Source: a virus
Lineage: Duplodnaviria > Heunggongvirae > Uroviricota > Caudoviricetes
DNA length: 38,116 bases
Reading direction: 5' to 3' (one strand)
Virus record (IMG/VR): IMGVR_UViG_2541047893_000008
Part shown: positions 1 to 38,116 of the stretch, piece by piece
Layout: each line of letters begins with the position of its first letter
Position numbering within the stretch: the first letter of the stretch is position 1
Made by a program: the position numbers and the translations under genes
Notes under the pieces: generated by a model
Database searches by the model: none
The model's input: only the letters and a program-made list of their open reading frames with translations
What the model was told of the DNA's origin: nothing

Positions 1-1005
1 TTAATCCCCCGTGGACACTGCGTGGACACTTACGCCACCTTTCAGCGGATTAAGGGCCACCGCATCCTGCAGGTAATCCGGTGCAAAATGCGCATATGCC
101 ATTGTTTGCTGAATGGTTGCGTGACCAAGAATCTTCTGAAGCGCAATAATGTTTCCTCCGTTCATCACAAAATGGCTGGCGAACGTATGCCGCAGCACAT
201 GTGCAGCCTGGCCTTTTGGTAAATCGGGCTTAACTCTTTTCAGCGCCAGGCAGAATTCCCGGTACTTCACCTCAAACAAGCCGCCTGTTTCTCTGGTTTT
301 GATCGCCTCACAAACTGCCTGCGAAATTGGCACTGTTCTCTTCCGGCCATTTTTGGTTTCAAGAAACGTTACACGGTTATGAACTATCTGTTCACCACGA
401 AGCTTACAAGCTTCACTCCAGCGCGCCCCTGTGCTTAAACACAAAAGCGCAACACGCCAGTAGTCGCCCTCCAGTGTATCGAGCAATAGCGCCACTTCCT
501 TCTGTGACAGGAACGCCATTTCTCGTGGAGATACATAAAGAATAGAAATTCCCCTTACTGGATGTTCTGCATCCCAAAGACCTATTTTTTTCAGCACGGT
601 AAACATTCCGGATAACCGATTCATGTACCTGTTAGCAGATGACGGTTTCAATCCTTCAGCTATCTTTTGAGAACGCCACGCGATAATTTTCAGCTTATCA
701 AGATCCACAGCCTGCATATCAGCGCCAAGCTCATTGATTATGTTGCGCAGTTGTTTTCGGTCTTCTTCCGCCTTACGCCTGTGCTGGCCGTGATACATCC
801 ACCACAACTCAAGCAAATCATTTAGCGTTCGACGATCACGGTAGCCCTGTATATATTCCCGCTTTTCAGCGTTCGCCATGATGTAGCGTTCAGTGGCCAC
901 CGCTACCGATTTTTTGTCAAATACCTTACGCACGCGCTTTCCCTTGCGTCCGTTCGGCCTGATGTCCAGCAAATAACGACCATCTTCGAGCTTCTTAATC
1001 GACAT
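1..1005 (-). CDS. int: Tyrosine integrase (P2 Int family)
   Basis: ORF 1..1020 on the minus strand; likely start at the internal Met (MSIKKLEDGRY...), matching the P2 Int N-terminus from memory. C-terminal catalytic region has LRHTFA (H-x-x-R) and GHATIQQTMAYAHF (Tyr nucleophile) motifs. Confidence 0.9.
   Translation of the reverse strand: MSIKKLEDGRYLLDIRPNGRKGKRVRKVFDKKSVAVATERYIMANAEKREYIQGYRDRRTLNDLLELWWMYHGQHRRKAEEDRKQLRNIINELGADMQAVDLDKLKIIAWRSQKIAEGLKPSSANRYMNRLSGMFTVLKKIGLWDAEHPVRGISILYVSPREMAFLSQKEVALLLDTLEGDYWRVALLCLSTGARWSEACKLRGEQIVHNRVTFLETKNGRKRTVPISQAVCEAIKTRETGGLFEVKYREFCLALKRVKPDLPKGQAAHVLRHTFASHFVMNGGNIIALQKILGHATIQQTMAYAHFAPDYLQDAVALNPLKGGVSVHAVSTGD
11..29. repeat. attL core (direct repeat gtggacactgcgtggacac), overlaps 3-prime end of int
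   Basis: The 19-mer recurs at 36936-36954 with one mismatch (gtggtcactgcgtggacac), exactly bracketing the prophage gene set. It encodes the last residues (SVHAVS) of the integrase on the minus strand. Confidence 0.6.
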
Positions 1006-1101
1006 TACGAAGCCCTCCAATGAACCGCTCTACAATTTCTCCAGCCTCTTTCCAGCAATAATCAGACCAGACAAAAAGCAGGTCTAACCAGTTTTCTGGC
1101 C

Positions 1102-1422
1102 TCAGCGGGATAATTTTTGGATTGTTTCGGTTGAAACGCGATCTCCCTCCGAATTGCAGGAACCATCAAGAGAGAGAGCCGGAGAAATTTGCCCGACCTC
1201 CGGCATCGTTTCATCTGTTGATAACCAATAAGCATACTTCTTAAATTTAGGGTGTTTCGTAACCTTAAGTAAGGCACCCTCTGTTACTTGCTTCCCCCTC
1301 ACCTCATAGTTAGTTACCGTCCCATAAGGCAGCCCAACACAATCCGCAAACTCCTGGCGGGTCATACCTTCTGCTTCACGAATCAGGCGAAATTTTTCAC
1401 CCATGCTTGACAAAGATGCCAT
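1102..1422 (-). CDS. C: P2 C-type immunity repressor (HTH)
   Basis: Small leftward ORF downstream of int and divergent from cox. HTH segment MTRQEFADCVGLPYGTVTNYE and C-terminal WLSTDE...GQISPAL resemble P2 repressor C. Start chosen at the ATG giving MASLSS..., preceded by GGAGGA; the ORF could extend to 1476. Confidence 0.75.
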   Translation of the reverse strand: MASLSSMGEKFRLIREAEGMTRQEFADCVGLPYGTVTNYEVRGKQVTEGALLKVTKHPKFKKYAYWLSTDETMPEVGQISPALSLDGSCNSEGDRVSTETIQKLSR

Positions 1423-1480
1423 ATCGGGCATATCCTCCATCGCAACATGCCACATCGGGCACAAACATAAAAACACTCAA

Positions 1481-1510
1481 ATAAGCCGATATAAGCCATT
1501 TTGAGCCATT
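1481..1510. promoter_or_regulatory. Candidate early operator: three helically phased direct repeats (AAGCCGAT / AAGCCATT / GAGCCATT, 10-bp period) in the C-cox switch region
   Basis: Seen in the divergent intergenic region between C and cox. P2-type C repressors bind direct repeats overlapping the early promoter. Confidence 0.4.
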
Positions 1511-1535
1511 CGAACGAATTAGGGAGATTACCACA

Positions 1536-1823
1536 ATGAGCGAATCAGAGCTTGGGGGGTTCATTCAGGTAGCACCATATCCACTTGAAGCGGTGCCATA
1601 TCAACTATTCGCCAAGATGATCGGCCGCAAGGAATCCACAGTCAGAACCATGATTGACGCAGCAAAGCTACCGACAATTGACTTTGTGAAACCAGGTTCA
1701 GTAAAGACGCGTGCATCAGAAAACTGGGTATATCTGCCAGCATTTAACGAAGGCATGCGCAAAGCGTTTTTTGAGCAACCGAAAGAACGCCGCGACGCAT
1801 GGTTGTTGTGGCTGGGACTTTAG
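1536..1823 (+). CDS. cox: Cox-like excisionase / early-promoter regulator
   Basis: 95-aa ORF divergent from C with RBS AGGGAG. Sequence (PYQLFAKMIG...TVRTMID...KLPTIDF...ENWVYLPAFNEG...RRDAWLLWLGL) resembles P2 Cox. Confidence 0.85.
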   Translation: MSESELGGFIQVAPYPLEAVPYQLFAKMIGRKESTVRTMIDAAKLPTIDFVKPGSVKTRASENWVYLPAFNEGMRKAFFEQPKERRDAWLLWLGL

Positions 1824-1829
1824 TCATAA

Positions 1830-2036
1830 ATGACCAGCCATATCATCAGCGCCATTCTGACCCTTGTTTTTATTGAGATAGGCGTAATAGAGATCTATTT
1901 GTTTCGCAAGTTAACGGGACATGAAGAACGCTTTATTGAACTCAGCATTGAATATATCGCCACTTATACCAAAGGACTTTTCCCGGCAGCTATTGGGGCG
2001 ATGTTTATAGCGTTTGTTATCTGGTTTATCGGGTGA
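1830..2036 (+). CDS. Small hydrophobic early protein (two predicted TM helices)
   Basis: 68-aa ORF directly after cox in the early operon; strongly hydrophobic. No family recognised. Confidence 0.45.
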   Translation: MTSHIISAILTLVFIEIGVIEIYLFRKLTGHEERFIELSIEYIATYTKGLFPAAIGAMFIAFVIWFIG

Positions 2037-2076
2037 GAAACCTGACAACCCACAACTACTGCAATGAGGGTAATTA

Positions 2077-2184
2077 TGTGTGGCATGGACAAATTGGACC
2101 TTATGTTAATTGTAATACTATCAATTAACTTCGGTTACCTCTTAAGCGGCGCAATTCTCATGTGCGGAGGCAAACGAAAATGAA
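2077..2184 (+). CDS. Tiny putative membrane peptide (35 aa)
   Basis: ATG preceded by GAGGG; hydrophobic core LMLIVILSINFGYLLSGAIL; its stop overlaps the next ATG (ATGA). Below the ORF-track size cut-off; coordinates +/-2. Confidence 0.3.
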
Positions 2185-2288
2185 CCAGCAGTCCGCAAAA
2201 CGTGAAAACAATGCGATGCGATTTAATCGCAAATATTTTGAGTTCGGCCTCTATGCCGGAATAATTAAATCTGTACAGAGTCTTTAAC
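2181..2288 (+). CDS. Tiny basic peptide (35 aa), translationally coupled
   Basis: ATGA overlap with the preceding peptide and ends immediately before the ATG of the 2289 ORF. Speculative. Confidence 0.25.
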
Positions 2289-2630
2289 ATGAAACAGCAA
2301 CGTAATTCACGCTTTCGCAATGGTGCAGAACGCCACGCTAACCGTTTTGCTACCAGTGCATCACGCAGCAACATCCGCTACAGCCTGAGTGATACACACG
2401 CAACGCCGGATGGCTACCCAGTAAAACAAATCGGCGAGCATGCCTGGCTGATTGAGAAAGCTGGAATCGTGATCCACAAATGCCCACGCAATCCGTTTAC
2501 CGGAAACCGCATTTTTGCTCTAAGCAGTGGCAACAATCAGTTCGGGCAGGATTTCACATTATACGAAGCACTTCGCACGGTTGATCGTCTGCTTCGCGGG
2601 CAAAGTTTTATTAAACAGGCTGATTTATAA
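2289..2630 (+). CDS. Hypothetical early protein (113 aa)
   Basis: ORF in the early operon, same orientation, tightly packed with neighbours. No family recognised. Confidence 0.55.
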   Translation: MKQQRNSRFRNGAERHANRFATSASRSNIRYSLSDTHATPDGYPVKQIGEHAWLIEKAGIVIHKCPRNPFTGNRIFALSSGNNQFGQDFTLYEALRTVDRLLRGQSFIKQADL

Positions 2631-2640
2631 CAGGTGCTTT

Positions 2641-2928
2641 ATGACCAAAGACCATGCACAAGGTGTATTTATCCGTTTTATTGATTTTCGCGGTGAACTG
2701 TTATTACGTGCATCCGCTATTGACGGAGTAACTCCGGCGGGTAAAAACGGAGCCGACGAAGCCACTTACGTTTATCTGAACGGCACGCGACTGCTTGTGG
2801 AACTTCCGTACCAGACCGTACGAGAAATCATTAGCGAAGCTGAAAAGGCACGCCAGGTTAATGGCGATGAACCCTATATCGAAATTATTTGTATGGATTC
2901 AGAAGCTGAAATACAGAAAGCAGATTAA
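2641..2928 (+). CDS. Hypothetical early protein (95 aa)
   Basis: Internal ATG of track ORF 2527..2928 (MTKDHAQGVF...), chosen because it follows the stop of the upstream gene. Confidence 0.55.
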   Translation: MTKDHAQGVFIRFIDFRGELLLRASAIDGVTPAGKNGADEATYVYLNGTRLLVELPYQTVREIISEAEKARQVNGDEPYIEIICMDSEAEIQKAD

Positions 2929-2939
2929 AGGGCGTTGTG

Positions 2940-3182
2940 ATGGGCAAAGAATATAAAACTCTCATTAACAAAGCACTTGAGCGTTTTTATTTTCGCTTAA
3001 GTGCATCAGGCGCTCATGCTGAACGTGCGGCCCGTGACTCATTGACCAGAGCAATCCGAAGTCTGTATGACGTGGCTTTTTACGCTGATGATCTGGATGC
3101 ACTTAACGAACTTTCCGAGCTGATCTGTGCCGCAGAGTGCGGGGAACATATTGAACCGTATAAGCTGGGGAATATCGCATGA
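2940..3182 (+). CDS. Hypothetical early protein (80 aa)
   Basis: ATG at 2940 in track ORF 2937..3182; stop overlaps the next small ORF. Confidence 0.55.
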   Translation: MGKEYKTLINKALERFYFRLSASGAHAERAARDSLTRAIRSLYDVAFYADDLDALNELSELICAAECGEHIEPYKLGNIA

Positions 3183-3292
3183 GTATATTTATCTCATGGC
3201 TTGTTCTGATTATTTCGGTGGCCTGCGCTATTGGGATTATGCGAATTATTCATTCAATAAAAAAGATTGAACGCTTTTTCACTGGCGAATAA
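3179..3292 (+). CDS. Tiny putative membrane peptide (37 aa)
   Basis: ATGA overlap with the upstream gene; hydrophobic (SIFISWLVLIISVACAIGIM). Below the ORF-track cut-off. Confidence 0.3.
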   Translation: MSIFISWLVLIISVACAIGIMRIIHSIKKIERFFTGE

Positions 3293-3377
3293 CAGAGCAA
3301 ATAAAACCACAGATTAAATAAGAAAATGTAAAACAATCCGCATTCGCGGAGGTATTCGCACACGCCAAGGAGGCGTA

Positions 3378-3581
3378 ATGGCAATTAAGCATTTTCCTGT
3401 CGTTCGTTTTACCTCCAGAGGGCGTGAATACGAAGTCGACGAACGCCTGATTACCACAATCGACAAACACCGTTCAGAAAAGGATGCACATCACATCTAT
3501 CTCACTGACGGCACTTACTTCTGCGCCACGAATGTGGTGCGGGTGAACCTTATCCGACAGGTACAGGAGTCACGCAGATGA
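3378..3581 (+). CDS. Hypothetical early protein (67 aa)
   Basis: Strong RBS (AAGGAGG) 6-8 nt upstream of the ATG; stop overlaps the next start. Confidence 0.6.
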   Translation: MAIKHFPVVRFTSRGREYEVDERLITTIDKHRSEKDAHHIYLTDGTYFCATNVVRVNLIRQVQESRR

Positions 3582-3823
3582 CCATTCTGGACTATATCGC
3601 CGCCAATCCGGGGTGTAGCGGTGGAGAAATCGCCGCAGCACTGAATACCCCAACCACAGCCATTAATGCGGAGTTACGCCGACTCTGGCGCAGCGGTTCA
3701 GTCATAAGAAAAGAGCGCAAAACAGGCGGTCGCTTTTCTTACCAGATAAACCCGATGCCGTTCGGGTGCGGCAATCCACTTACCAACATGTTTAACCAGC
3801 TACTGAAGGAAGCCAGAGCATGA
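3578..3823 (+). CDS. Small putative winged-helix DNA-binding protein
   Basis: 81 aa, translationally coupled; pattern (DYIAANPGCSGGEIAAALN...ELRRLWRSGSV) is typical of small wHTH regulators. Inference only. Confidence 0.6.
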   Translation: MTILDYIAANPGCSGGEIAAALNTPTTAINAELRRLWRSGSVIRKERKTGGRFSYQINPMPFGCGNPLTNMFNQLLKEARA

Positions 3824-4119
3824 GCGCCATCAACCACCAGGAATTACGCGAACTGGCGACTGACCTGCAACGAATGGCAACGCCTCAAAAATTACTGGCG
3901 TTTCGCGCAATGCTCTCGCCGTCTGCTGTGCTGGCGCTGCTGGATGAGCTGGAGCACGCCAGAACCACACCTCTCGCCATTCGCCTGACGCTCCGTCATG
4001 AAATCGAGGATTTCTGCGCGACGTTGGAGGCGCCAGGCGAACCGGAAACGCCGGAAGCAATACAGCAAGAGCTGCTGCAACGCATTGACAAGGTTTTTGA
4101 TTTTTTTCTGAACCACTAA
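3820..4119 (+). CDS. Hypothetical early protein (99 aa, acidic)
   Basis: ATGA-coupled ORF continuing the early operon. Confidence 0.55.
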   Translation: MSAINHQELRELATDLQRMATPQKLLAFRAMLSPSAVLALLDELEHARTTPLAIRLTLRHEIEDFCATLEAPGEPETPEAIQQELLQRIDKVFDFFLNH

Positions 4120-4441
4120 GAAACCAGAACATGCACACACAAAAAAACCGCTTGCCATGCCGCAATCAGTCAGGTTACATTTCCGCTGCACCTCACAAAA
4201 CGGGTGCCGGGTTTCGCAGCCTGCTGACTACACAAGCGCACAACCGCGCCAGCGTTTTTTTTGTGCGTACTGTATTGCCACGTTTTTTTCGCGTCAGAAT
4301 TATGGCGGGGCGTACGGGGCCGACTTCGGTCGGGCCGGGTTCTTGTGTAGCCGGTACTGCGAACCTCGTACGTCTCGCCACCCACAGTTTCGCAGCTCTG
4401 GATGGTGAGTTTTCACAACTTACTACACAAGGGGCCACACC

Positions 4442-4672
4442 ATGGCAAACCGCAAACCACACCGCGCTATCGCGGAGCGTCGTCACATCCAGACTGAAAT
4501 CAACCGCAGACTTTCCCGCGCATCACGCGTCGCGCAAATCATGCACATCAATATGCTGCATGAGCGCAGCCACGCACTATCAAACATTTATTCCGCCTCT
4601 GTTTTCAGCTATCTGGCGGATGATCTGCACGAGCTTCAACAGCTCATCCAGCAGCAAAACAAACTCCATTAA
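4442..4672 (+). CDS. Hypothetical small basic protein (76 aa)
   Basis: ORF following the repeat-rich non-coding stretch 4120-4441; weak RBS (AAGGGG). Confidence 0.4.
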   Translation: MANRKPHRAIAERRHIQTEINRRLSRASRVAQIMHINMLHERSHALSNIYSASVFSYLADDLHELQQLIQQQNKLH

Positions 4673-4744
4673 CTCCTGTTCCGGGCCTTTCCTGCACCTT
4701 GCGGCGGGAGGCCTTCGCACATCTGTAACAAGAGGATTGCCGCA

Positions 4745-5110
4745 ATGATTCTCGCCAACGACTTTCTTGAATACCTGCTCAACACAGAACGTGATCTTGC
4801 CGCTCGCGTGCGTGATCGTTATGACATGTACCTGAAATCCCTGCCTGTACCGCAGCTCGCTGACGGAAAGATTGTTATTGATGGTCGCTACATGATTGAC
4901 AGCCACGAGGGAAATTACAGGCTTTACCGCATTGAAGGTGGCACCCCGTCCGTTATTGGCATTTACCAGCGCCCATCCTCTGCAATCGTCGATGTGATTG
5001 CCGACAGCATCCGCATCACACATCGCCATGCCGACACAGAAGACACCGTGCTGGAAATTCAGCGGCTGGCTACAGTCTGCCGCGACACCCTGAATGGCAT
5101 GACGAAGTAA
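4745..5110 (+). CDS. Hypothetical early protein (121 aa)
   Basis: RBS AAGAGGA upstream; immediately precedes the replication gene. Confidence 0.6.
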   Translation: MILANDFLEYLLNTERDLAARVRDRYDMYLKSLPVPQLADGKIVIDGRYMIDSHEGNYRLYRIEGGTPSVIGIYQRPSSAIVDVIADSIRITHRHADTEDTVLEIQRLATVCRDTLNGMTK

Positions 5111-5116
5111 ATCACT

Positions 5117-7939
5117 ATGACGGCAGAGTACATCAGGGACTGGCAACAACCGCGCCACGCAGTGGGGCGTGAAGGAACGGGGATCCCCGCTCCTGAATCC
5201 GCGCTTTCCTCCTGGCTGGATGCCTACCGGGTAGAGAACGAGCACCGCCAGGAAATGGCTGATGCGGCGTTCTCCGCAACGCCGCTGGGCAACCTGATTA
5301 ATAAAAGCCTGAACGCACAGGAAAAACAGGACAAAACCATCACACTGGCAGGAGATGCCAGAAAACAGGCACGCGGCGCGGTGGATGAAGCCATGGCCTC
5401 GCTGCGCCTGCTGCCGTCCTATCTGCGCGATCCGCTTATTCGCCACCTCTCCTTCCTGCGCAAAAAACAGGAAGCCGATCGTCAGAAAGGCAAAAAGAGC
5501 TGGCAGGCTGAACGCTACGCGCGCGGAAACCTGCGCAAAATATTCGAACGTCTGGATCGCACCGATCACCGCTGGCTGACACAGGGTTATCGCTCCCTTG
5601 CCGGACGCGAACGCCTGGACGATTTGCTTTACCTGCCGCAGCTCAACAAACACCAGATACAGACACTGGCCACCATGACGGCGGCGATGTTCAGCAGCAC
5701 CTTCGAAAAACTCTGCGATGGCTTTGGCGCGACCGATGGCGAACTGACCATGGATGTAACGCTGAAGGCGTATCAGATGCTGGCCCGCATGGCGTTACAC
5801 CTGCACGCCATGCCTCCACATTATGACGCACTGACAACAGACAAAGACCGGAGGAACGAACCGGACACGGAGCTGCTGCCGGGCGCAATCCTTCGCCTGA
5901 CCTGTGCAGAATGGTGGAAACGCAAACTGTGGCTGTTACGTTGCGAGTGGAGAGAAGAACAACTCCGCGCCGCCTGTCTGGTTTCCAGAAAAACATCGCC
6001 CTATCTGAGCCAGGACGCGTTAAGCGAGTTTCGCGCACAGCGCGAGAAAACACGCGATTTCCTGAAAAGTTTCATGCTGGAAAATGAAGACGGGTTCACG
6101 ATTGATCTCGAGACGGTGTATTACGCGGGAGTAAGTAACCCGGTTCACCGTAAGGCAGAAATGATGGCCACCATGAAGGGGCTGGAACTTCTGGCCGAAG
6201 CCCGTGGCGACAAAGCGGTGTTTCTGACTGTCACCTGCCCGTCAAAATACCACGCCACAACAGAGAACGGTCATCCGAATCCCAAATGGAACGGGGCCAC
6301 CATGCGCGACTCCAGCGATTACCTGGTTAACACGTTTTTTGCGGCGGTCCGCAAAAAACTGAACCGCGACGGTCTTCGCTGGTATGGCATCCGCACGGTG
6401 GAGCCTCACCATGACGGCACCGTGCACTGGCATATGATGGTCTTTGCGCATCCGGAAGAAATCGACAGCATCGTGGCCATCACCCGCGATATTGCCATTC
6501 AGGAAGACCGCCACGAGCTGGGCAATGATATTACTCCGCGCTTTAAGGCGGAGTATGTCGACGGCTCAAAAGGCACACCAACCAGCTATATCGCGACCTA
6601 CATCGGAAAGAACCTGGACAGCCGCGCCGTGGATGGCATCGACCCGAAAACGGGCAAGCCACGCGTTGACCACGAAACCGGAAAATCAATGGCCGAGAGT
6701 GTGGAGCGCGCCATCGGCTGGGCGCGCCTTCATCGGGTCCGCCAGTTCCAGTTCTTTGGCATCCCCTCCCGTCAGGTGTGGCGTGAACTGCGCCGCCTTG
6801 CCAGCCAGATGGCACGCAACCCGGAAGGCCCGCAACGACTGAAAGATGACGCAATGGATGCGGTACTCGCTGCCGCCGATGCCGGGTGTTTTGCCACCTA
6901 CATTGAAAAACAGGGCGGCGTACTTGTTCCACGCAAAGACTACCTGATTCGCACCGCCTACGACCTCGCAGATGAGCTGAATGATTACGGCGAACAGAGC
7001 GTACAGATTTACGGGATCTGGTCACCACTCATCGGGGAATCCTCCCGTGTGTGCACGCATCCGGATAACTGGAAACTGGTAAGACGTAAACCGGAAACGG
7101 AAGACAGCGCCCGCGAAAATGGTTTTGACCTTCAGGGCGGCCCTGCCGCCCCTTGGACTCGTGGCAATAACTGTCCCCGTGTACAGGAAACGGACAACAA
7201 CGGGACAGAACAGCCGGAAGAACGGCCAGCACCGTGGCCGCAGCTCCCTGACGGCGTTGAAGTGAACGAATGGATGCGCTCACTGAAACGACACGAACGC
7301 CGGGCGCTGATGCGTTCGCTTCGTGACAAACAGGCAAAAAACAGCAGCGATGAAATGCAGAGCTGGACACAGAGCCGCAAACAGCAGCGGCCTTTGCCTG
7401 ATAACCACGAATTACTCGCTAAAGAATGGCGGGAGTCTGCTGAATCTCTCGGCCTGCATATCGGTGAACAACAGATGCAGCACCTGTTACGGGGCGGCAG
7501 TCTGTACGTTGACGGCAGCATCATTGCACCGCAGGGATTTGAAATTGTACGCAAACCGGATACCCGCCCGGACAGCCGAATCACGCAGCTCTGGCAGCGC
7601 CTGAGCCGTAATCACGGCGTAAGCAGCACGGAGATCCGCCATAACCCGGTCTCCAGCTATCTGGCACAGCTCGGGGCATCAGACCCCGAAGCCGCCGCAC
7701 GCCTGGCATCCACACTTCAGCAGGTCCAGAACACCATGAAAACACCCGTTACCGTGCTTTCTGACATGCTGCGCGCCATTCGTGACGCAGAGCACGCACA
7801 GAGAATCAGAGAAACCACTGAACGCGCCCGCCGCAAAGCAAACCTGCTGAGGACTGGCCTGACCAGTGGAAACAAAAAACAGACAGAAACGGGATTCACA
7901 AATCCCGTAAATGAGCAAAAAACGCGCCGCGATATATGA
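5117..7939 (+). CDS. A: Rolling-circle replication initiation endonuclease (P2 gpA family)
   Basis: 940-aa ORF with HUH motif (HWHMMVF) and two-tyrosine motif (TSYIATYIGKN); conserved blocks (VFLTVTCPSKYH, GIRTVEPHHDGT) match P2 A. About 180 aa longer than P2 A at the C-terminus. Confidence 0.9.
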   Translation: MTAEYIRDWQQPRHAVGREGTGIPAPESALSSWLDAYRVENEHRQEMADAAFSATPLGNLINKSLNAQEKQDKTITLAGDARKQARGAVDEAMASLRLLPSYLRDPLIRHLSFLRKKQEADRQKGKKSWQAERYARGNLRKIFERLDRTDHRWLTQGYRSLAGRERLDDLLYLPQLNKHQIQTLATMTAAMFSSTFEKLCDGFGATDGELTMDVTLKAYQMLARMALHLHAMPPHYDALTTDKDRRNEPDTELLPGAILRLTCAEWWKRKLWLLRCEWREEQLRAACLVSRKTSPYLSQDALSEFRAQREKTRDFLKSFMLENEDGFTIDLETVYYAGVSNPVHRKAEMMATMKGLELLAEARGDKAVFLTVTCPSKYHATTENGHPNPKWNGATMRDSSDYLVNTFFAAVRKKLNRDGLRWYGIRTVEPHHDGTVHWHMMVFAHPEEIDSIVAITRDIAIQEDRHELGNDITPRFKAEYVDGSKGTPTSYIATYIGKNLDSRAVDGIDPKTGKPRVDHETGKSMAESVERAIGWARLHRVRQFQFFGIPSRQVWRELRRLASQMARNPEGPQRLKDDAMDAVLAAADAGCFATYIEKQGGVLVPRKDYLIRTAYDLADELNDYGEQSVQIYGIWSPLIGESSRVCTHPDNWKLVRRKPETEDSARENGFDLQGGPAAPWTRGNNCPRVQETDNNGTEQPEERPAPWPQLPDGVEVNEWMRSLKRHERRALMRSLRDKQAKNSSDEMQSWTQSRKQQRPLPDNHELLAKEWRESAESLGLHIGEQQMQHLLRGGSLYVDGSIIAPQGFEIVRKPDTRPDSRITQLWQRLSRNHGVSSTEIRHNPVSSYLAQLGASDPEAAARLASTLQQVQNTMKTPVTVLSDMLRAIRDAEHAQRIRETTERARRKANLLRTGLTSGNKKQTETGFTNPVNEQKTRRDI

Positions 7940-7980
7940 AGCGCGCACAAAACAGGCGAAAGCGGGATTTAAAAATCCCG
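7890..7980. repeat. Two near-identical 18-bp palindromes (cgggattCACAAatcccg at 7890-7907; cgggatttAAAAatcccg at 7963-7980) flanking the A stop codon, upstream of parM
   Basis: Seen in sequence: one copy inside the last codons of A, the other 36 bp upstream of the parM start. Candidate ParR operator/centromere-like site, terminator or ori-associated structure. Confidence 0.5.
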
Positions 7981-8015
7981 TAAACGGTTAATTAACCAAC
8001 ATAAGGAAAATCGAC

Positions 8016-8975
8016 ATGAAAATTTGTATCGACGACGGCTCCACCAACATCAAGCTGGCATGGACTGAGAATGGCGAACGCCGCAACGCCATCAGCCCGA
8101 ACAGCTTCAAGTCGGAATGGTCTGCGCCGTTCGGTGGCATGCAGCCCGCGAACTACATGCTTGATGGCGTGCGCTATGGTTTTGATCCGGTCAGCGATCG
8201 CTTTGTCCAGACGACCGACACGCAATACCAGTACAGCGATGTGAATGTAATCGCCATTCATCACGCGCTGGTCAAATCAGGCATCACGCCACAAGAGGTG
8301 GATGTGGTTGTCACCCTGCCACTGAGCGAGTATTTCGAGACAAACGCACAGCCGGACATGGCCAACATCAACCGCAAAAAAGCGAACGTTATGCGCTCGG
8401 TGGAGTACCAGAACGGCGAAGCATTCACTATCCGTAACGTGCGGGTTATGCCTGAATCCATTCCGGCTGGCTTTAAAGCACTGGCTGACATGAGTCCGTT
8501 TGAATCCCTGCTGATTGTGGATTTAGGCGGAACCACGCTGGATGTGGCAAAGGTTCAAGGGCAACTGGCAGGTATCAGCCAGGTGTTTTGCGATCCACAC
8601 GTAGGCGTTTCCCTGATGGCCGATGCCGTACTGTCGGTGATGGCCACTAACGGTATGCGCACCAGTCACCACATCGCCAATACCATTATCGAACATCGCC
8701 ATGATGAAGCCTGGCTGCGCCAGCACATCCACAATGACGCGCATTACGCCAGCCTGATGGCGGTTATTCGTGAAAAGGAAGAAACACTGAAACAACGCGT
8801 GATCCGCGCGCTGGCGGTTTTTTCGGGTTACGGGCGGGTGATGGTTGTCGGTGGAGGGGCGGAGATTGTGGCACCCGCTATCCGCGAAGTCTGCGGAGTT
8901 AATGCGACTTTCATCGCGGACGGGGTGCCACAGTTTGCTCTGGTTAATGGGCTGTACGCAATGGACAAGGAGTAA
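8016..8975 (+). CDS. parM: ParM/StbA-like actin-fold partition ATPase
   Basis: 319-aa ORF with actin-fold signatures: phosphate-1 (IDDGSTNIKL), phosphate-2 (IVDLGGTTLDV), adenosine motif (VVGGGAEIV). N-terminus resembles plasmid R1 ParM from memory (MLVFIDDGSTNIKLQW...). RBS AAGGA. Confidence 0.88.
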   Translation: MKICIDDGSTNIKLAWTENGERRNAISPNSFKSEWSAPFGGMQPANYMLDGVRYGFDPVSDRFVQTTDTQYQYSDVNVIAIHHALVKSGITPQEVDVVVTLPLSEYFETNAQPDMANINRKKANVMRSVEYQNGEAFTIRNVRVMPESIPAGFKALADMSPFESLLIVDLGGTTLDVAKVQGQLAGISQVFCDPHVGVSLMADAVLSVMATNGMRTSHHIANTIIEHRHDEAWLRQHIHNDAHYASLMAVIREKEETLKQRVIRALAVFSGYGRVMVVGGGAEIVAPAIREVCGVNATFIADGVPQFALVNGLYAMDKE

Positions 8976-8979
8976 ACCA

Positions 8980-9294
8980 ATGACGACACCAACCAGACGG
9001 ATAAGTTTCTATCTGAAGCCCGCCGCCGTCAAGAGTGAACAGGAGGCGTGCAATTACCTCGATAGCCTGCCAGCCTCCGAACGCAGCCGCGCGCAACGCG
9101 CGGCCTTTCTGGCTGGGCTAGCGCTCATAAAGCGCAACCCAGCATTTGCCTACTGGATGGCCGAATGGCCAGAGGACAACCTCCCCTTCAATACCGTTAG
9201 CATCAAGGAAACATACCAGGATAATCAGCCTAGCGGAGTTGAATGCAATTTTTATAAAATTGCAAAGAATATTCAGACCTTATTCCCAGAATAA
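8980..9294 (+). CDS. parR: ParR/StbB-like small DNA-binding partner (putative ribbon-helix-helix)
   Basis: Small ORF immediately downstream of parM (start 5 nt after the parM stop, RBS AAGGAG). N-terminus RRISFYLKP followed by two helices (EQEACNYLDSL; SERSRAQRAAFLAGLAL) fits the RHH pattern of type II partition adaptors. Assignment is inference from context and pattern. Confidence 0.65.
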   Translation: MTTPTRRISFYLKPAAVKSEQEACNYLDSLPASERSRAQRAAFLAGLALIKRNPAFAYWMAEWPEDNLPFNTVSIKETYQDNQPSGVECNFYKIAKNIQTLFPE

Positions 9295-9343
9295 TCTGAT
9301 AATTGTATGTGAACTAATAAAATACAGACCAACACATCATTCT

Positions 9344-9366
9344 GGCACCCTTGCTAACAGGGTGCC
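9344..9366. terminator. Hairpin between convergent parR and the AT-rich membrane module
   Basis: ggcaccc-ttgctaac-agggtgcc: 8-bp stem, 7-nt loop in the 83-bp convergent intergenic gap. Confidence 0.4.
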
Positions 9367-9377
9367 AATGTTTCAAA

Positions 9378-10214
9378 TCATGATGAAATTGCCGAAGTTT
9401 TTTTATCGTGCTGAAGTACCGCAAATGCCATTAAAACCTCAAGAGAATAGCGGCGATAATACTTAACAAAACCATAATAAAATACTCGGGATGCAGCAAT
9501 ACAAAACAAGAGAAGAAAACAAAAAGGTAACAGTCTGATATTTATATCTATTAAAAAGGATAGAAGGAGCAGGAACATAAGCAACCAGACTGAAGCGAGA
9601 AAAACAAATGTAATGTTTCTACAAAAACCATACAAAGCAACATAGTTTTGCATTTTCACCTGATGATTTTTAGAATGTTCATACACATAATGATAAGCAA
9701 GGCGAAAAAGATCGCCCCTCAAGCCCTTACGTCGATATAGCGTAGATAAAACATTTATATAACCATCTCGTATTTGCGGCCAAAAGACTTTAATAAGTAT
9801 AGAATGCAGTGTGGTTTTATGATGTTCTGCTTTATCAAAAGCTGATACAGGAAATAAAAAAACTCCACGAATAAAATTAACTATACTGAACTTAGTATTA
9901 TGTCGTTTTATTTTCAGGGAGCTTCTTTTAGAAAACAGATAAATTGAAGGATACCCAAGTTTACTGTTCATGTATTTTTCAATTAAACAGGATGATAGAA
10001 TAGATATGAAGTGACCTGAAATATATGATAGAACGATTAATACCACATATATAAATACACTTATTATTTCTTTATATTTCAGGATATGGTTAAGAATACC
10101 TTCTATATAAACAGGGTTAATTTCAATAGAAAACAAAAAAAGGATAAACAGGAATAACCCACCTGGAATTAGATAGCCCAAAAAGTCATAAAATGAAAAC
10201 GGATTCTGTGTCAC
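9378..10214 (-). CDS. Polytopic membrane protein of unknown function (278 aa), AT-rich cargo gene
   Basis: Several long hydrophobic segments; codon composition much more AT-rich than the phage backbone; second gene of a two-gene leftward operon; RBS GGGGGAAG. Confidence 0.7.
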   Translation of the reverse strand: MTQNPFSFYDFLGYLIPGGLFLFILFLFSIEINPVYIEGILNHILKYKEIISVFIYVVLIVLSYISGHFISILSSCLIEKYMNSKLGYPSIYLFSKRSSLKIKRHNTKFSIVNFIRGVFLFPVSAFDKAEHHKTTLHSILIKVFWPQIRDGYINVLSTLYRRKGLRGDLFRLAYHYVYEHSKNHQVKMQNYVALYGFCRNITFVFLASVWLLMFLLLLSFLIDINIRLLPFCFLLLFCIAASRVFYYGFVKYYRRYSLEVLMAFAVLQHDKKTSAISS

Positions 10215-10253
10215 ACTTCCCCCTGTGTTACTTGTAAATTAAAGGGTAAAACA

Positions 10254-10751
10254 TTATTTGTTTTTCCGTAAAGGATTAGCTTTCCATCTTCTTACTAACC
10301 ATTCGAATTCTTGATATGTAGTATCCGAATTAATGCTTTCTCTGATTGCTTTAATTAATGGCTCGGCAATATCATATGTCTCTACAACTGTTGTGTAAGA
10401 TGTTCTTTTTATCATTTTTTCATCATAAATACCTTCACGAATACTTACAGCAACTCGCTCGTAAAAATTTAAAATATATTGAAATTTTCGGCGCTCGGCC
10501 ATTTCTTCATCTGTTATTATGCAACCATCACAAGGAAAAACATAAGAACGAAATGATTTGCCTGAACGATGCACTTGTTTCAGGGTATGCAATGACTCTA
10601 TATATTGCATATCTTGCCGACTCTCAAAAAGAAAGTTGGCCGTTTGAGTTTTTTTTGCGGTACGCACATTGTAGATAATGGTTCCAATGGCAACCAAAAC
10701 GCCAAGCAGAACAATAGTATTGCTGATGATTTGTAGTGTTATTGGGTTCAT
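10254..10751 (-). CDS. N-terminally membrane-anchored protein of unknown function (165 aa), AT-rich cargo gene
   Basis: Single N-terminal TM helix (ITLQIISNTIVLLGVLVAIGTIIY) followed by a charged soluble domain; first gene of the two-gene module; no family recognised. Confidence 0.7.
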   Translation of the reverse strand: MNPITLQIISNTIVLLGVLVAIGTIIYNVRTAKKTQTANFLFESRQDMQYIESLHTLKQVHRSGKSFRSYVFPCDGCIITDEEMAERRKFQYILNFYERVAVSIREGIYDEKMIKRTSYTTVVETYDIAEPLIKAIRESINSDTTYQEFEWLVRRWKANPLRKNK

Positions 10752-10771
10752 CCTATTTCATCCATAAAAAA

Positions 10772-10792
10772 GGCGGGGAGCAAATCCCCGCC
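10772..10792 (-). terminator. Rho-independent terminator-like hairpin (ggcgggga-gcaaa-tccccgcc) with a U-run on the minus strand, 14 nt upstream of the cargo-module start codon
   Basis: GC-rich 8-bp stem, 5-nt loop, followed on the minus strand by a T7 run. Oriented to stop leftward transcription coming from the Q-P operon. Confidence 0.6.
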
Positions 10793-10948
10793 TCATTAGA
10801 GGTCAACGTAGCTTAGAAACCATCAAATTCATCATACATTTTATTCATATCAACCCCCTCATAGAAATCATAACCACGTTTTGTGGTTTTTGTGACGTAT
10901 AAACTACATCAAAGGCAAGCCACGGTCAAATATATAGGCATGCTTACC

Positions 10949-10975
10949 TGCACAAAAGTGCACAAATTTGCACAA
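10949..10975. repeat. Three helically phased direct repeats (TGCACAA every 10 bp) in the cos region
   Basis: TGCACAAAAG TGCACAAATT TGCACAATTT seen directly; resembles a phased protein-binding array (terminase or host-factor site). Confidence 0.4.
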
Positions 10976-11071
10976 TTTTTTTGAACGACTTTTTACCCTT
11001 CCGGCCCGCATGGCGGCTGGATCCGTCAAGGATCCGTGCGTGCACAAAAAAACGCGCTTTTTCTGCGCGCA

Positions 11072-11090
11072 GGTGACGGGGGAACAGCCC
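11072..11090. other. Candidate cos (cohesive-end) site
   Basis: GC-rich 19-mer ggtgacgggggaacagccc in the ORF-free gap between hotspot and portal gene, where P2 cos lies. About 13/19 match to my recollection of the P2 cos sequence. Tentative. Confidence 0.3.
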
Positions 11091-11399
11091 GCGTTTCAGG
11101 GGGTAAATAGTATTCCCTGAGCGATGTCGCAGCGACATAACAGAATGGCCATATTTCTCACGCTGAGCGTGAAAAAGATGTGAGGGCTTTTGATTTGATG
11201 GGGTGAAAGGTAAGGCCGTCAAAATCGCACTGAGGCGGTGAGAACATGCAGTCAGCGCGGTGGGATTGCGTAAGAGTCTGACCGTCGATGATGGTAATAA
11301 ACAGGAAAGCGTCGTGAAATTATCTGATTGATACAGGAGCTGGAGAGTCGGGGCATAAATTTTTTATGCCCCGCCGAAGCAGCAGACAAGCGAAGCGCG

Positions 11400-12446
11400 T
11401 CAGGATGTGGGCTGGGTGTCTAACAGTGCGTAAGGGTTAAAGCGAATCACCTCTTCGCCAAGCCAGTCATTGATGTGCTTCATGGCCTCCATGACGGGCA
11501 TCAGCTCGTTAATTGCGTAAACCCGCGCGGCCTTCTCCACATCACCAAACGCACTTTTTTCGCCTGGCATCGCCCCCATCAGTTGCGGCGGAACGCGGTG
11601 CGCAGCCAGCACATCATCACGGGATGCCACCTTAACATTCATGAACTCATCCTTTGCGGTGATCTGCTGGAACGGCAAAATTTGCACCCCCTCTTTGCCA
11701 CCGTTGGGCGCATGAATGAGCACGTTTTTAAACGCACCACCACCACGCGCACCCTGTAGCGTTTCTTTCAGGGAGTCCATGCTTTCGCGGTTTACCTGCG
11801 CTGCACCGATGTAGATGATGCACCCGGCGTGGGATCCGTTGTCGTAATACAGTTTTCTGAACATGTCCGCCGAATGAGACAGGCTGGCCGAGAGTAATGC
11901 GCCGAGATATTCCGGCATGCCGTAGATTTCCTGGTTAATGTCAGGATTCATCAGGTGGCACACTTTGCCAGGGCGAAACTGAAACGCGTCCTTGCCATCC
12001 TGCACATACCACCATGATTCAAGATCGCTTCCGCGTCGCATGTATTTCGCCAGGGCGTGCCGTAATTTAAGCGGTTCGCCGAGCATATTGCTTCGAAGCT
12101 CAAGGAATGCGTTACCGAACACAAACCAGTCCAGCGCCAGCGCCGAGAAATCCTGCCGGGAAAGCAACGGGTGCGGGATGTAGCAACCGAGTAATACATT
12201 GCGCTTAAAGTAAAGCGCAGACTGATGCCAGGACGTTTGCCGGGCAGCTCTTGCCAGACCGTACCAGTCCACCGGGGTTTCATACCACCGCCCGTTATCA
12301 GCACAGTACATATTGTCCAGCAGGTCATGCCCGGTCAGGCGATAAGGACCATCAAATGTGAATGCACTGAGCGATGATTCTTTCCTGAGCGCATCAGCGA
12401 GATCAATGCGTGAACTCATGCGCACTTTTTTATTTTTTCTGCTCAT
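11400..12446 (-). CDS. Q: Portal protein (P2 gpQ family)
   Basis: 348-aa leftward ORF immediately downstream of the large terminase gene (ATGA overlap); size and position match P2 Q. Confidence 0.88.
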   Translation of the reverse strand: MSRKNKKVRMSSRIDLADALRKESSLSAFTFDGPYRLTGHDLLDNMYCADNGRWYETPVDWYGLARAARQTSWHQSALYFKRNVLLGCYIPHPLLSRQDFSALALDWFVFGNAFLELRSNMLGEPLKLRHALAKYMRRGSDLESWWYVQDGKDAFQFRPGKVCHLMNPDINQEIYGMPEYLGALLSASLSHSADMFRKLYYDNGSHAGCIIYIGAAQVNRESMDSLKETLQGARGGGAFKNVLIHAPNGGKEGVQILPFQQITAKDEFMNVKVASRDDVLAAHRVPPQLMGAMPGEKSAFGDVEKAARVYAINELMPVMEAMKHINDWLGEEVIRFNPYALLDTQPTS

Positions 12447-14197
12447 CAGAACTCCATAACCGTGAAACGCTCGTTTTCTCCTTCGCCGCCAATTGGTTCG
12501 TTAATGACAGCAAGCATGGTTGCCCACGCAAGGTCGCCGTGGCTGATCCCCCTCGCGCGGTCCGTTTCGTAAGTGATAAAGCCGCCCGGTGTTTTCACCT
12601 TACGCACGGCGTTAAAGGCCGCGACCAGCTCGCGTTCGGCGCGATCGTATTCCCACCGCCCGGCACGCATTATTTGCAGCATTTTCAGTACCAGCGACCG
12701 TTTTGATGACAGCGTGAAGGTGTACGGAATAGCGGCAGGGAAAAACCGTTTCACTATCTGATAAACAGCCTCCCCGTTCCCGCCCGTCACATCAATGCCG
12801 ATGTGTTCCACGTTGTAGCGACACGTGAACTCTTCAATGACTCTGGCCTGTTCTTCAAACTCCAGCCCCTGAACGCGTCGCGTCTCTACCGTTCGAAAAC
12901 GGCCACCAGGAACAGACGGAGGAACCACCACGGACACAGCGCCGCTGTCGCCGTTGCCACTGCTGCCGTTTGCGTCATACCCAATCCATACCGGACGATT
13001 CCCCATCGGGCGGGGAGCAAAAGGTTTCCAGTCTTTCCAGTCGTCGTATCCGTCAACACCGCAGCCAATCAGGATATTCAGGTTAAATGCCGATTCCCCT
13101 TCGCGGACAAACTCACACATATAGAGATTGAGGAACTCGTCTTCGGTGTTTTCATCACGAATTTCGTCGATATCGGTGTGTTCCCAGCCGTGATTAACCA
13201 CATCTTCCAGCGTGACAATTTGCCGCCACGTCCGGTCAGGGCAGATAAGCCCGTTATGCAGCGCTTTCCAGTCCACAGAAAAACGCTGGCGTTTATGCGT
13301 GGCCTTTTTCTCGTTCCAGCGGTCGCCGTTCCAGTAGGCGTATGCCTCGTGCATTTCGGTGGATGGCGTGGAGAAGTAGGTGCGCCGCAGTCCGCTGAGG
13401 GTTGCCATAGCGCCAGCCACCTTGCGCAGTTCAGCAAAGCGACTGACCCAGAAAAATTCATCAAAATAAAAATTGCCCGTATAGGACTGTGCCGACGCAG
13501 CAGAAGTGCCGAGAAAATGCAGCTCTGCGCCGTTGGAGAGGATGATTTTATCGCCCCCTTTCAGCTCCACATCAACTTCAGCCGCGGCCTTCTGAATAAT
13601 GCTTTTAAACTGGAACGCCTGACGACGCGACGCAGACAAAAAAATCTGGTTACGCTGGTAAGGTTGCGCCACATCGTCACGCAGCGCCATCAGCAGCGCT
13701 TCCTGTGCAAAATACCAGGTCGCCCCAATCTGTCGGGATTTCAGGATCATCCTGTTACGTATCCCTGCTTCCCTGCAAAGGGTCAGGGAGTCAAACCAGC
13801 CCCGCTGATGCCACTCCAGCCTGCTGATGATTTTTTCCCGCAGTGCGGCAATCTGTTCCGGCGTGAAATGATTTTTAAGCTTTTTCGCCCGGCCTTTCTT
13901 TCCTGTGGCCGTCGCATCCGGCTGGCCATCATGCAGTTTTTTAAGCTGCCGGGTCAGCAGGTCTATTTCCTTGAAGTCACCACCTGTTTTATTCTGTTTT
14001 TCAGTGAGCTGGATGAGGCGCGCATCGATGGACTGCGTGACACGCTGCACGGGTGGCGTTTCATCCCACTGGTCGCGTTTTTTCCACGCATAAATCGTGT
14101 TCGGGTTTATTCCCATCAGACGTGATATTTCTGCGGGCGGATAACCCTGCCAGTAAAGTTGCCGCGCACGCTGGCGCACAAAAGCGTCCTGAATCAT
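12446..14197 (-). CDS. P: Terminase large (ATPase) subunit (P2 gpP family)
   Basis: 583-aa leftward ORF, divergent from scaffold O, with a terminase ATPase-like segment (KSRQIGATWYF); P2 P-Q arrangement. Confidence 0.9.
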   Translation of the reverse strand: MIQDAFVRQRARQLYWQGYPPAEISRLMGINPNTIYAWKKRDQWDETPPVQRVTQSIDARLIQLTEKQNKTGGDFKEIDLLTRQLKKLHDGQPDATATGKKGRAKKLKNHFTPEQIAALREKIISRLEWHQRGWFDSLTLCREAGIRNRMILKSRQIGATWYFAQEALLMALRDDVAQPYQRNQIFLSASRRQAFQFKSIIQKAAAEVDVELKGGDKIILSNGAELHFLGTSAASAQSYTGNFYFDEFFWVSRFAELRKVAGAMATLSGLRRTYFSTPSTEMHEAYAYWNGDRWNEKKATHKRQRFSVDWKALHNGLICPDRTWRQIVTLEDVVNHGWEHTDIDEIRDENTEDEFLNLYMCEFVREGESAFNLNILIGCGVDGYDDWKDWKPFAPRPMGNRPVWIGYDANGSSGNGDSGAVSVVVPPSVPGGRFRTVETRRVQGLEFEEQARVIEEFTCRYNVEHIGIDVTGGNGEAVYQIVKRFFPAAIPYTFTLSSKRSLVLKMLQIMRAGRWEYDRAERELVAAFNAVRKVKTPGGFITYETDRARGISHGDLAWATMLAVINEPIGGEGENERFTVMEF

Positions 14198-14351
14198 TGC
14201 TCCCCCTGAGTAATTACAGGAAGATTACCCGCGCGCGAAACTGTTCTCCTTAACCCCCTGTTCTGGCCGTTTTCTTACAACAAAAGCCCTTTGTATCAGC
14301 CTGTTACGCTTTGCCATCATGACTGAAGAACCAGTCAGAGGGGCAAAAACT

Positions 14352-15188
14352 ATGGCTAATGAAAAAAAGACATCCCGCAAAAAGTTTCGCGTGGCTGTCT
14401 CCGGTGTAACGGCAGACGGGCGCGAAATCAACGGCGACATGCTGAAAGCTGCCGCCACCAGTTATAACCCGTCCGTTTATGGTGCACGTGTGAATATTGA
14501 GCACATCCTGTCACCACTCCCCGGTAGCGAGTTTTCCGCTATGGGCGATGTTGTGGGGTTGAGCACCGAAGACATAACCGATGGCCCGCTGGCAGGCCGC
14601 ACGGCACTGTATGCCGAAATTGAGCCGACCGCTCGCATGATGTCCCTGCTTAACGATGGTAAAAAAATTTACTCCAGTATTGAGCTGGAACCACAGTCAA
14701 CCATCACGGGAGGCCCTTACCTGCGCGGGCTGGCAATGACCGACACCCCTGCCAGCCTGGGCACGGAACGTCTGGCCTTTGCGGCACAACAACGTATGCA
14801 ACTGATGACATTCAACTGTCAGCAGGGAGACGTGGCGATGTTTACCGCCGCTATGGAGTCAGAACTTATCGAACTCACCGAACAACGTCAGGAAGAAGGC
14901 ACCCAGTGGTTTAACCGCGTTATGGGGATTATTGGCCGTGGCCGCAAAGCGGATGACGCCAGTTTCTCCCGTATTCAGGAAGCGGTGGAAGGTGTCGCAA
15001 CGTCACAGGCCGACATTATCGACCGTTTTAATGCGCTGGAAACCCGCCATCAGCAGGACAGCCAGAAAATCACTTTACTGACCACAGAGCTGACAGCACT
15101 GAAGGAAAAACTGCGCACGCAGGACGGCGATCCGCAGAACCGGTTCACCGCAACGGGCGCAGCCTCCGATCAACTGGCTGACTTCTGA
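14352..15188 (+). CDS. O: Capsid scaffolding protein (P2 gpO family)
   Basis: Start at internal ATG (MANEKKTSRKKFRV...) preceded by a purine-rich RBS (AGAGGGG); N-terminal block FRVAVSGVTADGREI...VNIEH matches P2 O. Confidence 0.85.
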   Translation: MANEKKTSRKKFRVAVSGVTADGREINGDMLKAAATSYNPSVYGARVNIEHILSPLPGSEFSAMGDVVGLSTEDITDGPLAGRTALYAEIEPTARMMSLLNDGKKIYSSIELEPQSTITGGPYLRGLAMTDTPASLGTERLAFAAQQRMQLMTFNCQQGDVAMFTAAMESELIELTEQRQEEGTQWFNRVMGIIGRGRKADDASFSRIQEAVEGVATSQADIIDRFNALETRHQQDSQKITLLTTELTALKEKLRTQDGDPQNRFTATGAASDQLADF

Positions 15189-15211
15189 TAAGACAAAGGA
15201 GCAAATTTTTT

Positions 15212-16264
15212 ATGAATCTGGTGATGTCAGATATTACCCGCAACAAGCTGGGTTGCTATATGGCGCAGCAGGCGTCGCTTAACAACATCCCGGTATCTGC
15301 ACTGGTATCGCGATTTACCGTGGAACCCTCGGTGCAGCAGCGTTTTGAAAACGCAGTAAAGGAGAGCACTGAATTTACAAAAAAAATTAACGTGTTCGGT
15401 GTGACCGACCAGAAAGGCGAAAAAATCCTCCTGGACACCACCGGGCCGATTGCGCGCACGAATACCAGTTATGACGGCACAAAACGCCGTAACCCGAATA
15501 ACGTGGTTGATCTGAAAAACCGTAAATATCAGTGCGAACAGGTGAACTACGACACGTTTATTTCGTATCCGCAGCTTGATGCCTGGGCGGCACACCCTGA
15601 TTTTCAGTCACGCGTCAGCACACAGATTGCCCGGCAGGTGGCGCTTGACCGCATCATGATCGGTTTCAACGGCACGTCTCACGCAGATGAGTCCAACTTC
15701 AGCACCAACAAGCTGCTTCAGGACGTTAACGTGGGATGGCTGGAGCACATCAGAACCGACGCCAGCGAGCGCGTAATGAATGACGTGACGCTGACCTCCC
15801 GCAACATGGACAACACCGTGGCGCACGCGGGTAAGTATGCGAACGCTGATGCACTGGTACAGGACGCGCGCTCATCCCTGCTGGATGAATGGCACAAGGA
15901 AGCTGACGACCTCGTGGTGATTATGGGGCGCAACCTGTTTAACTCGCTGCGTCTGCCCGTGCTGAACAGCATCAGCGGCCAGAATCCCAATGCGGAATTA
16001 CTTGCCGGACAGCTCATCCTGTCATCGCGCGCCATTGGCGGACTGGATGTATTCCTTGCGCCGTTCTTCCCGGATTCAACGATGCTGATCACCTCGTTCA
16101 ACAACCTGTCGATTTACTGGCAGAAAGGAACAATGCGTCGCCTGATGAAAGACGAGCCGGAATACAACCGCATCGCCACCTACCAGTCCATCAATGACGC
16201 TTATGTCGTTGAAGACTATGGCAAGTGCGCGATGGTCACTGGCCTGAAGTTCGCCGACAGCTAA
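15212..16264 (+). CDS. N: Major capsid protein (P2 gpN family)
   Basis: 350-aa ORF with RBS GGAG; blocks (RFTVEPSV, IMIGFNGT, LQDVNVGWL, MLITSFNNLSIY, YVVEDYG) match P2 N. Confidence 0.9.
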   Translation: MNLVMSDITRNKLGCYMAQQASLNNIPVSALVSRFTVEPSVQQRFENAVKESTEFTKKINVFGVTDQKGEKILLDTTGPIARTNTSYDGTKRRNPNNVVDLKNRKYQCEQVNYDTFISYPQLDAWAAHPDFQSRVSTQIARQVALDRIMIGFNGTSHADESNFSTNKLLQDVNVGWLEHIRTDASERVMNDVTLTSRNMDNTVAHAGKYANADALVQDARSSLLDEWHKEADDLVVIMGRNLFNSLRLPVLNSISGQNPNAELLAGQLILSSRAIGGLDVFLAPFFPDSTMLITSFNNLSIYWQKGTMRRLMKDEPEYNRIATYQSINDAYVVEDYGKCAMVTGLKFADS

Positions 16265-16309
16265 TCAACTCACGGCGGGCATCATGCCCGCCTGTAACGG
16301 AGAGAAAAA

Positions 16310-17110
16310 ATGATTACTCCTGCACAGCAACACTGGCAGAACGTGATGGCACAGCGCGCAGGCCGGGCGAATGAAGGCGTGGACCACGCCGCGCGTACCG
16401 CGCATGAAGAGGTGCTGTATCGTCTGCGTCTGGCACAGGCCCGACTTAAGGGCGTACAGGCCAGAAGCGCGAAAGCCGCCATCAAAAAAGAGTTGTTACC
16501 GGACTTTTCCGGCTGGATTGAGGGAACGCTGGAGGCTGACGGCGGGCAGCAAGATGAAGTGATTGCCACGCTGATGGTGTGGGCAATTGACTGCGGCGAT
16601 CTTCCGCTGGCGCTGCGTATTGGTGCGTATGTGGTCCGTCACAACCTCATCATGCCGGATAACTTTGGCCGTACTGCTGCCACGGTACTGACCGAAGAAA
16701 TCTGTAATCCGGTACTGACGCAGGCCGGGACGGATGCCGACGCGGATTTGTCCGCCTTTATCGAACCACTGGACACCCTCCGGGAGATTGTCACCGACCA
16801 GGACATGCCGGACGAAGTGCGCGCCAAATTATGCAAGGCGTGCGCCTTTGCCCGTCGTGGCCTGACCGATGCGGACAGCATGGCCTCATCACTGAAGCTG
16901 CTGCGCGAAGCGATGCACCTGAACCCGAACGCAGGTGTGAAACGCGAGATTGCAACCCTTTCCCGCGCCCTGAAAAAAGCCGATTCCGCAGCCGCACCAG
17001 AAGATGCCAGCACACCGCAGGCGCAGGACGAAAGCAGCAAAAGTAAAAAGACAACGCGGAAGCCTGCAACACGAAAAACCACCGCGACGCAGAAGGCGAA
17101 GCGCGGTTAA
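16310..17110 (+). CDS. M: Terminase small (endonuclease) subunit (P2 gpM family)
   Basis: 266-aa ORF after N, RBS GGAGAG; position and size match P2 M. Confidence 0.85.
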   Translation: MITPAQQHWQNVMAQRAGRANEGVDHAARTAHEEVLYRLRLAQARLKGVQARSAKAAIKKELLPDFSGWIEGTLEADGGQQDEVIATLMVWAIDCGDLPLALRIGAYVVRHNLIMPDNFGRTAATVLTEEICNPVLTQAGTDADADLSAFIEPLDTLREIVTDQDMPDEVRAKLCKACAFARRGLTDADSMASSLKLLREAMHLNPNAGVKREIATLSRALKKADSAAAPEDASTPQAQDESSKSKKTTRKPATRKTTATQKAKRG

Positions 17111-17211
17111 CGACTGACCCCGTCAGCGGGCGGCGTGCGCGGTGTTCCGGTTTGACTCCGTGACCGTTTACACCGCACACCCACCGCCCGATTTTTTCAG
17201 GAGTGAACACC

Positions 17212-17706
17212 ATGAGTATGGTTGCCAGAACCAACCCCGGCCCCGCAGAGGACGACATCACCGATACCGATGATGGTGATACCCGTATTTCAGCGGGCGC
17301 ATTCTGGCCGGATATTGTGCTGCGTGAGCTGCGTCTGGCGATACGACTGCCGGGCCGTGTGACCACCTCCCGCCTGCTGCATACCGCCACCGGGGCCGTG
17401 GCACACGTTACCCGCGAGCTGGAAGCGTGGCAGCAGGAACAGCAGGCGGCTGGCCATCAGACGCTGGCCGATGTTCCGGCACCCGTAATTAACGGAGAAA
17501 GCGTCAATCTCTGGCACTGGCGCAATGCTGTTTATACCGCCACGCGCGCCCTGATTCTGGAGCGTTATCGTGATGCAGACACAACGGACAAGGGCGACCG
17601 CCGGGCGGACGCTCTGGATATACAGACATCGGATTTGTGGCGTGATGTGAGCTGGGCCATCTCTGACATTCTGTGCCGCCCGCGAATCTTTGCGGAGTTG
17701 TGCTGA
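17212..17706 (+). CDS. L: Head completion/stabilisation protein (P2 gpL family)
   Basis: ATG 9 nt after AGGAG; blocks (FWPDIVLRELR, LADVPA, NGESV, LWRDVSWAI) match P2 L. Confidence 0.85.
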   Translation: MSMVARTNPGPAEDDITDTDDGDTRISAGAFWPDIVLRELRLAIRLPGRVTTSRLLHTATGAVAHVTRELEAWQQEQQAAGHQTLADVPAPVINGESVNLWHWRNAVYTATRALILERYRDADTTDKGDRRADALDIQTSDLWRDVSWAISDILCRPRIFAELC

Positions 17707-17906
17707 TGAAAGTGAAGGCACTGGAAGGCGACACCGTGGATTCGCTCTGTTTCCGGCACTACGGCACGACGCAGGGCGTCACCGAAAAGGTGCTGGATGC
17801 CAACCCCGGACTCTGTCAGCAGGTATTTCTGGACGCCGGGCAGGAAGTGGAGATGCCGGAGCCGGAGAAGAAGAAACGAGAAATGATTCAGTTGTGGGGG
17901 GAGTAG
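17706..17906 (+). CDS. X: Tail protein X (P2 gpX family)
   Basis: 66-aa ORF starting at the ATG overlapping the L stop (TGATG); size and position as P2 X. Confidence 0.8.
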   Translation: MKVKALEGDTVDSLCFRHYGTTQGVTEKVLDANPGLCQQVFLDAGQEVEMPEPEKKKREMIQLWGE

Positions 17907-17908
17907 CA

Positions 17909-18232
17909 GTGAGCACCATTCAAACAGGGATCACAGAGCAGGTTATTGCATGGCTCTTTGACCACCTGCCAACGGTGTATGCAGTAGGCGCGGCGGTCAG
18001 CATTTCCGCGCTGATGAGTCTTTATGACGGACGAACACTGGTTCAGACCGTAACGGGATCGCTGGCGTGCGGCGTTCTTGCCATGGCTGTGGCCGGGTCG
18101 TTGCGCTTCTTCGGTTTTCCTGAAGATGCCGTGACGTTTATCGGCGCATCAATCGGTTTTATGGGGGCAGAGAAAGCACGCGATAAGGTTATTGCGGCCT
18201 TTAATCGCAGGGTGAAGGAGAAGGACGAATGA
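17909..18232 (+). CDS. Putative holin
   Basis: About 107 aa with two to three hydrophobic helices and a charged C-terminus (RRVKEKDE); probable GTG start just after the X stop; directly upstream of the endolysin. Start uncertain. Confidence 0.55.
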   Translation: MSTIQTGITEQVIAWLFDHLPTVYAVGAAVSISALMSLYDGRTLVQTVTGSLACGVLAMAVAGSLRFFGFPEDAVTFIGASIGFMGAEKARDKVIAAFNRRVKEKDE

Positions 18233-18621
18233 GCAACACATTTAAATTCAGCAGCCGGAGCGAAAAGAATTTGCAGGGCGTAAATCCTGATCTGGTGAAA
18301 GTGACCCGACGGGCACTGGAAATTTCGGAAGTGGATTTTGGTATCACCGAAGGGTTGCGCAGTCGTTACCGCCAGAAGCAACTTGTGGCCACAGGTAAGA
18401 GCCAGACCATGAACAGCCGCCACCTTACGGGACATGCCGTGGATGTTGTGGCTTATATCGGCAGCCAAGTGTCATGGGAATGGCCGCTGTACGAAAAAAT
18501 CGCAGCCGCATTCAAACAGGCCAGCCGGGAACTGAATATTCCGGTGGAATGGGGCGGCGACTGGAAGACCCTGAAAGACGGACCGCATTTTCAGTTACCA
18601 CACGGAGCCTATCCGGCATGA
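18229..18621 (+). CDS. Endolysin, peptidase M15 (L-alanyl-D-glutamate peptidase / VanY-like) family
   Basis: 130 aa with zinc-binding signature (HLTGHAVDV ... DGPHFQLPH) typical of M15 endolysins; ATGA overlap with holin. Confidence 0.85.
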   Translation: MSNTFKFSSRSEKNLQGVNPDLVKVTRRALEISEVDFGITEGLRSRYRQKQLVATGKSQTMNSRHLTGHAVDVVAYIGSQVSWEWPLYEKIAAAFKQASRELNIPVEWGGDWKTLKDGPHFQLPHGAYPA

Positions 18622-19025
18622 AGCTCTGGCCAACGCTTGGCGTTGCTTTCCTTCTGATTGCCGAATGGGGAACATCCATGCGTCTGTCATGGTCGCTGGG
18701 CCGGGAGAACGCCAGAAACGAAGCGCAGGCCAGCACCCTGAAACGTACCGCCGACACCCTGAATATCATCAGCGCCGGGGTACAGGATATGCAGCAGGTG
18801 CTGGCGCAACTCCGCGTGGAAAATCAGCAACGCAATCAGGACGGAGAGGCAAGACGTGAACAGCTACGCAACGATATTGCAAAAGATGAATGCGCCCACG
18901 CTTTGCCTGACGCTCGTTTTACTGACAGGCTGCGCAGGCACGCAGAACGCGCTACGGCCAGCGCCGTCAGTCCGGCTTATACCGCAGACGCTGACCATAC
19001 CGGTAACGCCTCCCCCTTTCCCTGA
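18618..19025 (+). CDS. Spanin inner-membrane subunit (Rz/LysB-like)
   Basis: Start overlaps the endolysin stop; N-terminal TM helix followed by a charged coiled-coil-like region; position after endolysin. Confidence 0.6.
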   Translation: MKLWPTLGVAFLLIAEWGTSMRLSWSLGRENARNEAQASTLKRTADTLNIISAGVQDMQQVLAQLRVENQQRNQDGEARREQLRNDIAKDECAHALPDARFTDRLRRHAERATASAVSPAYTADADHTGNASPFP

Positions 19026-19176
19026 CACTCCCACATGGGGAAATCTCGGTATATGGGGCGACCGCCTTCTGGATGCACTGGAAACCTGTAACGCGGATAA
19101 ACGGGCCATTGAATTACTGGAACAGCGCAGGCTGCAACGACTGAACAACGAGGACAACAACCATGCTGAAAACTGA
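18886..19176 (+). CDS. Spanin outer-membrane lipoprotein subunit (Rz1/LysC-like), overlapping Rz in another frame
   Basis: Signal peptide with lipobox (LTLVLLTGCAG), Pro-rich, in the +1 frame overlapping the end of the Rz-like gene, as in P2 lysB/lysC. Confidence 0.55.
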   Translation: MNAPTLCLTLVLLTGCAGTQNALRPAPSVRLIPQTLTIPVTPPPFPDTPTWGNLGIWGDRLLDALETCNADKRAIELLEQRRLQRLNNEDNNHAEN

Positions 19177-19630
19177 TTCCCTGCGTGAAGCCATGACCCG
19201 TTCATGCCGATGGTGTCAGGCCAACCCGGAAAAATTCACCATTTTCGTGGAGAGCGGCAACATTGAAACGACCGGAGAAACGCCCTCGTTTGTTTACCGC
19301 TATCAGATGGTGATGTTTGTCATGGATTACGCCGGGGAGCTGGACGACCTCACGCTGCCGCTACTGGCGTGGTTATCCGAAAATCAGCCACAGTTGTTGC
19401 TCAATCCGGAGCGTAATCAGGACATCAAATTCTCCGCCGTTATCAATGACGATGACAGCGCCGATCTCCTGTTTACGCTCCCCCTGCGGGAACGCGTTCG
19501 CATTACGCGCAGCAGTCAGGGGACACCGCAGGCAGAGCACCTGCCGGAGCCAAAACCCCGTCTGCCATCTTCCGAAGGCGACTGGTCGCATATATTCCAG
19601 GATGTGACGTGGGGTGAAAGCGATGGATAA
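19163..19630 (+). CDS. R: Tail completion protein (P2 gpR family)
   Basis: 155 aa; N-terminus MLKTDSLREAM and block LPLLAWLSENQP match P2 R. Confidence 0.85.
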   Translation: MLKTDSLREAMTRSCRWCQANPEKFTIFVESGNIETTGETPSFVYRYQMVMFVMDYAGELDDLTLPLLAWLSENQPQLLLNPERNQDIKFSAVINDDDSADLLFTLPLRERVRITRSSQGTPQAEHLPEPKPRLPSSEGDWSHIFQDVTWGESDG

Positions 19631-20258
19631 GGCATTCACCCGTGTGGATGAAACCTTTGAGGCCATCCGCGACAGCCTGAATCAGCAGGCCATCAATAAC
19701 ATCGCCAGAAAGCTGGCACAGGATTTACGCCGCGCCCAGCAGGCGCGCATCCGGTCACAGAAAGCGCCGGACGGGACCGCATGGACACCACGCAGACGCC
19801 GCGTAACCCGGATACAGGAGCGCATTCGCTTTATCTGGAATAACGAAGCACGCACGCTGAAAAACTGGCATCACGACACGGGGAAATACGGGCGAACCAT
19901 TACCGGGTGGGATGAGGATAAAAACAATATCCGCACGTTTTACCGGGATGACATCGACCGTTTTCTGGAAATACGCACCCGGCGCATCAACCAGGACAGC
20001 ACAAAGCGCGTCCCCATGTTCGTAAAACTGCGCACCGCCCGCTACCTGAAAGCCCGTGCAGATGCTTCCGGTGTGACGGTGGGTTACAGCGGCGTGGCCG
20101 CACGTATTGCACGCGTTCATCAGTTCGGTGAGCGCGATCAGGTTGCGCCGGGCATTTTCACCGATTACCCGGTACGTGAGCTGCTGGGTATCAGCCAGGC
20201 AGATGAGCGCCTGATTTATAACACGGTGCTGGGCCGGATTGCGGAGGCTGTACGGTGA
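19623..20258 (+). CDS. S: Tail completion / virion morphogenesis protein (P2 gpS family)
   Basis: ORF overlapping the R stop; synteny R-S-V. Confidence 0.75.
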   Translation: MDKAFTRVDETFEAIRDSLNQQAINNIARKLAQDLRRAQQARIRSQKAPDGTAWTPRRRRVTRIQERIRFIWNNEARTLKNWHHDTGKYGRTITGWDEDKNNIRTFYRDDIDRFLEIRTRRINQDSTKRVPMFVKLRTARYLKARADASGVTVGYSGVAARIARVHQFGERDQVAPGIFTDYPVRELLGISQADERLIYNTVLGRIAEAVR

Positions 20259-20836
20259 GCGCAGAACTCATGCGACTGCTGAGCAACATCATCCGTACCG
20301 GGATCATCTCTGAAGTTGATGAGGAATCCTGGTGCGTGCGCGTTCGCAGCGGCGAACTGGAAACAGGCTGGCTGCGCTGGAACACCACGCGCGCGGGAGC
20401 CTTCAATGTATGGCTGCCGCCATCACCAGGCGAACAGGTGGTAATTGCCTGCATTGGCGGCAACCCGGAAACCGCCATGATAATTGGCAGCCTGTGGAGT
20501 GATGCCAGTCCGGCCCCCGGCAAAAGCCTGAAAGAAATCGTGGTCAGCGCGCCGGATGGCGCGGTGTTCCGCTACGACGCGGAAGCAGGCGCACTGAGCG
20601 CCAGCGGCATGAAAACAGCCACCCTGCAGGCATCCGTCAGCGTGACACTGGACACGCCCGTCGTGGAATGCACAGACCTTCTGAGAACGGCGACGCTTGA
20701 CGTCACAAAAGGAGGAAAGATGAGCGGCAATATCACGCACAGCGGCGGCAACTTCACCTCAAACGGCATTACCGTGCATACGCATAAACACGGTGGCGTG
20801 AAAGGCGGCAGCGATTCGACAGGAGGCCCGCAGTGA
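20255..20836 (+). CDS. V: Baseplate spike / assembly protein V
   Basis: GTG start overlapping the S stop; blocks (IRTGIIS, GEQVVIACIGG, VHTHKHGGV) match P2 V. Confidence 0.85.
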   Translation: MSAELMRLLSNIIRTGIISEVDEESWCVRVRSGELETGWLRWNTTRAGAFNVWLPPSPGEQVVIACIGGNPETAMIIGSLWSDASPAPGKSLKEIVVSAPDGAVFRYDAEAGALSASGMKTATLQASVSVTLDTPVVECTDLLRTATLDVTKGGKMSGNITHSGGNFTSNGITVHTHKHGGVKGGSDSTGGPQ

Positions 20837-21183
20837 CAACCCGCTACACAGGAATGAATCCGGACGGGACGGGAAACCTGAACGATATGGAGCACCTGAA
20901 ACAGTCAGTCAGGGATATCCTGACCACCCCGCTGGCAAGCCGGGTTATGCGACGGGAATATGGCAGCCTTGTGCCTGATTTGATTGACGAACCCATGAAT
21001 AACACCACGCGTCTGCAATGCATGAGTGCTGCCGTGATTGCGCTGACACGATGGGAACCCCGCATTGCCCTGGATGCCATCGACGTTGTCTGGAAAGCGG
21101 GAGGCCGCGCCGGGGTGACGCTGTCGGGCACTGTCATGCAGACCATGCAGAATGTTGAATTAACCATCACGCTGAGGGAGTAA
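20833..21183 (+). CDS. W: Baseplate wedge protein W (gp25-like)
   Basis: 116 aa; MTTRYTGMN...RVMRREYGSL matches P2 W. Confidence 0.85.
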   Translation: MTTRYTGMNPDGTGNLNDMEHLKQSVRDILTTPLASRVMRREYGSLVPDLIDEPMNNTTRLQCMSAAVIALTRWEPRIALDAIDVVWKAGGRAGVTLSGTVMQTMQNVELTITLRE

Positions 21184-21186
21184 ATC

Positions 21187-22083
21187 ATGCCTGCCGTTGA
21201 CCTTTCCCAGTTACCGGAACCCGCCATCATCGCGGAGCCTGACTTTGAGGCAATTCTGGCTGACACAAAGGCCATGATGATTGCGGCTTATCACGCCGAA
21301 CAGCGTGAAGCCGTTTCCGCCGCGCTGGAGCTGGAATCGGAACCCCTGAACGTTATCGCCCAGACAACAGCGTTTCGTGAAATGCTGTTACGCCAGCGGG
21401 TCAATGAGGGGGCACGCGCCTGCATGTTAAGCCACAGCGCCGGGACAGACCTGGACAACCTCGCGGGCAATATGAACACAAAGCGCCTGACCATCACTCC
21501 GGCAACGGATACCACCGACGCAGTGATGGAAAGTGACACCTCGCTGAGACTGCGGGCGCAGCGGGCGTACGATGGCCTGAGTGTTGCTGGCCCGTCAGGT
21601 GCATACGAGTATTTTGCCCGCAGCGCCAGCGGTCTGGTGCGTGATGCGCGGGCTATCAGTCCGTCTCCGGCAAATGTGACGGTTTCCATTCTGTCCACTG
21701 AAGGCGACGGCACAGCAACGGAGGCGTTGCTTAATACCGTTCGCGCCGTTCTGAATGCAGAGGACACCCGCCCGGTGGCCGACCGCCTGACCGTACAGAG
21801 CGCCAGAATCGTGACATGGCGGCTGAATGCAAAACTGTACTTTTACCCCGGTCCGGAATCCGAACCTATTCTGGCTGCGGCGGAATCGTCGTTCAGGAAG
21901 TGGCTGGCTGAGCAGGGGCTTATCGGTCAGGACGTGGCGTTGTCCGCCATTGCTGCCGCACTGCATGTGCACGGTGTGCAACGCGTGGAGATAATCGAAC
22001 CCACACAGAATATGGCCATCAGCGACATACAGGCGGCGCGCTGTGAGTCATTCACCATCAGCGAAGGTGGGCGCAATGAGTAA
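21187..22083 (+). CDS. J: Baseplate assembly protein J
   Basis: 298-aa ORF in P2 position between W and I. Confidence 0.88.
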   Translation: MPAVDLSQLPEPAIIAEPDFEAILADTKAMMIAAYHAEQREAVSAALELESEPLNVIAQTTAFREMLLRQRVNEGARACMLSHSAGTDLDNLAGNMNTKRLTITPATDTTDAVMESDTSLRLRAQRAYDGLSVAGPSGAYEYFARSASGLVRDARAISPSPANVTVSILSTEGDGTATEALLNTVRAVLNAEDTRPVADRLTVQSARIVTWRLNAKLYFYPGPESEPILAAAESSFRKWLAEQGLIGQDVALSAIAAALHVHGVQRVEIIEPTQNMAISDIQAARCESFTISEGGRNE

Positions 22084-22606
22084 TTCGTTGTTACCACCAT
22101 CAGCCAGCAATTTCATGCGTTGTGCCGAAGCCGTCGGAACACGCATTACAGACATTCCGGTAGACCTCAACACACTGTGGTCGCCGGATACCTGCCCGGT
22201 GCATCTGCTGCCCTATCTCGCCTGGGCATTTTCCGTTGACCGCTGGGATCGCAACTGGCCGGAAGAGACAAAGCGACAGGTTATTCGTGATGCATGGCTG
22301 ATACACCGACACAAAGGGACCATCAGCGCACTGCGCAGGGCCATTGAGCCGCTGGGATACCTCATTCGCGTGTCTGAGTGGTGGGAGTTCGGCGGAGAAC
22401 CGGGAACATTTACCGTTGAAGTCGGCACACTGGACAGTGGCGTGACGGAGGAAATGTATCTGGAAATGGAGCGGTTGATTGCTGATGCCCGCCCGGTCAG
22501 CCGCCACATGACAGGGCTGAATATCATTCAGGAAATTCCGGGGGATATTTTCGCAGCGGCGGCAACTTATGACGGTGAAGTTATTACCATTTATCCGGAC
22601 GATTAA
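22076..22606 (+). CDS. I: Baseplate / tail fibre attachment protein I
   Basis: Start ATG overlaps the J 3-prime end (MSNSLLPPSASNF...); synteny J-I-H. Confidence 0.85.
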   Translation: MSNSLLPPSASNFMRCAEAVGTRITDIPVDLNTLWSPDTCPVHLLPYLAWAFSVDRWDRNWPEETKRQVIRDAWLIHRHKGTISALRRAIEPLGYLIRVSEWWEFGGEPGTFTVEVGTLDSGVTEEMYLEMERLIADARPVSRHMTGLNIIQEIPGDIFAAAATYDGEVITIYPDD

Positions 22607-22608
22607 GC

Positions 22609-24033
22609 ATGAGTACCACAACACGAAAATTTAAAACCGTTATCACCGATACAGGTGCAAAAAAATTAGCTCAGGCAGCCGCGCCAGATGGTAAGCCTGT
22701 CCGCCTGACTCATATGGCCGTGGGCGACGGTGGCGGCACGTTGCCCACACCAGACAGTAAGCAGACCCGTCTGGTGCATGAGGTGTGGCGACACACTGTT
22801 AATCGCGTCATCCTGGACGCAACACATCAGAACCGCATTATTGCGGAGCTGGTTATACCTCCTGAAACGGGCGGATTCTGGATCCGGGAAATTGGTGTAT
22901 TTGATGAGCACGGCGATTTAATCGCGGTGGGCAATACTGCCGAAAGTTACAAGCCAACCGTTGCCGAGGGGTCCGGACGTGCACAAACATTTCGCACCAT
23001 TCTGACCGTATCCAGCACTGCCAGCGTGGCGCTTACCGTGGATAACACCATGGTGATGGCCACAGTGGATTACGTGGATGACAAACTGAAAGAGCATGAA
23101 CAGTCACGACGTCACCCGGATGCCTCGCTGACCGCAAAAGGCTTTGTTCAACTCAGTAGCGCCACTAACAGCGATTCTGAAACGCTGGCCGCAACGCCGA
23201 AAGCGGTTAAGGCCGCGTATGACCTGGCTAACGGAAAATATACCGCTCAGGACGCCACGACGGCACGAAAAGGGATAGTCCAGCTCAGCAGTGCAACCAA
23301 CAGCACGTCTGAAACGCAGGCTGCAACGCCGAAAGCAGTAAAGGCGGCATATGACCTTGCTAACGCAAAATATACCGCTCAGGACGCAACGACGGCACGA
23401 AAAGGGATAGTTCAGCTCAGTAGCGCCACTAACAGCCCGTCTGAAACGCTGGCTGCGACACCAAAAGCGGTTAAGGCGGTAATGGATGAAACGAACAAGA
23501 AAGCGCCTTTAAACAGTCCTGCGCTGACCGGAACGCCAACAACGCCAACTGCGCGACAGGGAACGAATAATACCCAAATCGCAAGCACGGCTTTCGTTAT
23601 GGCTGCGATTGCCGCCCTTGTAGATTCGTCACCTGACGCACTGAATACGCTGAACAAGTTAGCGGCGGCGCTGGGAAACGACCCGAATTTTGCGACCACC
23701 ATGACTAACGCGCTTGCGGGTAAGCAACCGAAAGATGCCACCCTGACGGCGCTGGCCGGGCTTGCTACTGCGGCAGACAGGTTTCCGTATTTTACGGGGA
23801 ATGATGTCGCCAGCCTGGCAACCCTGACAAAAGTCGGGCGGGATATTCTTGCGAAATCGACCGTTGCTGCCGTTATCGAATACCTCGGTTTACAGGAAAC
23901 GGTAAATCAGGCTTCTGGCGCATTACAGAAAAACCAGAACGGCGCAGATATTCCGGGTAAAGATACCTTCACCAAAAACATTGGTGCCTGCCGCGCATGT
24001 GAGGCGGATCAGAATATTGGAGGGGAGCATTAG
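22609..24033 (+). CDS. H: Tail fibre protein H, constant N-terminal part plus a short segment after the gix crossover; apparently truncated
   Basis: 474-aa ORF with a conserved fibre N-terminus and internal 44-aa tandem repeats; crosses the left gix site at codon 423-431 and stops about 45 codons later. Fibre-like sequence continues out of frame downstream. Confidence 0.85.
   Translation: MSTTTRKFKTVITDTGAKKLAQAAAPDGKPVRLTHMAVGDGGGTLPTPDSKQTRLVHEVWRHTVNRVILDATHQNRIIAELVIPPETGGFWIREIGVFDEHGDLIAVGNTAESYKPTVAEGSGRAQTFRTILTVSSTASVALTVDNTMVMATVDYVDDKLKEHEQSRRHPDASLTAKGFVQLSSATNSDSETLAATPKAVKAAYDLANGKYTAQDATTARKGIVQLSSATNSTSETQAATPKAVKAAYDLANAKYTAQDATTARKGIVQLSSATNSPSETLAATPKAVKAVMDETNKKAPLNSPALTGTPTTPTARQGTNNTQIASTAFVMAAIAALVDSSPDALNTLNKLAAALGNDPNFATTMTNALAGKQPKDATLTALAGLATAADRFPYFTGNDVASLATLTKVGRDILAKSTVAAVIEYLGLQETVNQASGALQKNQNGADIPGKDTFTKNIGACRACEADQNIGGEH
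23137..23496 (+). repeat. About 2.7 tandem copies of a 132-bp (44-codon) repeat inside H
   Basis: Protein repeat KG(F/I)VQLSSATNS(D/T/P)SET(L/Q)AATPKAVKAAYDLAN(G/A)KYTAQDATTAR seen three times; nucleotide copies near-identical. Confidence 0.8.
23875..23900. other. gix/hix-like crossover site (left), inside H
   Basis: atcgaatACCTCGGTTTACAGGAAAC; inverted copy at 27174-27201. Matches the Mu gix consensus as I recall it; homology between the two copies continues about 100 bp. Confidence 0.75.
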
Positions 24034-24906
24034 GCATGTACAGCGCCGCATATTATTTTGGGGCTAGAGTGGTAGGCAGCAATTAACCATCCTTACTCGG
24101 GGAGCAAAGGCGAGTGGGCTTCTGCAAAGAATAAGGTCACTACAGATGCCGGTTGCGGTAACGCTTTTCTTGAAGGTGAAGTCAATGAAGTGATTGTGCC
24201 TGGCGGCTCGACTACCATTCGCGTAAATGCGCCGAGTTCTTTCAGCGGGGGTGAGATTACTGAGCCCGAAATCAATTCCATTATACATAGCGTTAATTAA
24301 GATCATGGATGGAGAGGTGATTACATTACGGGAAAGCAGCTTCCTGTATTTGTTTTAGCGCAAGCAGGGCGCACGGTCACAAATCATACTGATGTTGGCA
24401 CCGTCGGTCAAACCGCTGTTTAGGATGCAGCAACCAATCGCGCGACAAAATTCACGAACGCCCACAACATGCTGGCTTGTAACAGCGCGCGTGTACATTT
24501 TTGCGTGAATTCCATGTACGGCAGTATCTCCAATCTTTGCGGGAGTCTGGGTATTGGAATGGCTGATGCCTTGTGAGGAATTTACATCACATCAGGCAAA
24601 CACGATACTGGGTTTGAAGGAAAATATGCTCGGGCGCTAGATGCTTAAGGTAATGTTGCGCATGTACTCCTCTTTAGTAATTCATCTGTTCTATCATGAA
24701 AGGGTACTGGCTCTGCGGACAGGAAAGGTTTCGTCGTTACAGGTGCAATTACCGCTGACCGTGATGCATCATTTGATTCATGGCAAACTTGGTCAATTCC
24801 AAATTGTGTAAAGGGGGGTGGGGATTACGCGGGGAATTTCTATAGTCGACGCACTACAGAAACCTTAGTGATATTTACTGTAAACGATCAGATCCATACA
24901 AGCTAC
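24034..24906 (+). pseudogene. Remnants of the distal (receptor-binding) part of the tail fibre, broken by multiple frameshifts and stops
   Basis: Fibre-like peptide stretches in three different frames (SKGEWASAKNKVTTDAGCGNAFLEGEVNEVIVPGGSTTIRVNAP...; KGTGSADRKGFVVTGAITADRDASFDSWQTW...GDYAGNFY...), each ending in a stop; no ORF over 100 codons. Confidence 0.45.
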
Positions 24907-25387
24907 TGAGGTAACTTAAAATCCAGTTGTTTGAAACAGAGTATGCTTGACACAGATCTGAATAACGAAGTAATTAACTGCCAAACACTTAACATCTGGT
25001 GCACGTCCGGTCATGTGTTGTCTTTTATATATGTTCGGGAGACTCATTAAATCATCGCCAAGGATATTGCGTCGTTGTATTACATGATCGTTCAGAAGAT
25101 TATAGATCTGACATTTTATATTAATGCGAGCGCTTAATATGAGTAGTTGTAAGGACATCATAGCCGGTAACGCTGCAACGCCGGAAGACTGAAAATTAAC
25201 AAAGAAGCCTGCTGCCATCCGGCATTAATCAGAAGAAGGTAAAAACCTCACAGAGACAGCTAAGCATTTTCTCTCAGACGAATAAAAAAATGTTAACGAA
25301 GAAAATACTATTTTCGCCGCTATCAGAATATATGGTCAATTCCATACTGCCGAAAATGTTACCGGAATAAACGTAACGAGAGTAGGC

Positions 25388-25600
25388 TTGAAACCGGGCC
25401 TTAATTTTTACGGTAACTTTAGGTTTCATGCTGGCTCTGCCGTATCCACACGGTTGACGACAGATGAGCAGCGTCCACATGAAGCAACACATGAGGCTTC
25501 GTCACCCGTCGACGTAGAAAGCCTTATAGAGCCTCCGGAACGCGCTGTAAGGCTTAACGCGGCGGAGAATGAGGCAGGCGTACGACATGAGGCCTGGTGA
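25388..25600 (+). pseudogene. Remnant of a tail fibre assembly (chaperone) gene C-terminus
   Basis: Track ORF 25388..25600 ends ...IEPPERAVRLNAAENEAGVRHEAW, resembling the conserved C-terminus of P2 G / Mu U-type assembly proteins; upstream part not in frame. Confidence 0.35.
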
Positions 25601-26560
25601 TGCTATAGTTCTATCGTATACAGTCTGGTTACGACAGCGCCCTCCTTACACCACCAGCCTCATTAGTCATTAGCGCCTCGGATGAAGCCAACTTCCAGTC
25701 CCTTAGTTCCGCAAAAACTACTAGCAGTATGGAATTGTGCATAGATGCTACTAGCTGCGAAAAGATCATTTTCTCTGTTAACTTTCGTTAATTCTTCTCG
25801 GAGAAAGTGCTTAACCTCAGCATAGAAGTTTTTCCCTGCTTCTGATCACTGACAAGTTGCAGCATGCTTCTCTTTTAACTCTCAGCCTTCCGCTGCTTTT
25901 CTGCCTCGCGCTTAGTTCGCTTTTCAACGCATCATTCTAAGCACACGCTTTAATCCGCCATGTCACCTCTGTGTATTGCTGTAATGTCATGTAATTCAAC
26001 CCCGCTATCGTATTGCCGATTTAGGGATCTAACTCCCTTACCAATATAACTAATAATGCCTTACTTGAAGGGGACTGGTAGTACCATGTTTGGCAGTAAT
26101 TCCTATTGTTCCTTTGATGAGTTCTTAGCAGCACATCATTAACACCATTGGAATCTAAATTGTTTCAGTTGCTTGGTTGTATCTTTCCTTTTACAGTTAA
26201 CGGCACCGAGGTATTTGTATTTCGCCAACTATAAAAATTCCACCCGGAATCCTAACCCCGATCAGTGCCAGACGGTACTGGCGAATTCCCCCTCGTATTA
26301 AATGATTCATCACGGGCTCCGTTATCTGAACCTGAAAGTGCGAATAATGTACTTTCAGAAGCGTGAGGACCATTTAATGATTGAACAGAGCCCTGTCTAA
26401 CCCAGCATACATCTGCAATAAAAGCAGAATCATCCTCCGCCTCAGTACATGTACGAACAACCCCAGTAGAGGTTTTGCCTATAGCTGTGGAATACCCCCC
26501 CCGGTTAGCTGCAAAGCCATAACCATGACGCGCTGTAAAATAAAAAATAACGCCGTACCT

Positions 26561-27184
26561 TTAGTTAGAACGATAATATCCTGGCCGATAGCTACACGCC
26601 TTAATGGTGAAGGGGATGATGCTTTCCGTCGCGCCATTGATAGCTGCCCACTTAAAAGTTCTTTGACAGTCGGAGTCATCCGCATTAGGATTAACAACCC
26701 TTAGTCCTTCTTCCCCAAAAACTAGTGCAGGCAGCTGCCTGCCTTCAATGTAAAAACCTCTCCATACATGAGCATCAGCATCGCTAGGTTTAATGGAGGT
26801 GATTGGGGGCTCAGTAGTCCCGTACGCGGAGAACTTACTTGGCGCAGATAAGCCTCTATCAGTCCCGCCACGAGGGCTTACCACTCCAACCAATGCACAT
26901 TCATGACTTGCATAACCGCAACCGGTATATGTGATCACCTTATTCATTCTGGAAGCCAGTGAGCCTGTGCTGCCTCAGGAACGACGGAAAAAAACTCCAT
27001 GCCACTCTAGCCAAACTACATTAGACGGCGCATTAAATGCGTGACTATGCATACCATTTTTCTTACATGCCTCATATGCGCGGCAGGCACCAATGTTACT
27101 CAGGAAGCGATCCTTATCAGGAATATCCGCGCCGTTCTGTTTTTTTTGTAATGCGCCAGAAGCCAGATTTACCGTTTCCTGCAA
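26561..27184 (-). pseudogene. Alternative (inverted-orientation) tail fibre C-terminal segment, interrupted
   Basis: Minus-strand ORF 26975..27184 starts inside the right gix site and encodes QETVNLASGALQKKQNGADIP..., a paralogue of the H sequence at the left site, but stops after 69 codons; fibre-like sequence continues in another frame (ORF 26561..26947). Confidence 0.45.
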
Positions 27185-27201
27185 ACCGAGGTTTTAGATA
27201 A
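27174..27201. other. gix/hix-like crossover site (right), inverted relative to the left site
   Basis: Reverse complement reads ttatctaaAACCTCGGTTTGCAGGAAAC, near-identical to the left site and to my recollection of the Mu gix sequence; about 55 bp upstream of the invertase gene. Confidence 0.75.
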
Positions 27202-27255
27202 TGGCCGTTTCCGGCCTGCATGGCATGATTTGCGCTTTTGGACGGGAGATTCAGT

Positions 27256-27855
27256 GTGCTGATTGGTTATGTAAGGGTATCAACAAATGACCAGAATACA
27301 GGCCTGCAACGAAACGCTCTTGTTTGTGCAGGATGTGAACAAATATTTGAAGATAAATTAAGCGGGACAAAGACAGACCGACCGGGATTAAAACGCGCTT
27401 TAAAGCGGCTTCAAAAAGGTGACACGCTGGTTGTCTGGAAACTGGATCGCCTTGGGCGAAGCATGAAACATCTGATTTCTCTCGTCGGAGAACTACGGGA
27501 GCGAGGGATTAATTTTCGCAGTCTGACCGACAGCATAGATACATCTTCTCCAATGGGGCGTTTTTTCTTCCACGTGATGGGTGCCCTGGCTGAAATGGAA
27601 CGTGAATTAATTGTTGAACGTACACTGGCCGGACTGGCGGCAGCGCGCGCACGGGGGCGCACAGGCGGACGTCGCCCGAAGCTGACAAAAGAACAGCATG
27701 AGCAAATAGCAAGGCTGATCAAAAACGGTCATGACAGGAAACAACTGGCGATCATTTACGGCATCGGCATATCGACGATTTATCGTTATCACCCTGTAGG
27801 CGATATACAGGCTGAAGAAACAACCAGGCAGACTCAGGAAAATGAAAACCGCTAA
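27256..27855 (+). CDS. Serine recombinase, DNA invertase of the Gin/Pin/Cin/Hin family
   Basis: N-terminal catalytic motif LIGYVRVSTNDQ, resolvase core (VVWKLDRLGRS), C-terminal HTH (GISTIYRY); almost colinear with Gin/Pin from memory. Probable GTG start (track ORF begins 27238). Confidence 0.9.
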   Translation: MLIGYVRVSTNDQNTGLQRNALVCAGCEQIFEDKLSGTKTDRPGLKRALKRLQKGDTLVVWKLDRLGRSMKHLISLVGELRERGINFRSLTDSIDTSSPMGRFFFHVMGALAEMERELIVERTLAGLAAARARGRTGGRRPKLTKEQHEQIARLIKNGHDRKQLAIIYGIGISTIYRYHPVGDIQAEETTRQTQENENR

Positions 27856-27874
27856 TCTGACCATTAGCGGTTTT
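27845..27874. terminator. Bidirectional terminator-like palindrome between convergent invertase and gpU genes
   Basis: aaaaccgctaat-ctgacc-attagcggtttt: perfect 12-bp arms, 6-nt spacer, T-runs on both strands; overlaps the invertase stop codon. Confidence 0.55.
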
Positions 27875-27881
27875 GCGTTAA

Positions 27882-28376
27882 TCAAAACAGCCCTTTAACG
27901 GAGCTGGCCGCGCTGTTAAGGGATGATGTGACCTTATCTTTGAAGCCGGACAGCATATCACTGAACGATGAGGATTGCAGGCGCTCCCGCAAATCCTCAT
28001 CACAGCGTTCAAGGGTCAGTGAAAATTCTATCTTTTTCGCCTTACCGTAGCGATCAAACTCGGAACGGGTCGTATTCGTTCCGGTCAGGACATACATGCC
28101 GTAAATCTGCCCGACGCCATCAATCAAAGGCCAGGGTCGTCCTGTATACGCCTGCGTGGTCAGCAGCGACAGCGACACTTCGCCACCTGTAATTTCAGGA
28201 TAAAGCACACCAGAAAGAACGATGCGATCATCACCTGCACCGATATACTGCCAGCTTGCTGAACGGTTAACGCGTTCATTTTTCACATGCCGCCAGCTTT
28301 TGTTTTGCTGTAACTGCTGATGCGGCAGCGTGCGCAGCTCAAAAACAAACATGCCGTAGATCATCATCATGGCCAT
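27882..28376 (-). CDS. U: Tail protein U (P2 gpU family)
   Basis: 164-aa minus-strand ORF; MFVFELRTLPHQQ... and FSLTLERCDEDL match P2 U; follows tape measure T on the minus strand. True start may be one of the Met residues 3-5. Confidence 0.85.
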   Translation of the reverse strand: MAMMMIYGMFVFELRTLPHQQLQQNKSWRHVKNERVNRSASWQYIGAGDDRIVLSGVLYPEITGGEVSLSLLTTQAYTGRPWPLIDGVGQIYGMYVLTGTNTTRSEFDRYGKAKKIEFSLTLERCDEDLRERLQSSSFSDMLSGFKDKVTSSLNSAASSVKGLF

Positions 28377-28382
28377 GACTCC

Positions 28383-31226
28383 TCAATCTTTATCGTAAAA
28401 ACTGCCACGCCAGGCACGGGCGCGCCGTTCCATTTCTGCCCTGACCATTTCACCGACCAGTTTCGCCAGTTCGCGGGGATTCTGCGTAACAACGTTATGC
28501 AGATGAACATGAATTTCACCACCAAATCCGGAGGCAACAGGCTCCCGGTTACGGGAAGTTACAGGAACTGATGCCACTGGAGATCGTATAGCCTCCGCCA
28601 CCGGGCGGGAGCTGGCCGCAACAACAGGGACCAGCGCCGGAGGCAGCGGAGCCGGGAGCACGGGTGTGATATTAATTGCGGGGGCAGGCTTACTGGCCTG
28701 CGCAATCTTCCGCTCCTGCCACTCCCCACGAACAGCAAGTGCGCGGGGCAGGTTCTTAAAGACAATATCGCCGGGGCCAATGCGTTTTTTCGTCTCATCA
28801 ACCAGCTTACCTGTGTTATCAGCAATTTTGCTGAGTCTGCGTAGTGTACCGGTATTGCTGTCTGTGAGCGGTTTGTTGTCTTTGGGTTTATCACCTCCGG
28901 TGCCATTGCCATTTTCCACAGGCTTCGGCGGATTGATTTTCGCCAGGTCCCCCTGAAGCAAGGCAACCTTGTCCTGAAGAATGGCCGCACGCTGTGCGTC
29001 TTCGATTTTCTTTCTCGCCCTTTCCGCTTCATCCGGAAGAACACCGAGTTTTTCAAGTATCCACGCCAGCGTATCCAGCAACATTTTTGCAGGCGTCAGA
29101 ACAAGCTGTAACGCGCCACCAAGAACGTTACCGAATATCTCGCCAGCACTGGTACATTTATCCAGCGTTTCCTTGCTGGACTCCATCGGTGACAGCAGCG
29201 ATTTAAACCAGTTAAACACCTGGCTGATCCCGCTTCCGATTGCGTCAAAAACAGGACCAAACTGTTCAAAGGTTTCGCGCAACGGGATCAGCCTTTCCAT
29301 AATCCCGCTGAACACCCCGGCAAAAAATGCCCTGATGGGATCCCAGTATTTCCAGATAAGAACGGCAGCTCCGGCAAGCGCAGCCACGATAAGACCAACC
29401 GGACTGAACAGCGCCCCGATAGCACCTCCCAGCAAAGAAACGGAACCCGTCACCATTCCCCATAGTGCTGGCAGGACCCTGACAGCATTCATTGATCCGG
29501 TCAGGAGAGAAAAACCAAGACGCAGTTTTGCCAGCGGGCCAGCAAGCACACCAATAGCCAGCGACAACGAGCCAACCGTTGCAGTCATTGCCAGCAACGC
29601 ACCGCCTGCTATCAGTAGCTGGCGCGTCAGTGTCGGATGGGCCTGCGCCAGCGCCGTCACCCTTGATACCACCCGTGTGAGCCACTGCGTGACAGAACGC
29701 AGCGGACCGTCAATCAGATCTGCAATGCGGATGCGCAACCCTTCCCATGCACTGCCGAGTGATTTCAGATCGCCGTCAAGGTTGTTGGCCATAACCTTTG
29801 CTGTGCGTTCAGCCTCACCGCGTGCGCCTTCAAGTTCTTTTCTCAGTTTAGGTAAGGAACCGTCACCCGCTGCATCAACGAGCGCCATAAACGATGTGAA
29901 AGCCTCTTCTCCGGCAATGTCCTTAAAGAACGATACCCGGTCAACTTCCCCGTATTTGCGGGTGGCTTTATAAAGGTCGGCCAGCACATCCTCCATCGGG
30001 CGCATTTTGCCGTTCGCGTCAGAGACTGCCACACCAAGCTCTTTCAGCGCCTCTGCTGCCGCCTTTGGCGGTGATGCCAGACGAGCCAGGCTGGCACGCA
30101 TTGCCGTCCCGGCATCACTTCCCCTGATACCCATATTCGCCAGCACGCCTGCTATCGCTGCGGCCTGCTCCAGCGATATTCCCAGCTTACCCGCCACCGG
30201 ACCTGCATATTTCATGGTTTCGCCCAGTGCGCGAAGGTCAGTGTTGGTACGGGTAAACGCTGCGGTGAGCGTGTCACCGACCCGGTCCATCTGGTCGGCA
30301 GAAAGGCCGAACTGCGTCAGGATGTTTGAGCCAATATCCGCCGTCTCGCCGAGATCCATACCGCCAGCCGTTGCCATGCTCAGTACACCGGGAAGCGCAG
30401 CCTGAATGGCCTGTGGTGTGAAGCCAGCCATTGCAAGAAATGCCTGTCCACTGGCGGCATCTCCAGCGGTGAACTGCGTTTCAGAGCCAAGTTTTAACGC
30501 CTGCTCACGCAGCGCCTTAAACTGCGGGCTGTTTTTGTCGATTCGCGTCAGTGCCTGAACGCGGGACATCTCTTTGCCGAACCCGATCGCAGGCTGCAAA
30601 AAACGCCCGGCAGCATAGCCGCCAGCCGCTGCAGCACCAATTGCCAGCGCACCACCTGTTTTCAGTTTTCCCGCTGTTTCCTGCACGCGCGAATACCGCT
30701 CACGCGCCCGCGTTACACGCGCAAGCGCCTGCCGTTCGCGTTCAAGCTGGTTGTTGTACTGTTCGGTGCGTCTGATGGCCTGCTGGATGGTGTTATCGCT
30801 GCCTGTCAGGGAAATGCCGTGGCGTTTCAGCTCTCCGCCAAGTTCCCGCATTTTCTGAATTTCCCGTGTGCGCGATTCATTCAGGCGTTCAAGCCGGGTG
30901 CTTAACTGCTGCATCAGCTTTTGTTGTTTTTCGCTGAGCACTGTACCCGTGCGTTGTAACTGATTAAGGGCGTTAAGCTGGCGTCGTGCTTTCACGATAC
31001 CCGCATCCGCTTTACTGACAGCGTCGCGGGCGCGCTCAAATGAACGCGCCTGACGCTCGAGATTTTTGATCGCCCCCTGCGTTCGCTGGATGGAGTCACC
31101 AAACTGCCTCATCAGGCGGCGGGCGTTTTCGGCAGGCCGGGTCAGCCTGTCAACGGCGCTGAAAGCGACCCGGATATCAAGAGTCTTCATTGTCTGCATT
31201 CCCGCTGCGAAGTGCCGCCCGCTCAC
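28383..31226 (-). CDS. T: Tail tape measure protein (P2 gpT family)
   Basis: 947-aa minus-strand ORF; long helical N-terminal region, Gly/Ala-rich hydrophobic central segment, position between E/E' and U. Confidence 0.9.
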   Translation of the reverse strand: MSGRHFAAGMQTMKTLDIRVAFSAVDRLTRPAENARRLMRQFGDSIQRTQGAIKNLERQARSFERARDAVSKADAGIVKARRQLNALNQLQRTGTVLSEKQQKLMQQLSTRLERLNESRTREIQKMRELGGELKRHGISLTGSDNTIQQAIRRTEQYNNQLERERQALARVTRARERYSRVQETAGKLKTGGALAIGAAAAGGYAAGRFLQPAIGFGKEMSRVQALTRIDKNSPQFKALREQALKLGSETQFTAGDAASGQAFLAMAGFTPQAIQAALPGVLSMATAGGMDLGETADIGSNILTQFGLSADQMDRVGDTLTAAFTRTNTDLRALGETMKYAGPVAGKLGISLEQAAAIAGVLANMGIRGSDAGTAMRASLARLASPPKAAAEALKELGVAVSDANGKMRPMEDVLADLYKATRKYGEVDRVSFFKDIAGEEAFTSFMALVDAAGDGSLPKLRKELEGARGEAERTAKVMANNLDGDLKSLGSAWEGLRIRIADLIDGPLRSVTQWLTRVVSRVTALAQAHPTLTRQLLIAGGALLAMTATVGSLSLAIGVLAGPLAKLRLGFSLLTGSMNAVRVLPALWGMVTGSVSLLGGAIGALFSPVGLIVAALAGAAVLIWKYWDPIRAFFAGVFSGIMERLIPLRETFEQFGPVFDAIGSGISQVFNWFKSLLSPMESSKETLDKCTSAGEIFGNVLGGALQLVLTPAKMLLDTLAWILEKLGVLPDEAERARKKIEDAQRAAILQDKVALLQGDLAKINPPKPVENGNGTGGDKPKDNKPLTDSNTGTLRRLSKIADNTGKLVDETKKRIGPGDIVFKNLPRALAVRGEWQERKIAQASKPAPAINITPVLPAPLPPALVPVVAASSRPVAEAIRSPVASVPVTSRNREPVASGFGGEIHVHLHNVVTQNPRELAKLVGEMVRAEMERRARAWRGSFYDKD

Positions 31227-31706
31227 GCCAGCTAACCACTTCGCCGGGCGTCATCATGAAGATTTCGGCGGGCGACCAGTTAAAAATGGCGGCAATATCC
31301 GCCACAAAGTCTTCTATGTACTCAAAGCACACAACCGTGATCAGGCTTCCGTCGCCTGTTCGTTCTTCCCGCCAGAGTCCGCACCGCTCAAAAAATTTAC
31401 GGCAACCACACATAACTGAATAAAGTCACGGGATGCCATTTTTTTGATCGTCACTTCATCCAGTCGCGGTGATGTCACGCGTGACAGCAGCGTAAACATG
31501 GATTCCGCTTTCAGATTCAGCACATCAGACAGCGACAAATCTCGCAGAGATCCAGCCTGCTCAATAGCTCCGGTAATCTCCACATACGTGATTTTTTCGC
31601 CGCCTCGCTCAATTGGTTGGGTAAGTTTTACGCCACGCTCACTGGTTTCTTTCACAGTGTCAGCAACGACCGTGTTTTCGTTATCGATGTTTTTCGTCTC
31701 TTTCAT
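31177..31706 (-). CDS. Tail assembly chaperone E+E' (product of a programmed -1 ribosomal frameshift)
   Basis: E frame (31341..31706) and overlapping -1 frame (31177..31413) joined at a TTTTTTG slippery heptamer about 31389-31395 on the minus strand; same arrangement as P2 E/E'. Confidence 0.7.
31341..31706 (-). CDS. E: Tail assembly chaperone E (P2 gpE family)
   Basis: 121-aa minus-strand ORF between tail tube and tape measure genes; contains the slippery site near its 3-prime end. Confidence 0.85.
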   Translation of the reverse strand: MKETKNIDNENTVVADTVKETSERGVKLTQPIERGGEKITYVEITGAIEQAGSLRDLSLSDVLNLKAESMFTLLSRVTSPRLDEVTIKKMASRDFIQLCVVAVNFLSGADSGGKNEQATEA

Positions 31707-31760
31707 CAGGAAACTCCTTTCAATCAGAGGCGACGCACTGCGCCGCCTGCATATTACTTA

Positions 31761-32273
31761 TCAGCCAAGCCTAAGCGCGGAACGGATGCGATCGGGCACA
31801 ATGTCCTTGCCGTCCTTCCGGTAAATGAAGTTCAGCAGGTCAATCTCCCACAACGGGCGATCGTTAACACTCAGCTTGTAGTAGGTGTTTTTAATGGCGT
31901 AAGTGTGTGATGTGGCTTCGCCCTGTTTGGCTTCCCCCATATCAATTTCCGTCACACGTCCGCGCATTTCGACTTCATACAGGTCGCTTTCTGCATCGGT
32001 GTAGTATTCACCCGCAAAACGCAGCAGCGTGCCGTCAATCGTGCCGCCATACTTAAGGAACAGCTCACGAACTGCGCCCCCCATGACAAAGCTCGCATCA
32101 AGCGCGGAGTCGTCCAGACCGAGATCAATACTTACCGCACCCATCATGCCGCCCCCCCGGTAGCTGTCGGTTTTGCGCGTCAGTTTGGGCAGAGTGACGG
32201 ACGTCACCTTACCCACTTCGTTTTCACCATCCACAAACAGCGTAAAAAAGCGAAGATGTTTTGGCACAGCCAT
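31761..32273 (-). CDS. FII: Tail tube protein (P2 gpFII family)
   Basis: 170-aa minus-strand ORF immediately downstream of the sheath gene. Confidence 0.88.
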   Translation of the reverse strand: MAVPKHLRFFTLFVDGENEVGKVTSVTLPKLTRKTDSYRGGGMMGAVSIDLGLDDSALDASFVMGGAVRELFLKYGGTIDGTLLRFAGEYYTDAESDLYEVEMRGRVTEIDMGEAKQGEATSHTYAIKNTYYKLSVNDRPLWEIDLLNFIYRKDGKDIVPDRIRSALRLG

Positions 32274-33457
32274 CAGGCACCTCCCAGCACCGCAAATGCG
32301 GGTTCAAAGTATTCATCAGTAAACGTCTGGTAAAGCTCCATGTCTTCCAGTGGCGGAACGGGCGTATATTTGTAGCGAATACGCACACGTCCCTGACGTA
32401 AATCCGTGGTGCTGTTATCCACCACGTCATACCAGCACTCCGCGCCAATCAGTTTCCCGGCAGTAACCAGTGAATCCAGTTTTGCCCTGATGGCACTGAT
32501 AACATCCTTCACGTTCGCAGGCGTCAGTGGACTGTCGATGGTTTCAAACTGCGCTTCTGCAATTGAATCAGCCAGCACCTGTGCGGTTCGGGTATACACC
32601 TCAAAGATGTAGGCGTTCGTTTCCGGTGTGCGGTTGCCCCAGAAGCGGAACCCGTTGCGACGAATAATGGTCGTGATTTCTTTGTTGTTGAGGCTGTTGG
32701 CATCGCTGTCTTCGGCCTGCAACGACCAGAACACATGCCTCGACATCCCCAGCACATTTTTAACCGGAACGTTGGACAGTGATTTGTGCCATCCCTGCTC
32801 ATGGTCAATGTACGCACGAAGGCCGCACGCATAGGCAGGCGCGGGGAACGTTTCGTTTTTGCCACTTTTCGGGTTGTAGGCGATGAAGTCCGGCCATAAG
32901 AGCATCACCTCACGTTCGTTGAATTTCTGGCGGTAGGTAATCGCCTCAGCCATCGTGTTACAGCCGTGACATGAGGCATACACAAACGCGCGCAGTTTAC
33001 CCGCAATCACGCACAGGGATTTTGTTACCGCCTCCGTGTCCAGCTCCGGCGCGGCCAGAATACGCGGACGGTATCCGATGCTTTCATCCTGCTCTGCAAC
33101 AAGCAGCGCATACATCCCCGTATAGCTGCCGTCAGATTCAGAACCACCGATAACCAGTTGATCCTGCGTCTTTCCGTCTTCTTCTTTGTGTTCAGCCACG
33201 CGAACGACGATCACCTTTGTGCTCACCTGGTCTGCAATGGCCTTAAGCGCACGATAAAGCGTCCCCGTTGTCCCGCATTTTCCCAGCACGTCATTGACGC
33301 GGGTCAGCAGTGTGGGCTTGTTCAGCGGGAACAGCTTCGCGTCCGCATCATCCGCCGTTGCCACGATACCGATAACGCTGGAATCAACATCGTTAATCGC
33401 TGTTACCAGGTCGGTATTTTCCGTAACACGGGCACCATGAAAACGAGTTTCACTCAT
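32273..33457 (-). CDS. FI: Contractile tail sheath protein (P2 gpFI family)
   Basis: 394-aa minus-strand ORF; blocks (LRAFVYAS, WPDF, EQGWHK, IRRNGFRFWGNRT, YTRTAQV, YTPVPPLE) match P2 FI. RBS AAGGGG. Confidence 0.9.
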   Translation of the reverse strand: MSETRFHGARVTENTDLVTAINDVDSSVIGIVATADDADAKLFPLNKPTLLTRVNDVLGKCGTTGTLYRALKAIADQVSTKVIVVRVAEHKEEDGKTQDQLVIGGSESDGSYTGMYALLVAEQDESIGYRPRILAAPELDTEAVTKSLCVIAGKLRAFVYASCHGCNTMAEAITYRQKFNEREVMLLWPDFIAYNPKSGKNETFPAPAYACGLRAYIDHEQGWHKSLSNVPVKNVLGMSRHVFWSLQAEDSDANSLNNKEITTIIRRNGFRFWGNRTPETNAYIFEVYTRTAQVLADSIAEAQFETIDSPLTPANVKDVISAIRAKLDSLVTAGKLIGAECWYDVVDNSTTDLRQGRVRIRYKYTPVPPLEDMELYQTFTDEYFEPAFAVLGGA

Positions 33458-33614
33458 AGCTTCAGCCCCTTGTATCCGTTAAATGATTCGGCAACAATCA
33501 TCACCCACCACGCGCGTAATCTCACCCCTGCGCCGTTCTCCCGACCCGGCGACAACAAAAAGCAGTAACCCCCTCCGCACGCACATGCGACCATGCCGCA
33601 CAGGGAGGGAACAG

Positions 33615-34724
33615 ATGACCGACACCACCATGCAATTGCTCAGTCAGGGCACAGACCCCGTGAAAATGCCGGATTTTGATATTCTCGCGGAGGGTAAAAC
33701 GCTGTCAGGCGTGGCAGAGCGCCTGATGAGCCTGTCACTGACCGACAACCGGGGATTTGAGGCGGACCAGCTCACCATCATGCTGGATGATGCAGATGGT
33801 CAGTTGCAGCTACCGCCACGGGGCGCGCACCTGACGGTTCTCATTGGCTGGAAAGGAGAACCGCTGACAGAAAAAGGCACTTACATTGTTGATGAAATCG
33901 CTCACGAAGGACCGCCGGACAGGCTGACTGTTTCAGCCAGAAGCGCAGATTTTCGGGATGAATTTAACGTTAAACGTGAGGTGTCCTGGCATGATGTGAC
34001 CATTGAGCGTGTGGTATCCGCCATCGCTCATCGGTATGGTCTGAAACCGCAAATCAGCGAAATGCTGATGGATATCGAAATCGACCACGCCGACCAGACC
34101 GAAGAAAGCGACATGTCCTTCCTTACGCGCATGGCGGAAATGCTGGGCGCAATCACCACGGTAAAAAGCGGTAATCTGTTATTCATTATGCCAGGCGGTG
34201 GCGTGAACGCACAGGGCCAGCCGTTGCCATCGTTCGCCATCACGCGCAGCAGTGGCGATCGCCATCAGTTCCGCATTGCTGACCGCGAGGCGTATACGGG
34301 GGTACGCGCTTACTGGCTTGATCTTAATTACGGGAAAAAGAAAAAAGTCAGCGTGAAACGCCGCAAACCGCCAAAACCCAAAAAGGAGAAAAGCAGCAGC
34401 CGTGAAGGTGATTATATGGAAGGCGCGGAAGGCAATGTGTTTGTGTTACGCAAGACTTATCAGAACGAGCAGGCAGCAAGACGCGCAGCGGCGGCAAAGT
34501 GGCAGCAGCTACAACGCGAAGCCGCATCATTCTCCATCACGCTGGCACGTGGTCGTGCAGAACTCTACCCCGAAATGCATGGCACGGTAACAGGATTTAA
34601 AAGCGAGATTGATAATCAGGACTGGATTATTGCAAAAGCCGAGCACACCATCGATAACAGCGGCTTTACCACGCAGCTTGAGCTTGAGGCAAAAATCCCG
34701 GAATGGATAGCAGAAACAGAGTGA
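33615..34724 (+). CDS. D: Tail protein D (late gene D, gpD family)
   Basis: Start at internal ATG (MTDTTMQLL...) preceded by GGGAGGG; blocks (SLTDNRGFEAD, TIMLDDADG, TYIVDEIAHEGPPD, SWHD, FTTQLELE) match P2 D. On the opposite strand to FI-U. Confidence 0.88.
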   Translation: MTDTTMQLLSQGTDPVKMPDFDILAEGKTLSGVAERLMSLSLTDNRGFEADQLTIMLDDADGQLQLPPRGAHLTVLIGWKGEPLTEKGTYIVDEIAHEGPPDRLTVSARSADFRDEFNVKREVSWHDVTIERVVSAIAHRYGLKPQISEMLMDIEIDHADQTEESDMSFLTRMAEMLGAITTVKSGNLLFIMPGGGVNAQGQPLPSFAITRSSGDRHQFRIADREAYTGVRAYWLDLNYGKKKKVSVKRRKPPKPKKEKSSSREGDYMEGAEGNVFVLRKTYQNEQAARRAAAAKWQQLQREAASFSITLARGRAELYPEMHGTVTGFKSEIDNQDWIIAKAEHTIDNSGFTTQLELEAKIPEWIAETE

Positions 34725-34766
34725 GCAACTTAGAATAGCAGCAGCACCACGTTAAGGGAGGTCGCT

Positions 34767-35027
34767 ATGTTCCGTTGTCCGCTTTGTGGCGCATCTGCCC
34801 GTATCCGCACCAGTCGTCCGGAAAATGATTCAAACACCGTGCGGCAAAAGTATTACCAGTGTAACAACCTGGAATGCGGCGTATGCTTCTCAACACTGGA
34901 AGCTTTCCATAAATTCACATCAAAACACGCCTCCGGTGTTCACTCTTCAGAAGGTATCCCGTGGCATGAGCTGCCAGCTTCACACAGGGGAAACAATCAG
35001 ATGAGTTTGCCTTTATCTCAGAATTAA
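34767..35027 (+). CDS. ogr: Ogr/Delta-family zinc-finger late transcription activator
   Basis: 86 aa; N-terminal MFRCPLCGA...RTSR...YYQCNNLECG with four Cys spaced as in P2 Ogr; last canonical gene before the right end. Confidence 0.8.
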   Translation: MFRCPLCGASARIRTSRPENDSNTVRQKYYQCNNLECGVCFSTLEAFHKFTSKHASGVHSSEGIPWHELPASHRGNNQMSLPLSQN

Positions 35028-35218
35028 CAGGCAGAATTGCCGGAGTAACAAAAAAGCGATAGATTACGCGCGGGTGCCTTTCGGCTGATGGTCGGAGGGA
35101 ATACCCGAAGGCCAGATGTGGAAAGGCCCCGGAAAACATTTCTGTTTAACCGAGGCCCTAACATATCTACCTTAAGCAAGTGATAGGTTAGCGCCTCTCC
35201 AACAAAGGAGCAAGCGCT

Positions 35219-35359
35219 ATGTCGCAAAAATCGCTTACGGCCATCACGTTCTGCGTGACGGTAATCCTCATCATCTGGATGCTGCACGGTTCGCTGTGTG
35301 AAATACGGATGAGCTTTTGGGGAGCGGAGTTTGCGGCGTTCTTACAGTGTAAGCAGTAA
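35219..35359 (+). CDS. Hok/Gef-family-like small membrane toxin (candidate type I toxin)
   Basis: 46-aa ORF with RBS AGGAG 7 nt upstream: short N-terminus, one TM helix (AITFCVTVILIIWML), then the SLCEIR motif and EFAAF segment characteristic of Hok/Gef/PndA proteins. Followed by a 9-bp-stem hairpin. Confidence 0.55.
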   Translation: MSQKSLTAITFCVTVILIIWMLHGSLCEIRMSFWGAEFAAFLQCKQ

Positions 35360-35621
35360 GGAAACCGCGACGGGGGAGTAATCCCCCGTCAATCGGTTGC
35401 TAGGGTAAGGTCGATAAGGCACCCTATCTCACAGCTCTAAATGCAAAAATTCCATGAAACTGTGGGATTTTTGCATCACATACTGATACAGACCAGCCCT
35501 TCTATATGCCTCACTCTATACCAGCTAATCAATTGACACTTATCAATAAAAATAAATCTGATAAAATCAAAATGTTTTGTAACAAATATCAACTCGTATT
35601 AATCCAAAGGAGGCGGATTAC

Positions 35622-35954
35622 ATGGCATTAATCAAATGTCCTGAATGCCAGAAAGAGGTGAGCGATTCAGCATTGTATTGCCCTGCTTGTGGTAAACAAC
35701 TGCAAAAACTTAAGCGTTCATTTTTTGGACGGATCATTAAGTGGGTTTTTATATTATTTAATATTTTTATGATCTATACGCTTTTAGTTGGAATAGGAGG
35801 CACTAGTGAAATAATAAATAATGCCACATCCGATGCCGAAAAAGCCGGTGCAGTTATTGGTACAGGCTTAGGTTTAATTACCATTGGAAGCTTATGGGTT
35901 ATTGGCGATATCATTATCGGAATTTTAGTATTTCTTACTAAACCAAAGGGATAA
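35622..35954 (+). CDS. Zinc-ribbon membrane protein (CPxC...CPxCG plus two TM helices), AT-rich cargo
   Basis: 110 aa; N-terminal Cys4 ribbon (CPECQ...CPACG), two hydrophobic helices; strong RBS AAAGGAGG; TTGACA -35-like hexamer about 85 bp upstream; AT-rich. Confidence 0.65.
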   Translation: MALIKCPECQKEVSDSALYCPACGKQLQKLKRSFFGRIIKWVFILFNIFMIYTLLVGIGGTSEIINNATSDAEKAGAVIGTGLGLITIGSLWVIGDIIIGILVFLTKPKG

Positions 35955-35958
35955 TAAA

Positions 35959-36852
35959 ATGAAAAATATAATTTTTTCTATAGGTGCATCATTTATATCA
36001 ATTAGTGTACTGCCTGTTCACGCAGCAACTGAACATAAGAACTTCAATGCAGTACTTCAGTGCCGAGCAATAGAAAATAATAAAGACAGACTTTCTTGTT
36101 ACGATAAGTCAATACAACCGACTCGAACGAAAGTTGCTGAAAAATTCGAAAGCAGAGATCAATGCCCTGATGAGAAAGATGATGATAGACGTTTATCTTG
36201 TTATGATCGTTTCTTTTCTCCAACATTTACTCCATCTGTAAACTCAAAATCTAAAACGGAAAAGCCAGTAACAACAGAGGCTCAGCAACCAAATCTTTCT
36301 GAGATATCTAAATGTCGTGCAGAAAATGATAAAGAAGCCAGACTAAACTGCTACGATAAACTATTCCCACAGGATAAAATCGCTCAAGCTGAATCAAAAT
36401 TAGAGAAAGCCACAGATGTAGGAAAATGGCACACATCCATTACTACATCGCCAATTGATGATTCGAAAAATGTAATTTTATCGTTAGAAAGTGATGATTA
36501 TATCAGAACTCCATTTGGAGAAGCGGTTACTCCTACTCTTTTTATAGCTTGCCGAGAAAAGAAAACCGAAGTATTTCTTAGTTGGGATGTATATTTAGGC
36601 CTTGAACAAACCAGCATGCTTTATCGCCTTGATAAACAGAAAGCAGTTGAGCGAAACTGGCTAGTATCTACAGATACAAAGGCTGTTTTTTATAAAGGTA
36701 ATGACATTGATTTCATCCGAAAACTAGCCAACTCAAGCAAAATGTATACAAAAATAACGCCTTATAATGAGAGCCCCGTAAGTGCAACTTTCAATTTAAA
36801 CGGCCTGTCAAACGCGCTAAAACCGCTTCAAGCTGCTTGTAACTGGAAATAG
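35959..36852 (+). CDS. Secreted/periplasmic protein with three Cys-containing repeats, AT-rich cargo
   Basis: 297 aa; signal peptide (MKNIIFSIGASFISISVLPVHA); three copies of a roughly 35-aa motif C-x7-9-(D/E)xRL(S/N)CYD(K/R)-x-F; start 4 nt after the zinc-ribbon gene stop. Confidence 0.7.
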   Translation: MKNIIFSIGASFISISVLPVHAATEHKNFNAVLQCRAIENNKDRLSCYDKSIQPTRTKVAEKFESRDQCPDEKDDDRRLSCYDRFFSPTFTPSVNSKSKTEKPVTTEAQQPNLSEISKCRAENDKEARLNCYDKLFPQDKIAQAESKLEKATDVGKWHTSITTSPIDDSKNVILSLESDDYIRTPFGEAVTPTLFIACREKKTEVFLSWDVYLGLEQTSMLYRLDKQKAVERNWLVSTDTKAVFYKGNDIDFIRKLANSSKMYTKITPYNESPVSATFNLNGLSNALKPLQAACNWK

Positions 36853-36882
36853 TATTAAATCATGTGGCTTAGCCACAATCAC

Positions 36883-36922
36883 AGATAACACAAAGCCCGT
36901 GAAAACGGGCTTTGTGTTATCT
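36883..36922. terminator. Strong terminator-like palindrome (17-bp perfect stem) closing the right-end cargo operon
   Basis: agataacacaaagcccg-tgaaaa-cgggctttgtgttatct, 30 bp after the stop of the 297-aa gene and 14 bp before the attR core. Confidence 0.6.
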
Positions 36923-36935
36923 GTAACTCGAAAAT

Positions 36936-36954
36936 GTGGTCACTGCGTGGACAC
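36936..36954. repeat. attR core (direct repeat of attL core)
   Basis: 18/19 identity with 11-29, located after the last prophage cargo gene and a strong terminator hairpin, before the host flk-like gene. Confidence 0.6.
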
Positions 36955-37120
36955 GCGCTGACATAAATCCTTTTACATCAATAAATTAAGTCATCATTTT
37001 TTTCATCAACAAGGATTTTCACGTTTGTGTTACCTGTATGAGACGAGAGTTAACCAGACAAGTGTGCCATAATCTCGCGGCCAGGCATACTTGCGAAGAT
37101 TTCAGGTATAAGGATACGTA

Positions 37121-38116
37121 ATGATACAACCTATTTCCGGCCCTCCTCCTGGGCAACCACCAGGTCAGGGAGATAACCTGCCGTCTGGCGCGGGCAATCA
37201 GCCTTTATCCAGTCAGCAACGTACTTCGCTGGAAAGCTTAATGACGAAAGTGACCTCACTGACGCAACAACAAAGAGCAGAACTGTGGGCGGGTATCAGG
37301 CACGATATTGGTCTGTCGGGAGATTCACCGCTGCTTTCGCGTCACTTCCCTGCCGCTGAGCATAATCTGGCGCAACGTCTGTTGGCCGCGCAGAAAAGCC
37401 ATTCTGCCCGCCAGCTTTTAGCGCAATTAGGGGAGTATTTACGTCTGGGGAATAATCGTCAGGCGGTCACGGATTATATCCGTCATAACTTTGGTCAGAC
37501 GCCGCTGAATCAGCTCTCACCGGAGCAATTAAAAACCATTCTCACCCTGTTGCAGGAAGGGAAGATGGTTATTCCGCAACCACAGCAGCGCGAGGCGACC
37601 GACCGTCCTTTATTACCGGCGGAGCACAATGCGCTCAAACAGCTGGTGACCAAACTTGCGGCAGCAACGGGGGAACCCAGCAAACAGATCTGGCAATCGA
37701 TGCTGGAACTTTCCGGGGTGAAAGATGGCGAGTTAATTCCAGCGAAACTGTTTAACCATCTGGTGACCTGGCTACAGGCGCGTCAGACGCTAAGCCAGCA
37801 AAATACGCCGACGCTTGAATCACTACAGATGGCGCTGAAACAACCTTTAGATGCCAGTGAACTGGCGGCGTTATCGGCATATATCCAGCAAAAATATGGC
37901 CTTTCTGCGCAATCATCGCTTTCTTCTGCCCAGGCCGAGGATATTCTTAACCAGCTTTATCAACGGCGGGTTAAAGGGATTGAGCCGCGTGATATGCAAC
38001 CGCTGCTTAATCCTTTTCCACCGATGATGGACACGTTGCAAAATATGGCAACGCGTCCCGCGCTGTGGATACTGTTAGTCGCGATTATCCTGATGCTGGT
38101 CTGGCTGGTTCGTTAA
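37121..38116 (+). CDS. flk: Host gene: flagellar regulator Flk-like protein (C-terminally membrane-anchored)
   Basis: 331-aa ORF outside the prophage; Pro/Gln-rich N-terminus (PPPGQPPGQGDNLPSG) and single C-terminal TM anchor (ALWILLVAIILMLVWLVR), as I recall for enterobacterial Flk. Stop at the last base of the window. Confidence 0.75.
   Translation: MIQPISGPPPGQPPGQGDNLPSGAGNQPLSSQQRTSLESLMTKVTSLTQQQRAELWAGIRHDIGLSGDSPLLSRHFPAAEHNLAQRLLAAQKSHSARQLLAQLGEYLRLGNNRQAVTDYIRHNFGQTPLNQLSPEQLKTILTLLQEGKMVIPQPQQREATDRPLLPAEHNALKQLVTKLAAATGEPSKQIWQSMLELSGVKDGELIPAKLFNHLVTWLQARQTLSQQNTPTLESLQMALKQPLDASELAALSAYIQQKYGLSAQSSLSSAQAEDILNQLYQRRVKGIEPRDMQPLLNPFPPMMDTLQNMATRPALWILLVAIILMLVWLVR

Follow-up and report, generated by a model that had tools for sequence, protein, structure and literature searches.

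We observed that the stretch from position 4120 to position 4441 of the DNA analysed here, a phage sequence of 38,116 nt to which we refer as the window, holds an IsrK/SeqA-like RNA and a C4/CI-type antisense RNA, together with repeated target boxes. Very probably, these elements form an RNA-based anti-immunity cassette of the P1 immI/P4 immunity type, located in a P2-like phage, that silences an anti-repressor gene. This reading stands on sequence features, RNA family membership, structural covariation, a three-way co-variation of boxes and synteny with P4, all of which were observed directly. The cassette is of an already known regulatory kind (P1 immI, P4 immunity, Gifsy-1 IsrK). No new mechanism is at issue here, since the "IsrK-C4 immunity system" has been described for P4, P1, P7, N15 and lambdoid prophages (PMC3632133, PMC4825925) and its Gifsy-1 copy was dissected by Hershko-Shalev et al. 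(PMC4825925). A literature search found no published description of the cassette in P88-type phages. Specific to the present instance are the helper-type P2-like host, the epsilon-like cargo, the location directly upstream of gene A, and a same-frame ORF that ends on the start of orf121.

On sequence similarity, the window is assigned to Xuanwuvirus, in the phage P88 group of P2-like Peduoviridae. Its segment from 3500 to 5200 is 99.8% identical to Xuanwuvirus P88_4B11 and ~95% identical to phage P88. Genes for an integrase, a C-type repressor and a Cox protein are present, and the cassette lies within the early operon. The repressor shares 42% identity with its C-type counterpart in the "Peduovirus P2" record NC_070905; the part of that record that was searched, from the C repressor as far as the beginning of the replication gene, gave no match to isrK or C4. 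Downstream of the cassette, and on the plus strand as are all features described below, we located a 76-aa ORF (4442-4672), orf121 (4745-5110) and a 940-aa replication gene A of the P2 gpA type (5117-7939; Phage_GPA, 437.6 bits). A scan for LexA boxes (CTGT-N8-ACAG, with 1 mismatch at most) returned 14 against 11.2 expected, none of them near the cassette, and thus gave no support to direct SOS control.

The initial annotation had reported reiterated motifs, a GC hairpin and two T-runs in this stretch, and had proposed that it was a small RNA, a regulatory element or an origin-like element. All of these motifs could be located, some with slightly corrected coordinates. The 9-mer CTACACAAG occurs twice in direct orientation, at 4228-4236 and at 4423-4431 (not ~4422), and once inverted at 4342-4350. 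These 3 matches across the 38-kb window compare with an expectation of 0.23, and a count of 3 was not attained in any of 100 shuffles. The motif GTTTCGCAGC was found at 4211-4220 and 4387-4396, in agreement with the earlier placement at ~4211 and ~4387 (2 copies in the whole window versus 0.12 expected), and both motifs are confined to the cassette stretch within the 38 kb. The hairpin with a UUCG-type loop is real, with its stem at 4320-4324/4329-4333 and its loop (TTCG in the DNA) at 4325-4328; the repeat scan showed it to be surrounded by a 17-bp inverted repeat, 4303-4319/4364-4380. The same scan revealed an inverted box, CTGCGAA at 4357-4363, that pairs with the TTCGCAG of both GTTTCGCAGC copies. 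The T-runs were placed at 4255-4262 (8 T) and 4283-4289 (7 T). The CTGCGAA box had been overlooked in the initial annotation, as had the credible 76-aa ORF (4442-4672) and, at 4152-4181, a site resembling a promoter.

A covariance-model search against known RNA families, which the initial annotation had suggested, returned exactly two Rfam matches at the gathering threshold over the whole window, isrK and C4, both of them inside the cassette stretch. The anatomy of these two families accounts for nearly all of the motifs described above, which are antisense loops and their targets, and the small-RNA or regulatory part of the earlier proposal was borne out in this way. The C4/CI-type antisense RNA is at 4298-4385, where model RF01695, whose gathering score is 45, matched over its full length (positions 1-87 of 87) with 83.2 bits (E 4.4e-15). 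As folded, it consists of a closing stem (4303-4319/4364-4380), the UUCG hairpin (4320-4333), and a third-helix hairpin (4334-4338/4351-4355) whose loop bears box b', CTTGTGTAG, at 4342-4350; box a', CTGCGAA at 4357-4363, is in a single-stranded junction. The minimum-energy fold is the family consensus (-47.7 kcal/mol, z -4.46). When the C4 helices were compared over 19 sequences, 99.8% of the cells in 27 pairs were paired, and 14 of the pairs had compensatory changes; none of 500 shuffles gave so high a value, and slid partners were only 32-46% paired. The AAUUA leader and the ACC that follows the closing stem are invariant in C4. By homology, and in keeping with these two invariant features, we would expect this RNA to be released from a longer precursor through RNase P processing and to act in trans as a repressor.

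The IsrK/SeqA-like small RNA is at 4188-4262 (RF01394; 57.5 bits, gathering score 50), and here also the model was covered over its full length, positions 1-77 of 77. Its predicted elements are hairpin 1 (4188-4207); hairpin 2 (4208-4223), with box a1 in the loop (core TTCGCAG, 4213-4219); box b1 (4228-4236), which is single-stranded in the fold; and a weak terminator hairpin (4242-4256, core 4245-4247/4252-4254) followed by the U-run at 4255-4262. The terminator stem has three G-C pairs only, with GCGT where relatives show GCGG, and the IsrK fold as a whole was no better than that of shuffles (z -0.77). The c4-a1b1 model RF03163 scored below its threshold (20.9 versus 46.7 bits, at 4175-4227). 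The a1 and b1 boxes exist, and the segment that contains them fits the isrK model better than the c4-a1b1 model. An isrK element was found directly upstream of C4 in all 13 of the phage loci that we fetched, and likewise in P4 and Gifsy-1.

A sigma-70-type promoter candidate precedes the IsrK match, with a -35 hexamer TTGCCA (4152-4157), an 18-nt spacer and a -10 hexamer TACATT (4176-4181). It matches at 9 of 12 positions, its predicted start at ~4188 is the 5' end of the IsrK match, and an A-tract at 4141-4147 occupies the position of an UP element. Unrelated loci have TTGATT-N17-TACACT, TTGACG-N18-TAAAGT and TTGACA-N18-TATATT at the same distance (6 nt from the -10 hexamer to the IsrK 5' end), so that the hexamers vary in sequence yet keep their position relative to IsrK. 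On this positional evidence, 4152-4181 is probably the promoter of the cassette. The spacer between IsrK and C4 (4263-4297), which includes the second T-run, folds weakly (-3.8 kcal/mol, z +0.47) and exceeds the lambdoid versions by 11 nt, a lineage-specific expansion. The terminator tail seems to have been duplicated in part here, as judged from the resemblance of GCCAGCGTTTTTT at 4248-4260 to GCCACGTTTTTTT at 4277-4289. We rejected the second T-run as a terminator, given the absence of a stable hairpin. A second promoter at 4275-4303, which matches the consensus, appeared doubtful: its -35 hexamer is not kept in the P88 and lambdoid versions, and its start would land within the C4 stem. There is also an inverted repeat, 4135-4155/4248-4268, which is 86% complementary and kept only in the Xuanwuvirus group. 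It may act as an anti-terminator on transcripts that come from the early promoter, but its partner would be the 3' half of the terminator, which departs from the classical geometry; the A-tract within 4135-4155 may simply be an UP element.

The second copies of the two motifs are located between C4 and the 76-aa ORF. Box a2, the second GTTTCGCAGC copy (4387-4396, core TTCGCAG 4389-4395), is at the fixed position +3 after C4, and its core is complementary to a'. Box b2, which is complementary to b', is the CTACACAAG copy at 4423-4431 and overlaps a Shine-Dalgarno sequence, AAGGGG at 4429-4434, that stands 7 nt before the ATG at 4442; in all of the loci compared, b2 abuts a GAGG/GGAGG sequence 7-10 nt before the ATG. 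The duplexes predicted for b' had energies of -15.6 kcal/mol with b1 and -17.7 kcal/mol with b2, the latter extending into the Shine-Dalgarno sequence, and those for a' had -15.7 kcal/mol with a1 and -11.3 kcal/mol with a2. Between a2 and b2 there is a conserved leader element, TGGATGGTGAG followed by TTTT (4399-4413), of which 4403-4409 could base-pair with 4374-4380 on the 3' side of the closing stem of C4. The resulting helix has a2 in its loop, a consensus with compensatory changes at 4 pairs, and a predicted energy of -16.5 kcal/mol (z -2.62); possibly, it represents an alternative, terminator-like conformation.

We compared these boxes by extracting the loops from 25 loci and searching the flanks for the longest perfect complement. 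The 25 loci yielded 19 distinct (b', a') combinations, in which loops and targets change together. Within a locus, the complement of b' averaged 7.9 nt at b1 and 8.7 nt at b2, versus 4.5 and 4.4 nt between loci; for a', the averages were 7.2 nt at both a1 and a2 within a locus, and 4.7 and 4.2 nt between loci. The positions of the targets are fixed relative to C4, at -70, -85, +3 and +37, throughout the 25 loci. The window, P88 and Shae_phiSM, which are 87-95% identical to each other in this region, have three different box sets, and such differences among near-identical phages are the pattern that one would expect for heteroimmunity specificity.

These comparisons also bear on the origin-like element of the initial annotation, that is, on a reading of the repeats as protein-binding iterons or operators of a replication origin or of a control region for early proteins. 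Motifs are indeed reiterated near replication gene A. However, each motif has two direct copies only, 195 nt apart for one and 176 nt for the other, where several regular repeats in the same orientation would be expected; the third CTACACAAG copy is inverted, and is in the hairpin loop of a structured RNA; and among loci the copies change together so as to stay complementary rather than identical in the same orientation. In addition, the two RNA family matches cover the whole stretch, and the cassette adjoins unrelated replication systems in other elements (lambda O-type, primase types and P4 alpha). Nothing iteron-like was left once the repeats were explained by RNA-RNA pairing, and we consider it almost certain that they are not binding sites of this kind.

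The gene whose ribosome-binding site overlaps b2 is the 76-aa ORF at 4442-4672. Its match to the epsilon-like "derepression" (anti-repressor) family PF25738 scored 32.5 bits, above the cut-off of 27, and a comparison with P4 epsilon gave 29% identity (E 4e-9); a contig search for epsilon relatives gave 6 loci, of which 3 were useful. Over 13 loci of the Xuanwuvirus type, the variable columns in this ORF were distributed as 21/21/44 over codon positions 1/2/3, the periodicity of a coding sequence. By homology, it is a putative anti-repressor gene and the predicted target of regulation by the cassette.

The only long ORF in the region, 4131-4748 (205 aa), has been annotated as a protein gene in several ways. 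The RefSeq record of P88_4B11 names it "transcriptional regulator" gp51 and PGAP calls it "ash family protein"; depending on the genome, PGAP labels this same place "ash family protein" or "derepression protein". If the ORF encoded a real protein, the repeats would be incidental. Residues 16-109 match the Pfam family Phage_ASH (PF10554) at 29.7 bits, above the cut-off of 26, in a segment that does not overlap epsilon; these residues correspond to the DNA of IsrK, C4 and the leader, and PF10554 likewise spans the cassette in lambdoid Rha-fusion CDSs and in a historical P4 "cI AA 1-137" CDS. The frame is stop-free in 11 of the 13 Xuanwuvirus-type loci and is in frame with the Rha gene in lambdoid phages, an in-frame ATG is retained in P88 though the DNA upstream differs, and its stop codon shares the sequence ATGA with the start codon of orf121. 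Against these points, we observed no codon periodicity in the frame over 4131-4441, where the variable columns of the 13 loci fell as 34/36/37, and periodicity was likewise absent from the lambdoid set. Over 4442-4672, position 2 of this frame is the most variable, because the periodicity there follows the epsilon frame. Moreover, the frame is broken in two loci, L017 and L028, and there are stops in all three frames in L011 and L012; the changes in the boxes keep RNA complementarity and not amino acids; an open alternative frame over epsilon was obtained in 6-29% of synonymous resamplings; and the alternation of PGAP between two names at one place does not favour a distinct protein. The ORF at 4131-4748 is therefore not a conventional protein gene, as the initial annotation had suspected from its implausible composition, and that a functional 205-aa protein is made from it seems very improbable. 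The initial annotation had also raised the matter of an ORF conserved in relatives as evidence for translation across the region. A stop-free frame is in fact kept in most relatives and has a Pfam family of its own, but it has no codon periodicity, and the RNA reading is therefore not refuted. Some translation across the cassette may occur, in view of the stop-free frame in 11 of 13 close relatives.

Such translation would take a particular form if there were a leader ORF like orf45 of Gifsy-1, starting at the conserved AUG of AAUUAUGG (4302, inside C4). The frame from 4302 is open for 148 codons and closes at 4745-4748 with a TGA overlapping the start codon of orf121. It would be the passage of ribosomes, not the peptide itself, that tied expression of orf121 and gene A to the RNA switch, with IsrK as an activator. 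Orf45 of Gifsy-1 uses the same frame and the same AUG and ends as ATGA on anrP, its translation and coupling have been demonstrated experimentally (PMC4825925), and the present frame is open to the ATGA on orf121 in 11 of 13 loci, across two divergent alleles of the gap and orf121. However, there is no Shine-Dalgarno sequence before 4302, the open frame is just mildly improbable and was spotted after the fact, and in L017 and L028 the frame stops early, at +199. Also, the epsilon-like ORF has a Shine-Dalgarno sequence of its own, placed as in all other loci. On balance we regard a translated leader ORF as unlikely, though less so than a 205-aa protein.

The closest parallel in gene order is satellite phage P4. 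There, we found an isrK-type match at 8615-8692 (the seqA region) and a C4-type match at 8420-8507 (the CI RNA), upstream of epsilon and alpha. The P4 order is seqA, CI, seqC, epsilon ... alpha, with epsilon, orf151, orf106 and alpha following the C4-type match in the left operon; that of the window is IsrK, C4, epsilon-like gene, orf121, A. In both, two copies of the target flank the antisense RNA, and the cassette is upstream of the replication gene. There are also several differences. P4 is a satellite, whereas the cassette of the window resides in a complete P2-like phage that brings along a C repressor and a Cox protein itself; the gap between IsrK and C4 is 35 nt in the window versus ~107 nt in P4, and the distance from C4 to the epsilon ATG is 56 nt versus ~245 nt; the replication gene is of the P2 A type in the window and alpha in P4; and we found no similarity between orf121 and P4 orf151 (E 0.16). 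In P4, E (epsilon) is an anti-repressor that binds the P2 C repressor (PMC2995052), and control has been described as transcription termination (PMC4825925), whereas in the window b2 covers a ribosome site.

With regard to the arrangement of the boxes, the window resembles immI of P1 and P7. In both, C4 has loops a' and b', a1 and b1 are upstream, and a2 and b2 are at the ribosome site of the downstream gene. Citron and Schuster reportedly described, in 1990, the c4 antisense RNA of P1 and P7 with its a'/b' loops and target boxes. The C4 RNA of these phages controls an anti-repressor, and its boxes define heteroimmunity (Rfam RF01695, RF03163; PMC12197685). As compared with published descriptions of P1, the regulated protein is epsilon-like (PF25738) in the window and Icd/Ant in P1/P7; also, the a1/b1 segment of the window matches isrK and not the c4-a1b1 model.

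The Gifsy-1 locus, where isrK scored 79.3 bits and C4 69 bits upstream of anrP, corresponds to the window in its a and b boxes and in the conserved AUG at the 5' end of C4, and its promoter, terminator and downstream anti-repressor have predicted counterparts there. In that prophage, a short IsrK and a read-through mRNA have been shown experimentally; the published model is one of activation by IsrK, and a repressor role for C4 was raised only in discussion (PMC4825925). The two loci differ in that the Gifsy-1 cassette is in the late region beside antQ, and in that its orf45 (STnc1160) ends on the start codon of anrP, whereas the corresponding frame of the window bypasses the start of the epsilon-like gene and ends on orf121. 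In lambdoid and Stx phages (mEp460, ST64B, Stx2a_WGPS2), the IsrK-C4 tandem shares 70-78% identity with its counterpart in the window and has the same box geometry. It sits between cII and the replication genes, its cargo is a Rha-domain protein, and the cassette frame is in frame with Rha, giving one long "Ash domain" CDS.

From these parallels we infer transcription, processing, translational repression and the epsilon-like target, with the mechanistic steps taken from the homologous systems. The promoter at 4152-4181 would fire at ~4188, and many of the transcripts would end at the weak terminator (U-run 4255-4262), yielding an IsrK/SeqA-like RNA of ~75 nt that shows boxes a1 and b1. The C4/CI RNA (4298-4385) would be carried by read-through transcripts and by those from the upstream early promoter, from which it would be cut by RNase P and trimmed to a stable antisense RNA of ~80 nt, by homology with C4 of P1/P7 and CI of P4. 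Pairing of its b' (4342-4350) with b2 (4423-4431), and of its a' (4357-4363) with a2 (4389-4395), would hide the ribosome-binding site of the epsilon-like gene. With this site covered, an anti-repressor of the P2 C-type repressor would remain unmade in the lysogen and also, we propose, upon superinfection. Loss of epsilon-like translation could in turn reduce transcription into orf121 and gene A through polarity; possibly, on the precedents of P1 and P4 only, the cassette is linked to these two genes by polarity or by translational coupling. The a1 and b1 boxes in IsrK could provide a second site for the C4 loops, either for C4-dependent termination, as in the P4 model, or as a decoy or activator, as in the Gifsy-1 model. 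Control may thus act by translation (P1 model), by termination (P4 model) or by IsrK activation (Gifsy-1 model). The sequences of the boxes, which differ between near-identical phages, would set the specificity of immunity.

A distant BLAST search yielded 13 phage loci, including P88, Shae_phiSM, Stx and other lambdoid phages, mEp460, ST64B, NAR688 and GER2, and the IsrK-C4 tandem was present in every one. In these 13 loci and in Gifsy-1, each tandem precedes a gene of the anti-repressor type, usually just before replication genes. DNA resembling 4120-5110 of the window, a segment made up of the cassette, the epsilon-like gene and orf121, was detected in 1279 of 5426 complete E. coli genomes, with at least 80% coverage in 874.

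A more elaborate arrangement can be envisaged, and we think it rather unlikely, about as much so as the leader ORF itself: a bifunctional RNA/ORF switch in which ribosome traffic from the AUG at 4302, promoted by IsrK, gates the replication operon, and in which the a and b boxes mediate cross-talk between helper and satellite. If this were true, orf121 and A would be gated, and possibly the ParM partition genes with them; through their hypervariable a/b specificities, helper-type prophages and P4-like satellites would defend themselves against, or exploit, one another; and the widely used "Ash" domain would amount to an RNA cassette read as protein.

On the preferred reading, that of an RNA cassette silencing an anti-repressor gene, a helper-type P2-like phage shares an RNA immunity and epsilon module with satellite P4, placed right before the replication gene. 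Phages with 87-99% identity elsewhere have different boxes, a pattern consistent with selection for heteroimmunity. The cassette is routinely annotated as protein, be it "transcriptional regulator", "ash family protein" or Rha/Ash fusions, and PF10554 has served as a marker for P4 epsilon. Recognition of the RNA would fix many annotations and direct experiments toward the control of induction in these prophages. The main value of the finding is in this correction of annotation, and in a clean, testable example of hypervariable specificity in RNA-based immunity.

The matches to Pfam family PF10554 (Phage_ASH, 'Ash domain') occupy nucleotides 4176-4457 of the window, 1494-1785 of comparison locus L008 and 8329-8521 (- strand) of comparison locus L015. 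By their positions, the extent of this family is exactly that of the IsrK-spacer-C4-leader DNA, and the epsilon-like gene (PF25738) is not what it covers; we looked for coding periodicity in the PF10554-matched frame and observed none. For these two reasons, the 'Ash domain' looks like a translated RNA cassette. The domain has been given as one of unknown function in the Stx-phage literature (PMC8951638), and it serves as an epsilon marker in P4-like satellites (PMC8628076).

An open frame begins within the C4 antisense RNA, at a conserved AUG in AAUUAUGG at its 5' end, which is the start codon of orf45 in the Salmonella prophage Gifsy-1 (orf45 frame at 34076-34214, - strand, of locus L030). 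In Gifsy-1 the orf45 stop overlaps the ATG of anrP, whereas in the window (4302-4748) the frame stays open for 148 codons, crosses the epsilon-like gene out of frame and ends with a TGA that overlaps the ATG of orf121 (ATGA). An open frame ending in this way on orf121 is kept in 11 of the 13 related loci.

To the 3' side of C4, a conserved element at 4403-4409 can pair with the C4 closing stem along its 3' strand (4374-4380); box a2, a leader target of C4, would then occupy the loop, and TTTT follows at 4410-4413. Other loci show this element co-varying with its partner strand, one such pair being GGTGGTAGC with GCTACCACC, and a terminator-like alternative structure is predicted. In the L022 locus of E. 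coli 99-3165 (879-966 and leader), the loop of the exposed C4 box b' is CTGCGTTTG and its b2 partner is CACACGTAGA; the a'/a2 match is perfect, and the b'-b2 pairing requires one G-U pair and one mismatch. Possibly, this box set reflects recombinant or drifting specificity.

The stem of the IsrK terminator (4243-4262) is weaker in the window, which carries GCGT in place of the GCGG of P88, Shae_phiSM and others, and read-through into C4 is therefore predicted to be higher than in the relatives. The 3' half of this terminator, with its U-run, also forms one arm (4248-4268) of a 21-nt inverted repeat, 86% complementary, whose other arm (4135-4155) is rich in A and lies ahead of the cassette promoter. 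The repeat, conserved only within the Xuanwuvirus group, could be an UP element or could provide long-range pairing specific to early-promoter transcripts.

A Xuanwuvirus-type cassette was also seen in L018 (NZ_JBQPOM010000071.1), a contig labelled Vagococcus sp., a Gram-positive genus; its epsilon-like protein is 88% identical to that of the window (tblastn), and the assembly is likely contaminated or mislabelled. In phage GER2 (L012), a match to sRNA-Xcc1 (RF02221, 75.7 bits) lies at 2102-2185, about 500 nt downstream of the IsrK-C4 cassette.

Directly after replication gene A, the window carries a ParM-type plasmid segregation gene (8016-8975; StbA_N, 272 bits; ParM C-terminal domain, 231 bits), followed by a gene (8845-9294) to which the RefSeq entry for P88_4B11, a near-identical phage, assigns a partition protein. 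Such genes are unusual in an integrating P2-like phage, and they recall the phage-plasmid lifestyle of P4.

What the first reader, a model, noticed from the sequence alone, without database searches (positions are those of the whole stretch)
7890..9294. Type II partition pair (ParM-like ATPase plus ParR-like adaptor) carried as cargo in an integrating P2-like phage
The ORF at 8016-8975 has all the actin-fold nucleotide-binding motifs and a ParM-like N-terminus, and is followed by a small RHH-like protein in the parM-parR arrangement of plasmid segregation loci. Two near-identical palindromes sit just upstream. I am not aware of P2-like phages normally carrying a partition locus; they integrate via Int. 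The pair could indicate an episomal (phage-plasmid-like) lifestyle, a stabilisation moron, or a repurposed actin-like filament system.
Basis: partly seen in the sequence, partly recalled or inferred. Interest (0 to 1): 0.75.

Follow-up and report, generated by a model that had tools for sequence, protein, structure and literature searches.

The report
ParMRC partition cassette in P88-like prophage
The integrated P2-type (P88-like) prophage really does carry a plasmid-style actin-like DNA-segregation cassette (ParM, ParR and two upstream binding sites), but it is a conserved, already annotated and already published feature of this phage lineage rather than unusual cargo, and its role in an integrating phage has never been tested.

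Summary
Window 8016-8975 encodes a full ParM (Pfam StbA_N 1e-81 plus ParM C-terminal domain 1e-68; R1 ParM structure 1mwk, E 3e-92). Window 8980-9294 encodes a ParR/StbB adaptor (PF10784 7e-29; profile hit to pB171 ParR 2jd3, E 3e-10). Two palindromes, CGGGATT-N4-AATCCCG at 7890-7907 and 7963-7980, lie 73 bp apart, where 0 are expected by chance.

The "cargo" reading is not supported:
- The pair is a core feature of the P88-like genus Xuanwuvirus: 14 of 14 phage records with this gpA carry it.
- 1304 E. coli genomes carry it, against 1321 with this gpA.
- Its G+C matches the phage backbone, and parM pN/pS is 0.06.
- The order gpA-parM-parR recurs in P2-like prophages of Plesiomonas, Hafnia, Serratia and Enterobacter.
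- The real variable cargo starts just after parR.

A stable plasmid lifestyle is unlikely: 1442 of 1444 E. coli copies are chromosomal, and this one sits between pdxB and flk.

The most likely role is active segregation or positioning of the circular phage genome after infection or excision, as shown for srpMRC of SXT/R391 and AlpAC of prophage CGP3.

Rousset et al. 2022 already noted that about a quarter of P2-like phages carry a putative partition system. Novelty is therefore low; the function is an open, testable question.

The parts
5117..7939 (+). Gene A replication endonuclease (940 aa), immediately upstream and probably in the same early transcription unit; its 3' end contains site 1
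   Evidence: Pfam Phage_GPA 3e-131. Co-occurs with parMR in 14 of 14 phage records and about 99% of E. coli genomes.
7873..7911 (.). Repeat unit 1 of the candidate centromere/operator (parC-like); palindrome CGGGATT-CACA-AATCCCG at 7890-7907
   Evidence: GGGA/TCCC cores conserved while spacers vary in 68 aligned loci. Equivalent site at -131 in Plesiomonas and -128 in Hafnia.
7946..7984 (.). Repeat unit 2 of the candidate centromere/operator; palindrome CGGGATT-TAAA-AATCCCG at 7963-7980, 52 nt upstream of the parM ATG
   Evidence: Spacing to unit 1 is 73 bp (72 in Plesiomonas, 73 in Hafnia).
8016..8975 (+). parM, actin-fold segregation ATPase (319 aa)
   Evidence: Intact 319-aa ORF in 79 of 79 related loci, pN/pS 0.061.
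8980..9294 (+). parR (stbB-type) adaptor, 104 aa: N-terminal ribbon-helix-helix domain (about 1-62), variable linker (about 63-90), C-terminal helix with the motif K-N-I-x-x-L-F-P-E
   Evidence: Pfam PF10784 7e-29. Profile hit to pB171 ParR 2jd3 E 2.7e-10. 41% identity over 58 aa to an R1-type ParR. C-terminal motif shared with the R1 ParR tail. Secondary structure from a low-confidence model.
9343..9367 (.). 9-bp perfect inverted repeat (TGGCACCCT-N7-AGGGTGCCA) between parR and the convergent low-GC gene; possible end of the transcription unit
   Evidence: I16. Not scored as an intrinsic terminator by the scan, so the assignment is tentative.

Best explanation
This is a complete, functional-looking type II (ParMRC) DNA partition cassette. 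It is a vertically retained core module of P88-like (Xuanwuvirus) P2-type phages and sits directly after the replication initiator gene A.

Proposed mechanism, with the basis of each step:
1. ParR dimers bind the two palindromes through the N-terminal ribbon-helix-helix domain. Each palindrome has half-sites one helical turn apart, and the two palindromes are 73 bp (about 7 turns) apart. This is inferred.
2. The conserved C-terminal helix of ParR captures the ends of ATP-ParM filaments. This is inferred from homology to R1 ParR/ParM.
3. Filament growth between two ParR-bound phage circles pushes them apart. This follows from established knowledge of R1 ParMRC.

The prophage is integrated, and no separate promoter is recognisable upstream of parM. 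The cassette is therefore most likely expressed with the early (replication) operon and acts on the extrachromosomal circular phage genome. That form exists after infection before integration, and after excision or during gpA-driven replication. P2-type phages are known, from my own knowledge, to produce monomeric circles at that stage. The benefit would be to avoid loss or clumping of phage circles in dividing cells, giving more reliable lysogenisation, replication or packaging. This parallels srpMRC of SXT/R391 elements and AlpAC of prophage CGP3.
For: Identity of the parts.

ParR keeps both functional ends. The N-terminal strand TRRISFYL matches R1 RRTIAFKL, and the C-terminal K/R-N-[AI]-x-x-L-[FI] motif aligns with the R1 ParR tail.

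Selection: parM is intact in 79 of 79 loci with pN/pS 0.061, against 0.26 for the adjacent gpA 3' part. parR is intact in 77 of 79 loci: one is truncated at 79 aa and one is cut by a contig end.

Cis sites: they are non-random. The GGGA/TCCC cores are conserved with variable spacers. Two GGG-N10-CCC sites sit at the same positions and 72-73 bp spacing in E. coli, Plesiomonas and Hafnia, although ParM is only 62% identical between these genera. In Hafnia the sites stay next to parM even though another ORF separates it from gpA.

Lineage retention:
- 14 of 14 phage records carry both gpA and parM.
- 1304 E. coli genomes carry parMR against 1321 with this gpA.
- The order gpA-parM-parR-cargo-portal recurs in four other genera.
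- Phage-context ParMs form two subclades with 100% bootstrap each.
- G+C equals that of the backbone.

Expression with the early operon: no sigma-70-like promoter was found at 7850-8016, and no convincing + strand terminator lies between the cox-proximal promoter-like site (1407-1436) and parR.

Precedents for partition systems serving the transient circular form of integrating elements: PMC4489591 and PMC4446434. A Hok/Gef toxin gene at 35219-35359 fits selection against loss.
Against: No experiment exists, and no binding, filament or stabilisation data were found in the literature searched.

The candidate centromere has only two sites (four half-sites). R1 has ten direct iterons, so these may be only an autoregulatory operator.

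The Serratia/Enterobacter subclade has a different repeat layout (output).

One natural variant (L027) has lost one site through a 73-bp deletion.

Absence of a recognisable promoter is weak evidence for co-transcription, because the consensus scan is crude.

Inner arm positions of site 1 vary without compensation in 29 of 68 loci. This fits protein recognition of the GGGA cores but shows the palindrome is not strictly maintained.
Confidence: 0.6

Rival explanations
1. Facultative or regular phage-plasmid lifestyle. The cassette lets the prophage be inherited as a low-copy plasmid instead of integrating. This is the first reader's leading idea and the suggestion made in passing by Rousset et al. 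2022.
For: - The cassette is a close homologue of a bona fide plasmid stability locus.
- The phage also carries a Hok/Gef gene, the other R1 stability function.
- One complete 34,461-bp P88-like genome is deposited as a circular 'plasmid' of an E. coli isolate (NZ_CP148288.1).
- Rousset et al. state the idea (PMC9122126).
- The only other sequenced phage with a ParM homologue is D6 (91 kb, 47% identity, gene annotated as 'StbA type plasmid stability protein'), which I recall as a P1-like phage-plasmid.
Against: - 1442 of 1444 places in 5426 complete E. coli genomes are chromosomal.
- The window copy is integrated between pdxB and flk with an intact integrase.
- The other 'plasmid' hits are very large records of 228 kb to 1.4 Mb or a linear, IS-ridden Shigella fragment.
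- The 34-kb record is cut exactly at the att junction. That is what an assembler produces for an excising prophage.
- No plasmid-type replicon is evident beside gpA.
Confidence: 0.15
2. Accessory moron acting for or on the host. The gene pair would be hotspot cargo like old/tin, for example a fitness factor, a defence system, or a tool to destabilise competing ParMRC plasmids through partition incompatibility.
For: - It lies between gpA and the portal gene, the region defined as a cargo and defence hotspot of P2-like phages (PMC9122126).
- The phiSM paper lists it as a 'fitness' gene (PMC6456863).
- The parR 3' part is mosaic and partly tracks the downstream cargo type.
Against: - It has no match to 5027 PADLOC defence models.
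- It co-occurs with this gpA in about 99% of cases, whereas the DNA just after parR falls into at least 18 types in 67 loci.
- Its G+C is that of the backbone.
- Synteny is conserved across five genera.
- ParM is at most 51% and ParR about 41% identical to plasmid versions, so cross-reaction with plasmid centromeres is unlikely.
Confidence: 0.1
3. Regulatory remnant. ParR and the palindromes serve only as a repressor-operator pair (or the hairpins as RNA elements), and ParM no longer segregates DNA.
For: - There are only two sites instead of an iteron array.
- ParR proteins are known autorepressors in R1 (from my own knowledge).
- The ParR of the E. coli lineage is shortened to 103-104 aa, against 116-140 aa in other lineages.
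Against: - Strong purifying selection on the whole of parM (pN/pS 0.061, 79 of 79 intact).
- All ATPase motifs are retained.
- The ParM-binding C-terminal motif of ParR is conserved across very divergent linkers.
- The hairpins are not followed by a T-run on the + strand.
Confidence: 0.1

Closest known systems
parMRC (parA/stb locus) of plasmid R1/NR1, type II partition
   Same: Gene order is sites-parM-parR. ParM aligns end to end with the R1 ParM structure (E 3e-92; about 46% identity to R1-type IncF ParM), with all nucleotide-binding motifs. ParR shares the N-terminal RHH region (41% identity) and the C-terminal K-N-A/I-x-x-L motif. The half-site AATCCC resembles the R1 iteron AAACCC.
   Different: It is carried by an integrating P2-type phage directly after gene A. 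The candidate centromere is two palindromes 73 bp apart, one inside a coding region, instead of ten direct 11-bp iterons around a strong promoter. No recognisable promoter of its own was found. ParR is shorter, with a hypervariable linker.
srpMRC of SXT/R391 integrative conjugative elements (Carraro et al. 2015, PMC4489591)
   Same: A ParM-like ATPase, a small adaptor and four upstream repeats on an element that normally sits integrated. It is expressed only with the excision/transfer programme and stabilises the transient circular form. It is accompanied by toxin-antitoxin functions.
   Different: SrpM is only distantly related to R1 ParM and SrpR has no recognisable ParR domain. Here both proteins are close R1/pB171 relatives. 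The host element is a phage, not an ICE. Function is shown for srpMRC but not here.
AlpAC of Corynebacterium glutamicum prophage CGP3 (Donovan et al. 2015, PMC4446434)
   Same: An actin-like protein plus a DNA-binding adaptor that binds upstream of its own operon, encoded by an integrated prophage. It is induced early after excision and is needed for efficient phage DNA replication.
   Different: The host is Gram-positive. The sequence relationship to AlpC/AlpA was not tested here. The gene order is adaptor first in alpAC, and no role in replication is shown for P88-like phages.
ParM/StbA of phage D6 (recalled as a P1-like phage-plasmid)
   Same: It is the only other sequenced phage in the 50,697-record collection with a ParM homologue (47% identity).
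   Different: By my recollection D6 is maintained as a plasmid, whereas the P88-like phages are integrated in 1442 of 1444 E. coli places.

Membership tests
Type II (ParMRC) partition system | Actin-fold ATPase of the ParM/StbA family with intact nucleotide-binding motifs | tested here: met
   Pfam StbA_N 1.4e-81 and ParM C-terminal domain 1e-68. R1 ParM 1mwk E 3e-92, with the phosphate-1, catalytic Glu, phosphate-2 and adenosine motifs conserved in the alignment.
Type II (ParMRC) partition system | Small ribbon-helix-helix ParR adaptor encoded immediately downstream of parM | tested here: met
   PF10784 7e-29. Family profile hits pB171 ParR structure 2jd3, E 2.7e-10. BLASTP to an R1-type ParR E 7e-16. 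parR starts 4 nt after the parM stop. The AF2 monomer model has low confidence (pLDDT 54), and only its secondary-structure order fits.
Type II (ParMRC) partition system | ParR C-terminal peptide that binds ParM | tested here: inconclusive
   The sequence motif K/R-N-[AI]-x-x-L-[FI]-P aligns with the R1 ParR C-terminus and is kept across 7 linker types and 5 genera. Physical binding could not be tested.
Type II (ParMRC) partition system | Cis-acting centromere (parC): repeated ParR sites upstream of parM, overlapping its promoter | tested here: inconclusive
   Two conserved palindromic sites lie upstream. There are only two, arranged as palindromes rather than an iteron array, and no promoter was recognised. 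ParR binding was not tested.
Type II (ParMRC) partition system | Stabilises an unstable replicon in cis | not testable with these tools
   Requires a plasmid-loss assay.
Phage-plasmid (prophage maintained extrachromosomally) | Lysogens carry the prophage as a plasmid rather than integrated | tested here: not met
   1442 of 1444 places in complete E. coli genomes are chromosomal. This copy is integrated between pdxB and flk. One 34.5-kb circular record exists, and it is cut at att.
Phage-plasmid (prophage maintained extrachromosomally) | Plasmid-type replication module in place of, or beside, integration functions | tested here: not met
   An intact tyrosine integrase and a Cox-family gene are present. 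The only replication initiator seen is gpA of the P2 type.
Variable hotspot cargo / anti-phage defence system of P2-like phages | Similarity to a known or candidate defence family | tested here: not met
   No PADLOC match for ParM or ParR at E <= 0.1.
Variable hotspot cargo / anti-phage defence system of P2-like phages | Presence varies among otherwise similar phages; foreign base composition | tested here: not met
   14 of 14 phage records carry it, and 1304 E. coli genomes have parMR against 1321 with this gpA. G+C is 0.53-0.58 like the backbone, against 0.28-0.38 for the island after parR.
Partition systems of integrating elements (srpMRC / AlpAC type) | Expressed with the excision/replication programme rather than in the quiescent integrated state | tested here: inconclusive
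   The position directly after gene A, the lack of a recognisable promoter and the lack of a + strand terminator before parR suggest co-transcription with the early operon. No transcript data are available.

The most novel reading that the evidence does not exclude
P88-like phages may be a hidden intermediate between integrative phages and phage-plasmids. On this reading, parMRC together with hok actively segregates and retains the monomeric circular genome. A non-integrated phage could then persist for generations as a facultative plasmid or carrier state, or replicating circles could be spatially organised for efficient P2-type packaging from circles. About a quarter of E. coli strains would then carry a prophage with a functional, phage-adapted actin-like cytoskeleton that uses a minimal two-site centromere.
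Probability: 0.3. Interest if true: 0.55.

Novelty: already known. Interest (0 to 1): 0.3.

Why it matters
About 24% of complete E. coli genomes carry this cassette inside a P88-like prophage, yet nobody appears to have tested what an actin-like segregation machine does for a phage that integrates. If it acts on the transient circular genome, it would extend to tailed phages the principle shown for SXT/R391 ICEs and for CGP3: integrating elements need active partition during their short extrachromosomal phase. It would also offer a naturally minimal ParMRC system, with two palindromic sites and a 104-aa ParR, for mechanistic work. The practical point for annotation is that parM-parR marks the conserved left border of the gpA-Q cargo hotspot and should not itself be counted as cargo.

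Tried and rejected
1. **Defence-system reading.** PADLOC gave no hit for ParM or ParR.
2. **attP-junction search for free circular copies.** I searched for a contiguous attP among E. coli genomes. It was uninformative, because the only circular record (NZ_CP148288.1) is cut exactly at att and matches across a record origin are split. No other record had an internal attP.
3. **Empty attB in that strain.** I tried to check whether the strain's chromosome has an empty attB. The assembly is not in the E. coli collection.
4. **The Shigella boydii 26.7-kb 'plasmid' hit.** It is a linear, IS1-ridden prophage fragment and not an episome.
5. **Promoter search upstream of parM.** Nothing passed the consensus scan. 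A TTAATnAA box about 20 nt upstream of the ATG is conserved across genera and is unexplained.
6. **Hairpins as intrinsic terminators.** Only the minus-strand reading of site 1 scores, and there is no T-run on the + strand.
7. **AlphaFold2 of the ParR monomer.** Confidence was low (pLDDT 54), as expected for an obligate dimer, so I ran no fold search.
8. **First bootstrap test.** It used a wrong taxon set that included P0024 and gave 0 of 200.
9. **Literature searches for functional work on P88 or Xuanwuvirus ParM.** None was found.
10. **Citation for P2 packaging from monomeric circles.** The search failed, so that statement rests on my own knowledge.

Full report
**What is there**

The window is an integrated P2-type prophage. 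The integrase lies at 1-1020 (-), and a cox-led early operon runs on the + strand. The 940-aa replication endonuclease gpA lies at 5117-7939 (Pfam Phage_GPA 3e-131). The portal, terminase and capsid genes start at about 11400. An E. coli chromosome identical over the query places the element between pdxB and flk.

Directly after gene A come three features:
- two 39-nt direct repeats (7873-7911 and 7946-7984, spacing 73), each containing the palindrome CGGGATT-N4-AATCCCG (0.00 expected by chance);
- a 319-aa ORF at 8016-8975;
- a 104-aa ORF at 8980-9294.

**Identity of the proteins**

The 319-aa protein is a full-length ParM.
- It matches Pfam StbA_N (1.4e-81) and the ParM C-terminal domain (1e-68), and PHROG 691 'partition protein'.
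- It aligns end to end with the R1 ParM structure 1mwk (E 3e-92).
- The motifs IDDGSTNIKL, MPESIPAG, DLGGTTLD and GGGAE are conserved.

The 104-aa protein is a ParR/StbB.
- It matches Pfam PF10784 (7e-29) and PHROG 2515.
- A family profile hits the pB171 ParR structure 2jd3 at E 2.7e-10.
- It is 41% identical over 58 residues to an R1-type ParR.
- Aligned with ParRs from R1-type and other IncF plasmids and from four other genera, it keeps the N-terminal strand (TRRISFYL against R1 RRTIAFKL).
- It also keeps a C-terminal motif, K/R-N-[AI]-x-x-L-[FI]-P, that aligns with the last residues of R1 ParR. From my own knowledge, that tail is the ParM-binding peptide of PDB 4A62.
- A low-confidence AF2 monomer model (pLDDT 54) gives helices at 20-29, 37-52 and 54-61, a disordered stretch at 62-90 and a helix at 91-101. 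This order fits an RHH domain, a flexible linker and a terminal helix, and I give it little weight.

**Core module, not cargo**

- In 50,697 phage records, the same 14 records hold at least 80% of this gpA and also hold parM. These are P88, P884B11, 520873, 503458, phiSM, 569R5, 705R2, Chuche, PhiR44_2 and duplicates. They are all P88-like; those whose taxonomy I looked up are classified in Xuanwuvirus.
- The only other phage with a ParM homologue is D6 at 47% identity, which I recall as a P1-like phage-plasmid. Other Peduoviridae have none at E <= 1e-5.
- In 5426 complete E. coli genomes, 1304 carry parMR and 1321 carry this gpA at 80% coverage or more.
- parMR has the backbone G+C (0.53-0.58). 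The stretch at 9300-10900 drops to 0.28-0.38.
- In 80 IMG/VR loci, parM is an intact 319-aa ORF in 79 of 79 analysable cases, with pN/pS 0.061. The last 300 codons of gpA give 0.26.
- The DNA just after parR falls into at least 18 unrelated types in 67 loci. parR therefore marks the conserved left edge of the gpA-Q cargo hotspot described by Rousset et al. (PMC9122126).

**Deeper conservation**

ParMs 53-62% identical to this one lie in the same order (gpA, sometimes one or two extra ORFs, then parM, parR, variable genes and portal). They occur in P2-like prophages of Plesiomonas, Hafnia, Serratia and Enterobacter. ParMs at 48-50% identity sit in plasmid-like or conjugative contexts. Plasmid ParMs reach at most 51% identity.

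In a neighbour-joining tree the phage-context ParMs form two subclades, each with 100% bootstrap. The two join with 56% support.

**The cis sites**

- Across 68 aligned E. coli loci the GGGA/TCCC cores are almost invariant, while the spacers vary (CACA/CACG and TAAA/TCAG).
- 73 of 79 loci match a strict two-site pattern 72-74 bp apart. Of the other six, two lack enough upstream sequence and three carry one-base variants of the sites. One (L027) has a clean 73-bp deletion that fuses the two repeats.
- Upstream of parM there are exactly two GGG-N10-CCC elements in E. coli (-125 and -52), Plesiomonas (-131 and -59) and Hafnia (-128 and -55).
- In Hafnia another ORF separates gpA from parM, and the sites stay with parM. 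This ties them to the partition genes rather than to gene A.
- The half-site AATCCC resembles the R1 iteron AAACCC seen upstream of an R1-type parM.
- The Serratia/Enterobacter subclade instead has a pair of roughly 14-19-nt inverted arms.

These data make the palindromes strong candidates for ParR sites. The layout, four half-sites in two palindromes seven helical turns apart, differs from the ten-iteron parC of R1. Whether it works as a centromere, an operator or both is not shown.

**ParR is modular**

Among the E. coli loci there are three N-domain types and seven unrelated linker types. The last residues, N-I-x-x-[LFM]-F-P, are kept throughout. The window's allele has a low-GC 3' part (0.37) and travels with the low-GC downstream island. 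This suggests that recombination events which swap cargo often end inside parR.

**Lifestyle**

1442 of 1444 parMR places in complete E. coli genomes are chromosomal. PLSDB 'plasmid' hits fall into three groups:
- very large records of 228 kb to 1.4 Mb;
- a linear, IS-ridden Shigella fragment;
- one complete 34,461-bp circular P88-like genome.

The ends of the 34-kb record coincide with the att junction seen in chromosomal prophages. This is what an assembler yields for an excising prophage. Stable plasmid lysogeny is therefore at most rare.

**Expression**

No sigma-70-like promoter is found between 7850 and 8016. No convincing + strand terminator lies between the promoter-like site upstream of cox (1407-1436) and the end of parR. 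I infer, weakly, that parMR is read with the early replication operon. It would then be on after infection or induction and off in the repressed lysogen.

**Most likely function**

The cassette most likely segregates or positions the extrachromosomal circular phage genome while the early operon is active. This is inference, and it rests on two documented precedents:
- srpMRC stabilises the excised form of SXT/R391 ICEs and is expressed only with the excision programme (PMC4489591).
- AlpAC of prophage CGP3 is induced early and is needed for efficient phage replication (PMC4446434).

The Hok/Gef gene at 35219-35359 (PF01848) adds a second R1-like stability function to the same phage.

**Novelty**

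- The genes are annotated as ParM and partition protein in RefSeq phage and bacterial records and in PHROGs.
- The phiSM paper lists the gene as a putative fitness factor (PMC6456863).
- Rousset et al. [quoted passage not shown]

This analysis adds the following:
- the cassette is lineage core rather than hotspot cargo;
- it is under strong purifying selection;
- its two-site architecture is conserved across genera;
- ParR has a modular build;
- the genomic evidence argues against a regular plasmid lifestyle.

I found no functional study.

Noticed in passing
window 35219-35359 (+): A 46-aa Hok/Gef-family toxin gene (PF01848, E 3.7e-7) lies near the right prophage end, next to ogr. It is also present in the 34.5-kb circular P88-like record. 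The phage therefore carries homologues of both R1 stability loci, parMRC and hok/sok. I did not look for a Sok-like antisense RNA.
   Followed up: partly
window 9295-11400, genes 9378-10214 (-) and 10254-10751 (-): A low-GC (0.28-0.38) two-gene island lies in the gpA-Q cargo hotspot: a 278-aa multi-pass membrane-like protein (PHROG 12528, weak PADLOC Csx27 hit at 1.4e-4) and a DUF4760 protein (PHROG 2284). It may be an uncharacterised defence or exclusion system. At least 18 different sequence types occupy this position in 67 related loci.
   Followed up: partly
window 8980-9294 and loci L010-L089: parR is mosaic, with three N-domain types and seven unrelated linker types but an invariant C-terminal N-I-x-x-L-F-P motif. 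Linker type partly tracks the downstream cargo type, and the window's allele has a low-GC 3' part. This suggests that cargo-swapping recombination often ends inside parR.
   Followed up: partly
window 5117-7939: gpA here is 940 aa, but the Pfam Phage_GPA domain covers only residues 179-503. The roughly 440-aa C-terminal extension has no family match and evolves faster (pN/pS 0.26) than parM. Relatives in other genera have gpA of 785-907 aa, or a split gene (Hafnia: 835 aa plus a 167-aa ORF).
   Followed up: no
window 7986-7999; L004 about 6440-6452; L006 about 7975-7987: A TTAATnAA box about 20-30 nt upstream of the parM start codon is conserved in E. coli, Plesiomonas and Hafnia. It does not score as a sigma-70 -10 element, and its role is unknown.
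   Followed up: no
locus L027 (IMGVR_UViG_2657245439_000011), upstream of parM: A natural variant has an exact 73-bp deletion between the two 39-nt repeats. It leaves a single hybrid palindrome and removes the normal end of gene A, so it amounts to a ready-made one-site mutant.
   Followed up: no
window 35622-36852 (+): Right-end cargo between hok and flk: a zinc-ribbon membrane protein (110 aa) and a VasI/TagO-like type VI secretion-associated protein (297 aa, PF11319 5e-25).
   Followed up: no
plasmid record NZ_CP148288.1 (L003): A complete 34,461-bp P88-like genome is deposited as a circular plasmid of E. coli Z1323PEC0009. Its record ends coincide with the att junction. I could not check whether the strain's chromosome lacks the prophage, because the assembly is not in the collection.
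   Followed up: partly

What the first reader, a model, noticed from the sequence alone, without database searches (positions are those of the whole stretch)
7890..7980. Paired 18-bp palindromes straddling the end of gene A and the parM promoter region
cgggattCACAAatcccg (inside the last codons of A) and cgggatttAAAAatcccg (36 bp upstream of parM) are near-identical inverted repeats 73 bp apart. They could be ParR binding sites (centromere/operator), stacked terminators for the early operon, or part of the replication-origin region, which in P2 lies in the 3-prime part of A.
Basis: seen in the sequence. Interest (0 to 1): 0.5.

Follow-up and report, generated by a model that had tools for sequence, protein, structure and literature searches.

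The report
Probable centromere of prophage ParMR cassette
The two 18-bp palindromes are real and are most likely the DNA sites (parC) where the ParR adaptor of a plasmid-type, actin-like partition cassette carried by this P2-family E. coli prophage binds; they are not terminators or a replication origin, which makes this a sensible but previously undescribed variant of a well-known system.

Summary
Observation confirmed: CGGGATTCACAAATCCCG (7890-7907) and CGGGATTTAAAAATCCCG (7963-7980) lie 73 bp apart and are the only such sites in 38 kb. Each sits inside a longer 39-nt direct repeat (7873-7911 and 7946-7984).

The window is a P88-like (Xuanwuvirus, P2-family) prophage: gene A (5117-7939), parM (8016-8975), parR (8980-9294).

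The sites belong to the parMR cassette, not to gene A. A relative with the same gpA but no parMR has no palindromes. Three relatives with different upstream genes start matching the window at 7872-7875, where block 1 begins.

In four lineages sharing the ParR strand TRR(I/V)SFYL (E. coli, two Hafnia, Plesiomonas; ParM down to 62% identity), exactly two GGG-N10-CCC boxes lie 72-73 bp apart, ending 34-42 nt before parM. The upstream gene, its reading frame and its stop position all differ. Clades with other ParR strands carry other repeats.

The half-site (A/T run plus CCC) resembles R1 parC iterons, and the region has the strongest helical A-tract phasing in the window.

Best reading (about 0.62): a compact parC centromere/operator. 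Nothing has been tested by binding. Single arm mismatches are common, and no clear promoter was found. The terminator and origin readings are not supported.

The parts
7873..7911 (.). Repeat block 1: a 17-nt A-rich leader, box P1, then TAAA. This is the left edge of the mobile parMR cassette.
   Evidence: 39-nt direct repeat. Homology of L069, L048 and L126 to the window starts at 7872, 7874 and about 7875 despite different upstream genes. Positions 7875-7885 are invariant in 68 unique relatives.
7890..7907 (.). Box P1, CGGGATT-CACA-AATCCCG, proposed to bind two ParR dimers. It overlaps gpA codons 925-930.
   Evidence: Conserved in Hafnia L222, where the gpA stop codon lies in its centre and in another frame.
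7912..7945 (.). 34-bp GC-rich core between the blocks. It holds the gpA stop codon (7937-7939) and corresponds in position to the 39-bp promoter core of R1 parC.
   Evidence: polymorphic; R1 layout. One insertion and one deletion cancel between E. coli and Hafnia, keeping the 73-bp spacing.
7946..7984 (.). Repeat block 2: A-rich leader, box P2, then TAAA.
7963..7980 (.). Box P2, CGGGATT-TAAA-AATCCCG. Arms are conserved and the centre is variable (TAAA, TCAG, TGAA, CCAG).
   Evidence: (arm pi 0.035 versus centre 0.26).
7986..7997 (.). Third palindrome, GGTTAATTAACC (GATTAATTAATC in most relatives), between P2 and the ribosome-binding site. It may be the -10 region or an operator; its role is unknown.
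   Evidence: partner positions 7987/7996 give haplotypes A..T, G..C and G..T, never A..C. The ATTAAT core is conserved in Hafnia and Plesiomonas.
8016..8975 (+). parM, the actin-like segregation ATPase.
   Evidence: Pfam StbA_N and ParM C-terminal domain. Strong purifying selection: pi at codon positions 1/2/3 is 0.005/0.003/0.054.
8980..9294 (+). parR, a ribbon-helix-helix adaptor of 104 aa. The N-terminal strand TRRISFYLKP is invariant and the C-terminal half is hypervariable.
   Evidence: Pfam Plasmid_stab_B. P88 annotation. Variants. N-terminus matches the pB171 ParR structure 2JD3 at E 0.012.
5117..7939 (+). Gene A (replication endonuclease). Its last ~22 codons (from about 7874) are read from cassette DNA and are not part of the conserved gpA.
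   Evidence: L128 gpA ends differently after 7839. In L126 a different 155-aa ORF ends with the same tail.

Best explanation
The two palindromes are the core boxes of the cis-acting centromere/operator (parC) of a type II (ParM/ParR) partition cassette carried by this P88-like, P2-family prophage. The cassette runs from 7873 to about 9294 and has this layout: block 1, a 34-bp core, block 2, a small AT-rich palindrome, the RBS, parM, parR. Proposed mechanism: each 18-bp box offers two inverted half-sites (GGGATT / AATCCC, centres about 10 bp apart), and each half-site is read by the beta-sheet of one ParR ribbon-helix-helix dimer. The two boxes are 7 helical turns apart on intrinsically curved, A-tract-phased DNA, so four or more dimers would assemble cooperatively into one partition complex. 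That complex would capture ParM filament ends and move phage DNA circles, either replicating or excised. Because box 2 lies just upstream of parM, it would probably also repress parMR. SHOWN: the sites exist; they belong to the cassette; the GGG/CCC ends and the 72-73-bp spacing are conserved as DNA across diverged lineages; they are restricted to one ParR clade; the half-site resembles R1 iterons; parM is under purifying selection. INFERRED: ParR binding, its stoichiometry, autoregulation, and what the phage gains from partition.
For: 1. Linkage to parMR, not to gene A. L128 has the same gpA up to 7839 but no parMR and no palindromes. L126, L069 and L048 have other upstream genes, yet their homology starts at about 7875, 7872 and 7874, the start of block 1.
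2. By elimination. parM is strongly constrained (pi 0.005/0.003/0.054 by codon position), so the cassette is in use and needs a centromere. The only cassette DNA outside the two genes that is shared across contexts is 7873-8015; the right-hand homology ends inside parR.
3. Deep conservation at the DNA level. Exactly two GGG-N10-CCC boxes, 73/73/73/72 bp apart and ending 35/34/38/42 nt before the ATG, are found in E. coli, Hafnia L222, Hafnia L223 and Plesiomonas L225. The upstream gene differs (gpA or a 167-aa ORF), as does the frame; the stop codon lies in the centre of box 1 in L222 and inside box 2 in L223.
4. Constraint on the arms. Between E. coli and L222 the 24 arm bases are identical, while parM 4-fold sites differ by 35% and the rest of the region by 26% (Fisher p = 0.0016).
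5. Clade specificity. Boxes occur only with the ParR strand TRR(I/V)SFYL. NRKISFYL-type phages (L226, L227, L228) instead carry GGGAACGA...AGAAAAAT inverted repeats that share TTTTTCTAT with plasmid L138 iterons.
6. Similarity to a proven parC. R1 iterons are an A-run plus CCC (L136:730-894), arranged as two repeat sets flanking a core, with about one ParR dimer per iteron and curved DNA (PMC2241845). The nearest plasmid relatives have two blocks 72-73 bp apart.
7. A-tract phasing. The 140-bp window at 7861 ranks first of about 3,800 windows. Each half alone is at the 98-99.7th percentile, and the halves are in phase at 10.4 bp.
8. [quoted passage not shown]
Against: There are no binding or stabilisation data for this system. 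There are only four clear half-sites, against ten iterons in R1. Within E. coli phages the arms are about as polymorphic as synonymous sites (pi 0.047 and 0.035 versus 0.054). P1 is imperfect in 31 and P2 in 20 of 68 unique sequences, and only 31 of 68 keep both perfect. So perfect dyad symmetry is not required, and the constraint is visible only in the deeper comparison. No consensus sigma-70 promoter lies between or beside the boxes, so the operator role is speculative and parMR may simply be read through from the early operon. ParR's reading strand is identical in lineages whose box interiors differ (GGGATT versus GGGACA or GGGTTT), so only the GGG(A/T) core can be claimed as the determinant. 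The four lineages share ancestry, so their agreement shows conservation, not independent recurrence. L127 keeps intact parMR without either box, but it is a deleted prophage remnant.
Confidence: 0.62

Rival explanations
1. The sites are a non-functional relic: a duplicated junction or 'linker' sequence left by the recombination that placed the parMR module behind gene A.
For: The repeat sits exactly at the cassette's left boundary. The similarity covers 39 nt rather than only the palindromes. Arm diversity within E. coli phages is close to the synonymous rate, and 37 of 68 unique sequences carry at least one imperfect box.
Against: The arms are 24/24 identical between E. coli and Hafnia L222, against 35% divergence at 4-fold sites. 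The two-box layout and the 72-73-bp spacing persist down to 62% ParM identity while the box interiors and spacers change. An insertion and a deletion in the core cancel out. Both halves show unusual A-tract phasing.
Confidence: 0.1
2. The sites act as RNA hairpins on the + strand mRNA, for example as a 3' stabiliser or processing site for the gene A message, or as a 5' stabiliser or translational element for parM.
For: Both form stable hairpins: -10.7 kcal/mol for P1, and -13.6 kcal/mol for the P2-containing 40-nt segment, which also includes the small P3 stem-loop (z about -3.2 and -3.6). They bracket the end of gene A and the parM leader.
Against: Arm mutations are never compensated in about 190 loci. 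In Plesiomonas the box folds only as a 4-bp stem with a 10-nt loop (-4.9 kcal/mol), while the box ends and spacing are kept. No Rfam family matches.
Confidence: 0.08
3. The sites are minus-strand intrinsic terminators that insulate gene A from antisense transcription entering from the cargo and late-gene side.
For: On the - strand P1 is followed by UUUCUGUCUGUUUUUUG and is flagged as terminator-like. P2 is followed by a moderately U-rich stretch.
Against: P2 is not flagged by the scan. A canonical - strand terminator already lies at about 10772-10800 (GGCGGGGA-TTTGC-TCCCCGCC followed by TTTTTTAT; sequence). The sites move with parMR and lie upstream of it, so they would not protect parMR itself. 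The Plesiomonas box has no hairpin or U-run on the - strand (z +0.8). No compensatory changes are seen.
Confidence: 0.05
4. The sites bind a protein other than ParR, such as a host nucleoid protein or a phage regulator like C, Cox or Ogr.
For: Dyad-symmetric 18-mers are generic protein sites. No binding data exist. P3 (7986-7997) shows that other symmetric elements are present.
Against: The boxes co-occur only with one ParR clade, across phages with different gpA alleles and different upstream genes. ParR is the only DNA-binding protein encoded in the cassette.
Confidence: 0.08
5. The sites are part of the P2-type replication origin or a gpA recognition site in the 3' part of gene A.
For: From general knowledge, the P2 origin lies inside gene A. 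P1 lies within the gpA ORF.
Against: L128 has the same gpA up to 7839, ends ...DKGNSEKKK*, and has no palindromes. L048 has a divergent gpA with the same boxes. In L223 a different gene precedes the boxes. P2 lies outside gene A.
Confidence: 0.02

Closest known systems
parC of plasmid R1 (type II ParMRC partition locus)
   Same: It lies immediately upstream of parM-parR. The adaptor belongs to the same family (Pfam PF10784; its N-terminus aligns to R1 ParR: RRTIAFKLNP versus TRRISFYLKP). Two repeat blocks flank a central core. The half-site is an A/T run plus CCC, as in R1 iterons AAACCC, CAACCC and ATACCC. The DNA is curved or A-tract-phased.
   Different: R1 has 2 x 5 direct 11-bp iterons, a 39-bp core with a clear promoter, 159 bp in total, and 94-bp block spacing. 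Here there are 2 x 1 inverted pairs (18-bp boxes) with A-rich leaders, a 34-bp core, 73-bp spacing and about 112 bp in total. No consensus promoter was found. Block 1 overlaps the coding end of the upstream gene. The host replicon is an integrating phage.
srpMRC / srpC of SXT/R391 integrative conjugative elements
   Same: This is a type II partition system on an element that normally sits in the chromosome. Its centromere consists of only four short repeats in direct and inverted orientation upstream of the actin-like gene, and pairs of repeats are needed for stable binding (PMC4489591).
   Different: SrpR has no recognisable similarity to ParR. Its repeats are 13 bp with a different sequence and layout. 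srpC was verified by EMSA and stabilisation assays, whereas nothing has been tested here.
AlpAC / alpS of Corynebacterium glutamicum prophage CGP3
   Same: A prophage-encoded actin-like protein works with a DNA-binding adaptor that recognises specific sites, and is proposed to move or support replicating viral DNA (PMC5539076 abstract).
   Different: The proteins and host phylum are unrelated. The alpS sites were not compared here.
Two-block repeat regions upstream of parM in plasmid relatives (Citrobacter pRHBSTW-00126_2, Serratia pSL267)
   Same: These are the nearest plasmid ParM relatives (51% identity). They have two repeat blocks 72-73 bp apart directly upstream of parM, and in L137 the blocks flank a TTGATA-17-TATAAT promoter.
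   Different: Their repeats are T-rich direct iterons (GTTCTCTAA, TTTTTCTAT), and they have no GGG-N10-CCC boxes.

Membership tests
parC centromere/operator of a type II (ParM/ParR) partition locus | Lies next to (typically upstream of) a parM-parR gene pair and moves with it | tested here: met
   ParM and ParR are confirmed by Pfam. The boxes lie 35-126 nt upstream of parM. The cassette boundary is at 7872-7875 in three different contexts, and the boxes are absent when parMR is absent.
parC centromere/operator of a type II (ParM/ParR) partition locus | Multiple repeated sequence units (iterons), often in two clusters | tested here: met
   Two 39-nt blocks each contain an 18-bp box, giving four half-sites. 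This is a variant form: inverted pairs, and far fewer units than R1's ten.
parC centromere/operator of a type II (ParM/ParR) partition locus | Repeat type co-varies with the cognate ParR | tested here: met
   GGG-N10-CCC boxes occur only with the ParR strand TRR(I/V)SFYL (4 lineages). NRKISFYL phages and plasmid ParRs carry other repeats. The sample is small, at 9 lineages.
parC centromere/operator of a type II (ParM/ParR) partition locus | Specific, cooperative binding by ParR | not testable with these tools
   Needs EMSA, footprinting or ChIP.
parC centromere/operator of a type II (ParM/ParR) partition locus | Contains or overlaps the par promoter and mediates autoregulation | tested here: inconclusive
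   The consensus scan finds no sigma-70 promoter in 7800-8015. Only weak candidates exist (TTTAAA-17-ATTAAC overlapping P2). The ATTAAT motif is conserved downstream of box 2.
parC centromere/operator of a type II (ParM/ParR) partition locus | Acts in cis to stabilise a replicon and exerts incompatibility | not testable with these tools
   Needs a plasmid-loss assay.
parC centromere/operator of a type II (ParM/ParR) partition locus | Intrinsically curved DNA (described for R1) | tested here: met
   Tested by proxy only. AA/TT helical phasing ranks first of about 3,800 windows, each half is at the 98-99.7th percentile, and the R1 control is similar.
Rho-independent (intrinsic) terminator | GC-rich hairpin immediately followed by a U-run on the transcribed strand | tested here: not met
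   On the + strand the hairpins are followed by UAAAUGAGC and UAAACGGUU, and the scan reports none there. On the - strand only P1 qualifies.
Rho-independent (intrinsic) terminator | Stem pairing maintained in relatives (compensatory changes) | tested here: not met
   Single-arm mutations are never compensated. The Plesiomonas homologue has a 4-bp stem with a 10-nt loop.
P2-type origin of replication within gene A | Present wherever the cognate gpA is present | tested here: not met
   L128 has the same gpA without the palindromes. The same boxes occur with a divergent gpA (L048) or behind a different gene (L223).
Dispersed palindromic repeat (REP/MITE-like) | Many copies in unrelated contexts | tested here: not met
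   There are only two copies in the window. All 120 viral contigs with an exact match show the same gene A/parM context.

The most novel reading that the evidence does not exclude
P2-family prophages, including one found in about a quarter of complete E. coli genomes, may carry a working, minimal actin-type centromere made of just two GGG-N10-CCC boxes seven helical turns apart and fused onto the 3' end of the replication-initiator gene. It would be used to position or segregate rolling-circle-replicating or excised phage genomes, not plasmids. ParR bound at the end of gene A might also couple early-operon read-through, replication and partition.
Probability: 0.2. Interest if true: 0.55.

Novelty: new variant of a known kind. 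Interest (0 to 1): 0.36.

Why it matters
If confirmed, this defines the missing cis site of a ParMR system present in 1,371 of 5,426 complete E. coli genomes and in P2-like prophages of Hafnia, Plesiomonas, Serratia and Enterobacter. It would show that an R1-family ParR can work from four inverted half-sites instead of ten direct iterons. It would also provide a compact cassette of about 1.4 kb for asking why an integrating phage keeps a plasmid partition machine. Possible answers include segregating excised circles, positioning replicating genomes, or incompatibility against rival elements. For annotation, the last ~22 codons of 'gpA' in these phages are centromere DNA that happens to be read through, and the 66-bp 'DNA replication protein' pseudogene called in RefSeq (L126) is an artefact of the same effect.

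Tried and rejected
1. Small-protein reading. A 26-codon ORF (ATG 7911 to TAA 7991, MSKKRAAIYEARTKQAKAGFKNPVNG*) spans box 2 and stays open in Hafnia. However, 13 of 26 residues differ against 3 synonymous changes, and 1-nt indels in the A-run occur in some E. coli phages, so it is not protein-constrained.
2. The idea that a conserved GF(T/K)NP peptide tail of gpA explains P1. Rejected, because in L222 and L223 other frames and other genes cover the boxes.
3. Covariation within the P88 lineage. ParR variants at 67%, 56% and 48% identity all keep the same N-terminal strand, so the test carries no information.
4. The P2 nick-site sequence recalled from memory (GCGCCTCGGAGTCCTGTCAA) is absent at up to 3 mismatches. 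This is weak evidence because the sequence was not verified.
5. The genome-contig scan with ParM returned only 3 near-identical loci, and viral scans with the Hafnia and Plesiomonas ParMs added only L228.
6. The long-range RNA fold pairing P1 with P2 (z -4.1) follows trivially from the two sites having the same sequence.
7. The first phasing test was confounded by the 73-bp duplication (73/7 = 10.4), so it was repeated on each half separately.
8. L022 (only P2 present) turned out to be a rearranged prophage with a 2.7-kb insertion in gpA, so it is not informative about a one-box centromere.
9. Literature searches found no description of a P2-like phage parC.
Full report
**1. The observation**

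The window carries CGGGATTCACAAATCCCG at 7890-7907 (P1) and CGGGATTTAAAAATCCCG at 7963-7980 (P2). Each has 7-bp perfect arms around a 4-nt centre, and they are 73 bp apart. No other match exists in 38,116 bp even with two mismatches; the shuffle mean is 0.20. P1 lies in the last codons of a 940-codon ORF (5117-7939) with a Phage_GPA domain. P2 ends 35 nt before a 319-codon ParM gene (8016-8975), which is followed by a Plasmid_stab_B (ParR) gene at 8980-9294.

The similarity is wider than the palindromes. It is a 39-nt direct repeat, 7873-7911 versus 7946-7984, at 82% identity.

**2. What the window is**

It is a P88-like Xuanwuvirus (Peduoviridae, P2 family) prophage with a tyrosine integrase, repressor, gpA, portal and terminase. 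The gene A-parM junction is found at 90% identity or more in 1,371 of 5,426 complete E. coli genomes.

**3. The sites belong to parMR, not to gene A**

- E. coli UTAK-5 (L128) has the same gpA up to window position 7839. That gpA then ends ...DKGNSEKKK* and is followed by other cargo, with no parMR and no palindromes.
- E. coli 2014EL-1345-2 (L126) has a different replication gene plus a 155-aa zinc-ribbon-like ORF upstream. Homology to the window starts at about 7875, and that ORF reads into P1 and ends with the same tail as gpA does here.
- Viral contigs L069 and L048 start matching at 7872 and 7874; L048 has a divergent gpA allele.
- So the cassette's left edge is the start of block 1, and the last ~22 'gpA' codons are cassette DNA.
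- The right-hand homology ends inside parR, at 9125-9176.
- The only cassette DNA outside the two genes that is shared across contexts is therefore 7873-8015.
- parM is under strong purifying selection: pi is 0.005, 0.003 and 0.054 at codon positions 1, 2 and 3. The cassette is in use and should have a centromere, which in type II systems lies next to parM (PMC2241845).

**4. Population-level variation within the E. coli phages**

In 68 unique ParM-selected relatives, the arms are not markedly more conserved than synonymous sites. Pi is 0.047 for the P1 arms and 0.035 for the P2 arms, against 0.054 at parM third positions. Two arm-breaking alleles are common: 7895 T>C in 25 of 68, and 7979 C>T in 16 of 68. 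Only 31 of 68 keep both palindromes perfect, and no change is ever compensated. P2 does show conserved arms with a variable centre (pi 0.035 versus 0.26; centres TAAA, TCAG, TGAA, CCAG). Perfect dyad symmetry and RNA pairing are therefore not under strong selection.

**5. Deeper comparisons**

- *Hafnia L222* (ParM 93% identical). parM 4-fold sites differ from the window by 35%, and the rest of the 7873-8015 region by 26%. All 24 bases of GGGATT/AATCCC x 2 are identical (Fisher p = 0.0016; 3e-5 at the 4-fold rate). The spacing is again exactly 73, with one insertion and one deletion in the core cancelling out. The gpA stop codon lies in the centre of box 1, in a different frame from the window.
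- *Generic frame scan.* Scanning for GGG-N10-CCC finds exactly two boxes within 400 bp upstream of parM in the window, Hafnia L222, Hafnia L223 and Plesiomonas L225 (the last two with ParM 62% identical). The boxes are 73, 73, 73 and 72 bp apart and end 35, 34, 38 and 42 nt before the ATG.
- *Variable box interiors.* Examples are TGGGATTGAGGAAACCCA and CGGGACAACAAAAACCCG. The perfect palindrome is thus a lineage-specific form of a more general box. In L223 the upstream gene is an unrelated 167-aa ORF whose stop lies inside box 2.
- *Shared ParR strand.* These four lineages share the ParR strand TRR(I/V)SFYL.
- *Other clades.* Phages whose ParR begins NRKISFYL (Serratia L226, Enterobacter L227, L228) have no such boxes. 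They carry 14-20-nt inverted repeats (GGGAACGA.A.AGAAAAAT) that share TTTTTCTAT with the iterons of plasmid pSL267, whose ParR is of the related NRKCSFY type. R1 and the other plasmids tested also lack the boxes.

**6. Comparison with a proven centromere**

R1 parC is 159 bp. It has two sets of five 11-bp direct iterons around a 39-bp promoter core, about one ParR dimer per iteron, and strongly curved DNA (PMC2241845). In an R1-type plasmid (L136) the iterons read AAACAAAACCC, AAAAACAACCC, ATACCCAACCC and so on, with the two blocks 94 bp apart.

The phage half-site AAATCCC (GGGATT on the other strand) is of the same type, but the half-sites are arranged head to head. The two nearest plasmid ParM relatives (51% identity) have two repeat blocks 72-73 bp apart.

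AA/TT helical phasing is the strongest in the whole window for the 140 bp starting at 7861 (power 2.21 at 10.4 bp; R1 control 2.62). Because a 73-bp duplication adds power at 73/7, each half was retested alone. Each is still at the 98-99.7th percentile, and the halves are in phase.

The ParR N-terminus aligns to the solved pB171 ParR ribbon-helix-helix domain (2JD3, E 0.012). From general knowledge of RHH proteins (Arc, MetJ, omega, pSK41 ParR), one dimer reads about 5-6 bp in a major groove, and neighbouring dimers sit about one helical turn apart. That fits half-site centres about 10 bp apart within each 18-bp box.

An integrating element with a four-repeat, direct-plus-inverted type II centromere is already documented: srpC of SXT/R391 (PMC4489591).

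**7. Rivals**

- *Plus-strand terminators.* No U-run follows either hairpin.
- *RNA hairpins in general.* There is no compensation, and the hairpin is lost in Plesiomonas (-4.9 kcal/mol) while the box ends and spacing persist. Rfam finds nothing.
- *Minus-strand terminators.* Only P1 qualifies. A canonical minus-strand terminator already lies at about 10772-10800.
- *Origin or gpA site.* Refuted by L128, L048 and L223.
- *Neutral junction relic.* Contradicted by the deep conservation.
- *Small ORF 7911-7991.* It is not protein-constrained.

**8. Verdict**

The most likely identity (about 0.62) is a compact parC-type centromere/operator of the phage's ParMR cassette. ParR binding, stoichiometry, autoregulation and biological role are all inferred. 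No promoter could be assigned. The population data show tolerance of single mismatches.

It is a new architectural variant of a well-known kind of element. It is modestly interesting mainly because of its prevalence and because it sits in an integrating phage, overlapping the end of the replication gene.

Noticed in passing
window 7986-7997: A third palindrome, GGTTAATTAACC, lies 5 nt after P2 and 5 nt before the RBS. Most relatives have GATTAATTAATC. The two variable positions (7987 and 7996) are symmetry partners, with haplotypes A..T 74, G..C 8, G..T 6 and A..C 0 among unique sequences. The ATTAAT core persists in Hafnia and Plesiomonas. It could be a -10 element, an operator or a small leader hairpin.
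   Followed up: partly
window 10940-11060: A cluster of phased TGCACAA(A) repeats (cTGCACAAAAgTGCACAAAtTTGCACAAttttttt ... gTGCACAAAAAAA) lies between the cargo genes and the portal gene. It is the second-strongest AA/TT helical-phasing peak in the window. It may be a cos or terminase-binding region.
   Followed up: no
window 10772-10800 (minus strand): A canonical intrinsic terminator on the minus strand, GGCGGGGA-TTTGC-TCCCCGCC followed by TTTTTTAT. It is placed to stop leftward transcription coming from the portal/cos side before the cargo genes.
   Followed up: no
window 9125-9294 (parR 3' half) and L129, L132, L135: The C-terminal half of ParR is hypervariable among otherwise about 96-98% identical phages (48-69% overall protein identity). 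The N-terminal strand MTTPTRRISFYLKPAAVK and the extreme tail NI..LFPE are invariant. Cassette homology in L069 and L048 breaks inside parR. This looks like allelic replacement or diversifying selection on the linker.
   Followed up: partly
window 9378-10751 (minus strand): The slot between parR and cos/portal holds variable cargo. Here it is a 278-aa ORF (weak PADLOC Csx27 hit, E 1.4e-4, no Pfam) plus a DUF4760 protein. Relatives carry an AAA ATPase plus S8 peptidase (L128), HTH plus PIN (L127), HicAB (L226), a KAP NTPase (L227), an IS (L129), or a ClpX-type zinc-finger ORF (P88). This fits the known P2 cargo/defence hotspot.
   Followed up: partly
window 7316-7872 (gpA C-terminal region): The last ~185 codons of gpA before the cassette are highly polymorphic at all codon positions (pi 0.039, 0.046 and 0.081, against 0.005, 0.003 and 0.054 in parM). 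This suggests relaxed constraint or frequent recombination in the C-terminal extension of this 940-aa gpA.
   Followed up: no
window 7911-7991: A 26-codon ORF overlaps the gpA stop codon and box 2 (MSKKRAAIYEARTKQAKAGFKNPVNG*). It stays open in Hafnia L222, but half its residues differ, so it is probably not a gene.
   Followed up: yes
L126:4000-4065 (E. coli 2014EL-1345-2); L123: RefSeq annotates the 66-bp cassette leader as a 'DNA replication protein' pseudogene fragment, which is an artefact of gpA normally reading into parC. Separately, a contig titled Vagococcus sp. WN89Y carries a 97% identical ParM, which probably reflects contamination or a mislabelled assembly.
   Followed up: no
L127 (E. 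coli EC7518): A prophage remnant that runs int, repressor, cox-like gene, DUF4761, then directly parM-parR. The replication genes and both boxes are deleted, and the junction falls immediately 3' of where P2 would be.
   Followed up: partly

Follow-up and report, generated by a model that had tools for sequence, protein, structure and literature searches.

We analysed a 38,116-nt stretch of viral DNA (hereafter the window), which is an E. coli prophage of the P2 family (P88-like, Xuanwuvirus), and followed up the cargo that it carries between A, ParM and a StbB-like gene on one side and the cos region and portal gene Q on the other (Table 1). The preliminary description of this DNA had proposed two leftward membrane-protein genes here, encoding proteins of 165 aa (one N-terminal transmembrane segment) and 278 aa (polytopic), and the open reading frames and hydropathy profiles agreed with this. 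It had also called the genes AT-rich, horizontally acquired cargo of the A-Q hotspot. Both statements held. The cargo lies between A-ParM-StbB and cos/Q, and the GC content is 0.317 in the 165-aa gene and 0.349 in the 278-aa gene, versus 0.51-0.57 in StbB, ParM, A and Q. The interval from A to the portal gene is the main P2 defence hotspot (PMC9122126; bioRxiv 10.64898/2026.02.27.708500). Among 5426 complete E. coli genomes, 1405 contain the hotspot flanks and 289 carry this two-gene cargo, which occupies a position between gpA and the portal gene that varies among otherwise similar prophages; P88 and related phages carry different cargo at the same site. Cargo of the E. coli hotspot turns over rapidly, and the cassette is fixed in the ST131 lineage.

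The extent of the unit required revision. It had been placed at 9295-10800 and described as bracketed by hairpins. The genes do lie inside that interval, but the cargo reaches to approximately 10945 and takes in a candidate promoter, a 5' stem-loop and a micro-ORF. Both hairpins exist, but the upstream one is a terminator inside the operon leader and does not mark a boundary; the conserved micro-ORF and terminator upstream of the 165-aa gene had been overlooked as such. The downstream hairpin lies between the convergent genes for the 278-aa protein and the StbB-like protein and, because neither strand shows a clear T-run, its role as a terminator is suggested by position only.

Table 1. Cargo region and flanking genes, numbered from the first position of the window.
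Feature	Position	Strand	Details
A	5117-7939		flank of cargo on the ParM/StbB side
ParM	8016-8975		flank of cargo
StbB-like gene	ends 9294		convergent with the four-helix-protein gene
Hairpin, putative terminator	9343-9367		TGGCACCC-9 nt-GGGTGCCA
Four-helix-protein gene	9378-10214	-	GTG start, 278 aa
DUF4760 gene	10254-10751	-	ATG start, 165 aa
Predicted intrinsic terminator	10766-10794	-	GAGGCGGGGA-TTTGC-TCCCCGCCTT + T-run; hairpin 10794-10770, about -19 kcal/mol
Micro-ORF with Shine-Dalgarno	10813-10860	-	GAGGGGG (10860-10854); 11 codons, MNKMYDEFDGF-stop (10848-10813)
5' stem-loop	10872-10888	-	AACCACAAAACGTGGTT; leader, upstream of the micro-ORF
Candidate sigma-70 promoter	10901-10929	-	-35 TTGACC (10929-10924), 17-nt spacer, -10 TAGTTT (10906-10901)
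Portal Q	11400-12446		other flank of cargo, together with the cos region

The preliminary description recognised no family for either protein and proposed profile searches, which did identify one for each. The 165-aa protein belongs to Pfam DUF4760 (PF15956; 120.2 bits, E 1e-34), aligning from residue 12 to 156 on profile positions 2-141 of 141 and thus exceeding the curated gathering threshold of 25 bits over the full domain; the RefSeq annotation of the gene is also DUF4760, and in PHROGs the protein falls into phrog_2284, a family of unknown function. It has a single N-terminal hydrophobic segment (residues 8-26), followed by a C-terminal domain of 139 aa that is predicted from hydropathy and charge to be cytoplasmic. 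DUF4760 matched nothing significantly in PADLOC (PDC-S35 reached E 0.004-0.015 in 2 of 18 members), and its family profile had no significant match among PDB sequences. NCBIfam matched neither the 165-aa nor the 278-aa protein, and neither gave a significant match to SieB or another Pfam exclusion family at E of 1 or less. In the main texts of the papers searched, DUF4760 appeared once, in a single mention in an unrelated Serratia genomic-island paper, and PF15956 did not appear. One apparent fusion of DUF4760 with a polytopic protein (P0229) was discarded as a metagenome chimera, its last 53 residues being identical to the E. coli protein.

The 278-aa protein has four hydrophobic segments in its hydropathy profile (about residues 12-30, 50-68, 204-222 and 228-250), and its N-terminus, its C-terminus and a central domain of 135 aa are predicted to be cytoplasmic. 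Its GTG start is supported by the invariant N-terminus of the family, M-x-QNPFSFYDFLGY. This four-helix family comprises 1114 representatives of 50%-identity clusters. Pfam gave no match to the window protein or its family and PHROGs only families of unknown function, but positions 4-179 of the 206-position PADLOC model for Csx27 aligned with residues 6-242 of the window protein (E 1.4e-4, 20.4 bits). The same model matched 92 of 129 family members co-linearly, with a best value of 2.2e-10, and the related tm_4 model matched 27 of the 129. The protein is thus a remote homologue of Csx27 and no close member of that family. A SieB match in one of the 129 members (E 0.0013) was regarded as noise. 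An AlphaFold2 model built on the alignment of 129 sequences reached a pLDDT of 90.4, with long helices at residues 8-32, 48-86, 182-222 and 228-277; it replaced a first model from 14 sequences that was unusable (pLDDT 55.6). In the structure comparison that had also been proposed, no counterpart of the model was found among solved structures or viral models, and the family profile matched no PDB sequence significantly.

Csx27 is known as the accessory protein of type VI-B1 CRISPR-Cas13b systems (Smargon 2017; Makarova 2019, summarised in PMC7642515 and PMC11662929). It and the window protein both have four predicted membrane helices, and the profile match covers the N-terminal motif and the region of helices 3-4. 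The window protein differs in being approximately 70 residues longer (278 aa versus the 206-position profile), and its own match is weak, at 20 bits. The gene is surrounded by DUF4760, StbB/ParM/A and cos/Q, with neither cas13b nor a CRISPR array beside it. Csx27 is known only to repress Cas13b interference (bioRxiv 10.1101/092577), an activity that makes no evident sense for a prophage of E. coli, and the family has been proposed to form ssDNA channels tied to competence (Makarova 2019, as summarised in PMC7642515).

Upstream of DUF4760 we found an unannotated leader. The promoter of the cargo operon is a candidate identified by its match to consensus, and alignment showed that the element TATTTGAC(T/C)-17 nt-TA(A/G)TTT is conserved in the P2-like loci that carry DUF4760. 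Other P2-like loci have a stem-loop at the place of the 5' stem-loop but with other stems (CCAC/GTGG, TTCAC/GTGAA). In 46 of 47 distinct loci, DUF4760 is preceded by a micro-ORF of 8-21 aa ending in [D/E/N][D/E][F/W/Y][D/E]G[F/Y/I]-stop, in phages of Enterobacterales, Pseudomonas and Acinetobacter; within the window this motif has a single strict match. A terminator-like hairpin follows the micro-ORF in 41 of 46 loci, and its stem takes 16 different sequences among them; in phage Shae_phiSM a G>A change in the stem is compensated by C>T. In the window the terminator begins 18 nt past the micro-ORF stop and ends approximately 15 nt ahead of the DUF4760 ATG. We consider the micro-ORF and terminator to be a new feature, which may be a real partner of DUF4760 or a switch. 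A search of 9200-11450 against Rfam returned nothing above noise, and DEFDGF retrieved only irrelevant matches in the literature.

The order of these elements resembles that of leader-peptide attenuators and of ToxIN, in which a promoter is likewise followed by a short element, a Rho-independent terminator and the effector gene. It is possible, though on balance doubtful, that the leader acts in cis, with translation of the micro-ORF deciding whether transcription continues beyond the terminator to reach the two membrane-protein genes. This could work through peptide-dependent ribosome stalling or through destabilisation of the ribosome by an acidic nascent chain, and translational or ionic stress, for instance from phage infection, would then turn the cassette on. 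Consistent with this, a Shine-Dalgarno sequence, a short ORF, an intrinsic terminator and the structural gene directly after it, with no intervening promoter, make up the architecture of an attenuator; conservation centres on the last 6-7 codons while the N-terminal part varies in length, as seen in arrest peptides; the protein encoded downstream is less conserved than the motif; and the P2-like loci have, past the stop, an AACCTCT resembling an anti-Shine-Dalgarno that pairs with the Shine-Dalgarno of the micro-ORF. A search of 12 diverse loci, however, found no conserved antiterminator of the kind that competes with the terminator in a classical attenuator: the 5' arm of the terminator pairs with upstream sequence no more than shuffled controls do, and the loci share no alternative helix. 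The distance from micro-ORF stop to terminator stem is 5-50 nt and mostly 16-24 nt, so a terminating ribosome could not mask the hairpin in most loci. Furthermore, loci that lack the terminator still keep the micro-ORF, and the lack of any Rfam family also argues against a cis-acting leader.

Alternatively, the peptide itself could be the active product, in a module resembling a toxin-antitoxin system in which it inhibits DUF4760 in trans and the terminator keeps the peptide message in excess. The terminator between toxI and toxN has this role in ToxIN, although the upstream element there is an RNA repeat and here an ORF of 8-21 codons. Host shutoff by an infecting phage would lead to loss of the short-lived peptide and so release DUF4760, and phages might reply with mimics. 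We rate this trans-acting module as tentative and somewhat unlikely. Codon changes in the micro-ORF across loci are synonymous (GAT/GAC, GAA/GAG, TTT/TTC, GGT/GGC/GGA), so that amino acids are conserved while codons vary; the Shine-Dalgarno sequence is strong at the micro-ORF and weak at DUF4760; and the most distant loci (L059 and L060) contain no terminator, the micro-ORF stop overlapping the DUF4760 start (TAATG), which is the arrangement of an operon working at the protein level. That no conserved antiterminator was found also favours such a module, as does the occurrence of the ending FDEFDGF on solo micro-ORFs in T4-like Karamvirus and other phages, for which approximately 0.1 matches were expected by chance. 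One of these is an annotated CDS of 21 aa, between a-gt.2 and gp47 of the T4-like Enterobacter phage PG7. On the other hand, the motif is nearly invariant while DUF4760 drops to 35-40% identity, as would be expected of a host target that evolves slowly (the ribosome, for instance) more than of a co-evolving partner; the solo micro-ORFs of other phages are also followed by hairpins, and could be cis-acting elements; and rapid degradation is the usual fate of free peptides only 8-11 residues long. Four contigs with solo micro-ORFs (L137, L142, L157 and L162) could not be placed in the P2 family, since tblastx found no similarity to the window. The same peptide ending in virulent phages points to phage-phage conflict and suggests an arms race. 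A broader version, which we think unlikely, would make the micro-peptide the trans-acting key for DUF4760 in a new module for exclusion or abortive infection that is gated by the peptide and occurs widely among the temperate phages of Proteobacteria, with the solo FDEFDGF peptides as counter-defence mimics and the Csx27-like protein as a second, independent membrane function.

Whether the two proteins work together was addressed by the recurrence of their genes. The preliminary description had regarded them as a two-gene module, and we considered the model of an obligate two-component membrane defence, with for example a sensor and an effector. The gap from DUF4760 to the four-helix-protein gene is 39 nt and contains a Shine-Dalgarno sequence, with neither a terminator nor a separate promoter region for the second gene, so the two genes are probably co-transcribed here. 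The same 289 E. coli genomes carry both (289/289), and cooperation within the cassette may therefore occur; the arrangement also persists in an O111:H8 variant whose four-helix-protein gene shows only 89% identity, and Rousset et al. list the pair as one system. The survey thus recovered the pair in the P2 hotspot of E. coli, but in divergent lineages the genes stand alone. The pair co-occurs only in loci that are at least 95% identical, and 44 of the 52 loci with DUF4760 had no four-helix-protein gene within 6 kb, just as 45 of the 52 loci with the four-helix-protein gene had no DUF4760. DUF4760 occurs by itself on the same backbone in Citrobacter phage Shae_phiSM, and in the same hotspot in Xenorhabdus and many P2-like IMG/VR contigs. 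Four-helix homologues of approximately 44% identity stand solo beside xis/int in lambdoid prophages, with AT-rich upstream regions of their own, and the family is mostly solo in phages and chromosomes. As co-occurrence is limited to a near-clonal E. coli cassette and either gene is found without the other in comparable prophage positions, the notion of a module was not upheld, and we judge the obligate two-component model improbable.

Nor is the system undescribed, as had been supposed. The exact pair is P2-hotspot system no. 3, named 'DUF4760', in Table S5B of Rousset et al. 2022 (Cell Host Microbe, PMC9122126), with the same two proteins in the same hotspot, differing by a few substitutions and a 2-codon indel. 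The entry carries the remark '1 TM in protein 1, 4 TM in protein 2' and the figure 1102, in our reading a count of loci (PMC9122126). It lists the pair as one system with no function given, and the micro-ORF, the terminator and the Csx27 relationship are unmentioned. Neither sequence is in the table of cloned and tested systems of that study (PMC9122126), and the sequences of the pair are absent from two supplement files of Vassallo 2022.

The explanation that we favour, at about even odds, is that the A-Q hotspot of this P88-like prophage holds, on its cos-proximal side, a single cargo operon in which two independently mobile single-gene morons are stacked. As read from the sequence, the operon runs from promoter through 5' stem-loop, micro-ORF MNKMYDEFDGF with its strong Shine-Dalgarno sequence, and terminator to DUF4760 and the Csx27-like gene. 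Its first unit is an old and widespread three-part cassette of micro-ORF, terminator and DUF4760, and its second a normally solo gene of the Csx27 family that was captured downstream here and lacks its own promoter region. We infer promoter use and terminator read-through from the sequence. Most transcripts would end at the terminator, making the micro-ORF message abundant, and both membrane proteins would be made by read-through only, at a low or conditional level. Both would be inner-membrane proteins whose conserved domains face the cytoplasm, and each alone could protect the lysogen from other phages, either by excluding superinfecting phages at the membrane or by abortive infection acting through the membrane. 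The micro-ORF could serve either as a cis-acting, translation-sensing leader or as a trans-acting peptide restraining DUF4760. Most likely, the cargo consists of stacked membrane genes for exclusion or abortive infection that the prophage expresses under the control of the micro-ORF and terminator.

A defence or exclusion role for the cargo is plausible by comparison with lambda rexAB, P22 sieA/sieB, HK97 gp15 and P2 tin/old, which occupy the same kinds of positions and are small membrane proteins and AT-rich morons, although none has a sequence relationship to the window proteins. The genes might instead have no anti-phage function and serve lysogenic conversion or the phage life cycle (for example membrane homeostasis, modulation of DNA uptake, lysis timing or anti-defence), being carried because the hotspot tolerates such cargo; we find this credible but less than probable. 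A recognisable defence system is present in only 49% of P2 elements (bioRxiv 10.64898/2026.02.27.708500), and activity was obtained for 3 of 8 additional P2-hotspot systems tested by Rousset et al. 2022 (PMC9122126). Fixation of the cassette in ST131 and the proposal of competence-linked ssDNA channels for the Csx27 family also agree with a function outside defence. The sites at which DUF4760 is found, in contrast, are classical ones for exclusion and defence: besides the P2 hotspot, it lies just downstream of cI in a Pseudomonas phage and in an ImmI-like region in Providencia, and it also adjoins the integrase in an Acinetobacter phage and sits in a tail-fibre moron cluster in Serratia. The rapid turnover of hotspot cargo and the shared peptide ending in virulent phages likewise speak for an anti-phage role.

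Other observations run counter to the stacked-moron explanation that we favour. The pair is missing from the tested table of Rousset et al., no validated defence protein was matched, Csx27 represses immunity and does not effect it, and distant members of the four-helix family occur in ordinary chromosomal or housekeeping contexts, the last two points being also those expected of genes that are not anti-phage.

Few cargoes of the main P2 defence hotspot are commoner than this cassette, which is present in approximately 5% of complete E. coli genomes, including pandemic ST131, and goes unrecognised by defence-finding tools. As the two genes are independent, each merits separate examination, and a cloned fragment that ended short of approximately 10945 would lose the native control region. 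The Csx27 relationship puts a CRISPR accessory family among prophage morons in a genetically easy host, and the conserved micro-ORF is a concrete, previously unannotated component across phages of the three host groups in which it was found.

The micro-peptide also resembles the acidic C-terminal tails of single-stranded-DNA-binding proteins, such as those of T7 gp2.5 (...EEADEDGDF) and E. coli SSB (...DFDDDIPF), a likeness of character only, which we note as a lead.

The two leftward cargo genes lie in a P88-like (Xuanwuvirus, Peduoviridae) E. coli prophage that is common in ST131 (e.g. strains JJ1886 and EC958) and whose genes run in the order integrase, C, Cox, A, ParM, StbB-like, cargo, cos region, Q and P. 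This position, between A-ParM-StbB-like and cos/Q, agrees with the A-Q hotspot named in the preliminary description; the gpA-portal interval is a hotspot described for P2-like phages (PMC9122126), and the site is occupied by other genes in related phages. When a 2.3-kb segment surrounding the cargo was compared with 5426 complete E. coli genomes, its flanks were matched in 1405 and the cargo in only 289. Homology to the backbone of phages with other cargo restarts at about 10942-10996, so the cargo unit runs from about 9295 to about 10945; the region first delimited as 9295-10800 is real, but its end was placed too early.

The sequence bore out the two ORFs of 165 and 278 aa, their single N-terminal and multiple transmembrane segments, the flanking hairpins and the AT-richness of the cargo, all as first described (coordinates are listed in the table). 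The GC fraction of both ORFs was 0.32-0.35, versus 0.51-0.57 in the adjoining StbB-like, ParM, A and Q genes. In the 165-aa protein a single hydrophobic segment (residues 8-26) and then a positively charged stretch precede a 139-aa domain that should be cytoplasmic. The 278-aa protein contains four such hydrophobic segments (about 12-30, 50-68, 204-222 and 228-250), and between the second and third is a Lys/Arg-rich domain of 135 aa (21 K+R vs 6 D+E), likewise predicted to be cytoplasmic.

Features of the cargo and its leader, and solo micro-ORFs of other contigs (IMG/VR locus handle before the colon)
Feature	Position	Strand	Remark
165-aa (DUF4760) protein ORF	10254-10751	-	ATG start
278-aa (four-helix) protein ORF	9378-10214	-	GTG start
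Promoter-like element TTGACC-17-TAGTTT	10929-10901	-	consensus match, in DUF4760-bearing P2-like loci
Micro-ORF Shine-Dalgarno GAGGGGG, strong	10860-10854	-	
Micro-ORF MNKMYDEFDGF, 11 codons	10848-10813	-	
Terminator	10794-10766	-	18-nt spacer after micro-ORF
Strong terminator-like hairpin	10794-10770		
DUF4760 ATG	10751	-	downstream of terminator
Second hairpin	9367-9343		
Solo micro-ORFs	L142:6140-6163, L157:4922-4945, L137:857-880, L162:3065-3088	-	FDEFDGF ending
Solo micro-ORF	L133:8100-8260	+	FDEFDGF ending

Neither protein lacks a family, contrary to the preliminary description. The 165-aa protein belongs to Pfam DUF4760 (full-length match, 120 bits, E 1e-34) and to phrog_2284, which is annotated as of unknown function; no significant match to it was found in PADLOC, NCBIfam or PDB sequences. 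No Pfam family was found for the 278-aa protein, but it is part of a large family; counted as representatives of 50%-identity clusters, its members number 1114 at E <= 1e-3 and 241 at E <= 1e-30. They come from Gammaproteobacteria, Betaproteobacteria, Bacteroidota and Thermodesulfobacteriota and are all labelled hypothetical. Polar residues strongly conserved in this family include Y14, Y64, G67, H68, S74, E79, H175, E179, H184, K187, N190, R199 and K251. The PADLOC Csx27 model matched residues 6-242 of the window protein (E 1.4e-4; profile positions 4-179 of 206) and 92 of 129 family members (best 2.2e-10), and the related type VI-B model 'tm_4' matched 27 of the 129. Since the Csx27 matches are co-linear, the N-terminal motif corresponding to profile positions 4-63 and the C-terminal half to positions 62-187, we treated the 278-aa protein as a remote member of the Csx27-like four-helix family, which reaches beyond CRISPR loci (Makarova et al. 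2019, as summarised in PMC7642515 and PMC11662929). It is not Csx27 proper, because that protein is accompanied by cas13b whereas this locus has no cas13b. The window allele (9700-9760, - strand) is two codons shorter than the common 280-aa allele (…YINVL-STLY… vs …YINVFSVSTLY…), and the match in phage vB_EcoM-569R5 (ON470599) covers residues 53-278 only.

Within the window the two genes have the anatomy of an operon: they are separated by a terminator-free gap of 39 nt, and the second gene lacks its own upstream region. Each gene, like the full cassette, was present in 289 complete E. coli genomes, mostly at ~99% identity. Outside this near-clonal E. coli cassette the two families were not found together: among 52 IMG/VR loci from the DUF4760 alignment the four-helix-protein gene lay within 6 kb in only 8 (all 98-99% identical to the window), and DUF4760 was present in only 7 of 52 loci from the four-helix-protein alignment (all at least 95% identical). 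Solo DUF4760 genes of 76-89% identity occupy the same place, just past Q/cos, in many P2-like phages and a Xenorhabdus prophage, and Citrobacter phage Shae_phiSM, with the A-ParM-StbB backbone of the window, carries DUF4760 only, ~1.15 kb containing the four-helix-protein gene being absent. Four-helix homologues of 41-47% identity are solo genes with their own AT-rich upstream regions, adjoining xis/int in lambdoid prophages of E. coli, Salmonella, Enterobacter and Klebsiella; more distant family members are solo chromosomal genes. The claim of a two-gene module was thus not upheld, and the simplest reading of these distributions is that two independent single-gene cargoes came to be stacked, on one occasion, in a P88-like phage of E. 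coli.

A component missed in the preliminary description immediately precedes the DUF4760 gene: a leader with a micro-ORF, shared by 46 of the 47 distinct upstream sequences of DUF4760. The DUF4760-bearing P2-like loci have in common a 5' stem-loop as well as the promoter-like element; there is no space for a promoter between terminator and DUF4760 gene. The sole exception, L015, is an E. coli-type locus with a recombination junction within the hairpin loop, where (region L015:5850-6000) unrelated sequence stands in place of the micro-ORF and of the terminator's 5' half; recombination seems to have used the hairpin as its breakpoint. The peptide ends in [D/E/N][D/E][F/W/Y][D/E]G[F/Y/I]-stop, the form FDEFDGF occurring in most Enterobacterales and in some loci whose DUF4760 is only ~40% identical. 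Over the six codons in the main clade, changes were mostly synonymous and at third positions (GAT 30/GAC 11, GAA 18/GAG 24, TTT 28/TTC 13, GGT 15/GGC 26/GGA 2, TTC 35/TTT 7), and the stop codon varied too; the other codon differences produce the variants DEFEWV, EGWDGF/Y, NEGWDF (Acinetobacter phage BUCTT20) and REEYEGI (Pseudomonas phage D14E). This pattern indicates that selection acts on the peptide. A terminator-like hairpin follows the micro-ORF in 41 of 46 loci with 16 different stem sequences, so structure is conserved rather than sequence, and a compensatory stem change was seen in Shae_phiSM. No Rfam family matched the leader region. Most transcripts would stop at the terminator, in which case the micro-ORF would be expressed far above both membrane proteins.

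The micro-ORF can be read in two ways, which we consider equally probable and each less likely than not. The first is a cis-acting leader. Its conservation is concentrated beside the stop codon, and the motif varies less than DUF4760 does, pointing to a target that evolves slowly, for example the ribosome; however, no antiterminator was found, and the distance from stop to stem is mostly 16-24 nt. The second is a peptide acting in trans, like an antitoxin. In its favor, the Shine-Dalgarno sequence preceding the micro-ORF is strong whereas that of DUF4760 is weak, and some loci have no terminator: in L059 and L060, both among the most distant, the hairpin is missing and the DUF4760 start overlaps with the stop of the micro-ORF (TAATG). 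Solo copies in virulent phages, which could be mimics, also favor such a peptide.

These copies were found by scanning IMG/VR for sequence that codes for FDEFDGF and a stop. The scan returned 36 stretches against a chance expectation that we estimated from pattern information content at ~0.1 matches. DUF4760 follows in 27 of them and is absent in 9, four of which are T4-like Karamvirus genomes (loci L128, L132, L134 and L141). In Enterobacter phage PG7 (NC_023561 34532-34597; L163:1164-1229) the ending belongs to an annotated 21-aa CDS (YP_009005317.1), an acidic micro-protein, MFSLRKFDEEDFDFFDEFDGF, located between a-gt.2 and gp47 with a hairpin 5 nt further, and the seven residues at its end match those of the DUF4760 leader peptide exactly. 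The region was contained in 42 phage records, and among the Karamvirus micro-proteins FDEFDGF is invariant and the N-terminal part variable. Temperate-phage contigs without DUF4760 encode MLDEFEGFDEFDGF upstream of holin genes, other solo micro-ORFs encode MFDEFDGF and MKAFDEFDGF, and a 183-kb contig carries tandem EENWGF/EEDWGL/EENWGV/FDEFDGF units 3' of a lysozyme gene. The motif is therefore a recurrent short element of phage genomes and not a DUF4760 leader alone.

Besides the P2 hotspot, the DUF4760 cassette occupies several other sites: in a Pseudomonas phage it directly follows cI, in Providencia it lies in an ImmI-like region, in an Acinetobacter phage it adjoins the integrase, and in Serratia it belongs to a tail-fibre moron cluster. 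Because of these positions we infer an anti-phage role, in which both proteins would work at the lysogen's inner membrane against other phages; the cargo as a defence system is plausible but unproven. It is not an undescribed system, since the exact pair is listed by Rousset et al. 2022 (Table S5B; PMC9122126) as system 3, 'DUF4760', number 1102, with the remark '1 TM in protein 1, 4 TM in protein 2'. Its sequences are absent from the table of cloned and tested systems in that paper and were not found in the accessible parts of the Vassallo et al. 2022 supplements, and in the main texts of the papers searched DUF4760/PF15956 appeared only in one unrelated Serratia genomic-island paper (DUF4760, once). 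The locus is catalogued already but uncharacterised, and experiments are most warranted on the conserved micro-ORF, its terminator and its reappearance in other phages.

Several further elements were observed. Right after the micro-ORF stop, TTRACCTCT (10795-10812) is conserved in P2-like loci and is complementary to the micro-ORF Shine-Dalgarno region (10851-10860, - strand); RNAfold pairs both, and such pairing could mask the ribosome-binding site once the full leader is transcribed. Right after the terminator T-run, ATGGA(T/A) (10757-10765, - strand; context …TTTTCATGGA…) is conserved in many DUF4760 loci, distant ones included, and in the window starts a 5-codon ORF, MDEIG, that ends in a stop overlapping the ATG of DUF4760. 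Directly upstream of the cargo promoter, three TTGTGC hexamers spaced 10 bp apart (10975, 10965 and 10955; region 10950-10975) lie within the palindrome GTGCAAATTTGTGCAC and are kept in most aligned P2-like loci; they look like a site for protein binding, with a role in packaging (cos) or in regulation. Between A and the hotspot is a plasmid-type partition module (8016-9294, + strand) of ParM/StbA and a StbB-like protein, the 3' end of whose gene (9125-9294) is divergent from the Citrobacter phage copy; the 940-aa A protein is only 31-37% identical to A of other P2-like loci. At the opposite window end (35622-36852, + strand) is a second AT-rich two-gene cargo (33-39% GC), whose products are a zinc-ribbon protein of 110 aa and a protein of 297 aa in which Pfam finds a T6SS VasI-like domain (E 5e-25), and another GC dip (42-48%) occurs at 24500-27000 inside the late-gene region.

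Follow-up and report, generated by a model that had tools for sequence, protein, structure and literature searches.

What does a hairpin do when it stands directly before the start codon of a prophage cargo gene? In the window, the 38,116-nt stretch of viral DNA analyzed here (IMG/VR record IMGVR_UViG_2541047893_000008), such a hairpin precedes a 165-aa gene on the minus strand by exactly 14 nt (10765..10752), as a sequence-only reading of the locus had reported. That reading correctly placed the late Q-P operon upstream on the same strand and proposed that the gene either depends on read-through from this operon or is governed by the hairpin as an attenuator-like element; it also drew attention to a 5-codon mini-ORF between the hairpin and the gene. 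The features of the locus are collected in Table 1.

The window is assigned to an E. coli prophage of the P88/Xuanwuvirus group of P2-like phages. In a sequence search, the region 9300..11450 was 98.7% identical to phage vB_EcoM-705R2, and 289 of the 5426 complete E. coli genomes searched contained it at ≥80% coverage. A copy of the cassette is carried by ~5% of these genomes (283–299/5426), including that of the ST131 strain JJ1886, in which it occupies positions 973997–974691 of NC_022648.1 at 99.6% identity. The cassette occupies the known gpA–gpQ hotspot, which in P2-like phages adjoins cos and is a reservoir of anti-phage systems, whose accessory genes were reported to work from native promoters (Rousset et al. 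2022, PMC9122126); a second paper on this hotspot is PMC13586616.

Table 1 Features of the cargo locus and its flanks, in window coordinates
Feature	Position	Strand	Remarks
gpA replication protein	5117..7939	+	
ParM	8016..8975	+	
ParR-like Plasmid_stab_B gene	end near 9294	+	
278-aa hydrophobic protein, optional second cargo gene	9378..10214	-	PHROG 12528, no assigned function
DUF4760 gene, 165 aa	10254..10751	-	Pfam PF15956, E = 1e-34
5-codon mini-ORF	10748..10765	-	ATG GAT GAA ATA GGA TGA; overlies UGGAUGA
Intrinsic terminator (reported hairpin)	10766..10794	-	stem-loop 10794..10770 plus T-run 10771..10766
18-nt spacer between sORF and terminator	10795..10812	-	ACCUCU at 10803..10798 complementary to the sORF Shine-Dalgarno sequence
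11-codon sORF	10813..10848	-	ATG AAT AAA ATG TAT GAT GAA TTT GAT GGT TTC TAA = MNKMYDEFDGF*
Shine-Dalgarno sequence of the sORF, GAGGGGG	10854..10860	-	5 nt before the sORF ATG
5'-UTR stem-loop, AACCAC-AAAAC-GTGGTT	10872..10888	-	
Candidate sigma-70 promoter	10901..10929	-	-35 TTGACC 10929..10924; 17-nt spacer; -10 TAGTTT 10906..10901
Three TTGTGCA repeats, 10-nt period	10949..10975		last backbone sequence; Tandem Repeats Finder
Both ends of the linear P88_4B11 genome record	10993..10994		left end aligns to 10994, right end continues at 10993
Backbone intrinsic terminator, GCGCGCAGAAAAAGCGCG + T7	11045..11070	-	downstream of Q; terminator scan
Portal gene Q	11400..12446	-	upstream of the cargo, same strand
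Terminase gene P	12446..14197	-	upstream of the cargo, same strand

The stem-loop, GAGGCGGGGA-TTTGC-TCCCCGCCTT, has a 5-nt loop closed by a 10-bp stem with seven G-C pairs; its calculated folding energy is -18.9 kcal/mol. The hairpin described earlier is real, whereas its U7 tail was slightly overstated: the T-run at the base of the stem is T6, followed by A and T. A terminator scan of 9000..12000 returned seven sites, compared with 3.0 ± 2.0 in shuffled sequences, a count that alone is weak evidence against chance. The hairpin is nevertheless not a chance structure because it is conserved in 29 of 29 distinct homologous leaders and shows compensatory changes. Folded one by one, each of these leaders gives a hairpin with an energy between -10.8 and -18.9 kcal/mol and a U5–8 run behind it, and at least five unrelated stem sequences are in use (GAGGCGGGG..., GATCGGAGG..., GCGGAGCC..., GCGGGGC... 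and GGTGAGTC...). RNAalifold analysis of a hairpin-only alignment gave nine consensus pairs, seven of which carry compensatory double changes; the stem of Citrobacter phage Shae_phiSM shows a compensatory change from G-C to A-U (GGAGA/TCTCC). Conservation of the structure was assessed from the individual folds and the hairpin-only alignment; a MAFFT alignment of full leaders misaligns the Shine-Dalgarno (SD) and loop columns. We classify the hairpin as a conserved Rho-independent terminator whose termination efficiency and read-through are predicted properties. The opposite strand has no T-run, and therefore the hairpin works in one direction only. The gap between the T-run and the ATG of the 165-aa gene, which encodes a DUF4760 protein, is too short for a promoter, so that DUF4760 transcripts must cross the hairpin. 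No significant Rfam match was obtained for 9000..12000 (best values, E = 0.22 for SorX and E = 0.19 for caiA), and the leaders of five related loci were likewise without a match in Rfam.

Upstream of the terminator, the leader contains an unannotated 11-codon sORF with a strong SD, 5-nt spacing and AAA-rich early codons; an SD of the GGAGG/GGGGG type precedes the sORF in all relatives. To avoid motif-driven ascertainment, we retrieved homologous loci by the DUF4760 protein alone, down to 41% identity, and found the sORF and the terminator 5' of DUF4760 in 22 of 22. The 16 genome loci in this set (61–88% identity), all with both elements, include Xenorhabdus, Kluyvera, Enterobacter, Klebsiella, Rahnella, Franconibacter and Pantoea. 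The six loci of distant homologues (41–46% identity), again all with both elements, belong to Providencia- and Morganella-type prophages of the siphovirus type, where they are located beside immunity regions; sORFs of the Providencia-/Morganella-type loci are MVNYIRDEFEGF, MKRIYRDEFEWV, MTNYIRDEFEWV and MKRFIRDEFEWV. The same arrangement precedes DUF4760 in viral homologues of 39–40% identity.

The sORFs of the DUF4760 cassettes are 9–12 codons long. In the alignment, MNKMYDEFDGF of the window corresponds to MKKVFDEFDGF in Shae_phiSM and MKKRYDEFDGF in phage-plasmids; further peptides are MKKAHDEFDGF, MKKICDEFDGF, MEAMFDEYDWF, MNSIQDEYDWF, MAFDEFDGF, MKKFDEYDGL and MQLDEYDGF, besides MVNYIRDEFEGF, MKRIYRDEFEWV and others. 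Among 19 distinct sequences, the last six codons vary at 2/6 first, 1/6 second and 6/6 third codon positions, the D and E codons are split ~50/50 between synonyms, and TAA, TAG and TGA are all in use as stops. The codon-position pattern, the synonymous split and the three stop codons argue that the sORF is translated and that its peptide, D-E-[FY]-[DE]-[GW]-[FLV]-stop, is under purifying selection. The peptide is better conserved than DUF4760 itself. A search of the available literature library for DEFDGF and its variants produced no relevant match, and we know of no adequate consensus match between the peptide and the SSB C-terminal tail or the sliding-clamp, SspB/ClpX tag and ParM-binding motifs. 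A conserved peptide right before a stop codon also has the look of a nascent-chain regulator.

The leader is not confined to this cassette. Window positions 10931..10762, a segment that ends exactly after the T-run, have a 79%-identical counterpart in phage-plasmids of ~47 kb from E. coli, E. fergusonii and Klebsiella aerogenes, in which the sORF is intact and the leader region is unannotated. This recurrence of the leader alone indicates that the promoter–sORF–terminator unit is modular. A leader copy with 73% identity is positioned 5' of the DUF4760 gene in Shae_phiSM, and the leader is also present in non-P2 prophages and in phage-plasmids with no Q-P operon nearby.

Scanning viral contigs with a degenerate DEFDGF-stop pattern identified more than 120 loci. 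In 39 of the matches (~20 distinct leaders), the motif is part of an sORF–hairpin cassette, and a DUF4760 gene follows wherever enough sequence is available. The motif is also found in many unrelated phages without DUF4760. MNDEFDGF directly follows ParR or ClpX-zinc-finger genes in other P88-like phages and is itself followed by a hairpin and a 175-aa gene; in epsilon15-like phages, MKDEFDGF starts within the last codons of gp49_66-family genes through an ATGA overlap; MYDEFDGF comes after Q antiterminator genes in Proteus/Providencia phages; and a micro-ORF with the motif is located 5' of gp47 in T4-like Enterobacter and Citrobacter phages. The motif is sometimes duplicated (DEFEGFDEFDGF, DEFEWCDEFDGF) and in one case forms the C-terminus of a 64-aa protein (DEFDGF). 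The peptide may represent a general short binding motif or a phage micro-protein. Given the many phages that have the motif without DUF4760, a role dedicated to DUF4760, with the peptide as its partner, antitoxin or regulator, is presumptive.

The AF2 model of the DUF4760 protein (pLDDT 90.7) consists of an N-terminal transmembrane helix and a helical bundle. The protein belongs to PHROG 2284, where it has no assigned function, and contains no recognizable enzymatic domain. It matched none of the PADLOC models, and comparison of the model with the PDB yielded only weak similarity, to the EP domain of plant EDS1/PAD4 (E ~0.3, TM 0.55). A literature search on DUF4760 gave nothing relevant, its single paper match being on Serratia genomic islands; nor was a cargo of micro-ORF plus DUF4760 found in the searchable literature. 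The 278-aa protein has a weak Csx27-like match in PADLOC (E = 1.4e-4). It was rejected as an obligatory partner of DUF4760: of the 55 DUF4760 loci only 8 encode it, each closely related to the window. What is conserved as a unit thus consists of the sORF, the terminator and DUF4760.

The boundary between phage and cargo was located by alignment with P88, P88_4B11 and 705R2. Backbone homology stops at 10949 (junction 10949/10948), and beyond this point P88 diverges completely. Because backbone conservation ends there, the ~200 nt from 10948 to the DUF4760 ATG are cargo and not part of the phage late region. The TTGTGCA repeats adjacent to the junction are conserved in P88-family backbones and are also found 5' of the cassette in the Xenorhabdus, Kluyvera and Dryocola loci. 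Farther upstream, the GCGCGCAGAAAAAGCGCG-T7 terminator is invariant in the window, P88, P88_4B11 and 705R2, whatever the cargo; the late P-Q transcript probably ends at this terminator, which is not part of the cargo. Between this terminator and the cargo maps the end of the P88_4B11 record, and 10994/10993 is probably the cos cleavage region. The hairpin (GAGGCGGGGA...) was also considered as a cos site; this idea was dropped, as the P2 cos 19-mer GGCGAGGCGGGGAAAGCAC has no match in the window with up to three mismatches allowed and the likely genome end is ~200 nt upstream of the hairpin.

The candidate promoter directly follows the junction, inside cargo-specific DNA, with a predicted transcript start near 10894. 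We infer a cassette promoter from conservation: TTGAC(T/C)-N17-TA(A/G)TTT is found 80–102 nt 5' of the sORF ATG in most relatives. The -10 element of the window is weak, agreeing with the consensus at three of six positions, with the key T1, A2 and T6 kept, and was not listed by a generic promoter scan. At the position of the 5'-UTR stem-loop, relatives have a hairpin of different sequence, as judged by eye. What the analysis shows is the anatomy of the cassette, the conservation of its promoter, sORF and terminator, coding selection on the peptide, a structurally conserved hairpin and independence from the phage backbone.

We consider it probable that the hairpin is a fixed attenuator in this autonomous cargo operon and sets a high ratio of peptide to DUF4760. 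The elements are arranged in the order sigma-70 promoter, 5' stem-loop, SD, sORF, 18-nt spacer, terminator, weak ribosome-binding site (RBS), DUF4760 and the 278-aa gene. Most transcripts starting at the cassette promoter would end at the terminator, yielding an abundant short RNA of ~130 nt that would be efficiently translated into the peptide, whereas the minority that read through would yield little DUF4760 protein, given the poor ribosome-binding region of the gene; as a fixed attenuator, the terminator would thereby impose the high peptide-to-DUF4760 ratio. The strong SD of the sORF, compared with the DUF4760 start, where only UGGAUGA/AGGA-AUG and no well-spaced SD is present, fits such skewed expression. 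The transcript ratio, the ratio as the selected function and the action of the peptide are the parts of this explanation that we infer. The earlier suggestion of an attenuator-like element survives insofar as a terminator separates the promoter from the gene; the small ORF it invoked was the wrong one, and an antiterminator was not found, which makes a fixed attenuator the simplest reading.

The terminator could instead be conditional, its formation governed by translation of the DEFDGF sORF, for instance by nascent-chain stalling at the sORF stop codon in response to a signal such as phage-induced translation stress. In that case DUF4760 would be inducible when needed, as are the genes behind the trpL, ermCL and msrDL leaders. 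A short translated ORF is indeed located directly 5' of the terminator, and its six stop-adjacent residues are conserved with a variable N-terminal part; in short arrest peptides, conservation is typically found next to the stop codon. Moreover, in some unrelated phages the hairpin begins 0–7 nt past the stop of the motif, within the ribosome footprint, and SD:spacer pairing is feasible in the close subfamily. In the DUF4760 cassettes, however, the stem starts 16–27 nt past the sORF stop (~50 nt in the Providencia group). A terminating ribosome covers ~10 nt past the stop, too few to reach the terminator. The use of all three stop codons speaks against release-factor specificity, and the tandem motif duplications (DEFEGFDEFDGF), together with the 64-aa protein, suggest a binding motif rather than a tunnel-arrest sequence. 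We find conditional attenuation unlikely here, although the conserved hexapeptide at the C-terminus may be an arrest motif. Upstream RNA contains no complement to either terminator arm beyond CCUC:GAGG (4 nt). Sequestration of the SD by the spacer was considered separately and set aside as a mechanism: the SD:spacer helix is present in the centroid fold, and in the close subfamily, where it is plausible, its duplex energy is -10 to -12.5 kcal/mol, but there is no covariation (own pairs, -9.4 kcal/mol; non-own pairs, -9.0 kcal/mol) and pairing is absent in distant members, so that it is not general.

Three further explanations were considered. Under late read-through, the cargo would have no promoter of its own and would be coupled to lytic development through the P-Q transcript. 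Q, P and the cargo do share one strand, with no opposing gene between them, and are contiguous both in the prophage and in circular DNA. Nevertheless, late transcripts would have to pass the conserved backbone terminator at 11070..11045 and then the reported hairpin as a second one; the cargo DNA, past the end of homology at 10949, contains a conserved promoter motif; the same leader is present in prophages and plasmids with no Q-P operon upstream; and accessory genes of this hotspot are reported to be active from native promoters (PMC9122126). The dependence on Q-P proposed earlier is accordingly abandoned as very improbable. The mini-ORF, in turn, would be functional if ribosomes initiated at the AUG at 10765, translated five codons to the UGA stop and re-initiated at the overlapping AUG, coupling DUF4760 translation to its own. 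Its sequence and its ATGA overlap with the DUF4760 ATG (10751..10749) are as previously described, the DUF4760 start has no well-spaced SD, and most members have an AUG or GUG right after the U-run. We surveyed such codons beside the U-run in ~38 distinct leaders (approximate counts, manually corrected) and found that frame, length and presence of the mini-ORF all vary. Approximately 9 leaders, including the window, have a 4–5-codon ORF whose stop overlaps the DUF4760 AUG (e.g., L047, L080, L089, L128, L129, L131 and L132), but in ~17 a longer out-of-frame ORF crosses the DUF4760 start, in ~7 the AUG or GUG is in frame with DUF4760 and gives an N-terminal extension, and in four (L138, L142, L143 and L147) the AUG is absent and an ordinary SD (AAGGGG, GGGAGAG, AGGUGA) is in its place. 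The mini-ORF AUG itself has no SD. What is conserved at the DUF4760 start is the U-run plus AU(G/A)G(A/G)UGAA, and this string, AUGGAUGAA, is best read as the ribosome-binding region of DUF4760; the mini-ORF probably just overlies a weak version of it (UGGAUGA). Translational coupling thus appears improbable, and the conserved small ORF of the locus is not the mini-ORF singled out before but the 11-codon sORF on the other side of the hairpin. Finally, the terminator might be near-complete and act as an infection sensor, keeping DUF4760 silent in the lysogen until the processive antiterminator of a superinfecting phage, or perturbed termination, releases it. The terminator is strong (-18.9 kcal/mol, U6), the RBS behind it is weak, the location is a defence hotspot, and a membrane-anchored DUF4760 could be toxic. 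Against this stands that no nut- or qut-like element was identified and that location alone ties DUF4760 to defence, with no PADLOC match; the idea is pure conjecture, and we regard it as highly unlikely.

The hairpin is thus an element of an ordinary kind, and it is the micro-gene family that merits follow-up. Analysis of the hairpin brought to light a micro-gene that is unannotated, bears strong signatures of coding and accompanies every DUF4760 gene examined. Genes of 9–12 codons are missed by gene callers and hotspot surveys, yet no other part of a cassette need be as well conserved; this one is situated in a hotspot known for anti-phage systems, and many unrelated phages share its peptide motif. 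Should the peptide and DUF4760 act jointly, they would form a peptide-based regulatory or toxin-antitoxin-like module with a stoichiometry hard-wired by the terminator. In a more specific form of this idea, which we advance as a long shot, an acidic-aromatic peptide of 9–12 residues (…D-E-F-D-G-F-COOH), labile and over-produced owing to the terminator, would restrain a membrane-anchored effector, DUF4760, in a defence module; shut-off of host expression by a phage would deplete the peptide and free the effector, and the free-standing micro-ORFs would be counter-defence decoys. Candidates for such decoys are the micro-ORFs of T4-like, epsilon15-like, lambdoid and other P88-like phages and of phage-plasmids.

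The cassette resembles several known systems in part. It shares its locus, and the swapping of cargo between conserved backbone flanks, with the 'moron'/defence cassettes of the gpA–gpQ hotspot (PMC9122126), from which it differs in that the micro-ORF plus DUF4760 cargo matches no PADLOC model. With attenuators of the trpL, pheL, hisL and ermCL/msrDL types it has in common a short leader ORF, a Rho-independent terminator and a structural gene, in that order. In trpL-type attenuators, however, an antiterminator hairpin overlaps the path of the ribosome; this is missing here, and the terminator lies too far downstream of the sORF stop for a ribosome there to reach it.

In type III toxin-antitoxin loci (ToxIN, CptIN and TenpIN), a palindromic terminator sets the relative levels of toxI and toxN (Blower et al. 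2012, PMC3401426). As in ToxIN, the cassette has a promoter, a small first product and a short palindromic terminator just before the second gene (here, 14 nt before its ATG), and both are found in anti-phage or mobile-element contexts. The first product of ToxIN is a tandem-repeat RNA, whereas here it is a translated peptide: Tandem Repeats Finder detected no tandem repeats between the promoter and the terminator, the only ones being the backbone TTGTGCA copies (10949..10975) 5' of the promoter, and the cassette is therefore not a type III toxin-antitoxin locus. The second products differ as well, ToxN being an endoribonuclease and DUF4760 a predicted membrane-anchored helical protein.

A further parallel is the mcc operon, in which a terminator between mccA and mccB produces a ~20:1 excess of the short over the long transcript and so sets the peptide-to-enzyme ratio (Zukher et al. 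2014, PMC4231749). MccA is the substrate of MccB, whereas no recognizable enzyme is encoded downstream here, and the peptides are unrelated. Upstream RNA weakens the mcc terminator, and a ribosome bound to mccA restores it; no counterpart of this interference was identified in the cassette. The layout is nonetheless that of mccA–terminator–mccB, with a tiny SD-led ORF first (7 codons in mccA, 9–12 here), an intrinsic terminator in the intergenic region and the remaining genes downstream.

Micro-ORFs that end in DEFDGF and a stop codon, as does the 11-codon sORF of the DUF4760 cassette, were found without DUF4760 in many unrelated phages (viral loci L010–L126), and a hairpin usually lies 3' of them. 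Among the peptides encoded in these DUF4760-less phages are some that carry the motif once (e.g., MYDEFDGF, MKDEFDGF, MNDEFDGF and MLDEFDGF) and some that carry it in duplicate (e.g., DEFEGFDEFDGF and DEFEWCDEFDGF). In P88-like phages the micro-ORFs are located 3' of ParR or ClpX-zinc-finger genes, in epsilon15-like phages 3' of gp49_66 genes, and in Proteus and Providencia phages 3' of Q antiterminator genes; T4-like phages have them upstream of gp47. In one P88-like subgroup (L011, L015, L019 and others), the NDEFDGF frame at the end of the Plasmid_stab_B (ParR) gene is +1 relative to the ParR stop. CTG occupies the position of the ATG of the sister group, so that this frame has no obvious start codon; a non-ATG start, a frameshift product and a decaying copy are all possible.

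A stand-alone sORF-terminator copy is positioned directly 3' of a ryfA RNA (Rfam RF00126, 142 bits) in plasmid p806883-9-2019b (L005), with C4/isrK immunity RNAs nearby. K. pneumoniae ATCC 13883 has isrK and C4 a short distance 3' of its DUF4760 gene. In three phage-plasmids (L005, L006 and L007), the ATG directly after the T-run opens a hydrophobic ORF of 33–36 aa (MATFKRWSALSLSILLHVPILAWLIARQINARL), which takes the place of DUF4760; the 49-aa gene annotated at this site is on the opposite strand.

In E. coli MDR_56 (NZ_CP019903.1), the terminator is interrupted by IS421, an IS4-family element, and the insertion is also present in sequences L069, L100, L121 and H35. The 13-bp target duplication, GGGATTTGCTCCC, covers the loop and part of both hairpin arms. 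The insertion destroys the hairpin and cuts DUF4760 off from the promoter and sORF, with the transposase gene oriented towards DUF4760.

Upstream of the sORF, the Providencia/Morganella subgroup (L144–L149) shares a conserved leader segment of ~100 nt (AAGCTTTCGAGCAATGCAGT...GAGATGTGTTGGTG...), which follows a TTGACA-N17-TATTAT promoter and has no Rfam match. The promoter region of most relatives (e.g., L008, L131 and L134) contains an inverted repeat, ATTACC-N5-GGTAAT, that overlaps the promoter spacer and the -10 element and occurs in covarying variants such as TTAACC..GGTTA; this repeat could be an operator. The window's version is degenerate (CTTGCC...ATGTAG). At its very limit, ~20 nt away from where the virion DNA probably ends, the conserved backbone has TTGTGCA three times with 10-nt spacing. 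Phages of the P88 family keep these repeats, as do prophages of Xenorhabdus, Kluyvera and Dryocola. A protein may bind there, with terminase/cos or a regulator as examples of what the site could serve.

Positions of the features described
Feature	Sequence	Position
DEFDGF-stop micro-ORF, examples	L016	1473
	L116	1001
	L030	686 (-)
	L026	10722
ryfA and C4/isrK surroundings of the sORF-terminator copy	L005	3135-3988
Hydrophobic ORF	L005	4167-4268
isrK and C4	L133 (ATCC 13883)	3124-3323
IS421	L151 (MDR_56)	867-2213
Leader segment	L144-L149	from ~230 to ~130 nt 5' of DUF4760 start
Inverted repeat, equivalent position	window	10920-10900
TTGTGCA repeats	window	10949-10975
DUF4760 gene	window	10254-10751
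ParM/ParR module	window	8016-9294

When the DUF4760 model was compared with PDB folds, every top match fell on the helical EP domain found in EDS1, PAD4 and SAG101, which are plant immune proteins (probability up to 0.97, TM 0.55). With E about 0.3, these matches are not significant. The phage backbone contains an actin-like partition module, ParM/ParR of the StbA/StbB type, between gpA and the accessory-gene hotspot, an arrangement that points to a possible plasmid-like stage of maintenance; P88 likewise carries a ParM/ParR module between gpA and the hotspot.

Follow-up and report, generated by a model that had tools for sequence, protein, structure and literature searches.

Gin-type tail fibre switches are textbook systems, and P88-like prophages of the P2 family that carry such a module are common in E. 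coli. In the G segment of phage Mu, a constant fibre part is followed by a crossover site, a tip with its chaperone, an inverted chaperone and tip, a second site and the invertase. The C segment of P1 and P7 (with Cin), the P segment of e14 (with Pin) and the Hin system of Salmonella share the enzyme family and the type of site. The Gin, Cin, Pin and Hin systems all rely on a Fis-dependent enhancer; in Mu this enhancer, sis, is said to sit inside gin, as Kahmann et al. reported in 1985. The biology of such a switch is already known for the group considered here: Xuanwuvirus (P88-like Peduoviridae) genomes are annotated in this way, and inversion of a fibre segment in P2-like prophages has been shown in EPEC E2348/69, where both orientations coexist in clonal cultures (Goldberg et al. 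2014, PMC4272514). The papers on P88 and phiSM that we consulted contain no analysis of the inversion, and the one on P88 makes no mention of it.

The DNA that we analysed, referred to below as the window, is a stretch of 38,116 nt, which was originally predicted to hold a classical Mu G-like host-range inversion system on a P2-type fibre gene. The enzyme, the crossover sites, the constant part of the fibre and the flips seen in relatives all support this. We consider it very probable that the locus is indeed a host-range switch in the prophage of E. coli UMEA 3088-1, a P88-like (Xuanwuvirus) member of the P2 family, and that the 3.1-kb interior of its segment, as deposited, is a random, column-by-column blend of the two orientations.

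Judged on its flanks and gene order, the prophage belongs with the P88-like Xuanwuvirus group in P2-type gene set, order and nucleotide identity. The flanks are 91-97% identical in DNA to those of P88, 503458, Shae_phiSM and P884B11, which share the order V-W-J-I-H, chaperone, inverted chaperone, inverted fibre fragment and invertase, as well as the tail genes U, T, E, FII and FI that come next on the opposite strand. The inverted fibre fragment of P88 is 97% identical to the forward-orientation tip here. The variable parts, in contrast, are otherwise combined in these phages, and high-identity coverage reaches just 25-44% of a 5.8-kb query.

Invertase, crossover sites and constant fibre part

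The gene at 27256-27855 (plus strand) was thought to encode a Gin-family invertase, and an intact open reading frame, its Pfam domains and 81% identity to Mu Gin over 191 aa agree with this. The product is a serine DNA invertase of 199 aa with a GTG start (automatic ORF calling reaches further, to a TTG at 27238), and its catalytic-serine motif YVRVSTNDQ is the same as in Gin (catalytic motif MLIGYVRVSTNDQ, identical in the two enzymes). It has the resolvase catalytic domain with the active-site serine (PF00239, E = 6e-50) and the C-terminal helix-turn-helix (HTH_7, PF02796) of small serine recombinases, and the Gin structures 3UJ3 and 4M6F are its top PDB matches. An NCBIfam search gave only sub-threshold matches for the invertase, and no matches for the fibres and chaperones. 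From 27170 to 27480 the window is 96% identical in DNA, over 310 nt and without internal gaps, to the region of Mu from gixR into the 5' part of gin. The 5' part of the invertase gene (about 27256-27480, plus strand), which lies in the place of Mu sis, probably acts as a Fis-dependent enhancer here too.

When the whole 38 kb was searched with the Mu gix 26-mer, allowing at most 3 mismatches, exactly two matches were found, compared with 0 in 100 shuffles. The left site (23873-23898, plus strand; TTATCGAATACC-TC-GGTTTACAGGAA, core 23885-23886) lies within H at codon ~426, and the right one (27176-27201; TTATCTAAAACC-TC-GGTTTGCAGGAA on the minus strand, core 27188-27189) lies beside the invertase gene. 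The sites are inverted and 3.3 kb apart, each with 12-bp half-sites around an identical 2-bp TC core, in keeping with the two inverted gix sites, one beside the invertase and the other inside H, that had been proposed at about this distance; the comparison with Mu gix that was suggested along with them gives 24/26 for each. At the same threshold, no third site that would point to a shufflon is present in the window or in the near-identical prophage of E. coli AH21F008.

The sites form the outer ends of inverted-repeat arms at 23873-23982 (plus strand; coding for ..IEYLGLQETVNQASGALQKNQNGADIPGKDTFTKN and homologous to the Mu S' arm) and 27092-27201 (minus strand; including the right site). The left arm and the reverse complement of the right one are identical at 93 of 110 positions in the window and AH21F008 alike, i.e. 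85% overall, with identical blocks of no more than 18 nt. A general repeat search of the window missed this repeat, which became visible only by direct alignment. Taken at face value, the arms of the window match at 115 of 137 positions, but the inner ~25 nt of this match are an artefact, because bases 27076-27091 copy the reverse complement of 23983-23998; in AH21F008, a clean relative, the genuine inverted repeat spans 110 nt. The original prediction had put the homology at about 100 bp, and both peptides that it quoted are found in the sequence.

The constant N-terminal part of H (aa 1-425; 22609-23884, plus strand) ends at the left site, as had been expected. It consists of a P2-type tail-collar N-terminal domain and three Phage_fiber_2 repeats (PF12571 and PF03406) and is 100% identical to that of AH21F008. 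The locus shares with the Mu G segment its layout, enzyme, sites and gixR-gin region, whereas its constant part is a P2-type H, with tail-collar domain and Phage_fiber_2 repeats, rather than Mu S; its segment is 3.3 kb with arms of 110 nt at 85% identity, and it resides in an integrase-dependent P2-family prophage and not in a transposing phage. The other systems differ further: the C segment of P1/P7 is 4.2 kb with far longer inverted repeats, e14 is a defective lambdoid element, and Hin switches a promoter instead of a coding exon. Like the locus described here, those of EPEC E2348/69 combine a P2-like prophage, a Hin/Gin-homologous invertase and alternative fibre C-termini, but one of them has three repeats and four variants in a shufflon-like arrangement (PMC4272514), as opposed to two sites here.

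Both orientations in near-identical prophages

Over 35 kb outside the segment, 8 SNPs and a single 6-nt indel separate the window from the prophage of AH21F008, and the register is kept on both sides. The prophages of AH21F008 and NR1430, both near-identical to this one, carry the segment as exact flips of each other with their genes intact, and H is accordingly 744 aa long in the former and 842 aa in the latter. Between these two, orientation switches on the left between 23881 and 23892, a 10-nt interval that contains the gix core, and on the right NR1430 returns from flipped to forward between 27182 and 27193. In a related prophage, the segment orientations of strains 95JB1 and 95NR1 differ likewise. 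Tens to hundreds of complete genomes hold both types of junction, at least 71 draft contigs terminate within the gix site, and other draft assemblies break 25-40 residues beyond the crossover, yielding partial proteins of 450-466 aa. Since the segments of AH21F008 and NR1430 are mirror images, the switch works in near-identical prophages. Inversion by exchange at the core is thus established for the element through these flips and not for the UMEA 3088-1 culture itself, on which the window offers the indirect evidence described below.

In the register of AH21F008, the forward-orientation tip (the Sv part of H) extends up to 24843 (plus strand), followed by the first chaperone gene at 24846-25379 (plus strand); the second chaperone gene (25408-25935) and Sv' (25937-27189) lie on the minus strand. 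Besides an inverted fibre fragment that lacks a promoter, AH21F008 and NR1430 each have two Caudo_TAP chaperones (177 and 175 aa), so that two opposed C-terminal exons, each with its chaperone, are present in both, an arrangement that is unreadable in the window. The forward-orientation tip closely matches Mu S' of G(-), at 96.6% identity, and P7 Sv, at 97.2%. The second tip (417 aa), in contrast, has no relationship to Mu S, and its identity to peduovirus fibres is only 58%.

A mechanism can be proposed on this basis. The Gin-type invertase, together with host Fis bound to the enhancer within the invertase's own gene, would cut the two gix sites at their central TC, and the 3.3 kb between them would be rotated. 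The constant 425 residues of H would thereby be joined to one of two C-terminal tips, each then followed by its own assembly chaperone: either the tip that matches S' of Mu G(-) at 97% identity, or the divergent peduovirus-like one. The dependence on Fis and enhancer, like the consequence for host range, is what we infer from the related systems, and the receptor specificity of either tip is presumed by homology.

A mosaic of forward and flipped bases

Read literally, the deposited segment would have lost its function. H terminates at 24033 after 474 aa instead of the expected 744 aa, its frame contains 7 in-frame stops up to 24843, and between 24033 and 27184 no ORF exceeds 128 aa. No intact gene lies between the arms (23999 to 27075, or to 27091), a point that had initially been overlooked. 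One may thus consider that point mutations accumulated in the segment until its genes for fibre and chaperone were lost, leaving a region of pseudogenes and a dead switch, the more so as the interior is merely about 60-70% identical to relatives. However, all of the 3355 positions from 23860 to 27214 carry either the forward or the flipped base of AH21F008. Among the 2238 informative sites between 23999 and 27091, 1117 are forward, 1121 are flipped and none is neither, and there are no indels over these 3.1 kb. Random substitution would produce the exact flipped base at all 1121 differences with a chance of about (1/3)^1121, and the flanks, being virtually identical to AH21F008, leave no time for a 36% divergence of the interior. 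The per-base comparison therefore refutes decay, to which we assign practically no probability. The same pattern, in which the differences are exclusively flipped bases with no base bias, disposes of stop-codon reassignment, hypermutation and neutral decay as sources of the stops. Neither is the segment simply in the flipped orientation relative to AH21F008, as the flipped version matches at just 63.8%.

The garbled interior (23999-27075) thus alternates, base by base, between the forward and the flipped segment, which are exactly equal in length, and corresponds to no real molecule. The choice between the two switches almost at random (run lengths are geometric; runs test z = -2.2), and alphabetical or base-specific tie-breaking was rejected, since none of the six base pairs shows a preference. 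The following 16 bases (27076-27091) are purely flipped, with 11 consecutive flipped calls, and replace what should be the inner end of the right arm, whereas the arms themselves (23887-23998 and 27092-27187) are purely forward. The blend is visible even without a reference: compared in register with its own reverse complement, the interior is 61.6% identical, as against 25.6% at shifted centres and 27.7% in the true segment. Picking at random between orientations, column by column, creates in-frame stops and destroys every gene, and such a consensus does not reveal the alternative fibre and chaperone genes.

The public draft of E. coli UMEA 3088-1 (GCA_000460115.1) carries the same mosaic: the window is identical to its KE701516.1 over 13,425 nt, and the truncated 474-aa product is deposited as GenBank protein EQW61544.1. 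The presence of both sequence and product in NCBI rules out that the window was scrambled in silico on purpose. Thus, with no site matching neither orientation, no indels, a near-random choice and the same mosaic in a public draft, the interior is an assembly artefact.

Source and meaning of the mosaic

The most likely cause of the artefact is that the sequenced culture contained both orientations, and that the assembler merged two alternatives of equal length base by base. The Broad UMEA series may have been assembled with ALLPATHS-LG, and such alternatives were perhaps written as ambiguity codes and then resolved at random; this serves as a lead only, and literature on the assembly accession or on the assembler's ambiguity format yielded nothing usable. 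An alternative is that the culture was pure for one orientation and that the inverted repeats alone allowed the reverse complement to pass as another closure of the gap, in which case the mosaic would be uninformative about inversion in UMEA 3088-1. The purely forward arms, which a simple 50:50 pile-up is not expected to yield, and the start of the mosaic only past the arm homology do resemble a gap closure more than a population pile-up, and the breaks of other drafts 25-40 residues past the crossover fit as well. Yet arms of 85% identity with identical blocks of at most 18 nt are too short to mislead a large-k short-read assembler unless a second type of junction is present, relatives flip readily, and both forms have been reported in cultures of lysogens with such switches (PMC4272514), so that we regard a pure culture as unlikely.

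Less probable still, and in our view quite improbable, are two prophage copies fixed in opposite orientations and collapsed by the assembler, which would give an exact 1:1 mixture in the absence of ongoing switching. The nearly equal counts of forward and flipped sites agree with two copies, but random resolution of ambiguous columns leads to 1:1 at any underlying ratio. Moreover, the window runs unbroken from the integrase through the prophage into host flk and yfcJ on a 2.26-Mb scaffold, which a second 35-kb copy would normally break at the prophage ends.

As matters stand, a public genome record and RefSeq/GenBank proteins hold 3.1 kb that never existed as a molecule, and a literal reading of the locus would lead to the false verdict of a decayed pseudogene switch. 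A wider reading, which we put forward tentatively and with more doubt than confidence, is that the mosaic is the footprint of a roughly balanced mixture of switch states in the UMEA 3088-1 culture, and that mosaics of this kind, flanked by inverted repeats and identical in part to their own reverse complement, are a recurrent, so far unremarked artefact of some draft assemblies. The proposed test is simple and reference-free, namely an interior that, aligned in exact register around the repeat centre, matches its own reverse complement at about 60% of positions. If this wider reading holds, the test could flag bogus deposited proteins such as EQW61544.1 and could be used to mine public drafts for actively switching invertons. 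The artefact is easy to recognise and, if it did arise from a mixed culture, it is evidence of an active switch in this clinical isolate.

A P88-like prophage with a Gin-type inversion module

The window contains a complete P2-family prophage within a segment of E. coli chromosome. The integrase (1-1020) is followed by cox/repressor, replication, portal/terminase, capsid, lysis and baseplate (V, W, J, I) genes and then by the fibre gene H, starting at 22609; on the strand opposite to H are the tail genes U (27882-28376), T (28383-31226) and, beyond T, E, FII and FI, past which lie ogr and two host genes, flk and yfcJ. Scaffold KE701516.1 (NCBI draft GCA_000460115.1, strain name in GenBank E. 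coli UMEA 3088-1) is identical to the window over 13,425 nt. The closest phage records are those of Xuanwuvirus, i.e. phage 503458, Citrobacter phage Shae_phiSM, P88 and P884B11 (91-97% identity in the flanks), all annotated with two tail fiber proteins, two tail fiber assembly proteins and a DNA invertase, and the prophage belongs to this P88-like group. Adjoining the replication gene is a plasmid-type segregation cassette, made up of a ParM-like actin ATPase (8016-8975) and a gene to 9294 of the "partitioning/stability family" (as annotated in the near-identical prophage of E. coli AH21F008); being odd in an integrated P2-like element, it hints at a possible episomal phase. Cargo between ogr and flk (about 35200-36852) comprises a Hok/Gef toxin gene and two further genes, encoding a zinc-ribbon protein (35622-35954) and a protein annotated "type VI secretion system-associated protein TagO" (35959-36852). 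At 33483-34724 the window has a single 413-aa ORF, the gpD-like late tail gene; the DNA of AH21F008 is identical here (locus L009, 3393-4246) and is annotated as an 801-nt VgrG/Pvc8-family CDS plus a partial pseudogene, so that the annotations are inconsistent and the sequences do not differ.

As originally predicted, the ORF at 27256-27855 (199 aa, GTG start, Pfam Resolvase and HTH_7) encodes a Gin-family invertase: it shares 81% identity with Mu Gin, the catalytic motif MLIGYVRVSTNDQ near the N-terminus being the same in both, and among PDB entries the Gin structures 3UJ3 and 4M6F match it best. Two inverted gix-like sites had also been proposed, one of them inside H, and a search of the window with the Mu gix 26-mer, allowing at most 3 mismatches, recovered exactly two (none in 100 shuffles), namely TTATCGAATACC-TC-GGTTTACAGGAA on the plus strand at 23873-23898, at codon 426 of H, and TTATCTAAAACC-TC-GGTTTGCAGGAA on the minus strand at 27176-27201. 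Arm similarity extends past both sites. The right site and the DNA leading on into the invertase gene are 96% identical over 310 nt to the matching Mu DNA, and in Mu this same stretch, from gix into gin, holds the Fis-dependent enhancer sis. The constant part of H carries three tandem 132-nt (44-aa) repeats (23118-23513), the latter two 79% and 67% identical to the first, which correspond to three Pfam Phage_fiber_2 repeats.

Both orientations in related prophages

In AH21F008 the segment is intact and in the forward orientation: in window coordinates, H (22609-24843, 744 aa) and a chaperone gene (24846-25379) are followed by an inverted chaperone gene (25408-25935), an inverted promoterless fibre fragment (25937-27189) and the invertase, both chaperones being of the Caudo_TAP family. 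In the near-identical prophage of E. coli NR1430 this segment is exactly flipped, so that H is 842 aa long and the other chaperone comes after it. A base-wise comparison places its forward-to-flipped change between 23881 and 23892 and the return between 27182 and 27193; each interval spans 10 nt with the TC/GA core at its centre. Two isolates from Adelaide, 95JB1 and 95NR1 (loci L010 and L011), share a related prophage in which the flanking proteins are identical and the invertase (WP_000905062.1) is the same, with the fibre segment oppositely oriented (H of 700 versus 798 aa) and the chaperone order swapped. Of the two tips, the forward one (319 aa) shares 96.6-97.2% identity with Mu S' (G-), P7 Sv and the P88 inverted fragment, and the flipped one (417 aa) reaches no more than 58% with peduovirus fibres.

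The original idea of a Mu G-like switch grafted onto a P2-type fibre gene is thus supported by what is directly observed, namely the enzyme, the two sites and the flips found in nature. Of the hallmarks of the Gin/Cin/Pin/Hin family open to in silico testing, the locus has the recombinase type, two 26-bp sites that share one core, and alternative exons with chaperones, and inversion at the core is seen in the related prophages; the DNA expected to bear the enhancer is conserved. The mechanism is accordingly the classical one, in which dimers of the invertase bound at both gix sites would join Fis on the enhancer in an invertasome, and cleavage at the 2-bp core, 180-degree subunit rotation and religation would swap the fibre tip together with its co-transcribed chaperone, changing receptor specificity; dependence on the enhancer and on Fis and the effect on host range are presumed from homology. 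Inversion has been experimentally demonstrated in P2-like E. coli prophages (PMC4272514).

A blended segment interior

No gene is intact between the arms in the window: H ends at 24033, after 474 aa (660-842 aa in relatives), and no window ORF longer than 128 aa follows its stop up to 27184. Fibre-like and chaperone-like frames nevertheless persist in the interior, with in-frame stops and no frameshifts. The stretches 18000-23998 and 27092-33000 are essentially identical to AH21F008 in one common register (8 SNPs and one 6-nt indel in the 35 kb outside the segment), and the interior, also indel-free, is only 55-73% identical. Against the reverse complement of the AH21F008 segment, centred by the two gix sites so that position p pairs with 51074 - p, it is 63.8% identical without gaps. 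Position by position, each base from 23860 to 27214 is either the forward or the flipped AH21F008 base: among 2238 informative positions (23999-27091), 1117 are forward, 1121 flipped and none neither. With run lengths that are geometric and no preference for any base, the choice comes near to a series of independent coin tosses (runs test z = -2.2). A reference-free test agrees: when the interior is set in exact register against its own reverse complement, identity is 61.6%, where the true segment gives 27.7% and shifted centres give 25.6%.

The repeat arms (23887-23998 and 27092-27187) are purely forward, and 27076-27091 is purely flipped, reproducing 23983-23998 in reverse complement. Because of this copy, the true inverted repeat of 110 nt (93 identical), in line with the roughly 100 bp first estimated, is inflated to an apparent 137 nt; likewise, both peptides first quoted from the two copies are present, but the minus-strand one ("...NIGACRAYEA") is chimeric. 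An automated repeat search of 22000-29500 missed this 110-137-nt, ~84% inverted repeat yet listed much weaker pairs, so that absence from its output should not be taken as absence of a repeat.

Point-mutational decay is ruled out, as 1121 of 1121 changes are to the flipped base. Recombination would need switching every 1-2 bases between sequences that are ~28% identical, and no process is known to do this. With both failing, the interior is a computational blend of two alternatives of equal length. It stands in the public record, where the "tail fiber protein" EQW61544.1 / WP_021554833.1 of E. coli UMEA 3088-1 (474 aa, coding span 22609-24033) has its last ~11 residues and stop codon translated from the mosaic, and these are artefactual.

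Origin and meaning of the mosaic

Most likely, the sequenced DNA held both orientations. An assembler meeting two identical-length alternatives between the same anchors may have merged them column by column, each ambiguous column then being settled arbitrarily. Heterogeneity is supported by the ready flipping in relatives (NR1430/AH21F008 and 95JB1/95NR1), and both forms are reported to coexist in clonal cultures of E. coli that carry P2-like prophage switches (PMC4272514). It is supported also by at least 71 draft E. coli contigs in which a "partial" H of 421, 424 or 427 aa ends inside the gix site, a point at which a mixed population would make an assembly graph fork. These partial proteins are identical to the window's H and end at window positions 23871-23889, the contig breaks falling exactly at the crossover; other partial H proteins end 25-40 residues further, at the repeat-arm end. 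The unmixed arms speak against a simple read pile-up. It is unlikely that the mosaic arose purely computationally from a single-orientation culture, and a collapsed second prophage copy is a highly improbable source.

The locus itself is known biology, its module being already annotated in the P88-like Xuanwuvirus group, and its sole remarkable feature is the artefactual interior. This deserves mention as a problem of data quality, and such blending may serve as a reference-free marker of active invertons.

What the first reader, a model, noticed from the sequence alone, without database searches (positions are those of the whole stretch)
24034..27173. Localised decay: about 3 kb of the invertible fibre segment has no intact ORF in either orientation while the remaining 30 kb of prophage is intact
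After each crossover site the fibre frame runs only about 45-70 codons before a stop. Fibre-like and assembly-chaperone-like peptide stretches are recognisable but scattered across frames and interrupted, the segment is AT-richer, and no ORF over about 130 codons exists in 24.0-27.2 kb. Uniform neutral decay would be expected to hit the long tape measure, terminase or A genes first, so this looks targeted: a prophage retained for particle or cargo functions but selected against adsorption, a recombination-scrambled multi-inversion region, or sequence errors confined to this region.
Basis: seen in the sequence. Interest (0 to 1): 0.6.

Follow-up and report, generated by a model that had tools for sequence, protein, structure and literature searches.

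The report
Assembly artefact in invertible tail-fibre segment
The "decayed" 3 kb is not mutated DNA: the deposited draft genome mixes, base by base, the two orientations of an ordinary, intact invertible phage tail-fibre switch, so the stop codons are an assembly error, not biology.

Summary
Window 24.0-27.2 kb has no ORF over 128 codons, and the fibre gene stops about 49 and 71 codons past the two crossover sites.

The cause is not decay. The window is GenBank KE701516.1, positions 1506194-1544309, from the E. coli UMEA 3088-1 draft GCA_000460115.1.

It aligns without any gap to the same P88/P2-like prophage in two complete E. coli genomes. AH21F008 holds the segment in one orientation and NR1430 in the other. 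Both have intact fibre and chaperone genes.

Outside 23999-27091, the 7.5 kb around the segment is identical to AH21F008. Inside, every one of the 3093 bases equals either the AH21F008 base or the NR1430 base at that position. Of 2238 informative positions, 1117 follow one genome, 1121 the other, and none follow neither.

The choice is close to a coin flip per base. There are no indels and no frameshifts. The mirror axis falls exactly on the central dinucleotides of two gix-like 26-bp sites.

Simulated 50:50 mosaics reproduce the lack of ORFs. The lower GC is native to the segment.

Verdict: this is a consensus or flattening artefact laid over a known Gin-type host-range switch. It is not a real feature, and interest is low.

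The parts
22609..23885 (+). Constant 5' part of the tail-fibre gene (P2 H / Mu S-like), up to the strand-exchange point. It contains three 132-nt Phage_fiber_2 repeats.
   Evidence: Pfam Phage_tail_fib plus Phage_fiber_2 x3. No mismatch to AH21F008 in the compared stretch from 21800. Tandem repeat at 23118-23513.
23873..23898 (.). Left 26-bp crossover site, TTATCGAATACCTCGGTTTACAGGAA. The central TC lies at 23885-23886.
   Evidence: 24/26 match to Mu gix. Identical to the EC958 Phi4 5' site listed in PMC4134206 Table 3.
23886..23982 (.). Left inner arm of the imperfect inverted repeat (82/97 identical to the mirror arm). It is deposited purely in the AH21F008 (F) orientation.
   Evidence: All 24 informative positions in 23892-23998 carry the F base.
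23999..27091 (.). Mosaic core. Each base is either that of the F orientation or that of the inverted (R) orientation of the intact segment. This creates all the stop codons.
   Evidence: 3093/3093 bases explained; 1117 F, 1121 R, 0 neither. Other mirror offsets explain at most 74.5%. 0 of 3063 31-mers occur in either true orientation.
27092..27188 (.). Right inner arm of the inverted repeat, deposited purely in the F orientation.
   Evidence: All 15 informative positions carry the F base.
27176..27201 (.). Right 26-bp crossover site, TTCCTGCAAACCGAGGTTTTAGATAA. The central GA lies at 27188-27189.
   Evidence: 24/26 match to Mu gix. No third site of at least 19/26 in the window.
27256..27855 (+). 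Serine DNA invertase (Gin/Cin/Pin/Hin family), intact.
   Evidence: Pfam Resolvase plus HTH_7. 199/199 identical to WP_021528271.1. 81% identical to Mu Gin over 191 aa.
22609..24843 (+). Underlying F-state fibre gene (744 aa in AH21F008). It carries 7 artefactual in-frame stops in the window.
24846..25379 (+). Underlying F-state fibre-assembly chaperone (177 aa, Caudo_TAP). 11 artefactual stops.
25408..25935 (-). Underlying F-state silent chaperone of the alternative set (175 aa). 8 artefactual stops.
25937..27188 (-). Underlying F-state silent 3' fibre part (Sv'-like). Inversion fuses it to the constant part. 5 artefactual stops.
22609..25137 (+). Underlying R-state fibre gene (842 aa in NR1430), superposed on the same coordinates. 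9 artefactual stops.
25139..25666 (+). Underlying R-state expressed chaperone (175 aa, Caudo_TAP). 4 artefactual stops.
25695..26228 (-). Underlying R-state silent chaperone (177 aa). 8 artefactual stops.
26231..27188 (-). Underlying R-state silent 3' fibre part (Sv-like). 3 artefactual stops.

Best explanation
The 3.1-kb region without ORFs is an error of the deposited draft assembly, not a property of the DNA.

The prophage is P88-like, in the P2 group. It carries an ordinary Mu G-segment-type host-range switch. A serine invertase flips a 3303-bp segment between two gix-like 26-bp sites. Flipping joins one of two alternative 3' fibre-gene parts, each with its own chaperone gene, to the constant 5' part of the fibre gene.

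In the record for E. coli UMEA 3088-1, the two equal-length versions of the non-repeated core of that segment were laid over each other in register. One base was then kept per column, almost at random. That produced 1121 pseudo-substitutions and about 30 in-frame stops.

Shown: the superposition itself; its axis on the crossover sites; the absence of indels; the intactness of both orientations in sister genomes; and the presence of the mosaic in the public record.

Inferred, at about 0.7: the sequenced culture held both orientations in comparable amounts, as is usual for active Gin-type switches, and this gave the assembler two alternative paths.

Inferred, and not testable here: the step responsible was a graph bubble or ambiguity-code flattening that resolved each differing column independently.
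For: - Ungapped alignment to AH21F008: no mismatch outside the segment in the 7.5 kb compared (21800-29300), 50-75% per 100 nt inside 24000-27100, no indel.
- With mirror sum 51074, 100% of bases in 23999-27091 equal the forward or the inverted base. The 120 other offsets tried give at most 74.5%.
- The axis equals the central dinucleotides of the two crossover sites, 23885/6 and 27188/9.
- NR1430 carries the in-silico inverted AH21F008 segment, with 2 mismatches in 7.5 kb. Window bases: 1026 shared, 1156 AH21F008 only, 1121 NR1430 only, 0 neither.
- The F/R choice is 1117:1121. Runs z = -2.16. There is no dependence on base, codon phase, neighbour or mirror partner.
- All eight underlying reading frames are open in the relatives and keep their frame in the window.
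- 500 simulated per-base mosaics give a longest ORF of 145 +/- 41 aa, against 128 observed.
- No complete E. coli genome or phage record holds the core sequence, and 0 of 3063 31-mers are genuine.
- The truncated 474-aa product is EQW61544.1 on KE701516.1, and the window is identical to that record over the 11.4 kb retrieved.
- Mixed orientations of such prophage segments within one E. coli culture, and errors at them in a draft assembly, are documented for EC958 (PMC4134206).
Against: - No reads are available here, so the error is inferred from the sequence pattern alone.
- The mosaic spares the outer ~100 nt of the segment, the imperfect repeat arms: 39 informative positions are all F (p = 2^-39 under simple mixing). 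It also starts 16 nt later on the left than symmetry predicts. A plain pile-up of two templates would not do this, so some graph-structured or stepwise procedure has to be assumed.
- I know of no documented assembler behaviour that yields exactly this pattern.
Confidence: 0.96

Rival explanations
1. Real localised pseudogenisation: the fibre and chaperone genes of this prophage accumulated inactivating mutations, perhaps under selection against adsorption, while the rest stayed intact.
For: No long ORFs in the region, a truncated fibre gene and lower GC.
Against: - Zero indels in 3093 nt.
- 1121 of 1121 differences from the intact sequence equal the complement of the mirror-position base. The chance expectation is about 1/3 each, so of order 3^-1121.
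- The substitutions show no codon-position or base bias.
- The nearby flanks match AH21F008 exactly, so there was no time for 36% divergence.
- The GC equals that of the intact segment.
Confidence: 0.005
2. A recombination-scrambled multi-inversion region of the shufflon or Min/p15B type, in which several crossover sites reshuffled blocks of fibre genes.
For: The invertase family is right, and multi-site systems exist in related elements (consensus sources listed in PMC4134206 Table 3).
Against: - There are only two gix-like sites in the window.
- Switching between orientations occurs about every second informative base (1069 runs over 2238 positions), not at block boundaries.
- Sister genomes show a simple two-state segment.
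Confidence: 0.005
3. The same artefact but with no mixed culture. The DNA was entirely in one orientation, and software alone merged an assembly-graph edge with its own reverse complement, for instance while closing a gap between the repeat arms.
For: - The repeat arms are purely F, as if the flanking contigs came from one orientation only.
- The choice is memoryless, as for random resolution of ambiguity codes.
Against: - With one orientation only, nothing links the arms to the reverse-complemented core, so there is no obvious reason for a tool to consider it.
- Active Gin-type switches normally give mixed cultures (PMC4134206).
- 71 contigs of other assemblies break exactly at this crossover site.
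Confidence: 0.25

Closest known systems
Phage Mu G segment with the Gin invertase (also P1/P7 C segment with Cin, and e14 with Pin)
   Same: - Serine invertase 81% identical to Gin, lying next to the segment.
- Two inverted 26-bp sites, each 24/26 identical to gix.
- A segment of about 3 kb holding two mirror-image sets of a fibre 3' part plus a chaperone gene.
- The constant fibre 5' part lies outside the segment.
- Parts of the core give 76% DNA matches to Mu S'.
   Different: - The host element is a P88/P2-type prophage, not Mu.
- The inner repeat arms are longer and imperfect (82/97).
- The literal window sequence is a superposition of both states, which no real Mu genome shows.
Invertible tail-fibre segments of E. 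coli EC958 prophages Phi1, Phi2 and Phi4 (Forde et al. 2014, PMC4134206)
   Same: - P2-like prophages with 2-3 kb invertible fibre segments.
- The Phi4 5' site is identical to the left site here, and the Phi4 segment is 3106 bp.
- Both orientations were present in one culture.
- The draft 454 assembly had clustered errors in such a region.
   Different: - There, the mixture showed up as alternative PacBio contigs and as a handful of indels and substitutions.
- Here, it shows up as a complete per-base mosaic without indels.
Escherichia phage P88 (genus Xuanwuvirus)
   Same: Collinear at 97% identity over 27150-35300, which covers the invertase, the tail genes, D and ogr. This shows the rest of the prophage has the gene order of an isolated phage.
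   Different: The variable fibre parts differ: only 15% of the segment query matched P88.

Membership tests
Gin/Cin/Pin/Hin-type invertible tail-fibre (host-range) switch | Serine recombinase with a resolvase catalytic domain and a C-terminal HTH, encoded next to the segment | tested here: met
   Pfam Resolvase (E = 6e-50) plus HTH_7 (E = 7e-13) at 27256-27852. 81% identity to Mu Gin.
Gin/Cin/Pin/Hin-type invertible tail-fibre (host-range) switch | Two 26-bp crossover sites in inverted orientation that bound the segment | tested here: met
   Sites at 23873-23898 and 27176-27201, each 24/26 to Mu gix, and the only two in the window.
Gin/Cin/Pin/Hin-type invertible tail-fibre (host-range) switch | Segment carries two alternative fibre 3' parts and two chaperone genes in mirror arrangement, all open | tested here: inconclusive
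   Not met by the literal window sequence, which has 3-11 stops in each frame. Met by the two sequences that together account for every base of it.
Gin/Cin/Pin/Hin-type invertible tail-fibre (host-range) switch | Both orientations occur, related by exchange at the central dinucleotides | tested here: met
   NR1430 equals AH21F008 inverted between 23886 and 27188, with 2 mismatches in 7.5 kb.
Gin/Cin/Pin/Hin-type invertible tail-fibre (host-range) switch | Fis-dependent recombinational enhancer in the 5' part of the invertase gene | not tested
   Known for Gin, Hin and Cin from the literature (my recollection). Not examined here.
Decayed (pseudogenised) prophage genes | Frameshifting indels and substitutions unrelated to any other template, relative to intact homologues | tested here: not met
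   0 indels. 1121/1121 substitutions equal the inverted-orientation base.
Multi-inversion systems (Min of p15B, shufflons) | More than two crossover sites, with block-wise permutation | tested here: not met
   Two sites only. Orientation changes base by base.
Assembly/consensus artefact at a phase-variable inversion | Sequence fully explained by two real templates in register, found only in one draft record | tested here: met
   (100% explained). (no other record holds it). (it is in KE701516.1). (no genuine 31-mers).
Assembly/consensus artefact at a phase-variable inversion | Raw reads do not contain the deposited sequence and support one or both clean orientations | not testable with these tools
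   There is no access to reads.

The most novel reading that the evidence does not exclude
Per-base superposition of a segment with its own reverse complement may be a recurrent, unrecognised error class in legacy short-read draft genomes. If so, it could be mined as a footprint of inversion switches that were actively flipping in the sequenced culture. It would also flag artefactual protein entries such as WP_021554833.1. Within the 90% cluster of this fibre protein I found only this one case, so recurrence is unproven.
Probability: 0.15. Interest if true: 0.3.

Novelty: not a real feature. Interest (0 to 1): 0.08.

Why it matters
Biologically it does not matter much. The prophage has a normal, already well-described invertible tail-fibre switch, and there is no evidence of selection against adsorption.

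Practically there are three points.

- The GenBank and RefSeq records of E. coli UMEA 3088-1 contain 3.1 kb of sequence that exists in no cell, and a fictitious 474-aa "tail fiber protein" (EQW61544.1 / WP_021554833.1).
- Scans for pseudogenes, decay or "novel" sequence can be misled by invertible segments in draft assemblies.
- There is a simple test for this error type. Compare each base with the complement of its mirror position in an intact relative.

Tried and rejected
- **Frameshift counting.** I expected frameshifts and found none: one ungapped tblastn HSP and zero indels.
- **Hypermutation or a biased substitution spectrum** (deaminase-like, AT-biased). Rejected: no base, GC or codon-phase preference.
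- **Deterministic tie-break rules** (alphabetical base order, homopolymer preference, position parity). Rejected.
- **Read-depth-driven choice.** This would force opposite calls at mirror positions. Rejected: the mirror-pair table is 297/294 concordant against 248/275 discordant.
- **Block-wise choice of adjacent mismatches**, as for bracketed alternatives. Rejected: concordance is 52.6% at distance 1.
- **A sequence altered after deposit or made synthetically.** Rejected: the mosaic-encoded protein tail is in GenBank, and the window is identical to the record over the 11.4 kb retrieved.
- **Exact-pattern scans** of genome contigs and viral contigs for a 40-mer of the core found nothing.
- **Literature.** Searches for the strain and for ALLPATHS-LG with efasta gave nothing useful on the cause.
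- **Inverted tail-gene block.** I suspected that FI..U on the minus strand marked a defective prophage. Rejected: phage P88 and relatives are collinear.

Full report
**1. Check of the observation**

The window is a P2-group prophage with its flanks. The fibre gene starts at 22609 and its ORF stops at 24033 (474 aa). Between there and the invertase gene (27256-27855), the longest ORF on either strand is 128 aa. GC falls from about 0.56 in the late genes to 0.42-0.49. So the described absence of ORFs, the early stops after both crossover sites and the lower GC are all real.

**2. What the region is related to**

Megablast against phages and against 5426 complete E. coli genomes found no record covering 80% or more of 23800-27300. 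It found only patchy 75-80% matches to Mu/P1/P7-type invertible fibre segments and to P2-like prophages with this layout: fibre, chaperone, chaperone (-), fibre part (-), recombinase.

The best hit was E. coli AH21F008. Its match spanned exactly 3501 nt for 3501 nt of query. tblastn with the AH21F008 proteins gave a single ungapped HSP of the intact 744-aa fibre over 22609-24816 in frame +1.

Oddly, each end of the segment matched both fibre 3' parts, and the middle matched both chaperones on both strands.

**3. The key result**

An ungapped comparison with AH21F008 over 7.5 kb (21800-29300) shows 100/100 identity in every 100-nt bin outside the segment, apart from one mismatch at 23999 where the mosaic begins. 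Inside 24000-27100 the bins show 52-75/100. There are no indels.

I then tested whether the mismatches are the bases of the inverted orientation. With mirror sum 51074, every base of 23999-27091 equals either the AH21F008 base at that position or the complement of the AH21F008 base at the mirror position. The 120 other offsets tried explain at most 74.5%.

The axis (51074/2) coincides with the central dinucleotides of two 26-bp sites:
- TTATCGAATACCTCGGTTTACAGGAA at 23873-23898
- TTCCTGCAAACCGAGGTTTTAGATAA at 27176-27201

Each site is 24/26 identical to Mu gix, and they are the only such sites in the window.

**4. Both states exist, intact, in nature**

E. coli NR1430 carries the same prophage (99.8-99.9% identity in the flanks) with the segment in the other orientation. 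It differs from an in-silico inversion of AH21F008 between 23886 and 27188 at only 2 of 7501 positions.

| State | Genome | Fibre | Expressed chaperone |
|---|---|---|---|
| F | AH21F008 | 744 aa | 177 aa |
| R | NR1430 | 842 aa | 175 aa |

All of these have the expected Pfam domains.

Across 23886-27188 the window agrees with both genomes at 1026 positions, with AH21F008 only at 1156, with NR1430 only at 1121, and with neither at 0.

Under mutation from the intact sequence, a changed base would match the other orientation about one time in three. Here 1121 of 1121 do.

**5. Nature of the mixing**

Within 23999-27091 there are 2238 informative positions: 1117 carry the F base and 1121 the R base.

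- The number of runs is 1069, against 1120 expected (z = -2.16). Lag-1 autocorrelation is 0.045.
- There is no dependence on which bases compete, on GC, on position modulo 2, 3 or 4, on the preceding base, or on whether mismatches are adjacent (52.6% concordance).
- There is no anticorrelation between mirror positions.

It is therefore essentially an independent coin flip per column between two sequences held in exact register, with no third base ever introduced.

500 simulated mosaics of this kind give a longest ORF of 145 +/- 41 aa, and the observed 128 aa is typical. In the window, each of the eight underlying reading frames keeps its frame and acquires 3-11 stops. The GC of the intact segment (0.450 and 0.452) equals that of the mosaic (0.455), so the AT-richness is native.

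**6. Where the sequence comes from**

The truncated 474-aa product, whose last 11 residues are encoded by the mosaic, is present in public data as EQW61544.1 / WP_021554833.1. It is named "phage tail fiber protein [Escherichia coli UMEA 3088-1]". It lies on scaffold KE701516.1 (2.26 Mb) of GCA_000460115.1.

The retrieved 11.4 kb is identical to the window, which places the window at 1506194-1544309 of that record. So the mosaic is in the deposited draft. It was not introduced later.

Outside the segment, the window differs from AH21F008 only by one 6-bp indel and 8 SNPs. None of the 3063 31-mers of the core occurs in either true orientation.

In the 90%-identity cluster of this protein, the other members are contig-end fragments that follow the F sequence. 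71 contigs end at residues 421-427, which is exactly the crossover site. That is the usual way short-read assemblies fail at this locus.

**7. Mechanism**

*Shown:*
- The deposited core is a column-wise superposition of the two orientations of an intact invertible segment.
- The switch itself is of the Gin type. The invertase has Resolvase plus HTH_7 domains and is 81% identical to Gin. The sites are gix-like. The two gene sets mirror each other. Both states are seen in sister genomes.

*Inferred:*
- The culture was probably a mixture of both orientations. This has been documented for the very similar EC958 prophage segments, where PacBio gave alternative contigs and a 454 draft had clustered errors (PMC4134206).
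- The assembler probably met two equal-length alternative paths. It represented their differences column by column, and each column was later resolved independently, much as a random resolution of two-base ambiguity codes would do.

*Not explained by simple template mixing:*
- The outer imperfect repeat arms (23886-23998 and 27092-27188) are purely F at all 39 informative positions.
- The left onset is 16 nt later than symmetry predicts.

This suggests that the arms belonged to contigs, or to bubbles resolved as whole units, and that only the core between them was merged. I could not identify the software step. From memory, this Broad series was assembled with ALLPATHS-LG, but I could not verify that here.

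**8. The rest of the prophage**

The region 27150-35300 is collinear at 97% identity with phage P88 (genus Xuanwuvirus) and its relatives. It covers the invertase, tail genes U, T, E, FII and FI on the minus strand, then D and ogr. This unusual-looking gene order is therefore normal for the genus.

**9. Comparison with known systems, and novelty**

The underlying element is a member of the long-known Mu G / P1 C / e14 P family of invertible tail-fibre switches, in its P2-like prophage form as described for E. coli EC958.

The claimed feature, localised decay, is not real. What may be mildly new is the exact form of the artefact: a complete, indel-free, per-base mosaic.

**Verdict**

Interest is low.

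Noticed in passing
window 9378-10751 (also 8016-9294): An AT-rich (GC about 0.31) two-gene cargo lies on the minus strand, between parM-like partition genes and the portal gene. That is the position of the P2 tin/old-type variable hotspot. One gene is a 278-aa orphan with only a weak PADLOC hit (Csx27, E = 1.4e-4) and no Pfam domain. The other is a DUF4760 protein. The only indel relative to AH21F008 (6 bp, at 9747) lies inside the 278-aa ORF. This could be an uncharacterised anti-phage cargo.
   Followed up: partly
window 35500-37000: A low-GC (0.33-0.39) island between the prophage end (ogr, hok/gef) and flk. It encodes a zinc-ribbon protein (35622-35954) and a VasI/TagO-like protein associated with type VI secretion (35959-36852).
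   Followed up: partly
window 23118-23513: Three tandem 132-nt repeats (79% and 67% identity to the first copy) in the constant part of the fibre gene. They encode the three Phage_fiber_2 (PF03406) repeats.
   Followed up: yes
window 22609-24033 (protein EQW61544.1 / WP_021554833.1): The 474-aa "tail fiber protein" entry in GenBank and RefSeq is a product of the mosaic. Its last 11 residues and its stop codon are artefactual. In the same 90% cluster, 71 contigs from other assemblies end at residues 421-427, exactly at the crossover site, so this locus routinely breaks short-read assemblies.
   Followed up: yes
window 27882-33457 (minus strand) versus 33483-35027 (plus strand): Tail genes FI, FII, E, T and U lie on the opposite strand to H, D and ogr. 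Only 25 nt separate the starts of FI and of the D ORF. This differs from the canonical P2 order but is collinear with phage P88 and other Xuanwuvirus genomes. RefSeq annotates D in AH21F008 as only 267 aa plus a pseudogene fragment, although a 413-aa ORF is open.
   Followed up: partly
L004 (NR1430), positions equivalent to window 23878 and 27826: The only two differences between NR1430 and inverted AH21F008 in 7.5 kb are one base in the outer half of the left crossover site and one base in the invertase gene.
   Followed up: no
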